From positions 126,859,741 through 126,923,740 of the forward strand of contig CM041465.1 in NCBI GenBank assembly GCA_023213395.1: a stretch of 64,000 bases of DNA. Reading direction: 5' to 3'. A program made the position numbers and the translations under genes. The notes under the pieces are model-generated. The model saw only the letters and a list, made by a program, of their open reading frames with translations. It did not search any database and was not told the DNA's origin. Shown piece by piece: positions 1 through 64,000 of the stretch (positions are counted from its first letter, which is position 1; the number at the start of each line of letters is the position of its first letter). The stretch is from Cycas panzhihuaensis (lineage: Eukaryota; Plantae; Cycadophyta).

Positions 1-3000
1 TTGAGAGTAAAATAACAATGAATAATCATATTATGCATATAATCCATGGTGCAAAATATCCCTAAAATTTCAAAGAACTAACTCATTCATCAATAATTTA
101 TGAAACGTATTTCATAACATATTGGAAAAAAATGAAGTTATTTGCTAAAATTTAAAAGAATAGGATTACATCTAAAAATGGCTTGTATAATTCTTGTTTG
201 CTTAGGATAGGGCTTTAACCCAACATAAAGGGAATAGGAAATTAGATAATTAGAAGCATTTATCTTGAAATAATTACTAAAGTGTCTTTAAGCTCTCCTT
301 TTTTATTCATTACCTACTTGTTCCTATCTATTCTTGTTTCATAGACATATTACCAATTTTGGATAAAATGTCCATGCTTTTCTTTGCTCTTATCCTTACT
401 TGTTGCTATTTCATTCTTAAATTTAAGGAAATCTCTAATTTAGATATGCAAGGATTTAAGTATAGTCTAGGATAACAAATATAAGGATGAAGATGAAACT
501 ATTTTGCCAAGATCTTCAAAGTTCACAACATGTTATCTATTTATAGATCAAATTATCCATATCTCAATATATATAAACATTGAAGAATTAGATTTAATGA
601 TCTATTTTATTGTATAATTTGGATTAAATTTTTATCATGTTGATCAATTTAATTCATGGTTACATAATAATATCTTCTCAATGAAATATACCTCTAAAGA
701 TAAGGTTTGCAAAGTTATTATTGATAGTGGTAACTATGTGAATATGGTTTTTAATGAGATACTAGAAAAACTAGGCTTGTATTATAAAAGATATCCTACT
801 TCCTACCAAATTTCTTGGGTCAAAAAAGGGAGTGAGGTACGTATGGATAAGAGGCATTTGGTAAAATTTACCATTAAGAATACATATCAAAATGAGGTAT
901 AATATGATGTTCTTGCAATGAATGCATGCCATGTTTTTTGAGGGAGGCTATGACAATATAATAGGAGTGTATATTATGACAAAAGGAAGAATACTCATAA
1001 CTTTTAAAAGGATGGTCTGAAAGTGGTGATGTTGTGTATGAAGGAAGAAGTGCAAGTAGAGACTATGTTGATAATAAAGGAATTTATGAGAGAAGTAAAG
1101 CTGACTAATATTTTTATTATGCCTTAATGGAAAGGAGGTTAAGGAAGAGGATGTACATATACCAGATGAGGCAACAAGCATACTAATAAAGTATATAGAT
1201 GTGATATGAGATGAGTTATTAGATGGATCACCACCTATGAGGGACATCTAATATCACACCAACCTGACTCTAGGACGAACCCTACTAAATTAACTAATCC
1301 ATAGAATGAGACCAATAGAGAATATAGAATTAAACAAACAAGTGAGTGAGTTAATAAGGAATGGTATGGCGAGGGAGAGATTAAGTCCATATATGACTCT
1401 TATATTATTGGCTCTAAAGAAATATGGTAGTTGGAGCATGTATTTCGATTATAAGGTAATAAAAAAGATTACCATCAAGTATACATTTCCTATACCTTGA
1501 ATGGATAACAGGATGGATGTGCTTAAAGGAGCTTTATCCTTCATGAAGATTGACCCAAAAGTGACTATTATTATATTCAAATTTAAGAAGGATATCATTG
1601 AAAATTTATCTTCAAAACCAAGGATGACTTGTATGAGTAAATGGTTATACTATTTATAATGTATAATTCACCAAGAATATTTATAAGGATGATGAACACA
1701 ATGATGAAATATTGTATTAGTAAGTTTATTGTGATCTATTTTGATGATTTTTTGATAGTTAGTAAAATTAAGTAATACCTAATGCACTTGAAGAAGGTAT
1801 TTGAGTTATTAAGGAAGGAGAAACTATATGCAAACTTAAAGAAATATAGATTCATGTAAAGGGGATTAGTATATTTAGGTATTTTTATTTCTCAATAAGG
1901 ATTTTAAATGGATTAAGATATGATCACAATAATTATTGAGTAGCCTACTCCACAAACTATGACAAAGGTAAGGAGCTTTAATGGGTTAGCTATTATTTAC
2001 AAAAGGTTCATCATGAACTTTAGTAGCATTGTTGCCTCAATTTTAGATTGCTTAAAAGGAAAGAAATTTGATTAGATGAGCACAACAAAATAGAGCTTCT
2101 ACTTGCTAAAGAAAAAGCTAATAAAGACACCTATTATTATATTTCCAGATTTTGGTAAAATTTTTACAGTTAATTATGATTCCTCACATGTGGCTATTGG
2201 AGAAATATTAAATCAAGAAAGAAGGCCAATAACATATTACAATGAAAAGTTGAATAACATAAGAAAAAAATATTCTACTTATAATATAGAATTCTATGTT
2301 ATTATATAAGCATTGAGGCATTAGAGTCAATATCTTATGCCTAAGGAGCTTATATTCTTTATAGACCATTAAGAATTAAGGTATGTAAATATGCAGAAGA
2401 AGACAAATGTTAGATACACAAAGTGGTTTTCATATTTGTAGGGATTTACTTTCATCCTAAAGCATAAATATGGAAAGTAAAATCAAGTTGGAAATATATT
2501 AAGTAGAAGAGTAGTCCTATTAACCATTATGATCAATGAAGTGGTTAGATTTGGTGCTTTCAAGGATTTATATGATACTAATCTAAATTTTAGCGATGTT
2601 ATGGAATATTGTGGGAATCCCTTAGTTAATGGGAATGAGTTTAAGTATAAGGACTATTTCATGTAAGATGGATACCTATTAAAGGAAAGATAATTATGTA
2701 TTATGGTTGGATCCATGAGGGAAAATATTATGAAGGAATTGCATAATGGGGGTCTTAGAGGATACTTTAGCAGGAATAAGATGATAAATTTAGTGGAGGA
2801 GAAGTATTATTAGACATAAAGCACAATACAGAAAAGTATATGGCAAGGTACAAGATTTATTAAGTGGCAAGAGGACATATACATAACACTAAACTATATA
2901 TACCATTACCAATGTTAGAAAGACCATGGACATATTTGAGTATGGACTTTATGTTAGGATTACTAAGCACCCAATGAGATTATGATTTTATCTTTATTAT

Positions 3001-4399
3001 TATAGATTTAAAAATGGTTTATCTTATTGCATATAAAAAGACTAGTAATGTAATAGGGATAGTAGACTTATTTTTTAAAGAGGTTGCTAGGTTATATAGG
3101 GTGTTAAAAACTACAACTTTATATAGAGATAAAAAGTTTTTGAGTTAATTCTTAAAAATATTATGGATGAAGTTGGGAAAAAAGTTATAATTTAGTAATC
3201 CTTAACATCCATAAATTAATGGGTAGATGAAGCTGGTAAATTAGATTTTAGGGAACCTATTAAGATGATTATTATAGAAAAGCCCTTGCATTGGTACTTG
3301 GTATTAGTATAGAATGAGTTTGCTTATAACAAATCTATGAATAGATTAATAAGTAAGTCACCATTTTAAATTATATATGGTAGGAATCCTAAGAGGAGTA
3401 TCAGTTTTGATATAATTATCCATTAGGTATAAGATAAGCTATGATGTAGAGGCTTTTGTAAAAAATATACAAGAAGTACATGATAATGTGAAAAAGAAAC
3501 TATTTGACAATAATGACAAGTATGAGGAAGCGATAAATCTAAGTAGAAGAAATAAGATATTTGAAAAAGTGGATTTGGTGATGGTGTACTTAAGGAATGA
3601 TAGGTTTCCTCAAGGTACATATAACAAGTTAAAATATAAGAAGATAGATTCATACATAATTATAAATAAATTTAATAGCAATGCCTATTAGGTGAATCTA
3701 TCCTAGAATATTAATATTTCACTTGTATTTAGTGTTTCTAATTTGTATGATTTTCAAAAAAGAGATGATTAGGTAGATGATAAGGAAGAAGAGGTGAATT
3801 GGAGGCAATAAATACTAAGGAAGAAGAGGGATGCAATGGAGCATCTATTAGATAAGAAAATAGTTTCTACAAGATATGGAAATTATGATAGGTATTTGGT
3901 CTAATGGAAAGGCCTACACTAGAAGGATATTACCTAGATTTCTTAAGATAAACTAATACCTAACTAATTAGAAGGACAATACCTAAATTTCCAACTAATT
4001 TTAAACTAAGAAGAATTATTTCCCCTAATAGTATTTGATTCTATACCTTAAAGGGTTATAGAATAGACTTAATGGGAATAAGACATCCTAAGTTACAAAG
4101 GCATTATGTACTTAAGAATAAAAGTAAATAACCTACTATAAAGTGGTCTCAAACTCAGAAGTATATTATGTAAGATGTTTGTAAGTTATGGGTGGATTGT
4201 ATTGAATTAACCCATAATAATATTTAGGAGGGATCAAATAAGTGCTTTATGAAAGCTTCAAAAGAACTTTTCCATCCCTAACAAGATTTACCACCAAAGA
4301 GATCTCGTCATGATATAATCAAGGTAGGTCTATAATGTCACAAATAGAGGAATTAACACTAAGCCAATAAATCTCTAAAGTACATCTCTCTAAATCACT
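1..4399 (+). repeat. Recent segmental duplicate of 42264-46642
   Basis: Near-identical sequence. ORF pairs 1306/43548, 2103/44345 and 3423/45665 share an offset of 42242. Homology ends at AAATCACT. Confidence 0.97.
660..3960 (+). mobile_element. Decayed Ty3/Gypsy chromovirus (CRM-like) pol remnant: protease, RT, RNase H, integrase, chromodomain; copy 1
   Basis: CKVIIDSG protease motif (ORF 681-902), ITIKYTFPIP and IYFDD RT motifs, DSSHVAIG RNase H, SMDFMLGL integrase, GPF-like region (3488-3691), RYLV*WKG chromodomain near 3890. Many stops and frameshifts. Confidence 0.9.
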
Positions 4400-5669
4400 T
4401 TATGTGGATGACCTTATATATATTGGAAATGACTCCCACTTGTTATAACAATTTAATGATGTTATGTGTAAAGAATATGAGGTGACATATTTAGGGCTAA
4501 TTCATTGCTTCCTAAGCTTGGAAGTATGGCAAGACAAGAAGGGCATTTTTATTTCCCAATAGAAATATACCCTAGATTTATTAAAAAAGTTTAGGATGAT
4601 TAACTGTAAACCTTTGGCAACTGTAGTAGAAATTAGAATCAATCTCTCTAAGTCAGATGATTCTACATTAGTCAACCCTATGCTCTACAAATAACTAATC
4701 AACAACTTGATATATCGATATCCACTCAACCTAATATAACACACTTAGTTGGTATTGTGTCTAGATTTATGTAAGATCTAAAGACCATCCATTGGCAAAC
4801 AATAAAAGGAATTCTCTGTTATCTCAAAGGAACTTTAGAGTATGGGTTATATTACAAAGCTTCATCAAAATTTTAGTTGATAGGTTATATAGACTCAGAT
4901 TAGGTAAGAGACATTAATGATAGGAAATCCACAGCAGGTTATATGTTTAGTATGGAATCAAGAACTATAGCATGGAGTACTAAGAAACAGAACACATTTT
5001 CCTTATCTACAACTGATGCAGAGTAAAAAGCATTGGTTGCAAGTGCATGTGAATTAGTTTGGTTGAGAAGACTACTACAAGATTTTTGGTTAAAACAAAA
5101 ATGTGCCATAAGAATTTGGTTTGATAATCTGAGTATTATTTAGATGGAAAAGAATCTAGTTTTTCATGGTAGAACAAAACACATTAAGACTCAATATTGC
5201 TTCATTCATAAACTAGTTCAAGTAAAAGAAATTGAATTGGCCTATTATAGCACTGAAGACCAAGTAGTAAGTATCTTCATAAAGTCATTAGGCAAAGTTA
5301 AATTCTAGAAATTCAGAGACAGTTTGAGAGTTATTCACATTCGGTATTATGAGGGAGAATGTTGGGATAATACCTAATGCACATTTACTACCATGCACTT
5401 AGGCCTCTCAAAGCCACCTTTGGGCCTTCTTAGGGCATTATTAAGGTATGTGTATATTTATTACTTTTATTTTTTAATACTAATTTGAATTATTGGTAGG
5501 TCAGGTTGAGATGCTTGTCACCTCCCTAAAATCTCTTATAAAAGGGGTGGGAATATCTCCCTGGTGTTTTTTAACACTGCCCTCGATTCAATCTAAATTA
5601 TTAACTCAAAGTGAGCTACAATACACTCACCAAGTTAATCATCATTATTTACACCTCACACATCCTTCA
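4400..5669 (+). mobile_element. 3' half of a Ty1/Copia element (RT C-terminus, RNase H, PPT, 310-bp 3' LTR)
   Basis: Begins at YVDDLIYIG. GYIDSD, RTKHI and TEDQV RNase H motifs. PPT GAGGGAGAA 5351-5359. LTR TGTTGG...CA 5360-5669, after which the Gypsy integrase homologous to ~50632 onward resumes. Confidence 0.88.
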
Positions 5670-7272
5670 GAATCTACCTATGTTAATCTTTGGATTTAGA
5701 AAAGAGCATCCTTTTGAAAGGGCATGCAATACTATCCTCTATGTATTCAAGTTTTGATAAAACTTATGATTATATCAGAAGATCATTTTACTAGTTGGGA
5801 TAAAAATCTAACATTCAACACTTCATTGTATCTTTTGATATTTGCCAATGACAAAAGTTAGAGGCAGTAAAACTTCCTAGTTAACTTCAGCCATTTCTAA
5901 TTCTAGGTCATAAATGGACATATATTAATATGGATTTTATTATAAGACTACCTAAATCTATAAGTAAAGATACTATTTTGGTTATTATGGATAGCCTAAT
6001 AAAATATGCATATTTATTCCACTATATAATACAATATCTATAATTTAAATTGGTGAGTTATTTATGAATACAATCCATTGCCTCCATGGGTTTCCTCAAA
6101 TAATTGTCAATAATCGAGACCTAAAGTTTACAAGTAAATTCTGGTCTAAATTATTTTAACTAGTAGGCACTTAACTGAATTTGAGTATGCCCCACCATCT
6201 ATAAATGAATGGACAAATTGAGTCTATTAACAAATCTCTTGAAGGATATTTTCATTGCTTTGTAATAGATAACTAATCGCAATGGGTATAATGGGTACAC
6301 TTTACTGAGTATTGATACAATACTTCATTCATTTAGTAATCAAGATGTCTCCCTTCCTAGAACTTCATTGTTACCAATCTTTAGACATTAATTCCTTTCT
6401 CTAGAAAATAATAAAAGCAACAACAATTAAAGAAATCTAGCAATAAACTTTAGATCTTCTTTAAGCTCTCAAAGATAAACTATAACTAGCTTAAAATTAT
6501 ATGAAGAAACAAGCTGATACTGATCATTATGCAAGAGAATTCAACATTGGTGATTAAGTTTTTTTTCACCTATAACCTTATAAATAGTCATCATTCAAGT
6601 CTTATAGTGAATTGGTTCTATCGCTTATGTTTTGGATATATATATGCTCAAATTTATAATATTTTTTATGTTTCTAACCTCAAACCCAAAACTAACTCCT
6701 TGGTCATAACACTAATAGCATTACCTATACTTGATGAAGAAGGTCAACTTATCTTAAGTCCAAAAGGAAGTTTAGATGTGTTGGAAATCAACTTGCACAA
6801 CAATCTTCACAAATACAACAGAACAACTCCATAGGATCGAACAGTACCCTTAAGGTACCTCCATTGTATTAACGGAAATCATTACAACATCATCTTAATA
6901 AGATACACAATATTGTGTATTTATAATACAAGTCATATTAGAAGAGTAGGACCCACTTGCATGTGGGATAAATCAAATGTACATTAATATTCTAACACTC
7001 CCCCTTAATGTACGTTTGGGTCATTTGTATTTGCATCGCTTTGTCCTTGGAAATGTCTTGAGAATGACGTCTTCAACCTGATCCTTATCTTCAATCTTGT
7101 AGTGATGTCTTTGCTGTAGAATGATGTCTTCATCTTGATTTTTGTCTTCAATTCTATACCGATGCCTTTGTAAGATGACATCCTCAGCTTGATTTCCATC
7201 TTTAATTCTATAGTAACGATGTTGATGTAGATGCTCTAGCAAGTGTAAATCCTGATTCTTTCTTGTGACTAG

Positions 7273-9861
7273 TGGACGCGCTGCTACGTGATAACTACCT
7301 AACTGATAGGTGTAAGAGAGGATGAGTGGTGGAATGATGGAAGGTGGGACCTAAAAGGTGGGTAACTACCACGCAGAGCACCCGTCTGCGCCGAGCGAGT
7401 TTGGGATCTGCAATGGAGTATGGCTACTGTCGGGTGACCCTTCACCGCTTCGAATAAGGGGTGAAGGTGCGTAGGGCGAACCTGAGTTGACTGAATAGGA
7501 CCCTCCCACCCTTGGGTGGCCAGAAGGGGGGAAGAGAAGACCTAATGGAGACAGGCTAAGGACAATCCTACATGACCTAACCGGGTACACGAGTGATGCG
7601 GGAAGCAAGGCACTCGTGTGGTCAAGGGGAGAGGAGGAACGGTAGGGGAGAGGAGGACTCCTACAATCTTTCCTACGAATGATAAAGATGCATGAAACAA
7701 GACAAAAGAATCGCAAACAAGTACCAAACCAATTTTTCCCTTTTATCCTTCAATGTACTAATTACTACGAAAGAAATAAAAGGAAAAGAAAGGGTAGCGG
7801 AGGGGAACGAATGTGCACCTGGAGTGAAGGCGTGCGAGACGAAGTAACCTTCTCGAGGAGCACCCAACCACTCCGTGACGCATCGGATGTGAGATATTGC
7901 ATGGACGAAGAGGGGGCTTCCTTACCTTCCCCGGAAAATCAAATGCAATACCAAGAAAGAAAGGAAGCACCAACTAAGAAATGAAATAGCATGAAAACAT
8001 AACGCACATGAAGGTGCTTACTGGTAGCTAGGCCCACGGGCGATGCACTCCACGCTTCCCAAGTACCTGCAAGCAGTAGCGGTCTCTTTCTCTTCCCGAA
8101 GGAAGAGCACTAACATGCAACACAAAAACTCTAACAATATACGCCTAAATAACATAAACGAGAATTTGAATATACATGCGTTAGTGCTAATCCAACAATG
8201 AAAGTGTCAAAAGAAAGTGACCAAAGTGAAAGTAAATGGTTGGGTAAGCCTCGGAGTGGCCTACCTCCTACAAATGATGCCCAAACCTCCCCTCAAGAGC
8301 CACGAGGCGTGAGGGAAAGTCAAGAGCAAGGGCGGAAAATAGCGCAAAAGGGGCAAAGAAAGGCCCAAGGGTACCCACTACGAACTGTGATGCTATGAGG
8401 AGCAAACCGAGTGACCCGAGGAAGAAAGGTGGAGCAAGAAACCAACGGTTGGGGCTTATGAGTGATGCCCAAACCTGAGCAAAAGGTTCCAAATCAGCGC
8501 TGCAACTTGTGACAGCGCTGGTTTGGGCAACCAAAGGGAGCCTTCAAACCCTTGTTTGCAAGCCAAGGGCAGCACGGGGCGAGAGGGAGGTTTTGGGGGG
8601 CTTAGACCCGCCTAGGGAGCATGGAAGGTGGTACGGAATCCACCCAGCTCCTCTCTAAAACCTATGCAACCCCTCCACACCGCTGCCTTGGACAGCAAAC
8701 ACAGGCAAGGAGCACAGGGAGAGTGGTATAACAGCCCCCAAAAAGGAGGACAACCAACTCTCAAGCAACAAATAAGAGCAAACAAGCTGAAGCATGAATA
8801 TCACAAGAAAACAAGCATAAACAAGGAATACCTGGAGAGAAGAGGCAAGGGATTTGCCTCAGCCAAAGGGAAGTGGAGAGGGACTGATAAATCAGCCCAG
8901 ATCTGAAGTAGAGTAGGTTTGAGGCCCTGCTACGGAGGTGTGATGGGAAACACCTGCGCTTGGGGCGCTTATGGACTGTCTGGATGAAGACCGGCTAGAA
9001 ACCACTTCAAAGGAGCCATCTCCAAGGCGTTTGAGGGGCTGGGAGAATGTCTCAGCCACGCCGAAGGAGAGCTGGGCACTGTATGAAGGGTGCAGGTCCA
9101 ACTGATGCAGTAAACAGCAGAGAGAAGCAGAGTAGGAGAGTGTTTCCTTGAGAGCAATTCCAAAAGTGAGCCAAAAAAAAAAACTTGAAAATGAGCCAAA
9201 AAAGGCTTAAGTACTCAAGCAAAACCCTAAAGCGTGTGATTAGGGCGCAGCTAGAAGAGAAATAAAGCGCGATCCACGTGGCAGTTTTGCAATAAATATG
9301 AAATTACCAATGATTTTTAAAACAACCCGAGACAACAGATCTTGCCAGAATATTCACGGTACCGCGAATATTCCGGCGGTATCGCGAAAAATCCAGCGGT
9401 ACGTACCTAGAGTTGAAAATGGGGCCTACCAACCAGTCCAGGTTGGGGGCAAACAACAGAAAAGGCTAACATAACGCTAAAACACCTACCCGGGAGCAAA
9501 CAAGCCGATAAAATGGGTCCAAAGGAGCAAAAATAGGGCTCGAGTGGGGTGGCAAGTTGACCAAACGATGATGAGTCATCACACGGGTAGAGGTGGCGCA
9601 AACCTAATGGATCCAGGAGCGAGGAGGGCAGATGCGGGAAGTAATACGGTCACCAGGGTGCCACACTCGCTGGGAGTGTGCCCCTGCTATAGTCATCATA
9701 GGCTAGCATAGGTGTGGGCGACTACAAAGCCGCCCACAAAGTCATACACATGTAGATACGCAAGCAAACATCCAGTAAAAGAAAGCGGTGATAACGCGAG
9801 AGACATACCTGCACTTACCTGAGTCGGTGATTCCGTATCCATTCCCAGAAGCCGGGAAACA
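7273..9861 (-). repeat. 3' LTR of the Tat element (~2.59 kb)
   Basis: Direct repeat of 22888-25457. Starts TGGACGCG, ends GGGAAACA, abuts the PPT (AAGGAGGCAG on the minus strand). Confidence 0.95.
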
Positions 9862-10269
9862 CTGCCTCCTTGGCAGCAGAGCCTCGCCGCTCGGAAGCCT
9901 GGTGCGATGGCGAATGCTGGCAACACAACTGTCAGTAGCACATGTGTATATAGATATATCAATCAAGATCATAACAATAGGCAAGGGTGCCGGCGAGTGT
10001 CGTGGCAGGACGCGTGGATACGAAAACGGCGGTGGAGACGACATAGGGGCTGCCTATGGGCCACATGGAAACCGACTGGAAGAATGAGACAGGTGAGGGG
10101 TTGCCCCCACCACAAAGGATGCAAAGGAACATGCATAGCTAAATAAAGAACAAATAGTGGATACCATAGTTTTACCTCATTAGTAACCTGGTTTCAGAGG
10201 CGCGAACGGATCGCAAAGCAAAGTGACACACGACCTGGGGCTTGGGCGACGGGAAGGCTATGCAAACCT

Positions 10270-10670
10270 CAAGGACGGTAAGCAAGAAGGGAGAGGCGAC
10301 GCTCAAGGATGAGGCGAACGAGGCTATCTGCCTCAGCGTTGAGGGCCCGAGGGATATCCGGATACTAATGAAGAAAAGTCCAAGAGGGATCTGGCGGCAG
10401 AAGCAAGAGTCCTCAAGTGAGGGCATCGCACCTGGTAAACCTGGGTGAGATGAGACACCACAACTTGAGAGTCGCAAAATAAAACAATGGGTCCGTGATG
10501 GAAGCAAAGAGCGTTAGTGAGGGCTTCAATAACGGCTGTATACTCGGCCAAGATTGGTAGCCTCGGGAGGAAGATCCCGAGGAGGAGATCATGTCCAAGG
10601 GTCATGGAGGATCCACGCAACGAGAAGGTCCAGATTACCGCGGCTCGCCGTCAGAAAGATGTAGACAGAC
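10270..10670 (-). pseudogene. Additional (archaeal-type) RNase H domain, detached from pol, frameshifted
   Basis: YIF-DG-ASRGN (broken by 1-nt deletions), AEYTAVIEALTNAL, DSQVVVSHLTQVYQVRCPHL and DIPRALNAEADSL match the D/E/D/D pattern of RNase HI-like (RVT_3) domains. Confidence 0.88.
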
Positions 10671-11180
10671 ATCGGCGACACAAAATCCAAGCAATCAATG
10701 GGTGATGAAAGCAACGCACAACAAGTCGCCAGAAATGGCCGTGAAGGGTAGGAGGACCTAGCAATGAGGTAACCTGTGGTGAGAGCAGACAATCCGATCA
10801 CCGGAGAGCGGTCGGACGGAAAACCCTTGGAGTGCCAAAAGGTCGCCTTTAGAAAGCGAAACATGCCCCCGAGTGGGGGGGCATTCCTTTTGGGGACTCC
10901 AAGAGCGAGAAAGGACTGCGGAAATGATTCCAGGGTGGCGAAATGAGCCAAATGAGTATAGACTCGGGCAGGCACGGGTGTAGTGCGTAAAACGATGCAG
11001 AAGGGCCCTGGCGAAAGCGCGATGATGATGCACCATAAATGCCCTTGCCGAGGGACAAAAAGGGCACCAATATAGCGCAATTGACGACAGGGCCAGAAGG
11101 CAAAGGTACTCGGGGCAACGAGAGGGTCCCAACGACTGCCACGAGACCAAAAACTGAGGAAGTGCCCGTCGGGGGCCCCG

Positions 11181-11190
11181 CTTATATAAG
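11181..11190. promoter_or_regulatory. Candidate internal TATA box CTTATATAAG (self-complementary)
   Basis: Isolated TATA motif in GC-rich context, upstream of the aRH ORF on the minus strand. Confidence 0.45.
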
Positions 11191-11520
11191 GAAATCGACG
11201 GGAAAATGGATTCATTTTCACCGGCTCTCATACGAAACCAGAGCCATTTCCTTACGCAACGGAGCGCCACCCAACTTTAGAGGCACACAGGGAGAGATCG
11301 GACCATTGGATCAGGGAGTGGGGACAGCCAGCACGACCAACCAGACGACATGGCGATAGCGAGACCAGATCCAGTGAGTGGAAATCACTAAACCTGACCC
11401 AAATCGAAGTTTGAAGTTCCTGGTTTTTTGTAGCTTTTAAAGTTATTTTTGCATAGTCTCAGTGCCCCTTATGGGCAATGACAGGCTTCCCGGGATCTGA
11501 ATCGGACCCAGAAAGAGGCG

Positions 11521-11725
11521 GGGACCTGGGCATTAGGGAGCCCTGGTCCCGGTGGGCCCCATGGGGTCCACCAGAAGAAATTTTTGGTTTTTTTGGGCAG
11601 GAACCCCCCCCTTTAGGGGGGTCGCCGTTCATACCGCGGCAATGATCACGGTGCCATGATCATTACCGCGGGCCCCGAATCGCCGCGGGACCCATGCCAA
11701 ACTTAGCGGTACCGCTAAGTTTGGC
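11521..11725. repeat. Cluster of five hairpins/palindromes
   Basis: 11521-11550, 11551-11572, 11603-11621, 11634-11671, and the perfect 30-bp palindrome GCCAAACTTAGCGGTACCGCTAAGTTTGGC at 11696-11725. Confidence 0.9.
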
Positions 11726-11889
11726 GCGGTACGAAGGCAGCAAGGCAGAAAAATAGACATGGGGGTTAAAAGAGCCCCAAATCTCAGGCAGAGTGGGATT
11801 TGAGAGAGAGAGAGGTAATAATAGCTGACATGAGACTGACTTGAGGTGTTTTTGGTGTGAACAGTCGTCTCATAGATAACCGCGAGAAT

Positions 11890-13753
11890 GTTGGTATGGA
11901 TATGTTGAGTTACATGGAGATGATGACTCAGGAGGATAGGGACATGCTGGAGAGGTGTGGCCTGTACAAGGCCCTCAAGACACCTCAAGACACGCCGACT
12001 AGAGGTCATTGGTGGATATAGTGTCCCATTGGGACCGGAGGAGACATGTGTTCCACCTACCATAGGTGGGGGATGTGATGGTCATGCCGAGGGATATCCG
12101 TGAATCGGGAGTTCCGGCTGTGGGAGGCCGGTGAGACTCGAGACGCCGCAAAGACCGAGGCAAAGACAGGAGGCGCCTGTTCTTCACAGGAGCTGGCAGG
12201 TGGGATCGGAGGGGAGCACCCCTCCAGATAGTTCTATTATCCAGGTGGATTCATACTGTGCATTCTGTTTCAGATTTCCCAGAAGCAGAATCATAGAGAG
12301 ATTCCAGGAGGATGGATGGATGCAGTTTGCCGCTGCGAAACCGGTGAGAGGATGGACTGGGCAGCCCTGATAGCGGCGAACCTAGTCGCACAGATGGACA
12401 CTATCAGGACGTCCGGCAGAGGAGGACTATCATACAAAGACAATCGTTATAGTGTTGGTATTTTGATCACTTCGCGGCAGTGGCACCAGCGGGGGGACCT
12501 CACCCTATCACAGATCAGGCCCCGATGGTCCACAGATGGTAGACTCGACTGAGGGGGACAGAGGATAGAGCCCACGTCAGACGATCGGTGGAGGCAACAT
12601 CACTAGACCTCCTCACCCTCCCTGACTACATACCGAGCCTTACAGACGGTGAGGTGGGATAGTGACGATGAGGCAAAGTGAGCAGAGTGCCCGCGGGAGA
12701 TGACAACAGTGACGATGGGGATGATGGAGATAGTGGAGACAGCCTGGCCACGACTGCGGGGAGGCAGTGTGTCCTTTAGGGACAAGTAGGTAGGCAAGGG
12801 TCCATCCGGGCCACGGGAGGAGAGGCAGGCCCATCAGGAGCGCAGGGCGAGGTCTGAGGACCCGTGACTAGGGCCCGCAGGCTACGGATCGCGATGGGAT
12901 CCATAGGGACGAGAGCTGGGGCCACCCCCACGAGGAGAGGGACCCAGGCAGAGGAGGTACCCAAAGACGAGGCACCTGCAGCTGGTGGAGAGCCAGGAGG
13001 AGAGGATGTCGCGCGACCGGAGGATCAGGCGGCCACAGCAGGTGAGAGCCAACCTTTTCCAAAGTCATTTAGTATCCAGATAGATGTTTGGTTTGGTTTG
13101 ATCATGGTATATAGACTGACACATGGCGTGTTGCATTGGCAGGTACAGCAGAGATCAGGAGACTGATAGAGGCTGTGGCGAGGGAGATATTCCCTCAAGT
13201 GTATGCAGAGGGGCAACCGCCCATCCAGGCAGGTGATGAGCCTATAGCGGCAGGAGCCCACAAAGAGGCGTTCGCCCCGATGGTGAGGGCGAGGGACATA
13301 TGGGCTGTAGAGTCCCAAGAGAAAGCCACATCCTGTGGACGACCGGCAGAGAGAGACGACGCGAGGCGCGAGGGATGACGCGGCGTGAGAGAGACGAGTG
13401 CGAGGACGGGTCTGCACCCTAGAGGCACAGTGGTGGTGCAGTGCAGAGATAGCGAGAGCAGACCTAGCCGATAATCGCACAGAGGCCTCGTGATGACAGA
13501 GGAGGTACTCCGGGGAGAGCGGGATCATATCCAGGCCAGATACGATCAGCTAGTAGCATAGATGGTCTCGTGGTCGAGCCGGAGCAGGACACGGACCCAC
13601 ACGGCGGCGACGACCCCGAGACGACCTAGGGATGAGAAGAGTGAGGCAGGCAGCTCGCAGAGGCCCAGGAAGAGCCTCGGAGGCATGTGGTCCCCAGGAG
13701 AGGGATCACAGAGACCGGGAGATGGCACCCCAGGAGCGGGGCCACAGCAGTAG
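11890..13753 (+). pseudogene. Antisense extra gene of the Tat element: Plant Mobile Domain (PMD)-like N-terminus with acidic/low-complexity C-terminus; frameshifted; intron 13042-13142
   Basis: MLERCGLY...VSHWDRRRHVFHLP..GDVMVMPRDI..GVPAVG and MDWAALIAANL resemble PMD motifs. A GTGAG..CTGAC..GCAG intron joins ORFs 12864 and 13136 in frame. A TGTA-rich 3'UTR-like tract follows at 13860-14030. Confidence 0.7.
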
Positions 13754-14418
13754 GACATGTATATGCAGATTTGACAGGGGAAAGCACCGGCCTCCAGGGG
13801 GTCATATATAGGGCCATATGATTGTATCCCCCCTGCAAGGACGCCGGCTTCCCAGGATGTATGATGATATGATTTTGATATGTATGTATATATGCATGGG
13901 GTGATTGGAACCCCATTTGGATATGAGATGTTGTATATGATGTGTCGTATGCAGATGATATGTATATTTATTTTTGTGTATTGTGAATGTTATGTTGCAG
14001 ATGTTTTATGTTATGGATATTTTATTACATGACGCACACATTTCCTCCCATGTACGACCACACGCCCAACAGGGGCACACACACACGCCGTGAGTGGGAC
14101 GACATAGAAGTGTGAGGTTAGGGAGCAGGGCGGAGTACATGTCTACAGGAGAGCATAGCGGGATATGCGAAGGAAACGGCGGGCAGGAAAGGGGGGCAAC
14201 GATGCCCCCAAATGTCTTCCTGATTGGGGCATGCCCAAGCAAGACGACACAAGGGTTCCCGAGAGAATATGGGAACGCGGGTTCCGCGGAAGGAACCGAA
14301 AAGAAGAAGAAGGAGTCCATCTTAAGTTGCCACTCTACCCGTGGTTGGGAAGAATGGGGACAACCTAAGATGGTAGTTTAGGCTCATTTCGGAGCAAGGC
14401 GAAGGGATCGCCGAGAGA

Positions 14419-15600
14419 TCATGCGTAAACTTTAAGGAACATCCCATTAACGGCTTTCTCAAATTCGAGCCCTTCCGTGGTGGCTATCTCAGAAGCACCA
14501 TTATCGAGGGATTCGATAATGACAAAAGGACCAACCCATCGGGGTTTGAATTTGGTCAAACAGTCATGGATATATTCGAGCTTGAGGATGTAGTCCCCAG
14601 GAAACAAAGGGCAGGAACGAAGGCGTTTATCATGAGCCCTTTGTGAGTGGGCTTTGGATGCTAGGTTAGCCTAATAGGCGGCTAAGCGTCTCTCATCCAA
14701 AGCTTCGAAGTCGAGCAAAGTGCTCGGGATCGACTCCTCATCGATGAAACCTCGAAGGGAGACTCACAAGGAGGGGATCTCCACCTCCAATGGGAGCACC
14801 GCCTCAGTACCGTAGACCAGGGAGAACGGGGTCATTCCCGTGGCGGAACGGATAGAGGTACGATAAGCCCACAAGGCAGAGGGCAACTGAAGGTGCCAAT
14901 CCCTTTGGGATTGAGCAACGGTTTTCTTGAGGATGTTGACAAGAGTCTTATTAAAAGACTCCACTTAGCCATTTGCCTGAGGGTAATAAGGGGAAGAAGT
15001 CTTGTGAGAGATTTTAAACTTCTCACAAAGCTCATCCACCTCCTTATTACAGAAAAGAGTTCCATTGTTGGTGATTAGGACATCCGCACTCAAACCAAAT
15101 GATGTACTGGTAAATGAACGTAGCAATTGTTTTGCCGGGGTAGTGATCACGGGGATGGCCTCCGCCTATTTGGTGAAATACTCCGTGGCAGTCAAGATGA
15201 ACTTGTGCTGCAACGACGAAGGTGGGGAGATAGCTCCAATGAGGTCTAGCCCCCACTAAGCGAAAAGCCACGGCGAAACAATAGGATGCAAGGCCTCAGA
15301 AGGCACACAGGAAATGTTGGCGTGCTCTTGACATCGCCGACATTTCCGAGCAAAGGCATGAGCGTCTTTAAAAAGAGACGGCCAAAAGTAGCCCATGCGA
15401 AGGATCCTCTGAGCCATAGACTAGCCCCCAAAGTGACCTCCACAAATGCCGTGGTGGCATTCGCGAAGCACCTGGGCCTGGCCACCAGTGACGCAATGAG
15501 GAGGACCCTATCGAAGGACCTCTTATACAATACCTCGTCCATGAGGAGGTACTGCCTGGCAGAAGTCCGGATACGAGATTTAACTTTGTTACTAGCATCG
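14419..15600 (-). pseudogene. pol: Tat integrase (frameshifted)
   Basis: LYKRSFD, SSPYYPQANG, ESFNKTLVNILKK, ALWAYRTS..TGMTPFSLVYG, KFKPRWVGPF. Confidence 0.95.
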
Positions 15601-15749
15601 GGGCGGTATTGCTGCGTGAGATACCGCGACTATGTCACAAAGCACCACTCATTGTCGATGAGTGGATGAGGAGGAGCTCCTCGAATCGTCAAGATAGACT
15701 CATCGGGAGAGAGTCATCAATCCGGAGTATCAAAGGAGCTAGGGATAGC

Positions 15750-17060
15750 AGTCCACAAGTTGCTCTACCACCATCATGCCCTTCTTTGATTTCAGGTTAA
15801 CGATAAGAAGATCAAATTCCGGAGTAGGATGGCCCAACGACCGCCCTACCACAACCGAACGAGTAAGTAAGTATCTCAAGGGATCGATCAATGATCACCT
15901 TAGTAGTGTTGCCGAGCAAGTAGTGCCTAAACTTCTTGGTGGCATGGACCAAGGAGAGGCATTCCTTCTAGGGAATAGTTAAGCTGCCAGCCCACGAGAG
16001 AGTACGATCGATGAAATATATATCTCTCGCCTCGAGTCGCCCTCCCGAGCGAGCATAGCACCCAAGGACTCGCCGAGGTATACAGGATGAAGGGCCTATC
16101 GAACCGGGAGGCGCTAACGTAGGAGCCAAGCCAAGGCTTCCTTGTGTCCTTCGAAGGCCTTTTGGGTCTTGTCGACTGTGCAAAAGGAGCTCCTTCTTCA
16201 ACAGGTTTGTGAGAGGTTTAGCGCACACAACGAAGTCGACTAAGAAGCGCATGAGGAAACCGAGCCTGCCTAGAAACGACTTAATCCGCTTGGGTTCTAG
16301 GTGGCGATGTCGAGGATCGCCCGACTTTGTCGTGGTCGATCGAATTCCCCGCTTGGATACGAGGAATTCAAGGAGTTTGCCCGAGGTAACGCAAACACAC
16401 ATTTAAGCGATTAAGGTCGACGTGATACTCGCAGATCGTGAGAAGATGGCACGCAAGTTCAAGGGTGATGGGCTCTCACGGAAAGACCCATCATATCATC
16501 CATAAAGACCTCCAACGTGTCGCTGATAAGGTCGTGGAAGATGAAATGCATGGCTCTTGCAAGTAGCACCGCATTTTAAGGCCAAAGGGCATCGCCTTGT
16601 AGGCGAAGGTACCCCAAGGAGTAGTGAAGGCCGTCTTATGGCGGTCTTCAGGAGAAATCTGAATTTGGTTGTAACCAGAGAAGCCGTCCATTAGGGACAT
16701 CACTTCGAATCCAGCGGTGCGATCAATGATCTGATCTAGGAAGGGTAACGGGAAATTGTCCTTAGGACAAGCGTTGTTGATGTCGCAAAAGTCGACACAT
16801 ATACGGATTGCCCCGTTCTTTTTAGCAATGGGAACAATGTTGGAGACCCACTTGGGGTAGTCAATAGAGGTAATGAGCTCAGTCCAGAAGCTTCTCTACC
16901 TCCATCTTGACGACGCAGAGCCGGTGAAGGGATGCCGTCAGGCGCATTGCATGGCCGGAAGGTCCGGTGAGGTTATGAGTGACAATCGAGGGTCGATTCC
17001 CTTTATGTCAAGATAATCCCACGCGAAAATGTCTCAAACTCCCGGAATGAAGGGAGTATT
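15750..17060 (-). pseudogene. pol: Tat reverse transcriptase and native RNase H (frameshifted)
   Basis: DIFAWDYLDIKGIDP, CVDFCDINNACPKDNFPLP, MDGFSGYNQI..KTAFTTPWGTF..MPFGLK, IKSFLGRLGFL. Confidence 0.95.
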
Positions 17061-17590
17061 CCCTTACCTCATCAGGAGAGCATTCCAACCCAACCTTAAT
17101 AACCTTGCCCGGGGCCAAGACTACGTCCTGGGTTGCCCCCATGCACATGGCGTTGCCCTCCTCGAAGTGGAGAGGGGCAAGATCAATGGGAGGCGGAGTA
17201 ATAAGAGATGGGATCAGATCAGCAAGCGTGGATCTGATCGCGAGGATCTTCTGGTGACCAAGCCGGTGGTGACCAGAAGGCAGGTTAGGCGCAAGGCCTG
17301 CTAGAGGCGCGAGCGGGGCTCCCTCGCCCCCGAAATACCCCCCCCCATGGATGACCTTACTCCGAGTAGGAGAAGCACCTGAGGGGTGAGAGCAACGGAC
17401 CGTGATGACCATCGGGTTGCTCACTCCTCACTAAACTCAAGGAAAACGGAAAGGTGACCCTCAAGGAGCGAAAGGCACCTCAAAACCATTACCTATGGGG
17501 GTAATGAAAAGGAGAAATGTCGACAAGCGGGTCAACACGAGCGATGACGTGTGACACGACGAGGGGCTAGCCTCACTAACGAGAGAGGTT

Positions 17591-18337
17591 CTAGGCAGGA
17601 TCTAGAACAAGGTGCGACCTATTGGCGCGAAGGAAAGAGACGGGGTGAGGACAATCCTCGTCTTCGTCGAGCGACTCATCATCACTGAACGAAGCAAGGT
17701 ACCCGTAACTCCCAACGCCAATAGGGGCGAACCGCATGAGACTAGGAGGAGAAGACGCAGGGTCTTCTTCGGACGGATTAGGTATCCCAATAGAGCAAGC
17801 CGAGGCATGAGTGGACGAACCTTGGTTTGTCGAACTGGTAGAGCAAGTTTGTTTAGTAAAAGGGAGTTCGCGGGGGATCACTCTCATTCGTCCGTCATGG
17901 ATGAATTTAAGTTGTCCCCAAAGGGTCGAGCACACGGCTCCCATTTGATCGAGCCATGGACGACGTAGAAGGAGGTTGTAATCCACATCAACGTCAAGGA
18001 CTACAACGTCGGCAAGAACGGTCTTACCCTCAAGGGTAAGCGGAATCACGACAAATCCCAAAGGGGTCTTCTCGCTACCGTCATACCTTTGGCATCGCCA
18101 GGGAACGGGTTCCAAGGCAGAAATACCAAGCTCTTGCATGACACGCAAGGGCATGAGATTGATGTAAGAACCGTTGTCGACAACAGCTTCTTCAAGAGTA
18201 CAATCAAAGCGACGATGATGATGGTGAATGGGAAGTTCCATTGACGCTCCTTTCACCCGCAGGGGAAGATCCTTAGGATCAAAGGAATAGCAGTCCACAA
18301 CCTTGGGCGACCCCCAAAGCGTGGACAGGTACATCAC
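17591..18337 (-). CDS. pol: Tat aspartic protease region of gag-pol
   Basis: VVDNGSYINLMP...YNLLLRRPWL in a 248-aa ORF. Confidence 0.9.
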   Translation of the reverse strand: MMYLSTLWGSPKVVDCYSFDPKDLPLRVKGASMELPIHHHHRRFDCTLEEAVVDNGSYINLMPLRVMQELGISALEPVPWRCQRYDGSEKTPLGFVVIPLTLEGKTVLADVVVLDVDVDYNLLLRRPWLDQMGAVCSTLWGQLKFIHDGRMRVIPRELPFTKQTCSTSSTNQGSSTHASACSIGIPNPSEEDPASSPPSLMRFAPIGVGSYGYLASFSDDESLDEDEDCPHPVSFLRANRSHLVLDPA

Positions 18338-18399
18338 TCGATCCTAAAGCTTCCAGAGGAGGGCCCGCCGCCGACAACTCCTCGTAACGCCCATCAAGG

Positions 18400-20953
18400 A
18401 CATTCTCGCGGCGATCAGATGGAGCTCGCCCACGACAGAGAAAGGCTTACCCTTCCCAAGAGGTTGGGTAAGTGCCCTTCTGAAATCGTAGAACGACCCG
18501 TGTGCATGTGAATAGCCTTGGGAAAGAGAGGAACTTCCCGAGGAAGGGTTTCCGAAAGAGGGCTGGAAGGAGCGGAAGACAAAAGCTCCTTGCTTCCTTA
18601 GCGCTTGAGACCGCTGAAGGAAAAAGTAGGAGTTGCTTCATAATCGGATCACCTTCTTCCCCGCTCCGGGTCGTGAAGGTGACGGGTGCGACTGGCCAGA
18701 GAACGAGAAGAGGAAGAAGAATTCCTAGCACCCTTCCCTTTATCGCGGAAGGACGGGATCAAAGCGATCTTCCTGCTATGGTTGTTCTTGGTTTGGGTAT
18801 TGCGATCACGTTCCCCGTGCTTAGGGAACGGATCCTTATGAACTGATTGATCCAAATTAGGCCTTGAGGCCCGCTTTGGGAGAAGGATCGCCGAGGGGCG
18901 CCCTTTGATGCCGGCCCCTACAACGCGAATCGTCGTGGAAGCAATCCCCATGAATGGAGCACCACTTCTTCTCAAGCGGGGGGTCAGACCTCCTCGCTTG
19001 AGAGGACTAGGCGTTTCCATTCCTAAGAAGAGGAGCTTGGGTAGTTTGTTGGACTTGTTTGTTTGATGTAGGAGATGAAGGATCTTGAAGCTTGAGCTCC
19101 TTCATCGTATGCTCGAATGAGCATATAGCTGATGTGAGAGGGTCTAAAGTCCTCTCGGTAGGATGAGAGGAAGACCGCGTTGGCTGGGAAGGTTTGGTAT
19201 CTTTGGTAGGGGGTGGTGCCTCACTGCCAGTGAGGGCTTAAGAGGTTTCTTGAGACCCGCTTGGATCTCAATAGCCTCCGACGCCAAGCACTTGGCGATC
19301 GCGGAATCACATGTGGTCACCCCCATCTTGAGGACTTCCACATGGACTTCAGGACGAAGCGCATTGACGAACAAGTCTCGCTTCAGCCTCGCAAAGGTTG
19401 CCTTAGTGGAGTGAAGCAAGTCGTGGAATCGCCGCACAAAGTCACGATTCATCTCATCGTGACCTTGTTTGAGCGAGAGAAGAGACTTCATTCCTCTCTC
19501 GAATGGACGAGCTACATCAAAATAGTTGATGAACTCATCTACCAATCCGGAATGAATGGATTGAATGGGCGGGAGACCAGAGAACCATTTGAGGGCGCCA
19601 CCGCAAGGATCTCGGGAATAGTTTCATCAAAATATGGTCGTAAGCCCAGTAATCGATGCATGCCATAGAAAAACTACGGACATGCTCCGCCGGGTCTTGC
19701 GACGAAGTTCCATCGAATCTAGGAACTGCAGGGGGATGAGGCGGCAAGTTGGTTCGCAACGCGTCAACCGAAAGAGGCATTGACCTAAAGTCCATGAAGG
19801 GGCGCGCCCTTGCCTGAACCGTAGGATCAACGAATGTCGAAGTAGGTAGTGCACAAGGAGCGGATGGGGGTGGGACACCCATCCCTCCTTGAGGAAGCGC
19901 CCCTTGCTGAAAAGAGGTGTGGGTGTAAGTGCCTTGGAAGGGAGTCAGGTTCTCTTGCAAAGGCACAACGGATGGGATTGCGTTGGAAGAAGGGCAAGAC
20001 GGATGTGGAACCGGGTTTTGCCCATATGGGCCACCCGTAGGTGGAGCAACCCCATATGGTAGAAGTGATCCACCCCATAAACGGGAAGATGACTTCCTCT
20101 ACCCTGCCCCCAAGGTTGAGAGGTATATCCTAGGGGAACGTAGAAGGAAGCACCAACGTGCTGGGCTGGAGGATGCGTGGGAGCAGATCCCACATGACTA
20201 GTGGTTGGAAAGCTAGTAGGACCAATAGGCCTACTAGGGATGGTATGCGCCACATTAGGAGATGGCACATTGGTTTGATTAGGAGCGGGTATGCTAACCC
20301 TTAATTGAGGGAAAGACACACTGCGAGAAGATCCTAAGGCATTAGGACCTTGATGAGGGACGGAAGGTGCCACGCACGCCCCCACTGCAGGGAACGAGTG
20401 GGACGACGGTAGGCACGAAGGGATTTGTGGTCATAGGAAGGGTGGATGAGGATGAGGCATGAGGTGGGGGAGTGGAAGAGGAAGAGGCCCCTCCACGAAG
20501 GACATCCTCAAACCACCTAGGACGCGGTTGCAAGCGTGTTGCGTGGCAACACTCGTTGAAAGCTTCAACTACGTCAACAGGAGGAGTCTCAACACACTCG
20601 TAAGAGGTGATCAGAACCTCAAACAAGGTAGGATCCTCGGAACGTTCCTCATAAGAATTGCCAACTACGTGGCAACCCTCAAGAGGAATGGGTCCTTCTA
20701 CGACGTGGGTAGAAGGATGAGCATCGAAAGAAAGGTGTTGGTCGTTTGGATAATAAAGGGGGTCGTCACCCTCTTGGGTGGACCCGGGTATAACAGGAGG
20801 AAAAGCATGGGTTTCCATCGCCGAAGTATGGTAGGTCCAATCGGAAGAGTATCCCTCCATAGTCGGATCGGAATCTGACGAGGTAAGAAGGCGATACTCG
20901 GGGTCCTCTAACAAAGGAGGTAGACCGCGTAAACGACGAGAGAAACGTTGCAT
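18400..20953 (-). pseudogene. gag: Tat gag region (frameshifted)
   Basis: ATG at 20953, ~150 nt downstream of the PBS. PRFDGTSSQDPAEHV..KLFPRSL and LKQGHDEMNRDFVRRF retrotransposon gag motifs. Confidence 0.88.
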
Positions 20954-21104
20954 GCAAGGTCAACCGACAATGTTAGGAAAGAGGAAAAGCGGTAAAACAC
21001 ACGCGTTGGGGGTGCCCAACGTGGATATCGAAATAAGTATGAAAAGGATCACACAAGAGTAGCGAAACCAACCGAAGAGAGCAAAACTAGCTCCCTTACT
21101 GGCA

Positions 21105-21123
21105 GTCCCTAGTATGGTCACCA
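21105..21123 (-). promoter_or_regulatory. Primer binding site of the Tat element
   Basis: TGGTGACCATACTAGGGAC, 1 nt inside the LTR end. Resembles the TGGCGAC...GGGGAC PBS of Tat/Ogre elements. Confidence 0.7.
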
Positions 21124-21124
21124 A

Positions 21125-22887
21125 TGGATGTGCTGTTACGGGATAACTACCTAACTGATAGGTGTAAGAGAGGGTGAGTGGTGGAATGATGGAAGGTGGG
21201 ACCTAAAAGGTGGGTAACTACCACACAGAAGCGCCTGCGCACGGAGCGCGAGTTCGGATCCGCAATGGAGTATGGCTATCCGGGTGACCCTTCACCGCTT
21301 CGAATAAGGGGTGAAGGTGCGTAGGGCGAACCTGAGTTGACCTGGGAATAGGACCCTCCCACCCTTGGGTGGCCAGAAGGGGGGAAGAGAAGACCTAATG
21401 GAGACAGGCCAAGGGCAATCCTACACGACCTAACCGGGTACAGGAGTGATGCAGGAAGCAAGGCACTCGTGTGGTCAAGGGGAAAGGAGGAACGGTAGGG
21501 GAGAGGAGGACTCCTACAATCTTTCATACGAATGATAAAGATGCATGAAACAAGACAAAAGAATTGCAAACAAGTACCAAACCAATTTTTCCCTTTTATC
21601 CTTCAATGTACTAATTACTACGAAAGAAATAAAAGGAAAAGAAAGGGTAGCGGAGGGGACTGAACGTGCACCTGGAGCGAAGGCGTACGAGACGAAGTAA
21701 CCTTCTCGAGGAGCACCCAACCACTCCGCGCGATGTACTGGATGCGAGATATTGCGGCGGATGAAGAGGGGGCTTCCTTACCTTCCCCGGAAAATCAAAT
21801 GCAATACCAAGAAAGAAAGGAAGCACCAACTAAGAAATGAAATAGCATGAAAACATAATGCACATGAAGGTGCTTACCGGTAGCTAGGCCCACGGGCGAT
21901 GCACTCCACGCTTCCCAAGTACCTGCAAGCAGTAGTGGTCTCTTTCTCTTCCCGAAGGAAGAGCACTAACATGCAACACAAAAACTCTAACAATATACGC
22001 TTAAATAACATAAACGAGAATTTGAATATACATCCGTTAGTGCTAATCCAACAATGAAAGTGTCAAAAGAAAGTGACCAAAGTGAAAGTAAATGGTTGGG
22101 CAAGCCTCGGAGTGGCCTACCTCCCGCAAATGATGCCCAAACCTCCCCCCAAGAGCCACGAGGCAGCGAGGGGAAAGTCAAGAGCAAGGGCTGGAAAATA
22201 GCAGCAAAAGGGGCAAAGAAAGGCCCAAGGGTACCCACTACAACCAGATGCTATGAGGAGCAAACCGGGTGACCCGGGGAAGAAAGGTGGAGCAAGAAAC
22301 CAGCGGTTGGGACTTATGAGTGATGCCCAAACCTGAGCAAAAGGTTCCAAATCAGCGCAACTTGTGACAAAGACCGGTTTGGGCAACCAAAGGGAGCCTT
22401 CAAACCCTTGTTTACAAGCCAAGGGCAGCACGGGGCAAGAGGGAGGTTTTGGGGGGCTTAGACCCGCCGAGGGAGCGTGGAAGGTAGTACGGAATCCACC
22501 CAGCTCCTCTCCAAAACCTATGCAACCCCTCCACACCGCCTTTGGACAAAGAAACGCAGGCAAGGAGCACAGGGAGAGTGGTATAACAGCCCCCCAAAAA
22601 GGAGGACAACCAACTCTCAAGTAACAAATAAGAGCAAACAAGCTGAAGCATGAATATCACAAGAAAACAAGCATAAATAAGGAATACCTAGAGAGAAGAG
22701 GCAAGGGATTTGCCTCAGCCAAAGGGAAGCAGAGAGGGACTGATAAATCAGCCCAGATCTGAAGTAGAGCAGGTTTGAGGCCCTGCTACGGAGGTGTGAT
22801 GGGAAACACCTGCGCTTGGGGCACTTATGGACTGCCTGGACGAAGACCGACTGGAGCGCTAGTTTGGGCAACCAAAGGGAGCCTAGG
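21125..22887 (-). repeat. Extra partial LTR (~1.73 kb) plus a ~30-bp LTR-derived filler
   Basis: Matches 7273-~8995. 22855-22884 re-copies 8514-8543, then a complete LTR starts at 22888. Confidence 0.92.
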
Positions 22888-25457
22888 TGGACGCGCTGCT
22901 ACGGGATAACTACCTAACTGATAGGTGTAAGAGAGGGTGAGTGGTGGAATGATGGAAGGTGGGACCTAAAAGGTGGGTAACTACCACGCAGAGCGCCTGT
23001 CTACCGGAGCGCGAGTTCGGGATCTGCAATGGAGTATGGCTACTGTCGGGTGACCCTTCATCGCTTCGAATAAGGGGTGAAGGTGCGTAGGGCGAACCTG
23101 AGTTGACCTGGGAATAGGACCCTCCCACCCTTGGGTGGCTAGAAGGGGGGAAGAGAAGACCTAATGGAGACAGGCTAAGGGCAATCCTACACGACCTAAC
23201 CGAGTACACGAGTGATGCGGGAAGCAAGGCACTCGTGTGGTTAAGGGGAGAGGAGGAACGGTAGGGGAGAGGAGGACTCCTACAATCTTTCCTACGAATG
23301 ATAAAGATGCATGAAACAAGACAAAAGAATCGCAAACAAGTACCAAACCAAATTTTCCCTTTTATCCTTCAATGTACTAATTACTACGAAAGAAATAAAA
23401 GGAAATGAAAGGGTAGCGGAGGGGAACAAACGTGCACCTGGAGCGAAGGCGTACGAAACGAAGTAACCTTCTCGAGGAGCGCCCAACCACTCCACGCGAC
23501 GTACTAGATGCGAGATATTGCGGCGGACGAAGAGGGGACTTCCTTACCTTCCCCGGAAAAACAAATGCAATACCAAGAAAGAAAGGAAGCACCAACTAAG
23601 AAATGAAATAGCATGAAAACATAATGCACATGAAGGTGCTTAGCTAGGCCCACGGGCGATGCACTCCATGCTTCCCAAGTACTGAAGCGTGAGCGGTCTC
23701 TTTCTCTTCCCGAAGGAAGAGCACTAACATGCAACACAAAAACTCTAACAATATACGCCTAAATAACATAAACGAGAATTTGAATATACATGCGTTAGTG
23801 CTAATCCAACAATGAAAGTGTCAAAAGAAAGTGACCAAAGTGAAAGTAAATGGTTGGGTAAGCCTCAGAGTGGCCTACCTCCCGCAAATGATGCCCAAAC
23901 CTCCCCCCAAGAGCCACGAGGCAGCAAGGGGAAAGTCAAGAGCAAGGGCTGGAAAATAGCAGCAAAAGGGGTAAAGAAAGGCCCAAGGGTACCCACGGCG
24001 AACCGGGATGCTATGAGGAGCAAACCGGGTGACCCAGGGAAGAAAGGTGGAGCAAGAAACCAGCGGTTGGGACTTATGAGTGATGCCCAAACCTGAGCAA
24101 AAGGTTCCAAATCATCGCTGCAACTTGTGACAGCGCTGGTTTGGGCAACCAAAGGGAGCCTTCAAACCCTTATTTGCAAGCCAAGGGCAGCACGGGACGA
24201 TAGGGAGGTTTTGGGGGGCTTAGACCCGCCTAGGGAGCGTGGAAGGTGGTACGGAATCCACCCAGCTCCTCTCCAAAACCTATGCAACCCCTCCACACCG
24301 CCTTGGACAAAGAACGCAGTAAGGAGCACATGGAGAGGTGTATAACAGCCCCCAAAAAGGAGGACAACCAACTCTCAAGCAACAAATAAGAGCAAACAAG
24401 CTGAAGCATGAATATCACAAGAAAACAAGCATAAACAAGGAATACCTGGAGAGAAGAGGCAAGGGATTTGCCTCAGCCAAAGGGAAGCGGAGAGGGACTG
24501 ATAAATCAGCCCAGATCTGAAGTAGAGCAGGTTTGAGGCCCTGCTACGGAGGTGTGATGGGAAGCACCTGCGCTTAGGGCGCTTATGGACTGCCTGGACG
24601 AAGACCGGCTGGAAACCACTTCAAAGGAGCCCTCTCCAAGGCGTTTGAGGGGCTGGGAGAATGTCTCAGCCACGCCGAAAGAGAGCTGGGCGCTGTATGG
24701 GTGCAGGTCCAACTGATGCAGCAAACAGCAGAGAGAAGCAGAGCAGGAGAGTGTTTCCTTGAGAGCAATTCCAAAAGTGAGCCAAAAAAAAATACTTTAA
24801 AATGAGCCAAAAAGGGCTTAAGTACTCAAGCAAAACCCTAAAGCGTGCGATTAGGGCGAATGAAGAGAAATAAAGCAGTGAGCCACGTGGCGCTTCGCAA
24901 TAAATGCGAAATTGCCACTGGATTTTTAAAACAACTCGAGACAGTATCACGAATATTCGCAGATCGCTGAATATTCCCGGCCAGACCGCGAAAAATCCGG
25001 TACTCACCTAGAGCTGAAAATGGGGCCCACCAACCACCCAGTTAAAGGGCATTTACGTAAAAGGCCAACATAACGCTAAAACACCTACCCGAGAGCAAAC
25101 AAGCCGACAAAATGGGTCCAAAGGAGCAAAAATAGGGCTCGAGTGGGGTGGCAAGTTGACCAAACGATGATGAGTCATCACACGGGTAGAGGTGGCGCAA
25201 ACCTAATGGATCCAGGAGCGAGGAGGGCGATGTGAAGTAATACGGTCACCAGGGTGCCACACTCGCTGGGAGTGTGCCCCTGCTATAGTCGTCATAGGCT
25301 AGCATAGGTGTGGGAGACTACAAGGCTGCCCACAAAGTCATACACATGCAGATACGCAAGCAAACATCCAATAAAAGAAAGCGGTGATAACGCGAGAGAC
25401 ATACCTACACTTACCTAAGTCGGTGATTTCGTATCCATTCCCGGAAGCCGGGAAACA
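22888..25457 (-). repeat. Outer 5' LTR of the Tat element (~2.57 kb)
   Basis: Full-length repeat of 7273-9861, followed by TSD ACTGG. Confidence 0.95.
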
Positions 25458-26267
25458 ACTGGTCTAGTCTGAAGAAGATCCTGTAAGTAACCGTCTTCAA
25501 TCATAACTTGCCTGTCATCATTATCTTGTATAAACTCTTGATCATCATGCACAATTATGACTTCTTCAATCTTTGGAGCAGAATCTTGATCAATTAGCAT
25601 ACTTTTTGAACTTGAATCAATGCTTAAAGAAGGAACATCATCAATATAAGACTCATCTTTTATGGGATCATTAGCTTCAATTTCTCTTGAAATCAATTCA
25701 TCACTTTTAATGTCTTCATCTGTAACCTCATCAATGCATTCAACAAGAGGGAGTTTCATCGATTGCTTAAACATTCTTCATCTTCACATGTTGTTTCTTG
25801 ATGTTGATGATACTTTCTTCATTTGTTGTACCTGTACCATAACTAGCTTTAATTGCCTTTTCAATCATTCGTTGTGTTTCTTTAGGAGTTTGTTCAAATA
25901 CTTCCCTTAGAGAATCCCAAGCTTCTTTAGCATTACTTGCATGTAGAATCATAGGAATAACAAAATGAAATTTGGAGGGAAGATCAATCTTGTTGAATGC
26001 AGCATGAATCATAATGAATGCCATTCTATCTTTCTTCTAAAGCATTTCTTTTTCTTCATCATCATTAGGGATATCATATTCGTCAGTAACAATCTTCCAC
26101 AAACCTCTAGCTATGAATAGACATCTCATTTTAATTGTCCAAAAGAAATAGTCTTCACCATTACATTTAGGTACTGGAATAAGTGAATCCCTTAAGTAAT
26201 ATTCATTTGTCTCAGGAGCATATATAACCACATCATTATCCTCCATGATTGTAAATGCCATTTCCAC
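25458..26267 (-). pseudogene. gag: Copia-type gag ORF of the TR-GAG-like element; continues at 7267-7021
   Basis: PKCNGEDYFFWTIKMRCLFIARGLWKIV (Copia gag N-terminus) and ASNAKEAWDSL. One stop and one frameshift. The frame DLLQTRP|VTRKNQDLHLLEHL is restored when 7273-25457 and one TSD copy are removed. Confidence 0.85.
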
Positions 26268-28375
26268 ATGCCACGTCCCTCACTTATCATTGGTAACTTG
26301 CATATTGATCACTCTCAACAAACTTTCTCATGTCTCATATCTCACATCATCACTTTATCATCACATCATTGCCTTATCCATTACATATCACCAACCAGTC
26401 ACGTAGAATCCAAACACTCTCTTCACCAAATCAATGCCTCATAACTCTCACAACGATCGTATATGTCATATATCGCTACCAAGACATACACTTCACTTGA
26501 TTGCCCAAAACACACAACTCATGCCATTACACTTGCAACTCATGTAACTTCAACAAAAACTTATCCTTCTTTACATGTTCACATCATGAAACATGCCTAA
26601 TTTCTTCCTTAACTCACCCAACAAAGTGTCCAACCTTGTCATGTAACCTCACATGTTACAAGGTTCATAATTGGCAAGTCAACACTTCATCAACTCTTTC
26701 ATGCAAACACATACCCCATCATATATCCAAGTCTCAAGTCAATAGAGTGCAAAATATGAATTAATGTCATCTCACATTACCAAGGTACTCTCCCATGTGA
26801 AATACATACAAGAAAGCCTCAACAGTCACCTCATCAATATCAAAGTATTCTCATGCAATCGCATACAAATGAACAATGAAAACCTCAAACTTCGTCTTAT
26901 GTCATCATGTCAACACATCAATCAAGAGTTTATTTCAAAAAACACTCACTCATATTGCCATAAAGATTAACTCAATGTCAAAGATTGCTCCCTTGTAACA
27001 ATAGCACACTTGCTTATCAGTCATTACCCTGATCATAATGCCCTCTTATTACTCTTCTCTTGCCCTTGTCATGTTCAACAAATGCCCAAACTTGAGATGT
27101 AACCCCAATAGCTCTCAAATATTGCTTCTCAAATATACCTTATATCATCAAAGTACTCCCTTATATCAACCCAACTTATGCCAATATCAAATATCACCAC
27201 CTCAAATTGCTAATGAATCACCAAGACACATCTTATATCACTCATATACTCAACATAAAAAGCTTTAAAGTATTACCTCAATAAACTAAATTTGATTGAC
27301 ACTTATCAATTCTCACTTGATAACCATTTAAGAAAAAGCTGTATTAAAAGTAACTTGATAATTCTTCAATCAAAACGTATAAGCATATTGATGTCTTTGA
27401 GTTAATATCTAATAGCCGATGTATACCCAAAAACTCATACCTGCGGGCGACTCTCCACGACTGTGCGGTTAGTTGTGGAGTTATACCATTTCCGTTCACT
27501 TATGCACCATACCCTAAGTGGTCATTGATTGCACCTTCGCAAAAGGAGTCTTAGTGGACCCTTATCTGTCATTCATCTTCTACATCTATTCATCGTGTAT
27601 CTATCCATGGAGAAATCAGAGTGTAAGGTTTTATGCACCATCCTCCATCGTATGCGTATGCCCTATATGACTTGCACCACTATAATTGATCTGTAACCAT
27701 TATGATTTCTATGTTGAATGAAAGCTGCATTTGTGGAGAGCCTTGACTATGCTCAGCACTGTGCCATTGTATTGGAAAGCTCCATTTGTAGAAGTAACCA
27801 AATTCTCTCAGATTCGTGGTTAAACTGTGGAGCTATGCCTTGTTCTATCCGTACAATCTTGTTCCAAGTATATGCCATGGAACCATGATTTGTCTACCCA
27901 AGTGAATGAATTAGATCGAGATTCATAATGCTCCTTTGGTATTTGTGCCCGTGTTGAACCTCTGTTCACCTTCATCTCTGTTGCCCTGTAAAACCTGTGT
28001 TCATGAAGGTTGTCTTGCAACTGCGTGAGGCCATCGCCAACGTCGGTTCATGCTCATTTGACCGTATTGTTATTCCTGTTGAAAAGCCATTGACATATCG
28101 ACAACCCAAGATCACCCAAGTAATACTCACGTGAAGACAATTTATGCCCTATCTCGCAATTGTTCTATCCTAGAGATTATACAAGCCTCAAGACGCCGCC
28201 AATTTTACATTCCCCGCTGACCGTTTCATGAAGGTAAATCAACGTGCTTCGATGGCTAAATAGTGTTCTCCACTGAAAACGCGATTCTATGGTTGATTGC
28301 TTAGTAGTATAAATACGACGGAGTTAGTCCAATGTGCCGACGTTAAACACGAAGAAAGAAGATGCAAAGTATGCA

Positions 28376-28506
28376 AGGCGTGCCAGGGGTTTTGGTTTTG
28401 TGGTGTTTCCAGATCCTATGATGCTTTACAGGGTTCTCCGAGACAAACATACCATCGATGGTAGAACGGTGGAAGCAAAAAAGCTGTACAAAGAGAAGAG
28501 CAACAA
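28376..28506 (+). pseudogene. Captured fragment of an hnRNP A/B (Musashi-like) RRM gene inside the TR-GAG leader
   Basis: RARGFGFVVF (RNP1 motif)...HTIDGRTVEAKK, then AVQREEQQ after a frameshift. Confidence 0.85.
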
Positions 28507-29014
28507 AGCGCTACCAGAATGAACAATTATAGGTGGAAGTTTAATATAAAATATCAGCGGTGAAAGTATACACAAGTATCAACTCTCAGATTTCATGAAC
28601 CACCATGAGTAGAAGGTAATAGAGGCCACAATCACTGCCAAGATTAGGGTTTTTACCTCAAAACAGCCATGAACCATCGAATACAGTCCCGAGAACAAAC
28701 ACATGATCATAACTTGCACAACCTGGCTTCACCTTGCTCTGGCTTCACCTCAGCTTCACCTCGCTCTGGCTTCACCTTGCTCTGATACCATGTTGGAAAT
28801 CAACCTGCACAACAATCTTCACAAATAGAACAGAACAACTCCATAGGATCAAACGGTACCCTTAAGGTACCTCTATTGTATTAACAGAAATCATTACAAC
28901 ATCATCTTAATAAGATACACAATATTGTGTATTTATAATACAAGTCATATTAGAAGAGTAGGACCCACTTGCATGTGGGATAAATCAAATGTACATTAAT
29001 ATTCTAACAAGATG

Positions 29015-32000
29015 CTTGTATGAGATAATTATGACGATGGATAATAAAGGAGTATCTAATAAAATGGTAGTCACTTTCACATCATGATCCCACTTCGGAA
29101 AGTGAAGACATCCTCCAAATATTCATTAACCTTCCCATGTTTTAAGGGAAAAACATTTCAAAATAGGAGGCACTTGTTGAAAGCCTTATAACTGATTATA
29201 ATAATAATAATTCTAAAGTACACATTTAATAGACATGACCTAAGGTTTTGACTTATCTAAAGAGTATGTCATTGATATTTATATGGTTGTGCAATAATAT
29301 ACATTCATTATCATTCTATTAAAATCAATATATATTTCCTATAGATCTAATAATCACTTACTGTATGTTTAGTTCTAGTAATAGAAGTGAGATCCACTAT
29401 AACCCTTATGCACTTCACTAATTTGTGTAATCATGATGTTACGTACTATCTTTGCCTAATCTAGTAAAAACTCCCCTTTTAAACATTTTAAAATTATGAA
29501 TGCATGACTTAATGCTAGTTAAGAATTATCCCTATAACCAAACACCCGTGATATGAGAGATATTTAAAGCTTAAAATCATCCTTAAAGAATTCTAATTTA
29601 AGTTCCCATTTTTTCTTTTTTTTTTTTTAGGCTCAATATTCTATTTCCTAATATACATCACCAACTCCTTATTTATTCATGGTTGACTGTAACTTGTCAA
29701 TATTGAAGGGTATCATTAGATGAGGAAGATGAAAAATCCTCCTAATATTCTCTGGGTTTCGAATTGCCATTAGTTGGTTATTAGAGACCATAACTAGCTT
29801 AGATTTAGGAATCAAATAATAGGATAACATTCCAGTTGACTTAGGGCATGCGAACATCTTTGGCACAAAGTTAATTTTGGCTAGACTGCATTATCACATT
29901 GGCCCTACCTTTTCTATTACTTTGAAATAAAACCTATCATTTCTACCATTCAAATTCACTTCAGTGTCTTTGATAAGTAGCATCTTTACAAGACTTCTAA
30001 TTCTCTAAGCTTTACTATTTTACTTAATTAATAGTGAATAATATAGGAAATTACTTGAAATTCATTTACCATCACTTTCTTGCATGTAATCAATTATTGC
30101 TTTATTTGCGTCCTTGACTTGTTAGAAATCCTCCATTTCATTTAGTATTAGAACAACTAAACAATAAATGTGAGAGGTTTATATAACTATTTAATTTAGT
30201 TTGCATCATATTATATGTGTTATGTTATTATCTAATTTGTTCATTATTAACTCATGCATGTCAAAAGATAATTAGATCTTATTATGCCATTTATATGTAT
30301 GTCCTATATGTAAATTAAAAATTAATGCCAATGTTTTGATGAAAGCTCTTGAGCACAAGAATGGAAATCACATTTTATAATCCATCATGTTACTAGTGTT
30401 CAAATTGTTAAATGCAGTCCCATATTCATATCTCTTATAAAGTCTCTTCTCTTATGTGATTGAGTTTTATATGGTACATCCTTTCATTTATTTTCTTTTA
30501 CATTATTTATGTAAATACCTTTTGTGTAAGGGATTAGTGATACAAATTGATTGGTAAATTAACTTTGTCTATTATAGACTAGTTTTACACTCTTTGAATG
30601 AAACTATACTCATGCTTCCAAGTATACTAAGAACCTAGAGATTTGAATTAATTTGTGCTACCTTAATTTGACCCACTAGATTCATACTGAAAGGTAATGC
30701 CTTCATCCTAGGAATTAACCATATTACTTGTTGCATAATACTTGTAATTATGACTTGTTTTGGTTCCACCTAGTGAGTCTCTATAAAAAATGAAGTTATA
30801 CATATATAGGAATGTTACAATGTAAACTTATAGATTTGGGAGAGCAACACTGTAGAAATATAAGTTTGATATACATCATTAAGATCGATGAAGCATTCAT
30901 GAAAATCCTTTTCAAATTCATTGTCTCATTATTTAACCAAGAAAAGGGATTTCTCTTCTATTCCAAAAGGACATGTGACATGAATGTTGCTTATAAATAT
31001 ATCCATCAATTATTGGAATAAGTGGATTAAATCTTAGGACAACTAGTAAAACTAGTTAAGAATATTACCTTATAACATCCTTAGGAAAAGTCTTATTAAT
31101 AAATAGTCATTAGGCATTATTGCATATTTAATGATCCCTTGAGTACAATCTAATATACCTTAATAAGACATATAATCTGCTCTTTTAGGGAGGTATGATA
31201 CAAGACACAATACAAAAATGCCTAGGTAGAGATAACACTTGATCAAGTTTTCTGAACCTTCTCAAGTTAATGCTGGGAAGAGCTATCATTAAATCCTTCT
31301 TCTTATTAAGTCTACATATATAGCCACTACCTTATTCTACTTTGACTAAAACAATAGCCAAGGACTATAATTGATATAAAAGTAATCTTAGTATTTAACT
31401 ACAGAGCATTGACTCTATACTAAAATCACTCTATACTAATTGATATATAGAAAGTTGGTATAAGAATTATATAGAAGACTTGAACCAAGTCACCCTTTAT
31501 GGCCAAAAAATCTTAAGTTATGAATAAGTAAAACTTAGTTACTAGATTTCATGAAAGACAATAAGAAACACTCATCATCAATGATAATCTAACATGAAAA
31601 ACATAGAATACATTACCTATTTCATCAATAGTTTTTTCTCAAATCATTAGACAATGCTTAACAAAATGAGTACAAAATAATTACCTCAAACTTTGATATT
31701 CAAATGGCCCAAGTTCAATAAAATAAAAATGGAATGAGTATGATTATATTATCCAACATAATCATTTTGGTATAAAATTGTTACCAATCAAGAAATAATC
31801 TAATGCCTTTTAGTCGCAAAAAGATGCTTACCAATGGTAGCTATTAGTGTTGTGGCAGTGCAATTATCGTTCTCCTCAAATCTAGTGCAAGAGTTAAGAA
31901 TGCCTAATTAAGACATAGGAAAGGAGTAAGTTATCAATATCATATCCAACTATAGTTTGTCTACTTATTCTGACACATATTAAGGAAAAGATATTTAGAT

Positions 32001-32700
32001 ATTTTGACTACCTTAACACTCTATTTATTCCTTAATCAACTATTAAAGAAGTTTTACCAACTTTTGTTTTCATCTTTACATGCGTAATTTGTATAATCAT
32101 TGGTCTTATCAAATCTAAATGCCCTTATAATTTGGATATCTAATCTCTAATACTATTAAACCTTTAATCTTGATACTTGAGTAAGTTTTTAAGGGGAACT
32201 TTTTGTGTTATCTAATTCTAAATACTTTTGGCCCATTCCTCAACCTCACCTATTATAGTTAAATTAATCCAATATTTTTTCTTTGTTGATTCTTCATCTA
32301 TGACCTTAAGGAATTTTTGTTTGTCTAGGATAATGCTTTAACCCAATGAAGAGGAGTTAAGAAATGAGATAGTTGAAATCATTTGTCTTAAAATAGTATC
32401 TAAAGTATCTTCAAGCTCTTCTATTTTATTCATTACCTCCTTACTCCTATCTATTCCTATTTCTAAGACATATTTCCATTTTGAGATAAAACATGCATGA
32501 TCTTCTTTGCTCTTATCTTTACTTACTGCCATTTTATTCTTAAATTTAAGGAAATCCCCCTTAGGTTATAACTCCATTGAATATAGTTCTTCTAGTTTGT
32601 AAGTTTCTACCATTAGCGTCTAAATCTTATTATGCAAGGAACAAACTTGATAAAAAAAACTCCATATATGAGGCTTTAAAAACTTATCCTCATTAAGGAT
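29015..32700 (+). repeat. Older segmental duplicate of ~56020-58162 plus 62185-64000
   Basis: Collinear similarity throughout. This copy lacks the Copia insertion at 58163-62179 (empty site ATAAGACATAT near 31153). Confidence 0.9.
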
Positions 32701-33838
32701 TTTTTCTACATGCCTTTAAATGCACTTTACAAATTCAACAACAACTACTAAAGCATTAATTAACTCTTTTATTTCATGTCCCATTATTTTGCTTGATGTG
32801 TCCTTAATAAGTTCTTGCCAAGCATTTTATAATGAGCTTAGTCTCTGATTTAATATTAGATTCTCTTCCCTTATGGTGGTATTTTCTTTTATCACTTATT
32901 GTAGTTGAGCTTGTAAATTTAAAACCTTATCTTTTATAATTTGGCCAATGGCCAAATGTAAATCCATATATTCAATTGCAACATCTTCTTTTATAGACTA
33001 AGTAAATGATTCTACTACTTTCCTTTTCCTCACTACTATTTTCTTTAGGGTCTTTTCCTACTTGTCACACTAATAGAACCTATTCTTAACTTTCTTATCG
33101 AATGGATAGGCTAGAGTAAGGGTCAATTCTAATTTCCTATCTTAATGTATAGTTGCTACCATAGGTCTAATTCTATTACTAACCCCTTACCTATTTTGGT
33201 TTAGATAAACTCCACTTTGTTTACTATACGTTTCTTACATGTAATTTGATTATTACTTCTTGTTACCCCTAACTTATTAGAAATCCTCCAAGCTATTCAC
33301 TATTGGAATAATGAAATAGTAAATACAAGAGCTTGGTATAATTGTTTAATTTAGTTTCCATCATGTTGCATGTGTTATGCTACTATCTGATTTGTTCATT
33401 ATCAACTCATGCATGTCAGAAATCAATTGGATCTTATTATACCACTTAATTGTATGGGCTATATGTAAATTAAAAATTAATGCTAATGATTTAATGAAAC
33501 CCCTCCAATTGCATTTAATAATCCTTCATTTTATGAGTTCTCAAATTGATAAACTTCTATTTTGTTTTTATCTTTTGAATGAACACCTCTCATGTAATTG
33601 TGTTTTATATGGTACATCCTTTCTTTTGTTTTTCTTTTATATTATTTCTACAAATACCTTCAACACAAAATAAGTCTCTCAAAAATTTAATATACACTCT
33701 AGAATAATTATTTGGTTGGTCTCTTAGCTGAGGATTTGGTGTGGAGAGTATAAATTATTATAAATGACCTAAGAGAGGTTGTCTTATTAAAGAGTCACAA
33801 TCCAATAATGGTAAGAGAAGGGATCATGATGGGAAAGT

Positions 33839-34786
33839 TGTCACAAATATAAAATCACTCTAATACTATAAGAAATATAACCAACATAATATCAAATAAG
33901 TGAATAAATAAAAAAATAACAAAACTAAATAACCATATTAATACCTAGATCATAAACAATATCATGAGATACATTTATTTTTAATTTTTCAAAACATTAC
34001 ATACTACATAATATGCTATACAAGATGTCATCTTATGTACTATTGATGTCCTTATATAGTAAACTTTATCTTTAGTATGGGGCCCACTATTTTTTAGTGT
34101 GTTATAAATAAATGTGCATTAGTAATTATGTCCATATTTTTCTTTAATATTTTAATATTATAATACTCCCCCTTAATTTATATTTTGGTACATAAATATT
34201 CCTTTGAATTTTTTATTTTTCATTCTTAGAAATTTCTTACAAATGACATTCGGTACTTGGTTTTCAATTTGATCTTAATCTTCAACTTGTCTTTGTTGTA
34301 TTGCCTCTTAGATGTAGTGATAATATTTAATGTCAATGTGCTTTATTTTGTCTTGTAATACTAGGTTCTTTATCAATTGTATAGTAATCTCAAAATTATA
34401 TTAAACCTCTATTGGTTCAATCACGTAAACTATTTGATATAGGTCTTCAAGTATCTTTGTTAGATAAATTATTTTAGGAGCATCTATTTTAGCTTCTATG
34501 TATTCTACTTTATCTTGATCACTCTAGATCATAGGAATATCTCTTAGATTGGACTCAATCTAAGAAAACTTTTTCAGGATCTAAATACTATGTGCATCCA
34601 TAAAAATCTAATGCAAACTATTGAAATAATGAAATAATCAAGCTAAAATCAGTACAACTAAGATATATAAATGTTTATGAGTGAATTTGTCATACCATGA
34701 GATTCTAATCCAGTAGAGCTTCTACATTATAAATGATTCAATATATAAACTATAGGGCAAATGCACAATATATAGATAATCTGATG
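33839..34786 (-). mobile_element. Decayed Copia 3' fragment (RT/RNase H, PPT, 3' LTR)
   Basis: Minus-strand KIKHIDIKYYH and ENQV motifs. CTCCCCCT PPT at ~34166. AT-rich LTR-like tract to its left starting TGTCAC. Confidence 0.7.
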
Positions 34787-35355
34787 GAAAATAGTTTCTA
34801 CAAGATATGGAAATTATGATGGGTATTTGGTCCAATGGAAAGGCCTACACTAGAAGGATATTACCTAGATTTCTTAAGATAAACTAATACCTAACTAATT
34901 AGAAGGATAATACCTAAATTTCCAACTAATTTTAAACTAAGAAGAATTATTTCCCCTAATAGTATTTGATTCTATACCTTAACGGGTAATAGAATAGACT
35001 TAATAGGAATAAGACATCCTAAGTTACAAAGGACATTATGTACTTAAGAATAAAAGTAGATAACCTACTATAAAGTGGTCTCAACCTCAGAAGTATATTA
35101 TGTAAGATGTTTGTAAGTTATGGGTGGATTGCATTGAATTAACCCATAATAATATTTAGGAGGGATCAAATAAGTGCTTTGTGAAAGCTTCAAAAGAACT
35201 TTGCCATCCCTAACAAGATTTACCACCAAAGAGATCTCCTCATGATATAATCAAGGTAGGTCTATAATGTCATAAATAGAGGAATTAACACTAAGCTAAT
35301 AAATCTCTAAAGTACATCTCTCTAAATCACTCTTAAAAGGATTTCATGGAGAATT
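34787..35355 (+). repeat. Third copy of the CRM-like chromodomain/3' segment
   Basis: Near-identical to 3856-4399 and ~46098-46665. Confidence 0.95.
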
Positions 35356-37079
35356 AATATTAGAAACATACTAATCATAATCCTAAAGGCTAGACTTAGA
35401 GATAAGTGGACTACTTAAACTAAGCATGAGATATTTGGACCATAATTGACACTTAATCTTGTAAGTAAGCTATAAGGGACTCCTACAAGTAGAGTATGCC
35501 CACATCTAACTATCTTATATGAGATAAAGTAAGTGTTGGGTTATCTTAAATACTTAAGTTTAGTAGCTTTAAAGATGTACTGAACAATGTTAGAATATGG
35601 TGAAATTACACCAAATTGAATATCAATGAAAAAACTATTCAATAGAACTGACCGTTTTGAAAACGAGTTCCTACAAGTCAATATTTTAATGAATAAAAGA
35701 TACAATCCTCTTTTTGAGGCTTAACGGGAGCCTAGGTCTCAAAATATTATAAAAATGCTATTAAAAAATTTATAGAGTGATAAAAAAGATCAAATATAGT
35801 TTAGAGAGTTGCTTAATATATTTTCAGTTAAATTTTTTTTAAAAATAATATATGTAAATATGCAGTAATCACAAATTGGAGGCTATTATATACTTCAACT
35901 TTGATGGCTTTGAAAATCTACAAAAACACTCTAAAACTTATAAATAATAGTTTCATTTTGAAGAGAAGTGAGTCAACTTCCCAACGAAACTAACAGATCT
36001 AAATTCTAATGTAAAACATAAAAGTTATAATAGAAATGGTAGCAAGTATTTTTATATTAAAATATTTAAAAATGCTAAAGTGTCACTTTCACCTATTAAA
36101 ATAATGATTAAAATAAATCCTAAAAAATAAAATAAATAGATGGTGATAAAGTTTGCTGATAATAGATAACTGCAAAATAGATCCAGGAAGAAAATAATAA
36201 AATATAATTTAATAAAAAAGGGATTTTGTGAAAATAGTTTAAAATAACTGTAAAATCAACAAGTGACTTTAAATTGATTGAAAATAGGTCAAATAAGCTT
36301 TGAATAGGGCATATGACTAGTTGAAATCATACCTCAAAAGATTTTAGACTGAATGGGATAGGTTTCATCAAAAACTGATAACCCAGTGAAGAGATATAGG
36401 AAAAAATAACTAAGTACCTTATGTTTTTAAAATAATTTTTTAAAATATAAAAAATAAAATGTTATATCTTTAAGATAACCCCCTTAGATTATTAACCCAA
36501 TGGTAGACTGCGCAAGGATTGAACCCAAGACCTCACAAAAGATAAATCCCTCTGATTTTAAGAGGGTGAACTCGCTCATCAAATTTAAAATATAAGAAAC
36601 TTTTATATGAAACAAGGGGTCCCTTAATCACTTAATATAAACAGATTTGAAACTTTATGCAATTTAATTTTATTAAAATAAACTTTATAAGAGATATGTG
36701 AGTCAAAAATGTCATCATTGACTTTGTTACACGGAGAATACAAGATGTGAATAATCGCTAGAATTGATTGAATCACGCCTGACTGATTGGAGATAGGTCA
36801 CAAGGAGGTCGCCTTCGAATAAAACAAAAAGGAAAATAAAATTTCATAAAACCCAGATATATTTACCTTCATAACATTAAAGTGACGCAATGTTGAGGAT
36901 AAGCATCCAACTTATAACTTCTTTATTACATATGGTGGTAGACAGTGCCGCCAATCAGATAAACATGCATGGAAGATAACTCTTGAGTCGATAGTACAGT
37001 AGCTGAATTGATTAAAATTGAGCACCTCGATAATACAACGTATAATGTCAAATTTTAGCTAATATCTTGGGTTTCTACA

Positions 37080-37235
37080 AGATCCCCATATTGTTGACAA
37101 TTAGAGATGAGAAACTCACGTTGCTATTTGGATTGTCGATCCTTTAACGACTGTAGAAGAATGAGTTGTTCGTATATCTTCAAAGGAGGAGGATGTTCAA
37201 TTATGGTCAATAGTAGAAAATGCTCTTTTACATAC
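37080..37235 (+). pseudogene. Fragment of a KH-domain RNA-binding protein gene (PEPPER/FLK-like)
   Basis: IRDE-THVAIWIVDPLTTVEE*VVRISSKEE...VENALLH resembles the plant KH C-terminal half IREETxAxIxIxD...EERVIIISS...AExAL. Confidence 0.55.
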
Positions 37236-37311
37236 AACAACAATCTTATTTGACATAGGGGAATAATCAGATGGAAGAATCAGGTGGGAAAGATGGTTCT
37301 ATATGAATGCC

Positions 37312-37425
37312 ATGACTGAAACGATGGCGAATTCTCCTGGAGGAGATGTGGAGATACTGTACAACACTCTTCAGGTCAAACATAAGCTCTTTTATTTCAA
37401 TCTCAAGGAAAACCTGAAGGGGGGA
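37312..37425 (+). pseudogene. PURA1: N-terminal fragment of Pur-alpha
   Basis: GGDVEILYNTLQVKHKLFYFNLKENLKG versus plant Pur-alpha DVELxCKTLQVEHKLFYFDLKENPRG. Confidence 0.88.
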
Positions 37426-37947
37426 GAATGGTGGCCGAAAGGCATTCGCAATGCCAGTGCCTAGTGATTTGTGTTTGAGAGTCAACAAATGTGTCCCTAT
37501 TCCTATATTAAAGGATCAAATTGTAACTATAACTAGTGTGTTATCAGAACAACAATGGCTCATTTGCTGGGGAAAGGTTTTGATGAGGGCGCCTTCATGC
37601 AACATGCGACTATCTTGCACTATTTTCGCACACAATGATGGATATCACACACATGACGCCACTAGGGTTAAAAAAAAAGAAAATCTAAATTGAGTATTAG
37701 ACCTACTGACAAAGCAATTGATGAACTACCAATGATATCGTGTGCTTCACCTATATTTTATGAATCAAATTCAAGGGTTCAAATAAAATGGCAATCGTCA
37801 TTGCTAGGGAAGAACTAGTAAGAACTACCAAGTGATATCGTGTGTTTCGCCTATAAAATACCTTCGTTTTGAGGTTAAGGCTTAGCGTAGGAAAGAGGTG
37901 AAGGTGAGCTTACTAATTAGTCATTGCCCTTTCAACAGGAAAGGTTC

Positions 37948-38190
37948 ATGTCAGATCTAGAGGTTTAGATTCCTAGGGCCTTGGATCCATTCATGAAGGA
38001 AAATACTGAAGATTCAGGTGTTGGGTCCAAGGAATATGTTCATGTACACATACAACAACGTAACGGTAGAGAGAGTCTAACAATAGTGTAGGGCTTAAAG
38101 AAAGAGTTTAGTTTCAATAAGATTCTTAAATACCTGAAGAAAGAATTTTGTTATAATGGGACTATTGTCCAAGATCCTAAGCTGGGTCAG
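37948..38190 (+). pseudogene. SUI1: eIF1/SUI1 fragment, ~81 codons with in-frame stops
   Basis: MSDLEV*IP..DPF..EDSGVGSKEYVHVHIQQRNGRESLTIV*GLKKEFSFNKILKYLKKEFCYNGTIVQDPKLGQ. Preceded by CAACAG and ending at CAG|GT. Confidence 0.95.
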
Positions 38191-38234
38191 GTAGAAACAT
38201 CATGCAGGGGGAGCGACGGGATTAGAGATGTGTC

Positions 38235-38385
38235 AGAAAATTATTTAGAAGAATTGCACGTTAAACATACAATTTGCAAGAATTGAAAATGAAAAGGAAA
38301 GGCTGTTAAGGATGCAGTAGTAAATGTGCCACCTTATTTTGGGCAGGCAAAGATAATTAGTGTGCTCAATACAGCTCAAAGTAGC
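38235..38385 (+). pseudogene. Fragment of an ER HSP70-17 (GRP170/HYOU1-like) gene
   Basis: YLEEL...AVKDAVVNVPPYFGQAK..SVLNTAQ. VPPYFGQA is characteristic of this HSP70 subfamily. Confidence 0.75.
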
Positions 38386-38735
38386 TTTATAAGGGAGAAT
38401 ACCAAATACTAGGCTTGGGGAAATGGGTGTATGACAGTTTTGGCCAAGGCAATTGGATGGAGGTATTATAGTTATTTTTCAATGAATCAACTTAAATAAA
38501 GGGTGATAATAGTGGTCTTAAGCCCCCAAAACAACCAAAGCCATAAAAATACAAACAATATATACTGTAGCGAGTGAAATTATCAGGACACCAAAAAGGT
38601 TTAAAAATAGAAACAAGTATTGGAGACACAAGCAGATAATATAGTGACGCAATAGAGCCACAAACAAAATTTAAAAAAATTTAAATATAATAGAGAAATA
38701 TATACATAATCAAAAAAATTCTAAATATAATAGAG

Positions 38736-38865
<130 letters not shown>

Positions 38866-39139
38866 CTGAATGTAAAGTACAAAGAACCTAGTAATATCAC
38901 TGTGACAAATTTATAGAATATGACTTCAGAGTGTAAGAAGGTCTTGATCAATGGTCAAAACTCTAAACCATCTTCTTTAGTAGACATGTGAGCTTGCCAA
39001 GATTCTAATAAGCAGTCATATGTAACTATTCTGCTAGATGTATGAGAAGCTAGATTAATATGAATAAATATCAAACATCTCTTTGGCTTTGATACCAAAT
39101 GTAGGAAAATATACATGCCCAAATGACTCTGATACTAAA

Positions 39140-40786
39140 TGATGGATTCAGAGGAGCAGAGTAGGACATTAGATCAAGTGCATTTTGAGAAAATAAGTGA
39201 TTTCTAATTGTTCACAGTGTTTAAAGACACCAGGGTTACACACCCCTCTAAATATATAGTTTAGGGGAGGAGGGAAACTCCTCAACCCCTAGAATTCAAA
39301 CAATAATAAAATATTATAAACTTAACTCAAAATAACTTAACTCAAATCAACTTAACCTTACCTTTACTTACCTTCACATGTTGAGCACCCACATGTATAA
39401 ATTGGTAAGAGTAGGGTGTGCACTCCTGGTTGAAAGGTAGGAGTGGGGTGATGATCATTAATCCCATTCATCATATTTTAAAGTTTATTCTAAATGCACA
39501 CACTTATTGAAAGTATTTTTTCCATTTATCATTGTTGAAAAATTCATTTCCCTATTACACTTATAAAAGTTGCATCTAGTTTCTTTAATTTCCAAAGGCA
39601 TCTTTTATTTTTTCAAAGGGAATTACATTTTTTTTAAAGAGTATATTTGAAATTATATAAGTTTATTAATTTATTGAGTTCTTTAACTTAGTAAAAGCAT
39701 ATCTTTTTTATATACAAAAGTTTTTTTTCTATTCAAATGGCAATCAATCTTAATAAAGTACAATTTCCTATATTTGATAGCCATAATTTCTCATAATAGT
39801 ATAAAACAATACACAAATATTTCATTACAAATGATCTTTAGAAATACTTACAAAATGAATATGAGCTTATTATTAAAGAAAACTTTAAAAAGGATAATGA
39901 AATCTTAGGAATATTATTTTGTACTATAGATGATAATGTATTTTCTAAAGTTTATGAACTAATAGCTTCTAAATATGTATGGGACATCTTAATTTCTACT
40001 TATGGGGGAGATACCCTCAATGAATTTAATATTGATATTATTGAGCATGTGAGACAGGTGCCAGAGCAAATGGATTGTAATTAAAATACCAAGGAAAATT
40101 TAAGTCAAATGTATGATCATTTTGTTGCATAAGAACCTGATCCTCCATTTGAGGGGGAGGAATCTTATGATATGGTAGAGGAGAGATCTTATCATATGAT
40201 AGTTGCTCACAACATAAAGACTTTAAAAGACAAAGTTAAAGTTCCAGAAGATAAAGTTAAAGTTGCAACCACACTTCCACATTCACATCAAACTACATTT
40301 ACTTAGAGATTTTTTGCACCACTCAATTGTAAAAGGATGAGGCAAGTTAATAAAGATCAATCTAAGAGATAGATTTTAAAAGTTTTTTTCTAAGTAAGAA
40401 TTTCATAAGTTTAAAGAAAAGACAAGTTGTTTGAGATGACCATTAAGGGTGAGAATGTTGGGATTAATGATCATCATCCCACTCCCACCTTTCAACCAGG
40501 ATTGCACACCCCACTGTCACCAATTTACACATGTAGGTGTTCAACATGTGAAGGTAAGTAAAAGGTAAGGTTAAGTTGATTTGAGTTAAGTTATTTTGAG
40601 TTAAGTTTGTAATATTCTATTATTGTTTGAATTCTAGGGGTTGAAGAGTTTCCCTCCTCCCCCAAGCTATATATTTAGAGGGGTATGCAACCCTAGTATT
40701 TTTAAACACTGCCAACAATCAGAAATCACCTGTTTTCTCAAAATGCACTTAATCTAATGTCTTGCTCTGCTCCTCTGAATCCATCA
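39140..40786. mobile_element. Two ~330-bp same-family LTRs in inverted orientation (39140-~39470 and 40457-40786) around a Copia gag remnant
   Basis: The arms are reverse complements. The left arm has a PBS-like CTCTGATACTA just outside it. The right arm is preceded by PPT AAGGGTGAGAA. Gag remnant DDNVFSKV..ASKYVWDIL at ~39890-40010. Confidence 0.85.
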
Positions 40787-42899
40787 GTAAGGAGATCAAA
40801 TCATATTCTTTTAATATATAAGACTAGCATGCTAAGGTCATGAATTGATTTATCTCCTAAAAAAGTTATAATTTGAAAGGAGTAATTGAGGAAAATCTAA
40901 TCAAGAGTGTAAGACAACTGCTTATTCTTTGAATCACATATGATTTGGAGAATAACACTCCTCTCCTAAGATAAAAAATTATTTAGAAAATATAAGCATG
41001 AAAAGGAAATAAAGGGAAAAAAGTAATTTCAAATTGAAATAAGAAGCAATTGCTAATTTGATTATAGAATCATGCAACAAAAACTAAACATACAACTAAT
41101 TAAACGATATGCACAAGAAAGAAAAGTATGAATTTGAAGTTGTAGTTATAATTTACTCTAGCCCATGTTAAATAAAATGTGTTTCACTTTAAAAATAGTA
41201 AATAAATAGGTAGCTATAGGGTTGGTAATAAGGTGGGAAAACTAAAAAGTACAGTTACTTGAAATCACTCCTCAATGAGGTTAAGTTGTCATTTTATATT
41301 ACCATTTCTAAACTCTAATATGTCAATCCTATTTCTTACCAAATAGATTAGCAAGCAAAGCATATAAATCAAAGATAGAGAGGAGATAAGCATGAAAGAG
41401 AAAATTAAACTAATTATCAAAATTATCAAATAAATAGTTAAATAAAATGCACCTCGATGATACTTACTGATTATATAATGAAATAAGAATCCTATCCATC
41501 ATATTTGAGAAAAATATTGCAAAAAACTAAGAAATCCACCAAAACCTAAAAAAATTATCAAATAACAAAGTATATATAATGCTAAAATGAATCTAAATAA
41601 CATATGAAATCTACCCAATAGAAATCCAAGATAAGATTATTAAACCTATGGAAATTCTAGTAGCATTTCTACTACAATTGAAAATTTTCCAACAAGGTGA
41701 CAAATGTAATCCACTTGATAATACTATATAACAAATATTAACTCAAAAGGAATTAGGCTAAAATTAAATAATTCTAAGAAACTTAAGCAACTTCAATGGA
41801 TACACTCAAAGAATTTCTAAGAAATATAATGAATGTCATACTAAATCTTATTAAGAAAGAGATAGCATGTCATTGTTGTTACTTAAACTATGCCTAGTAT
41901 TAATCCAAATAACAGGAAAATGCACAACTCATTAGTGTATCCACTTACATAAATTAAGATACCCTAGTATGTTTATTTCACTGTAAATTACCCCTTTGAT
42001 TAGTACATATTTTTAATTAATAGAATTGATTGCTTCTGCTATAGGGTACATTAGGAGATGATGGGTGAAGGTTAGAGAAGAGAAGGTAGGTGTAATGACA
42101 ACTTGTTTCTTGCTAGCAATCAATAAATGTACAAAATATTTTCATTAACACCAACTTAGGAAATAAAACCATATATTGTATATTCTAAATACCTAATATT
42201 AAGGACAATCTAATGTAATTAACTAAGCCAAGCCATCATTCATATACCCTTTAAGACTGAGCTTTGAGAGTAAAATAACAATGAATAATCATATTATACA
42301 TATAATCCATGGTGCAAAAATCCCTAAAATTTCAAAGAACTAACTCATTCATCAATAATTTATCAAACGTATTTCATAACATGTTGGAAACAAATGAAGT
42401 TATTTGCTAAAATTTAAAAGAATAGGATTGCATCTAAAAATGGCTTATACAATTCTTGTTTGCTTAGGATAGGGCTTTAACCCAACATAAAGGGAATAGG
42501 AAATTAGATAATTAGAAGCATTTATCTTGAAATAGTTACTAAAGTGTCTTTAAGCTCTCCTTTTTTATTCATTACCTACTTGCTCCTATCTATTCTTGTT
42601 TCATAGACATATTAACAATTTTGGATAAAATGTCCATTCTTTTCTTTGCTCTTATCCTTACTTGCTATTTCATTCTTAAATTTAAGGAAAGCTCTAATTT
42701 AGATATGCAAGGATTTAAGTATAATCTAGGATAACAAATATAAGGATGAAGATGAAACTATTTTGCCAAGATCTTCAAAGTTCACAACATGTTATCTATT
42801 TATAGATCAAATTGTCCATATCTCAATATATATAAACATCGAAGAATTAGATTTAATGATCTATTTTATTGTATATTTTGGATTAAATTCTTAATTCAT

Positions 42900-45800
42900 G
42901 GTTATATAATAATATCTTCTCAATGAAATATACCTCTAGAGATAAGGTTTGCAAAGTTATTATTGATAGTGGTAACTATGAGAATATGGTTTTTAATAAG
43001 ATACTAGAAAAACTAGGCTTGTATTATGAAAGATATCCTACTTCCTACCAAATTTCTTAGGTCCAAAAAGGGAGTGAGGTACATATGGATAAGAGGCATT
43101 TGGTAAAATTTACCATTAAGAATACATATCAAAATACGGTATAATATGATGTTCTTACAATGAATGCATGCCATGTATTTTGAGGGAGGCTATGACAATA
43201 TAATAGGAGTGTATATTATGACAAAAGGAAGAATACTCATAACTTTTAAAAGGATGGTGTGAAAGTGGTGATGTTACGTATGAAGGTAGAAGTGCAAGTA
43301 GAGACTATGTTGATAATAAAGGAATTTATGAGAGAAGTAAAGCTGACTAATATTTTTATTATGCCTTAATAGAAAGGAGGTTAAGGAAGAGGATGTACAT
43401 ATACCAGATGAGGCAACAAGCATACTAATAAAGTATACAGATGTGATATGAGATGAGTTGTTAGATGGATCACCACCTATAAGGGACATCTAATATCACA
43501 CCAACCTAACTCTAGGACGAACCCTACTAAATTAACTAATCCATAGAATGAGACCAATAGAGAACATAGAATTAAACAAACAAGTGAGTGAGTTAATAAG
43601 GAATGGTATGGTAAGGGAGATATTAAGTCCATATATGACTCTTATATTATTGGCTCTAAAGAAATATGGTAGTTGGAGGATGTATTTTGATTATAAGGTA
43701 ATAAAAAAGATTACCATCAAGTATACATTTCCTATACCTTAAATGGATGACATGATGAATGTGCTTAAAGGAGCTTTATCCTTCATGAAGATTGACCTAA
43801 AAGTGACTATTATTAGATTCAAATTTAAGAAGGATATCATTGAAAATTTGCCTTCAAAACCAAGGATGACTTGTATGAGTAAATGGTTATATTATTTATA
43901 ATGTATAATTCACTAAGAATATTTATAAGGATGATGAACACAATGATGAAATATTGTATTAGTAAGTTTATTGTGATCTATTTTGATGATTTTTTGATAG
44001 TTAGTAAAATTAAGTAATACCTAATGCACTTGAAGAAGGTATTTGAGTTATTAAGGAAGGAGAAACTATATGCAAACTTAAAGAAATATAGATTCATGTA
44101 AAGGGGATTAGTATATTTAGGTATTTTTATTTCTCAATAAGGATTGTAAATGGATTAAGATATGATCACAATAATTATTGAGTAGCCTACTCCACAAACT
44201 ATGACAAAGGTAAGGAGCTTTAATGGGTTAGCTATTATTTACAAAAAGTTCATCATGAATTTTAGTAGCATTATTGCCTCAGTTATAGATTGCTTAAAAG
44301 GAAAGGAATTTGATTAGATGAGCACAACAAAATAGAGCTTCTACTTGCTAAAGAAAAAGCTAATAAAGACACCTATTATTATATTTCCAGATTTTGGTAA
44401 AATTTTTAAAGTTAATTATGATTCCTCACATGTGGCTATTGGAGAAATATTAAATCAAGAAAGAAGGCCAATAACATATTACAATGAAAAGTTGAATAAG
44501 ATAAGAAAAAAATATTCTACTTATAATATAGAATTCTATGTTATTATATAAGCATTGAGGCATTAGAGTCAGTATCTTATGCCTAAGGAGCTTATCTTCT
44601 TTATAGACCATTAAGCATTAAGGTATGTAAATATGCAAAAGAAGAGAAATGTTAGATACACAAAGTCGTTTCCATATTTGTAGGGCTTTACTTTCATCCT
44701 AAAGCATAAATATGGAAAGTAAAATCAAGTCGGCAATATATTAAGTAGAAAAGTAGTCCTATTAACCATTATGACCAAGGAAGTGGTTAGATTTGGTGCT
44801 TTCAAGGATTTATATGATACTAATCTAAATTTTAACGATGTTATGGAATATTGTGGGAATCCCTTAGTTAATGGGAATGAGTTTAAGTATAAGGACTATT
44901 TCATGTAAGATGGATACCTATTAAAGGAAAGATAATTATGTATTATGGTTGGATCCATGAGGGGAAATATTATGAAGGAATTGCATAATGGGGGTCTTAG
45001 AGGATACTTTAGTAGGAATAAGATGATAAATTTAGTGGAGGAGAAGTATTATTAGACATAAAGCACAATACAAAAAAGTATATGGCAAGGTACAAGATTT
45101 ATTAATTGGCAAGAGGACATATACATAACACTAAACTATATATACCATTACCAATGTTAGAAAGACCATGGACATTTTTTAGTATGGACTTTACGTTAGG
45201 ATTACTAAGCACCCAATGAGATGATGATTTTATCTTTATTATTATAGATTTAAAAATGGTTTATCTTATTGCATATAAAAAGACTGGTAATGTAATAGGG
45301 ATAGTAGACTTATTTTTTAAAGAGGTTGCTAGGTTATATAGGGTGTCAAAAACTACAACTTTATATAGAGATAATAAGTTTTTGAGTTAATTCTTAAAAA
45401 TATTATGGATGAAGTTGGGAAAAAAGTTATAATTTAGTAATCCTTAATATCCATAAATTGATGGGTAGATGAAGGTGGTAAATAAGATTTTAGGGAACCT
45501 ATTAAGATGATTATTACAGAAAAGCCTAAGCATTGGTACTTGGTATTAGTATAGAATGAGTTTGCTTATAACAAATCTATGAATAGATTAATAAGTAAGT
45601 CACCATTTTAAATTATATATGGTAGGAATCCTAAGAGGAGTATTAGTTTTGATATAATTATCCATTAGGTATAGGATAAGCTATGATGTAGAGGCTTTTG
45701 TAAAAAATATACAAGAAGTATATGATAATGTGAAAAAGAAATTATAGGACAATAATGACAAGCATAAGGAAGCGATAAATCTAAGTAGAAGAAATAAGAT

Positions 45801-46200
45801 ATTTGAAAAAGTGGATTTGGTGATGGTGTACTTAAGGAATGATAGGTTTCCTCAAGGTACATATAACAAGTTAAAATATAAGAAGATAGATTCATATATA
45901 ATTATAAATAAATTTAATAGCAATGCCTATTAGGTGAATCTATCCTAGAATATTAATATTTCACTTGTATTTAGTGTTTCTAATTTGTATGATTTTAAAA
46001 AAAGAGATGATTAGGTAGATGATAAGGAAGAAGAGGTGAATTAGAGGCAATAAATACCAAGGAAGAAGAGGGATGCAATGGAGCATCTATTAGATAAGAA
46101 AATAGTTTCTACAAGATATGGAAATTATGATAGGTATTTGGTCCAATGGAAAGGCCTACATTAGAAGGATATTACCTAGATTTCTTAAGATAAACTAATA
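42900..46200 (+). mobile_element. Decayed CRM-like Gypsy pol remnant; copy 2
   Basis: Same motifs and largely the same disabling mutations as 660-3960. Confidence 0.9.
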
Positions 46201-47250
46201 CCTAACTAATTAGAAGGACAATACCTAAATTTCCAACTAATTTTAAACTAAGAAGAATTATTTCCCCTAATAGTATTTGATTCTATACCTTTAAAGGTAA
46301 TAAAATAGACTTAATGGGAATAAGACATCCTAAGTTACAAAGGACATTATGTACTTAAGAATAAAAGTAGATATCCTACTATAAAGTGGTCTCAACCTTA
46401 GAAGTATATTATGTAAGATGTTTGTAAGTTATGGGTGGATTGCATTGAATTAACCCATAATAATATTTAGGAGGGATCAAATAAGTGCTTTGTGAAAGCT
46501 TCAAAAGAACTTTGCCATCCCTAACAAGATTTACCACCAAAGAGATCTCCTCATGATATAATCAAGGTAGGTCTATAATGTCACAAATAGAGGAATTAAC
46601 ACTAAGCTAATAAATCTCTAAAGTACATCTCTCTAAATCACTCTTAAAAGGATTTCATGGAGAATTTGAAAAGGGAAAGTAGGGAAAATACTTAGTATCT
46701 AACTAAAGAATATGGGGATTATAGTTGACTTACATAAACCTAGCTTACCCCATTGGGCTTATGCTTAAAAGTAATGTAATCACTTGTGAAATTATCCCCA
46801 ACATTTGATGTGAGGTAAGTATAGATGCCTCTAAGTTAGATAAAGAGTCAAATCTGACTCACCTTTAAGTTATTCATAGGCATATATATATATATATATA
46901 ATAGTACGACATATAGAAAAGATATCAACATTCTATTATTTCTACCATTATGTGCTTTAATTTATGGATACTATTATCTAGACAATGTCCCTTACTTATA
47001 GTGTATTGGTGTACAGTAATTTCTATAAAGTATATAGGACTAAAGATTTGATACACATGCTATAAAATAATTACTTGGTTGGTCTCTTGGTTGAATATTT
47101 AGTATGGAGAGCACAAATTATTATAAATGACCTAAGAGAGGCCATTGTATTAAATATTTATAATCCAATAATGGGAAGAGAAGGTAGCATGATGAGAATG
47201 GGTTAAAGCATGGAAGCACTCTTTGTTGTTGTTCTTCTTCTATATGCCTT

Positions 47251-48250
47251 GTATCTCCTCTATGGTGATCAACTAACAAAGATGGGTACCACATGCTTAA
47301 GGTTGCAGAACACCTCAGTACAAGATTATTGGTAAATTTTATGAAGAAAATTTTAGGAGAGTATGTAGCCATCAAGTGTATATGAAGTATATCAAAATAT
47401 GGTGTTGCAGTTATGATTGAAATTCATCTTCATTGTATGTTGGCAAAGTATGATGGGAATGGATTATAGGGTTGCCTATAACTAAATAATTGGTTTTATT
47501 ATCATTCCCATGTGTGCATTATTTATGAAAAGCTTGGAGCAAGTTTATATAATTTATTATGTGAAAGTAATCACTAACCATTGTCTATTGTTCTGGTTCA
47601 AGAATACACACATTAACTCTTAGAGGATATTACATTTATTCATGACCTAACATTCGCAAATAAATATCTAAAATGTAAGAACATTCTTCTTGTCTCTTCT
47701 AAGTATATAAAGGTGCTTGAGAAGCATTATAAGTGCATTCCCACATCAAGCATAATTAAACTCATAAATTTTGGTAATGATACACTTGAGAACTAACACC
47801 ATAGATTGGTAGTTTCCACAAGAGGATACTAAGCACCTAAGGTGATTTAGAATATTAGATGGAGTTATCCATGTGATTTGTAGAGTGTTGAGTGTATTTT
47901 GGTGGAATTATGTCATGGAAATGACCTTTCTTAGGATAATGATAATTTGGAGCACCTTATACTGATGGAGCAAGTATTGGGATTATTCCTCAATATATGA
48001 TAAAATAGGTAGCTCAATGTACAAGGGAGTACATAATAAATGGTAGGGAACTCAACTAACTAGAGAGGGTTGTATTTAAGGAGATTGTTCAAGCAGTTTG
48101 GACTTAACCCCACCTATGGAATATTCTTAATCAAAATGAGGAAAACTCATCAAGAACCCTCATTAAGTTAGTTTATGGTTTGTTGAAGTTTAATCCTAAT
48201 AAGCATCTCTCTACTAAGGAAGATTTGAAGCACTATTTCTTTAGAGGGAA
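47251..48250 (+). pseudogene. AFC: Processed (intronless) pseudogene of a LAMMER kinase (AFC family)
   Basis: EYVAIK..SISKY..MIEI, HVCIIYEKLGASLY, KNILLVS, VVSTRGY*APKVI..WSYPCDL*SV.CILVELC, NLEHLILMEQVLG (EHLAMMERVLG signature). Collinear within ~1 kb, no introns. Confidence 0.92.
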
Positions 48251-49389
48251 ATGAACATAGATGATAGATCCATAGGAATCTTTAGGAGTCACTTGTGATT
48301 GCCTGTCTAATATGTAATTTACATTATGTTCTAAATATTACTAATACTTAAATTTAAGAAAAGAAAAGGGATTTTATGCCTTGTATTATGTTATTGAAAT
48401 TTATATGTGATCTATCTCTATTTATGTATTTATGAGTGCTTTCTGTGTTAGATTATATTTTCTCTATGTAGTTGTAGTTATAACTTGTTAGTCTTCATTT
48501 TCATTGCATTATAATTTTCTCACTAAGTTTTTTTATATTTTTATTCCTAACTCTCTTGACACCTAAAAACCCTCTTTGCTATGAATGAACTATGATTTGT
48601 AAATAACTAATACTAATAAGATCTTCCAAATCACCCCTACTTGTAGGGGTGTTAAGCTTTTACTTTCCTACTTCCACTATGCCTTGACTATAAAGTAGTG
48701 TGGAAGAAGCAATTAACAACCACTACTAGTGTTGTCACCATTGCACGTTCCCATTCAAAGTAATTTTTTTGTGTCCAAAGAGATGGGCACCTAGGAAAGA
48801 AGGGTAAGAAAAGGGAAAAAAAAAAAAGAACTCACATGTTGAAAAATAATAAAAATTATAAGAATTTAATAATACTAGTATAGACTGTGTAGTCTATGAG
48901 TGTTGATTAGCAATCACAAACTTGTAATGGGTTATAATGTGGCATCAAGAGTGACCACATTATAGGAAATATGCAAGTGTTAGAGAATAGGTATGAAATC
49001 ATATAGTCATCCTCCATTTGACATGAGATAATTGAGATATTTCATAGTTAACTATTTGTATTTAATATGTAGTCCATGTTACCTTATCATAAGGGCATGC
49101 TTACTTGGTTGAGAGATACATCAATCAATTGATTGCATTTAATATGTAAACCATGTTACCTTACTAAAGGGGAGATGCATGGATTTTATGGAGGAGAAGA
49201 GTTACCCATTTACATTTAATTTTATTTCTTTTTATTTTTTTTCAAATTACTTCCATCACATGGCTTGGAGTAAATAGTCATAGCCAAAGTCCATTAGAGT
49301 TACTTATCAACACATAATAAATTATTTATTTAAAATTATTTTTAAGTATCTTATACTTGTTTAAATAATTGGCTAATAAAATAATAGAT

Positions 49390-52300
49390 CTTTCCATCTC
49401 TGTATAGATTATTAAGCATTACTTTTGATTATGATAAAGAATAAATAACCCATTCCTAGAATAGATGATATCATCAATGAACTTCATTATGCAACATTCT
49501 TTTCAAAGATTGATCCACAACTAGTTATTATTAGATTCCTATCAGAATAATTGATTATGAGAAAATAACTATTAGGATATATTAGGGACTATATCAGTTT
49601 AAAGTCATGCCCTTTGGCCTCACAAATACTTCAACAATGTTTCAAGCCATAATGGAAAAGGTATTGGCTCCTTTTCTATGTAAATTTATCATGGTTTACT
49701 TTGATGACATTTTAGTCTATAATAAGTATTTTTAATGACATATTAATTATTTATCTAAGGTATTAAAATCCTTGAGTCAAAATAAGTTGTTTTCCAAATG
49801 AGCCAAGTGCCATTTTGGCCAACAAACACTTGAATATTTGGGTTAGATCATTTCCATCCAAGGCACTTGTACGAACCGTAATAAAATTCAAGTCATCTTG
49901 TACTAGCCAACACCCACTTTAGTCACTGCTCTCTGGGGGTTTTTAGGACTTACTAATTTTTATAAGTAATATATCTAGCACTATTTATCCCTAGCCATCC
50001 TAGTCACTAATCTTTATAAAAGGAATACCTTCCATTAGTTAGACTTGGTTGATCATGCCTTTTCACACCCAAAAATAATTGTTATTTTTACCCTTATATT
50101 GGTAATGCCTAATTTTTACAAACCATTCAAACTACATGGTGATACATCTAGATCAGGTAATGGAATCTTATTATAGGACAAACAACCCATAGCATTTAAA
50201 AGTAGAAAAGTTAATCAACTTACTCAACCTATAATAATGAAAATCTAGATATTCTTCATGCTTGAGTAAAATGGTAATAATATCTTTTTAGTAACAAATT
50301 CATAGTATATACCAATCATCATAGCCTCACATATCTCTTATAGTAACCTACCTTATCATAATTAAACAAAAAAGGCTCATAAAAGTTCAAGATTTTGATT
50401 TTGACATTATATATAAGAAGGGAAAATATAATATAGTGGTTGATAGTTTATCTAGGAAACATGAACATGTGTCATGTCATGTGATTTCCACAGTACTTCC
50501 TATATGGAATGCTAAATTACATTCTAAGTATGGTAGTGACCCAATGACTAAAGCCAAGATTCACAAATTCCATCAAGGAAAAGCTCCATCAAATTGGTCA
50601 CTACATGGGAATATTTTATTATGTAAAGGTCGAATCTACCTATTCTAATCTCTGGCTTTGAAAAAGAGCATCCTCTAGAAAAGGCATATGACACCATCCT
50701 CTATGCATTCAAGTTTTGATAAAACTTATGATTATAATAGAAGATCATTTTACTGGTTGGGGCAAAAATATGACATTTAACATTACATTATGTCTTGTGA
50801 TATTTATCAATGAAAAAAATGTAGAGGCAATAAAACTTCCTGGTCTACTTCAACCAATTCTAATTCAAGGTCATAAATGGGTAAATATCTGTTATAAGAC
50901 AAATCTTGTAACCAACCATCATAGAGAAATAGAAAGAGAAGATGATAGATAAAAGACAAAGAAGGAGATGAAATTCTAAAGAACATTCATTAACATAAGA
51001 TTATCAAATACATCATGATGATCCCACTTATACATTACATACACATATATGGGGCTATTAAGGCTACCCATCTCTTAGACTTATGCATGTGGGATAAATA
51101 CAATAAGAGTAACCTCATATGGTGGAGGATTATAATATGCCCTGCCCCCTAAAATTACTTCACCCTCAAAGCATCCTGATTTAATGACCATCTCTTGTTA
51201 TTATTCTTCAATCGATAGCTCTTACAAATGTTGGCAGAAAAGTTGTGCATGGAATGGGGATCTATCAATTCTAAGTTGATCTTAATACACCATGCATATC
51301 CTCTAATATACCACCTATAATGTTAAAACCATAAGCTTGAATGTTATGCTTGCCTAGTGTTTGTAGTAGATGAATGCCTTGCTTGATAAGTTTTGTTGTG
51401 CTGGACCTCTTGATAATGTGGATGCCGATATGGTTCCACTTTAGTTTGCCTTTCAACTATTTGTGATGCCTTTTGTTCCTTATCCTTAGGTGCCACTGAT
51501 GGTGTGGGGTGACAAATAAATTCTATTGCTTTCTCTTTAGTTTATCTTTCCATTATTGGTGATGCCTTTTCTTCCTTATCCTTGGGCGTAGTCGGTGGTG
51601 TGGGATGGTAAACAACTTTTGTTACCTTCTCTTGACATTCTTTTTCTTTCTCATAATCTTTCTTTTTTTCTTGACTTTATGGAGTAGGGAGAATTTCTTG
51701 TCCCATACTGCGATTATATTTCTCAAGTATTTGGCATGCTTCTTGTTTGTTTTGTTCAAGGCTTTGCATCTCTTTCCACTAAGAATCATTATATTTCTTA
51801 CGGGTAGCTCATTCTAGTCAATAAAATGTATCACAATAATGAATTGAATTATACCAATCTTTAAACCAAAGATAAGCCTCTGCTTGTACATATAATGATG
51901 CTACTTTAGTCATATCCTCGTTGAGTCGGTAGTTATCATCAAGTGATTTTAAATATGCATGCATATCTTTAACCTAATCATCTACAAAAACAGTCCCATC
52001 CACATTAAAGATGTGTGGTATAGGCCCTTTTGTAACCATGATAATATAGATATATGAGAGATTAGGGGTGTCTATAGCTTGTTATCCCCTAATTTTGATA
52101 CAAAAAATATATATTGGGCTTCATGAGCAATGGTTTTGAGACCATAATCTTAATGACTAAGAAAATATAGTATGAAACCCTTTATTTTAAAATATTTATT
52201 TCTAAAAAAAAATATAGCTTAAAAATATATAAAGTATGGACTAAGATAATGGCCTCTAAAATATGATTCAAATAGTACAAACGAAGTTGAATTCTGGTAT

Positions 52301-55300
52301 CTAGATCAAAAGTTATGCCCTTTTTAAGAATTTCATTGCTAGGGTTTTTTATGGGTTATAATAGTACTTACTAATAAAATTCTAATAACATTTTACTCTG
52401 AACTCTAATTAGCCTCAAACCACTTCCATTGGAAAGTAAATTAAAAAATGCATAGAATCAAAAACATTTGAGGTCATTTGGATACCTGTAGTGAAAGTTA
52501 TAGCTCTTTGAAGTTGACGTTATAAATTTGTCCCAGAATTATGGTGACAGAAAAAAAGTAGGCCGAAATTAATTTTGCAATAATTTTCACACTTTCACCC
52601 CAAAATCTGTAGTGCAACCACTCAAAATTTACATAACGAGCCATTTTGTCTCAAATTTGCCATTACTTTTTAGAATTTTCAACGTTTATTCTCTCGAAGA
52701 TGCTTTCAAACCTTTGATGACACTTCCAAGATCGTCGCTCTGATACCAATTATTACAAGATAAATATTATAACCAACCATCAAGGATAAATAGAAAGAAA
52801 AGATGATAGATAAAAGACAAAGAAGGAGATGAAGTTCCAATGAATATTCTCTAACATAAGATTATCAAATACATCATGATGATCCCACTTATACATTACA
52901 TACATATATATGGGGCTATTAAGACTACCCATCTCTTAGACTTATGCATGTAGGATAAATACAATAAGAGTAACCTCAAATGATGGAGGATTATAACAAA
53001 CTTCTTAAGTATTTGTTGTGCTTCTTGTTTGTTTTGTTTAAGACTTTGCATCTCTTTCTACCAAGAGTCATTATATTTCTTACAGATAGCTCGTTCTAGC
53101 CAATAAAATGTATCATAGTAATGAACTAAATTATACCAATCTTTAAACCAAACATAAGACTCTCCTTGTAGATATAATGAGGCTACTTTAGTCATATCTT
53201 CGTTGAACCTAGAGTTATCATCAAGTGATTTAAATATGTATGCATATCTTTAACCCAATCATCTATATAAAAAGTCCCATCCACATTAAAGATGTGTTAT
53301 ATGGGCTTGTTTGTAGCCATGATAATGTAGATATAGGAGATATTAGGGGTGTATATAGCTTGTTATCCCCTAATTTCAATACAAAAATAATATATATTGG
53401 GCCTTATGAGCAATGGTTTTGAGACCATGGTCTTAATGACTAAGAAAATATAGTATGAAACCCTTAATTTTAAAATATTTATTTTTGAAAAAAAATATAG
53501 CTCAAAAATATATGAAGTATGGACAAAGATGATGTCCTCTAAAATATGATTCCAATGATACAAACAAAATTGAATTCTGATATCTAGATCAAAAGTTATG
53601 CCCCTTTTAAGAATTTCATTATTAGGGTTTTTATGGGCTGCAATAATACTTACTGATAAAATACTAATAACTTTTTACTTTAAACTCTAATTAGCCTCAA
53701 ACCACTTCCATTGGAAATTAAATTAAAAAATGCATAGAATAAAAAAAAAATTGAGGTCATTTGGATACCTATAGCAAAAGTTATGGCTCTTTGAAGTTGA
53801 GGTTGCAGATCTGTCTTAGAATTACGGTGACAGAAAAAAAGCAGGCCGAAATTAATTTTACTATAATTTTTGCACTTCAATCCTATAATATGTAGTGTGA
53901 CAACTCAAAATTTATAGAATGAGCCATTTTGTCTCAAAATTTCCACTACTTTTTAGAATTTTCAACGTTTATTCTCTCGAAAATGCTTTCAGACCCTTGA
54001 TAACATCTCCTAAATCATCGCTCTAATACCAATTGTTACAAGCCAAATCTTGTAACCAACAATCATAGAGAAATAGAAAGAGAAGATGATAGATAAAAGA
54101 CAAAGAAGGAGATGAAGTTCTAAAGAACATTCATTAACATAAGATTATCAAATACATCATGATGATCCCACTTATACATTACATACATATATATGGGGCT
54201 ATTAAGGCTACCCATCTCTTAGACTTATGCATGTGGGATAAATACAATAAGAGTAACCTCATATGGTGGAGGATTATAACATGTCCTCCCCCATAAAATT
54301 ATTTTGCCCTCGAAGCATCCTGATTTAATGACCATCTCTTGTTATTATTCTTCAATCGATAGCTCTTACCAATGTTGGTAGAAAAGTTGTACATGGAATG
54401 AGAATCTATCCATCCCAAGTTGGTCTTGATACACCCTACATATCCTCTAATATACTCTAGATATCTGTAATGTTAAAACCATAAGCTTGAATGTTGTGCT
54501 TGCCTAGTGTTTGTAGTAGATGAATGCCTTGCTTGATAAGTTTTGTTGTGTTGGACCTCTTGATAATGTGGATGCCGATATGATTCCACTTTAGTTTGCC
54601 TTTTAACTATTTGTGATGCCTTTTGTTCCTTATCCTTAGGTGCCATTAATGGTATTGGGTGGCAAAAAACTTTAGTTACTTGCTCTTTAGTTTATCTTTC
54701 TATTATTGGTGATGCATTTTCTTCCTTATCCTTGGGTGCAGTTGGTGGTATGGGATGGAAAATAACTTTTGTTAGTTGCTCTTAATATTCTTTTTCTTTC
54801 TTATAATCTTTATTTTATTCTTGACTTTATGGAGTTGGGAGAATTCCTTGTGTCATGTTATAATCCTCCACCATATGAGGTTACTCTTATTGCATTTATC
54901 CCACATGCATAAGTCTAAGAGATGGGTAGCCTTAATAGCCCCATATAGATGTATGTAATGTATAAGTTGGATCATCATGATATATTTGATAATCTTATGT
55001 TAGTGAATGTTCTTTGGAACTTCATCTCCTTCTTTTTCTTTTATCTATCATATTCTCTTTCTATTTCTCTATGATGGATGGTTACAAGATTTGTCTTGTA
55101 ACAATATCAGTATGGGTTTTATTACAAGACTACTTAAATCTATGGTAAATATGTTATTTTAGTTGTTATAGATAACCTAATAAAATGTGCACATTTTATT
55201 CTACTATATATTACAACATCTATAGTTCAAGTTAGTGAGTTATCCATGAATATAACATCTATATTTCAAGTTGGTGAGCCTCCATAAGTTTCCTCAAATA

Positions 55301-56450
55301 ATTGTCAGCGATTGAGACCCAAGGTTTACAAGTAAATTCTGATCTAAATTATTTTAACTAGCAGGCACCTAGTTGCATATGAGTATGGCCCACCATCTAT
55401 AAATAAATTGATAAATTAAATCCATTAATAAATCTCTTGAAGAATATTTACATTGCTTTGTAGGAGATAACTAATCCTAATGGGTATAATGTGTAGACTT
55501 AACTGAGCATTGGTACAATACTTTATTCATTCAATAATCAAGATGTCCCCCTTCTTGGTACTTTATGGTTACCCACCTTGAGACAACAATTCCTTTCTCT
55601 AGAAAATAATAAAGGCAATAACAATTGAATAAATCTAACAACAAACTTTAGATTTCTTCAGGCTCTTAAAGATAGCATATTACTAGCTTAAAATCATATG
55701 AATCAACAAGCTAATGTCCATCATTATAAAAGAGAATTCAACATTAGTGATTAGGTTTTTGCTCACCTACAACCTTATAGATAGTCATCATTCAAGTCTT
55801 CTAGGAAACAAAAGCTTGCTCCTTAATTCGACTGACCATTTTAAATTTTGTATCAAATTAGTTCTATCGCTTATGTTTTGGATATACTTGTGCCTAAATT
55901 TATAAGATTTTTTATGTTTCTAATTTTAAAACCAAAATTAACTCTTAAGTCATAGTATAGATAGAATTACCTATACTTGATGAAGAAGGTCTACTTATCT
56001 TAAGTCCAAAAGGAAGTTTAGATGCTCACATGAGATAATTATAAATATGGATAATAAAGAGTATCTAATTAAATGGCAATTACTTTTTCATGATGATCCC
56101 ACCTAGGAAAGTGAAGACATCTTCCAAATATTCCCTAACCTTCCCATGCTTTGAAGACATAGCATTTTAAAATGAAAGGCACTTATTGCAAACCTTACAA
56201 TTGATTATAATAATAATAATCATAAACTACTCATTTAATAAACATGACCTAAGGTTCTGACTTATCAAAAAGGCATGCCATAGATATTTATATGGTTGTG
56301 GAATAATATATATTTATTATCATTCTATTCAAATCAATATGCATTTCCTGTATATCTAATAATCACTTACCCTATGTTCAATTCTAGTAGTAGAAGTGAG
56401 ATCCACTATAACCCTTATTTACTTCACTAAGTTGCACAATCATGATATTA
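49390..56450 (+). mobile_element. Decayed Reina-like chromovirus RT-RH-INT-chromodomain, interrupted at 50890-55103
   Basis: CIDY..PIPRIDD, VMPFGLTN, VYFDDILVY, DTSRSG, VVDSLSRK, integrase and EYLIKW chromodomain. Paralogous to 5670-6778 plus 29010-29440. Confidence 0.88.
50890..55103. mobile_element. Composite non-autonomous LTR insertion with four 248-bp LTRs, the last one inverted
   Basis: Direct LTRs 50890-51137, 52751-52998 and 54034-54281; inverted LTR 54856-55103. Minus-strand Met PBS at 52737-52748 and 54020-54031. PPTs after LTR 1 and LTR 3. TSD ATATC at 50885-50889 and 55104-55108. Confidence 0.93.
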
Positions 56451-58162
56451 CTTACTATCTTTGCCTAATCTAGCAAAAACTCCCCTTTTAAACATTTTAA
56501 AATTATGAATGCATGACTTAATGCTAGCTAGGAATTGTCACTATAATCAAACACCCATGATAGAAGAGAAATTTAAAGTTAAAATTTATCCTTAAAAGTT
56601 CTAATTTAAGTTCTTATTTTTCATTTTTTTTGGAGGCTTAATATTCCATTTCCTGATATGCATCACCAACTCCTTATTTATTCATGGTTGATTATAACTT
56701 ATTAATATTGAAGGGTATCATTAGTTGAGGAAGACAAAAAATCATCTTGATATTCTCTAGGGTTAGAAGTGCAATTAGTTGGTTATTAGATACCAAAATG
56801 AGCTTAGATTTAGGAATTAAACAATAGGTTAAGATTCCAGTTGACTCAAGTAACACAAACATCTTTAGCACAAAGTCAAATTTGGATAGACTGCATTACT
56901 GCATTAGTCTTGCCTTTTCTTTTACTTTGAAATAAGGCTTATCATCCCTACCATTCAAATTCAATTTCATGTCTTTGATAATTGGCAACTTCACAAGACT
57001 TCTAATTCTCTAAGCTTTACTATTTTACTTAATTAATAGTGAACAAAATGGGAAATTACTTAAAATTCATTTAGCATCACTTTCATACATGTAATTTGAT
57101 TATTGCTTTGTTTGCACCCTCGACTTATTAGAAATCCTCCATTGCATTCATTGTTAAAACAATTAAACAGTATATATAAGAGGTTGATATAACTATTTAA
57201 TTTAGTCTACATTGTATTATATGTATCATGCTATTATCTAATTTATTCATTATTAACTCATGCATATCCAAAAATAATTAGATCTTATCATGTCACTTAT
57301 ATGTATGGCCCATATGTAAATTAAAAATTAATGCCAATGTTTTGATGAAACCTCTTGAGCATAAGCATAGGAATTGTATTTTATAATCCTTAATTTTATA
57401 AGTGTTCAAATTGTTGAATGTAGTCCCACATTCATATCTCTTGTAAAGCCTATGCTCTCATGTGATTGAGTTTTATATGGTACATGCTTTCCTTTACTTT
57501 TCTTTTATATTATTTCTACAAATACCTTTCATGCAAAGGATTAGTGATACAAATTGATTGGGAAATGAACTCTATCAATTGTAAACTAGTTTTGCACTCT
57601 TGAGATGAAATTATACTCATGTTTCTAAGTATGCTAGGAACCTAGAGATTTGAATTAATATGTGCTACCTTAACATGACCCACTAGATTCAAACTTAAAG
57701 ATAGTGCCTTGATTTTATGAATTAATCATCTTACTTACCGAATTATATCTATAGTTACCACTTATTTTGATTCCACCTAGTGAGTAACTATCATAAATGA
57801 GGTTATACATATATAGGAATGTTACATTGTAGACTTCCAAATTTGGGAGTGTAACTCTTTAGAAATATAGGTTTGACATGTATCATCAAGATGAATTAAG
57901 CATTCACAAATATCCTTTTCAAATTTATTGTCTCATTGTTTAACCAAGAAAAGGGCTTCTCTTCTATCTGACATGAAAGTTGCTTACAAATAGATCCACC
58001 AATTGTTGGAATAATTAGTCTAAATCTTAGGAAAACTAGTAAAACCACTTAAGAATATTACACTATAACATCCTTAGGAAAAGTATCATAAAAAAATAGC
58101 CATTAAGCAGTATTTCCTACTTAATTATCCCTTTAGTACAATCTAATATGCCTTAGAAAGAC

Positions 58163-60224
58163 TATTGGAATATGTTAATATATCGATTTAAATAAAGTGG
58201 GCCTATTTATGTGCCTAATATGTAAGTGAAATATTCTCAATATGGGTGAGTTGAAGGATATAATTATAATTATATTTAGGCACTTTAGATCTATAAATAT
58301 AGATCAAAGTGCATCCTTATATACAACATTAGATTTATAAATATTTGAATAATATTATTTTGTGGCTTTTCACCCATAAGGGTTTCTCATGGTAATCTAA
58401 TGTCCCATATGCATGTATTCTATTGTGATTTTCTTGTTGTGAAAGATCCTATTGACCTTTTCTTACATTTATATTTCCCAACATGGTATTAGAGCTTATA
58501 AGTCATGCACATGTATAGTATTATTATCGAATGGTTCAATTATTGGTGCCAAGTCATGCTAGCTTGCCCTTAGTGGGTTGGCATATTTGATAATCTTGTA
58601 GAATAACCACAGAGGTGAAAATGATTGGTGGTGGATCCTAAAGGCCCTTATTTTTCTATTTTTAGGTATTCAATGCTCCATGGACATGTGCAGATGAGTT
58701 CAAGATGTTTTAAAGACCTAGTTACTTTGTTGCCAGCCATAGATGCTTATTTGAGCCTACTGAAGGTGCATGATCTATTTGTTGTTAATGCCATTAAGTT
58801 TTTAAACCTCTAGAGGTATTTTCATCTAGTTTTAAAGGTGTTTGAGGTTGTCTGTATGTAGAAAGAAGCCATACACCCATTTGCTAGCCCTTTGTTGCTA
58901 GTGGGAGAGTGCAAAGACCCCGTGAGATAATTACAAAGCTATGAAATGAATAAATTATAGTTAAAATGTAAGGTATACTCATATATCATATACTTTAAAA
59001 TATATTGGTCACCCTTTTGACATTTTAGAGTTTGAATAATATATTTAGCTGCCCATTTTATACACTACAATTTGCTTGATTATCTGGTCACCTATGATGA
59101 TTTTTATAAAGTTGTATATATAGTACTTCCATTTCAGTACTGCATGCATGATATTCTTGATTGCCCATTTATGATAAATATATAGTGGATCTTAATATTC
59201 TTTTGTTGGTTATTAAAATAATATCGGCTATGCATGATAAGTATGTTATAACTGTAAATTATCCTTGCCCATATGATATTGCATGTTGATCACTATTTTT
59301 AATCAATATTATAAAGTCGCTCATTCATTTTGTTCTACCCTATTGATTAGCTTGATTGCCACTTGAGTAAATCTATGTGTACTTATGTCGCTCATACACA
59401 GATCTTTATTTGCCTGAATACATATGTTTACATCTCTATTTATTATAAACCTATGTTTGCATTATCATTGTATGCTATATTTATTCCCTCCATTATTATA
59501 TGATGGTCTACATTGATTATTTTAGCAGCCATCAATATATAACAAAGTTTGCCACTTTGGGTTTATAAAGTTGATTTACAACTTTATATTTTAATATTTA
59601 TACCCTATCTTATAAAGTTGCTTCATGTTTTGACATAATGTAAGGTCACATTTATCATATTTGGAATTGCTTTAATATATTAGTACTCTTTCATTTATAT
59701 ACTTTGTCATCATTTAATGCCCTTTTTGGTATCTATATTTTGGCATTTTGATGAGAGTATGTAATTTTTAAAAAGTAGCCTAAAAATATTTTATAAGGCT
59801 TCATGTTGATATATGGTGAATGAGGTAACTTTGTGATATAGCAATTTATGAGGTGTGTTTAGGCTCCCTAGCATGTGTTTACATGAGAGAGTAAGATGGG
59901 TGATGATGGTAATTTGTGATGAAGAAAGTGCATTAAGCATGCTTCACTTTTGGGCAAGACATAGTAACTTGGTACTCCTTAGAATGTGATTTACATGAAG
60001 GAGATTTATGGGTGAAGAAAAAGACAAGATAAGGTGATAAAGTAGGGCAAGATGAGGTAGAGGTATACGTGTTCCATGTGAGTTACATGGCAAGTTAGTT
60101 TGGTGAAAACATAGGCGAAGAGGGTGAGAGAAGGGCAAGAAAGGGAGAGTGTGGAGATACCTTAATTGCAATATAAAACAAGCTCTATTACTATTATTAG
60201 TATGACATAGATCATTACATAAAG

Positions 60225-60259
<35 letters not shown>

Positions 60260-62179
60260 TATGTATGTATATGTTTATTCAGTGAAATAAGTGTGCTTTA
60301 TTTAAATTATATTTGAGTTCTATTATATCATATGTGTATAAGGTGATAAGAAGTTTAGAATTTATTGTTTGTATAAGTGGTTATCAATTATGATGGACTG
60401 TTATACTTGGTTAGTTGGACTGATGTTGACATGAAGGTTTGTGACCTACTTTGATGCTGGTTCAAAGTATATGCATATCTAAACAAGTTTGATGTGGAAC
60501 CTAAACAAAGTATTTGATGAAATTTAAAGTGTGAATGGAAAGATCTATGACGAGATGCCTTAAAAATTAGTTATGCCTTTAACATGGTATAAAATGGGAG
60601 TTGTTTACCCCGTGAACTCTATGTGTTACATGTATAGTATCATGATGTAGATGGTGAGGTTGGTGCATGTTATGGTTAGCCTCCCATATTTGGTTGGTAG
60701 AAGTTGTAGCGAATAGGTATTAGGATCCCTTATTAAAGTTATTTGTGGCATATGTTCCCCTAATCTTGTGTGTGTTTGGACTAGTTAGAAGCCTTCCATT
60801 TATTCCTTGAATGCATTAAAGTACACACATCTTAGATGAAGATCATAATAATATGATTATGAGAGCTTTAAGCCTATAGGGTTGTTTAAATAATGCTTAG
60901 AAATAGTGTGATCTATAGGGGAAGTGCATTATGATTAGTCTAGATGTTAAAGTTAAAGAGTTTATGATGTATCATGCTGAGCGTCATCTGATTACAGGTT
61001 TTATCCTTCATTGCTTTACTTTTCTGAGTTGATTCAACATGTGTGGAGGTTTATTTGCCTAACATTGTGTTTGAGATGAAAGTAGGACCTAGTAGAAGAT
61101 TGATGATGAGGAGCCATTAGTTGAAGAGACATGGATTGTAACCCCATGTTCTATTAATGGTTAAAGACTTGCAAGATGGTTGAAAACTTGGATCAGTATA
61201 TTAGTCAAAGCTTATGATAGATACCAACATTCCAACAAGTACAAATTCACAATAGAGAGCTGCATTAATAAAGAGTGATATATGTGGGATTTGGGTTCAT
61301 TTCCTCCCTCAAGAACCTAGTTAGTTTGCAAGTTGGAAGACCTGATGCACAAAATTTCTAGCAGAAAGAAGGATTCAAGCATGAGAAGATATTATGCACT
61401 AGTCTCTATGTTTATTAGTCCATTTGATCCTTACTTTTAGTGGCTTCAAATTGTTGGGTATCACATCACATCATATTAGCATTCCTTAATGGAGACTTGA
61501 AGAGGAGATTTACGTGGCTCAAGTGGCTCAACCTCTTGGTTTAGTCAAAGGAATATGGCTAAGTTTTATGGATAAAGTATCATATGTACAGAGAGAGATA
61601 TGGTTGTGGTGTCTATTTTAGTATTTTTAAAAATTGAGAACATAAGACGAATAGTACCATTACATTTGAGAGCAAATCAAATTAAGGAAGATGTAGGTTA
61701 AATATTATCCAAGTGGAGATCAAATTATGGATGTGTTCACTAAACTCAAACTAAAGATCACTACATTTATATTCATGCATATTAGGTAAGGTTATCCTTG
61801 AGAGGGGATTTATTCCCAAGGATAAACATTGTTACCCCACATTTACATTAAGAGGGGATGTTGGAATATGTTAATATACCGATTAATATAAACTGGGCCT
61901 ATTTATGTGCCTAATATACAAGCGGAATATTCTCAATATGGGTGAGCCAATGAATATAATTGTAATTATATTTAGGTGCTTTAGATCTATAAATATAGAT
62001 CAAAGTCCATCCTTATGTACAACACTAGATTTGCAAAAATATGAATAATATTATTTTGTAGGTTTTCACCTGTAAGGGTTTCCCATAGAAATCTAATATC
62101 CCATGTGTGTGTATTCCGATATGATCTACTTACTATGAAAGATCTTGTCGACCTTTTCTTACATTTATGTTTCCTAATA
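58163..62179 (+). mobile_element. Old, internally deleted Ty1/Copia element
   Basis: 321-bp LTRs 58163-58483 and 61859-62179. PBS TGGTATTAGAGC 58484-58495. PPT AGAGGGGA. TSD AAGAC/AATAC. AFLNGDL-EEIYVAQ and DQIMDVFTK remnants. Empty site in the paralog near 31155. Confidence 0.9.
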
Positions 62180-64000
62180 AATACATATAATTTGCTTGTT
62201 TAGGGAGGCATGATACAAGATACAATATAAAAATGCTCAAGTAGAGGGAACACCTGATTGAGTCTTTTGAACATTCTTAAGATAATCTAGAGAAGATCTA
62301 TTAATAAATCCTTCTTCTCATTAACTCTACATCTATAGCCATTGTCTTGTTCTACTTGGGCTAAAACAATAGGCAAGTATTGCAATTGATATGAGGATAA
62401 TCTTAGTATTTAATTGTAGAGCACTAACTCTATACTAAAATCAATCTACACTAATTGATACATAAAAGGTTAGTATAGTAATTGTATAGAAGAGTTGAAT
62501 CAAGTCATCCTTTATGGACAAAAAAGGTTAAGATATAAATAAGTAAAACTTAGTTAATATATTTCATGAAAGACAATAAGAAAAACTCATTAGCAATGAT
62601 AATCTAACATGCAATACATAAAATACATTGCCTATTTCATCAATACTTTTTTCTCAAATCATCAAACAATGCTTAACAAAATAAGTACAAAATAATTACC
62701 TTAAACTTTGTATTTGAATGACACAGGTTCAAGAAAATAATGGCCTAATCATGATTGTATTATCCAACATAATCCTTTTGGTATAGAACTATTACCAATT
62801 AAGAAATAATCTAATGTCTTATAGTAGCAAAAATATTCTTACCAAAAGAAGCTTAACTCTTAGTGATTTTTCCATGCATATAAATCCTTCTCATATGTAA
62901 TTGCAACCTCCATAAGAATGTATATATTACATTTAATAAGTTGAACAAAAAATGTTTCAACTCTCCCTCTAGATCATCTAAAAAATAATTAATTATCATA
63001 AAGCAAAGCCTCAAAAGGTCTTTGCCCAAAAGTAAAAGTTAAAAGTCTCAAGCTTAAAAATTCCCAAAAAATATCCCCCTTCTATTTATAGACCAAAGGC
63101 CATATTATTTGAATGATTATCATGGAGGGAGGTCCTATGGTAGTGTTCTAAGTGGTAGCTATTAATGTTATAGTAGTATAGTTATTGTTCTCCTCAAATC
63201 TAGTGCAATGGTTAAAAATACTCAATTGAGACATGGCAAAGGAGTAAGTTATCAATATCATATCCAACTGTAGCTGGTATACTTGCTCTAATACACATTA
63301 AAGGAAATATATTTAGATATTTTGACTAACTTAACACAGTTTATTCCTTGATAAACTTTGGAAGAAATTTTATCAATGCTTATTTTGATCTTTAAATGCA
63401 TAATCTATATAATCATTAGTCTTATCAATTCTAGATTCCCTTATAACTAGGATATCCAATCTCTAATACTATCAAGCCTTCAATCTTGAGACTTGAGTAA
63501 GTTTTTAAGGATAACTTATTGTGTTCTCTAATGCCAAACACATGTGTTCCATTCCTCAACCTAACGTGCTATAGTTAAATCGATATATTATTTTTCCTTT
63601 GTTGATTCTTCATCTATGACCCTAAGGAATTCTTGTTTATCTAGGATAGTGCTTTGACCCAACAAAGAGGAGTTAAGAAATGAGATAGTTGAAATCATCT
63701 ATCCTGAAATAGTAGCCAAAGTATCTTAAAGATCTCCTATTTTATTCATTACCTCCTTGCTTCCATCTATTCTTATTTCTAAGACATGTTGTAATTTTTA
63801 GATAAAATGTACATGCTTTTCTTTGCTCTTATCTTTACTTGCTACCATTTCATTCTTAAATTTAAGGAAAGGCCCTTTAGGTTATAACTCCATTGAATAT
63901 GTTTTCTCTAGTTTCGAAGGTGCTACCTTTAGCCTCTAAATCTTATGTAAGGAACAAACTTGATGAAAGAAACTCCATATATGAGGCCCTGAAAACTTAT

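What the first reader, a model, noticed from the sequence alone, without database searches (positions are those of the whole stretch)
50885..55108. LTR composite with inverted terminal LTRs bounded by one perfect TSD
Seen: the layout is ATATC-[LTR A]-full internal-[LTR B]-second half of internal-[LTR C]-first half of internal-[inverted LTR D]-ATATC, and the paralog at ~5915 is an empty site. Both host junctions use the same LTR end, and both junctions of B and D with the middle segment use the opposite end. The middle segment is a circularly permuted internal region around a single LTR, opened at about internal position 570 with ~10-12 nt missing. Inference: this is a fossil of multi-molecule integration, in which integrase paired like ends of two cDNAs and trapped a 1-LTR circle (D later reduced to a solo LTR). 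Ordinary nesting or unequal recombination does not leave an inverted terminal LTR with an intact TSD.
Basis: partly seen in the sequence, partly recalled or inferred. Interest (0 to 1): 0.8.

Follow-up and report, generated by a model that had tools for sequence, protein, structure and literature searches.

The report
Two retrotransposon copies inserted head-to-head
This 4.2-kb insert holds the sequence of exactly two copies of a small non-coding retrotransposon, scrambled, with the same end of the element at both tips inside one 5-base target duplication; it is likely the dead fossil of two DNA copies that joined head to head, were inserted as one piece and were then partly flipped.

Summary
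The layout is confirmed. ATATC flanks a 4,214-bp insert in a dead gypsy-type pol gene, and a paralogue has the site empty. Both host junctions are U5 LTR ends. Both inner junctions are intact U3 ends, 11 nt apart at one internal site, with no duplication. The insert equals two 2,109-bp elements. LTR C has both native neighbours (PPT, PBS) and D has neither, as reciprocal recombinants would. So no captured circle, third cDNA or solo-LTR step is needed. Best reading (0.4): two cDNAs joined U3-to-U3 (the uncut U3 end reads CATG, self-complementary), integrase used the two U5 ends, and two inversions broke up the palindrome. Rivals are reverse-transcription jumps, U3/U3 integrase attack on a circle or on the partner, and double insertion at one site. 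One integration by two like ends has about 0.8 support overall. The junctions were not checked against independent reads. It is a single fossil with no sign of function: a new variant of known multi-LTR composites.

The parts
50885..50889 (+). Left target-site duplication ATATC
   Evidence: single copy in the paralogue
50890..51137 (-). LTR A, 248 bp; U5 end joined to the host, U3 end beside a native PPT
51138..52750 (-). Complete 1,613-bp internal region of copy 1 (PPT at about 51140-51150, PBS 52737-52748); no Pfam match in the 2 open frames from it that were scanned
51706..51716 (.). Site x in copy 1: the 11 nt whose counterpart is missing from copy 2; partly overlaps the only GATTATA of the internal region (51712-51718), which matches the U3 tip
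52751..52998 (-). LTR B; native PBS on its U5 side, intact U3 end joined to site x of copy 2; U5-side 101 bp are 14-15% diverged from the other LTRs, U3 side 3-5%
52999..54033 (-). PBS-side part of copy 2's internal region (PBS 54020-54031), 11.9% different from copy 1
54034..54281 (-). LTR C; native PBS on one side and native PPT on the other
54282..54855 (-). PPT-side part of copy 2's internal region (PPT at about 54284-54293), 10.2% different from copy 1, ending at site x
54856..55103 (+). LTR D, inverted; intact U3 end joined to site x, U5 end joined to the host; no PBS or PPT beside it
55104..55108 (+). Right target-site duplication ATATC
49586..50884 (+). Left host flank: decayed gypsy-type pol (RVT_1 match at 49586-49732, E 2.5e-9; domain order and the gypsy label are inferred from recalled motifs)
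55109..56024 (+). Right host flank: continuation of the same decayed pol gene
5670..6778 (+). Paralogous host copy with the site empty (79-83% alike)

Best explanation
Two DNA copies of a 2.1-kb non-autonomous LTR retrotransposon were likely joined head to head at their U3 ends, likely inserted as one piece by an integrase acting on the two free U5 ends, and likely rearranged by two inversions into the present order. Shown: two U5 ends inside one 5-bp duplication; two intact U3 ends at one internal site with 11 nt lost; content of exactly two elements; C with both native neighbours and D with none. Inferred: (1) the uncut U3 ends annealed through their self-complementary CATG, giving a near-palindromic dimer; (2) a borrowed integrase inserted it; (3) a break at the centre of symmetry, between CA and TG, freed both U3 tips intact, and they were rejoined at site x of copy 2, which weakly resembles the U3 tip, flipping that copy's 5' LTR and PBS half; (4) a crossover between copy 2's two now-inverted LTRs flipped the PPT half and made C and D; (5) A took its U5 side from copy 2's lineage, by gene conversion from C or by a first-strand transfer between two RNAs. 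Whether step 3 came before or after insertion cannot be told. The insert has no coding capacity found and no sign of function.
For: Insert 4,214 bp against 2 x 2,109. Flipping [5' LTR + PBS half] in a head-to-head dimer and then crossing over between the inverted LTRs gives the observed order and orientation of all 8 segments (symbolic check). The two bases beyond LTR C plus its first two read CATG, self-complementary; the U5 counterpart CAAT is not. D is preceded by CA. Small loss and no duplication at x fit end-joining, not concerted integrase action. The internal region's only GATTATA lies at x (7-nt match to the U3 tip; 3.3% of windows reach this in either orientation), and 51706 is the only one of 1,604 positions whose purine/pyrimidine pattern matches the U3 start 10 of 10 in D's orientation. 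C and D pair over 239 of 248 nt in a single-strand fold. A, C and D are of similar age. LTR gene conversion is reported in 23% (angiosperm mean) to 55% (spruce fosmids) of elements, tracts 222-428 bp (PMC5751070, section 15); hybrid LTRs from the first template switch are documented (PMC5668417, passages).
Against: It needs five steps, none seen directly, and no intermediate state is in hand. It predicts A = B and C = D at insertion, but A-C is the closest pair (6 of 248) and A and C share two sites against B and D, so step 5 is an add-on. The likeness of x to the U3 tip was noticed after the fact; by identity it is only 4 of 10, which 39% of positions reach, and the 10-of-10 pattern occurs 3 times in the other orientation. 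The CA before D can also come from the target (copy 1 has CA there). One inversion (step 4) needs a crossover, and PMC5751070 (abstract) argues that large genomes favour conversion over crossover. Copy 2's own sequence at x is lost, so microhomology cannot be measured.
Confidence: 0.4

Rival explanations
1. One faulty reverse transcript. Copying ran through one RNA, jumped to a second RNA and, at the U3 boundary, to site x; after the normal second transfer it resumed on the left-over PPT half of the second RNA and was finally capped by an inverted LTR-length plus strand. The product had two U5 ends and was inserted as it is.
For: Predicts A = C as the outer LTRs of a two-RNA product and B with a different U5 side, as seen; this is the Sabot-Schulman heterodimer (PMC1950507, whole text). 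Uses each half of the second RNA once and explains adjacent breakpoints, the 11-nt loss and the 7-nt match at B. No later inversion is needed.
Against: Needs three abnormal jumps in one molecule. D shares two sites with B against A and C, so D needs a third template. D carries no PBS copy beyond its U5 end.
Confidence: 0.2
2. One reading: crossed integrase complexes on two cDNAs; U5/U5 went into the host, U3/U3 into a 1-LTR circle; D was later reduced to a solo LTR.
For: The middle segment is a full circular permutation around one LTR. U3 ends are intact. 1-LTR circles are abundant products (bioRxiv 2022.09.25.509424, passages; PMC7197481, passages). D differs from A and C at two shared sites, as a third molecule might.
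Against: No 5-bp duplication at the opening; 11 nt lost. Needs three molecules in one place plus solo-LTR formation, which is rare in large genomes (1 solo per 3.7-7.5 full elements in four conifers; PMC5751070, passages). A-B is not the closest pair.
Confidence: 0.1
3. Crossed integrase complexes on two cDNAs only: U3/U3 attacked site x of one of the two molecules (autointegration, inversion type), U5/U5 attacked the host, and one later LTR-LTR inversion gave C and D.
For: Gives the same intermediate as the best model with one inversion fewer. Autointegration into the element's own DNA is documented in plants (PMC7197481, passages) and yeast (PMC4751563, passages).
Against: Concerted attack should leave a 5-bp duplication at x; none. 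Gives no reason for x to resemble the U3 tip. Same A-B problem.
Confidence: 0.1
4. Double insertion: two normal integrations at the same 5 bp in opposite orientation (three TSD copies), then the same palindrome-breaking inversions with loss of the middle TSD. No like-end integration.
For: Inverted LTR-element dimers with the target motif in the junction exist in Drosophila (Rover; PMC5932611, passages).
Against: No ATATC at either inner junction (at most the single A after B). Needs a second insertion at the same 5 bp; no target preference was shown for this family.
Confidence: 0.1
5. Assembly artefact, or independent neighbouring insertions with a chance 5-bp match.
For: Only the window sequence supports the junctions; the family is highly repetitive.
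Against: D differs from every other LTR at 11-22 of 248 sites and has its own flank, so it is not a fold-back copy. Host frame and paralogue show that exactly 5 bp were duplicated and none lost. Chance match p about 0.002.
Confidence: 0.07

Closest known systems
Template-switch complexes of Triticeae, rice and maize (Sabot and Schulman 2007, PMC1950507; whole text read)
   Same: Two related elements inside one 5-bp TSD; extra internal LTR; two LTRs much closer to each other than to the internal one (A-C against B).
   Different: There the three LTRs are direct, the cores are intact and the termini are U3 and U5. Here there are four LTRs, one inverted, one core is permuted and both termini are U5.
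Multi-LTR Cassandra TRIMs of pear (PMC4079214; passages read)
   Same: Small non-coding element, 3-5 LTRs within one TSD.
   Different: Every inner LTR there has both PBS and PPT; the passages seen describe no inverted terminal LTR and no LTR-to-internal junction.
Autointegration inversion circles (SISYPHUS in Arabidopsis, PMC7197481; Ty, PMC4751563; passages read)
   Same: A U3 end joined in inverted orientation to an internal site (D to the PPT half).
   Different: Those are extrachromosomal dead ends with one U3 and one U5 inner junction. Here both inner junctions are U3, there is no duplication and the DNA is integrated.
Double-insertion dimers of Drosophila, including an inverted Rover pair (PMC5932611; passages read)
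   Same: Two copies of one LTR family in inverted orientation at one site.
   Different: Those keep the target motif in the junction; here no host sequence lies inside.

Membership tests
Non-autonomous LTR retrotransposon (unit element) | LTRs with TG...CA termini | tested here: met
   C and D intact; A and B each have one decayed terminal base
Non-autonomous LTR retrotransposon (unit element) | PBS beside U5 and PPT beside U3 | tested here: met
   the label tRNA-Met for this PBS is recalled
Non-autonomous LTR retrotransposon (unit element) | No gag-pol coding capacity | tested here: met
   One stop-free frame of 100 aa or more in the insert; 0 Pfam matches in the 5 insert frames scanned, a hand-picked subset of those listed
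Non-autonomous LTR retrotransposon (unit element) | Dispersed multi-copy family | tested here: met
   18,283-27,203 contigs laid per run, summed depth thousands to over 100,000 inside against 30-170 in the flanks
TRIM (size class) | Whole element under about 1 kb with a very short core (recalled) | tested here: not met
   2,109 bp with a 1,613-bp core
Sabot-Schulman template-switch complex | One flanking TSD | tested here: met
Sabot-Schulman template-switch complex | All LTRs direct, two intact cores | tested here: not met
   D inverted, second core permuted
Sabot-Schulman template-switch complex | Outermost LTRs the closest pair | tested here: inconclusive
   A-D 13 against A-C 6 of 248, Fisher p = 0.16
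Integrase insertion into a 1-LTR circle or autointegration | Intact LTR ends at the internal site | tested here: met
Integrase insertion into a 1-LTR circle or autointegration | 5-bp duplication at the internal site | tested here: not met
   AACTT against TGTCA, 11 nt lost
Double-insertion dimer | Host TSD kept between the two elements | tested here: not met
Like-end (U5/U5) integration | Same LTR end at both host junctions with one exact TSD and no host loss | tested here: met
Like-end (U5/U5) integration | Junctions supported by independent reads | tested here: inconclusive
   See Tried and rejected

The most novel reading that the evidence does not exclude
A genomic fossil of two crossed integrase complexes: the U5 ends of two co-packaged cDNAs were paired and inserted into the chromosome while their U3 ends were paired and attacked a sibling molecule (the partner itself or a 1-LTR circle). 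This would show that plant retrotransposon integrases pair like ends of different cDNAs in vivo and can carry suicide products into the genome.
Probability: 0.2. Interest if true: 0.7.

Novelty: new variant of a known kind. Interest (0 to 1): 0.42.

Why it matters
It indicates that a retrotransposon integrase will accept two identical LTR ends in vivo and insert a two-copy molecule cleanly. Such inserts are missed by finders that need direct LTRs, and their LTR pairs mislead insertion dating (here 2.4% to 8.9% within one insert). The family appears to have very many copies, so a screen for U5/U5 and U3/U3 inserts in the source genome could measure how often this happens and tell end-joining, reverse-transcription and integrase routes apart. 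As a single dead insert it has no known effect on the host.

Tried and rejected
No whole genome is held, so the genome-wide screen could not be run. Public runs: 18 listed, best share of words 0.30. Six runs (X1-X6, contigs only, 46-53% of each read) were laid in two calls. No listed piece spans any of the four new junctions; at 97% likeness the longest listed piece inside the insert was 88 nt (32 of 8,036 rows shown). These runs probably do not hold this locus, but the tables are cut and a hole proves nothing, so this counts neither for nor against. One contig of X4 joins the left flank (50707-50888) to the right flank (55255-55500) without the insert, but at 97% and 88% likeness it may be a paralogue. 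Two scans of metagenome contigs: 0 matches; 72 matches, none of which aligned to the element by BLAST. I first guessed that copy 2's site x was a perfect palindrome equal to the U3 tips; family contigs crossing x (table 5c) resemble copy 1 instead, so this was dropped. A test of whether copy 1/copy 2 differences track family conservation was not significant (heterogeneity p = 0.34; Spearman -0.35, p = 0.19), so an older insertion with later LTR homogenisation is not excluded by that test. Ordinary nesting and homologous recombination were rejected because neither moves a U5 end to the right-hand TSD (reasoning). Literature: 10 searches listed no paper whose title, abstract start or read passages describe a U5/U5-bounded two-copy insert; the library lacks most subscription journals and older retroviral biochemistry, and PMC1676259 was not held. 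Passages of PMC5027509, PMC12789967 and PMC10462705 gave nothing on like-end integration. No supplements were opened; they could hold such cases.
Full report
Observation. Self-BLAST and alignments confirm the layout. The unit element is 2,109 bp: 248-bp LTRs and a 1,613-bp core. A primer-binding site lies beside B and C and a polypurine tract beside A and C, which puts the element's sense on the minus strand. Both host junctions (A, D) are therefore U5 ends and both inner junctions (B, D) are U3 ends. The host is a decayed pol gene (RVT_1 match upstream). Its frame continues across the site with ATATC counted once, and a paralogue at 5915-5935 has the 5-mer once. So exactly 5 bp were duplicated and nothing was lost; a chance match has p about 0.002. 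D differs from each other LTR at 11-22 of 248 sites and has its own flank, so it is not a fold-back read artefact. The organism is not given; a large plant genome is my inference from the PBS type, the dense nesting and the size of the public contig sets.

Bookkeeping. The insert is 4,214 bp; two elements are 4,218 bp. The second core is cut once, at site x, with 11 nt missing and no duplication. LTR C has both native neighbours, which no LTR of a linear monomer has; D has neither. That is what a reciprocal crossover between a 3' LTR and a 5' LTR gives. Undoing an inversion between C and D, and then an inversion of the 5' LTR with the PBS half, returns a plain head-to-head dimer of two whole elements with U5 ends outside (symbolic check).

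Inner junctions. Both U3 tips are intact to the base. Concerted integrase action would duplicate 5 bp at x; 11 nt are lost instead, which is more like end-joining (established knowledge, not a call). The two bases beyond an LTR's U3 end plus its first two read CATG, which is self-complementary; the U5 counterpart is not. Two uncut U3 ends could anneal there, and a break at the centre of the resulting palindrome would free both tips intact. Site x weakly resembles the U3 tip: it overlaps the core's only GATTATA (3.3% of windows reach a 7-nt match in either orientation), and it is the only one of 1,604 positions with a 10-of-10 purine/pyrimidine match in D's orientation. This was seen after the fact, identity is only 4 of 10, and the pattern occurs 3 times in the other orientation, so it is suggestive only. 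If real, it weakens the argument that two breakpoints 11 nt apart (p about 0.014 by chance) must come from one concerted reaction.

LTR relationships and age. Differences per 248 nt: A-C 6, C-D 11, A-D 13, B-C 19, A-B 21, B-D 22. Private changes are A 4, B 15, C 2, D 7 (unequal, p = 0.003; A, C, D alone p = 0.23). Eleven of B's 15 lie in the U5-side 101 bp (16 of 1,500 permutations reach this split). Two sites group A and C against B and D. The cores differ by 11.4% (182 of 1,600). The simplest reading is an age of about 2% per lineage (1.7% on the U3 side, 2.3% on the U5 side of A, C, D) and two parents that already differed. In support, 15 of the 32 listed near-identical family contigs lie in C, with 0-2 differences in 54-68 nt. 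Against it, core differences are spread evenly (p = 0.34) and do not track family conservation significantly, so an older insert with converted LTRs stays possible. Either way A and B were not an untouched pair, which every two- or three-cDNA model has to explain by conversion (PMC5751070, section 15) or by strand transfer between two RNAs (PMC5668417, passages; PMC1950507, whole text).

Mechanism. I commit to a head-to-head dimer inserted by two U5 ends and then broken up by two inversions (0.4). Rivals: one faulty reverse transcript (0.2), which explains A = C directly but needs three abnormal jumps and a third template for D; U3/U3 integrase attack on a circle (0.1) or on the partner molecule (0.1), both lacking the expected duplication; double insertion at one site (0.1), lacking the middle TSD; artefact or chance (0.07). 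The first four share one integration by two like ends, about 0.8 together.

Comparison with known cases. Multi-LTR elements in one TSD are known (PMC1950507; PMC4079214, passages), as are inversion-type autointegration circles (PMC7197481; PMC4751563) and inverted double-insertion dimers (PMC5932611). This insert fails a defining feature of each. Ten searches of the held library listed no description of a U5/U5-bounded two-copy insert; like-end donors in test-tube integration are, from my recall, familiar, but no paper on them was retrieved. Earlier notes of this scan report like-ended LTR inserts in several other genomes. They are unchecked and are not evidence, but they suggest the class recurs, which lowers the surprise of this one case. 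Look-ups by sequence and by place found nothing.

Verdict. A real, unusual, single fossil with no sign of function. New variant of a known kind; interest 0.42. Its value lies in the screen it invites in a high-copy family.

Noticed in passing
window 6779-29009: Nested LTR element with 219-bp LTRs 97.3% alike, TSD AGATG and the same PBS type; it splits the host paralogue and holds a GC-rich nest with three copies of a repeat of about 1.7 kb (7265-8999, 21117-22855, 22887-24613; 93-95% alike), two of them about 30 bp apart.
   Followed up: partly
window 3856-4424, 34787-35355, 46098-46666; 1-4399 and 42264-46642: Three copies of a 545-569-bp stretch (96-98% alike, no TG...CA ends seen) and a 4.4-kb duplication at 96.7%; looks like the edge of a segmental or tandem duplication.
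   Followed up: partly
window 58165-62177: Older LTR element with 317-bp LTRs 85% alike, PBS at 58484, inserted in the same host copy.
   Followed up: partly
window 51431-51646 and 54581-54797: The core carries two decayed tandem copies of a unit of about 96-104 bp (74-79% alike).
   Followed up: no
window 51338-51437 and its counterpart in copy 2: One 100-column block of the core differs at only 3 sites against a mean of 11.4 (p about 0.04 over 16 blocks) and falls in a bin with high family depth; either a conserved element or a conversion tract.
   Followed up: partly
window 39140-39466 and 40459-40786; 38679-38875: A 328-bp inverted repeat pair (91% alike) and a long self-complementary low-complexity run.
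   Followed up: no
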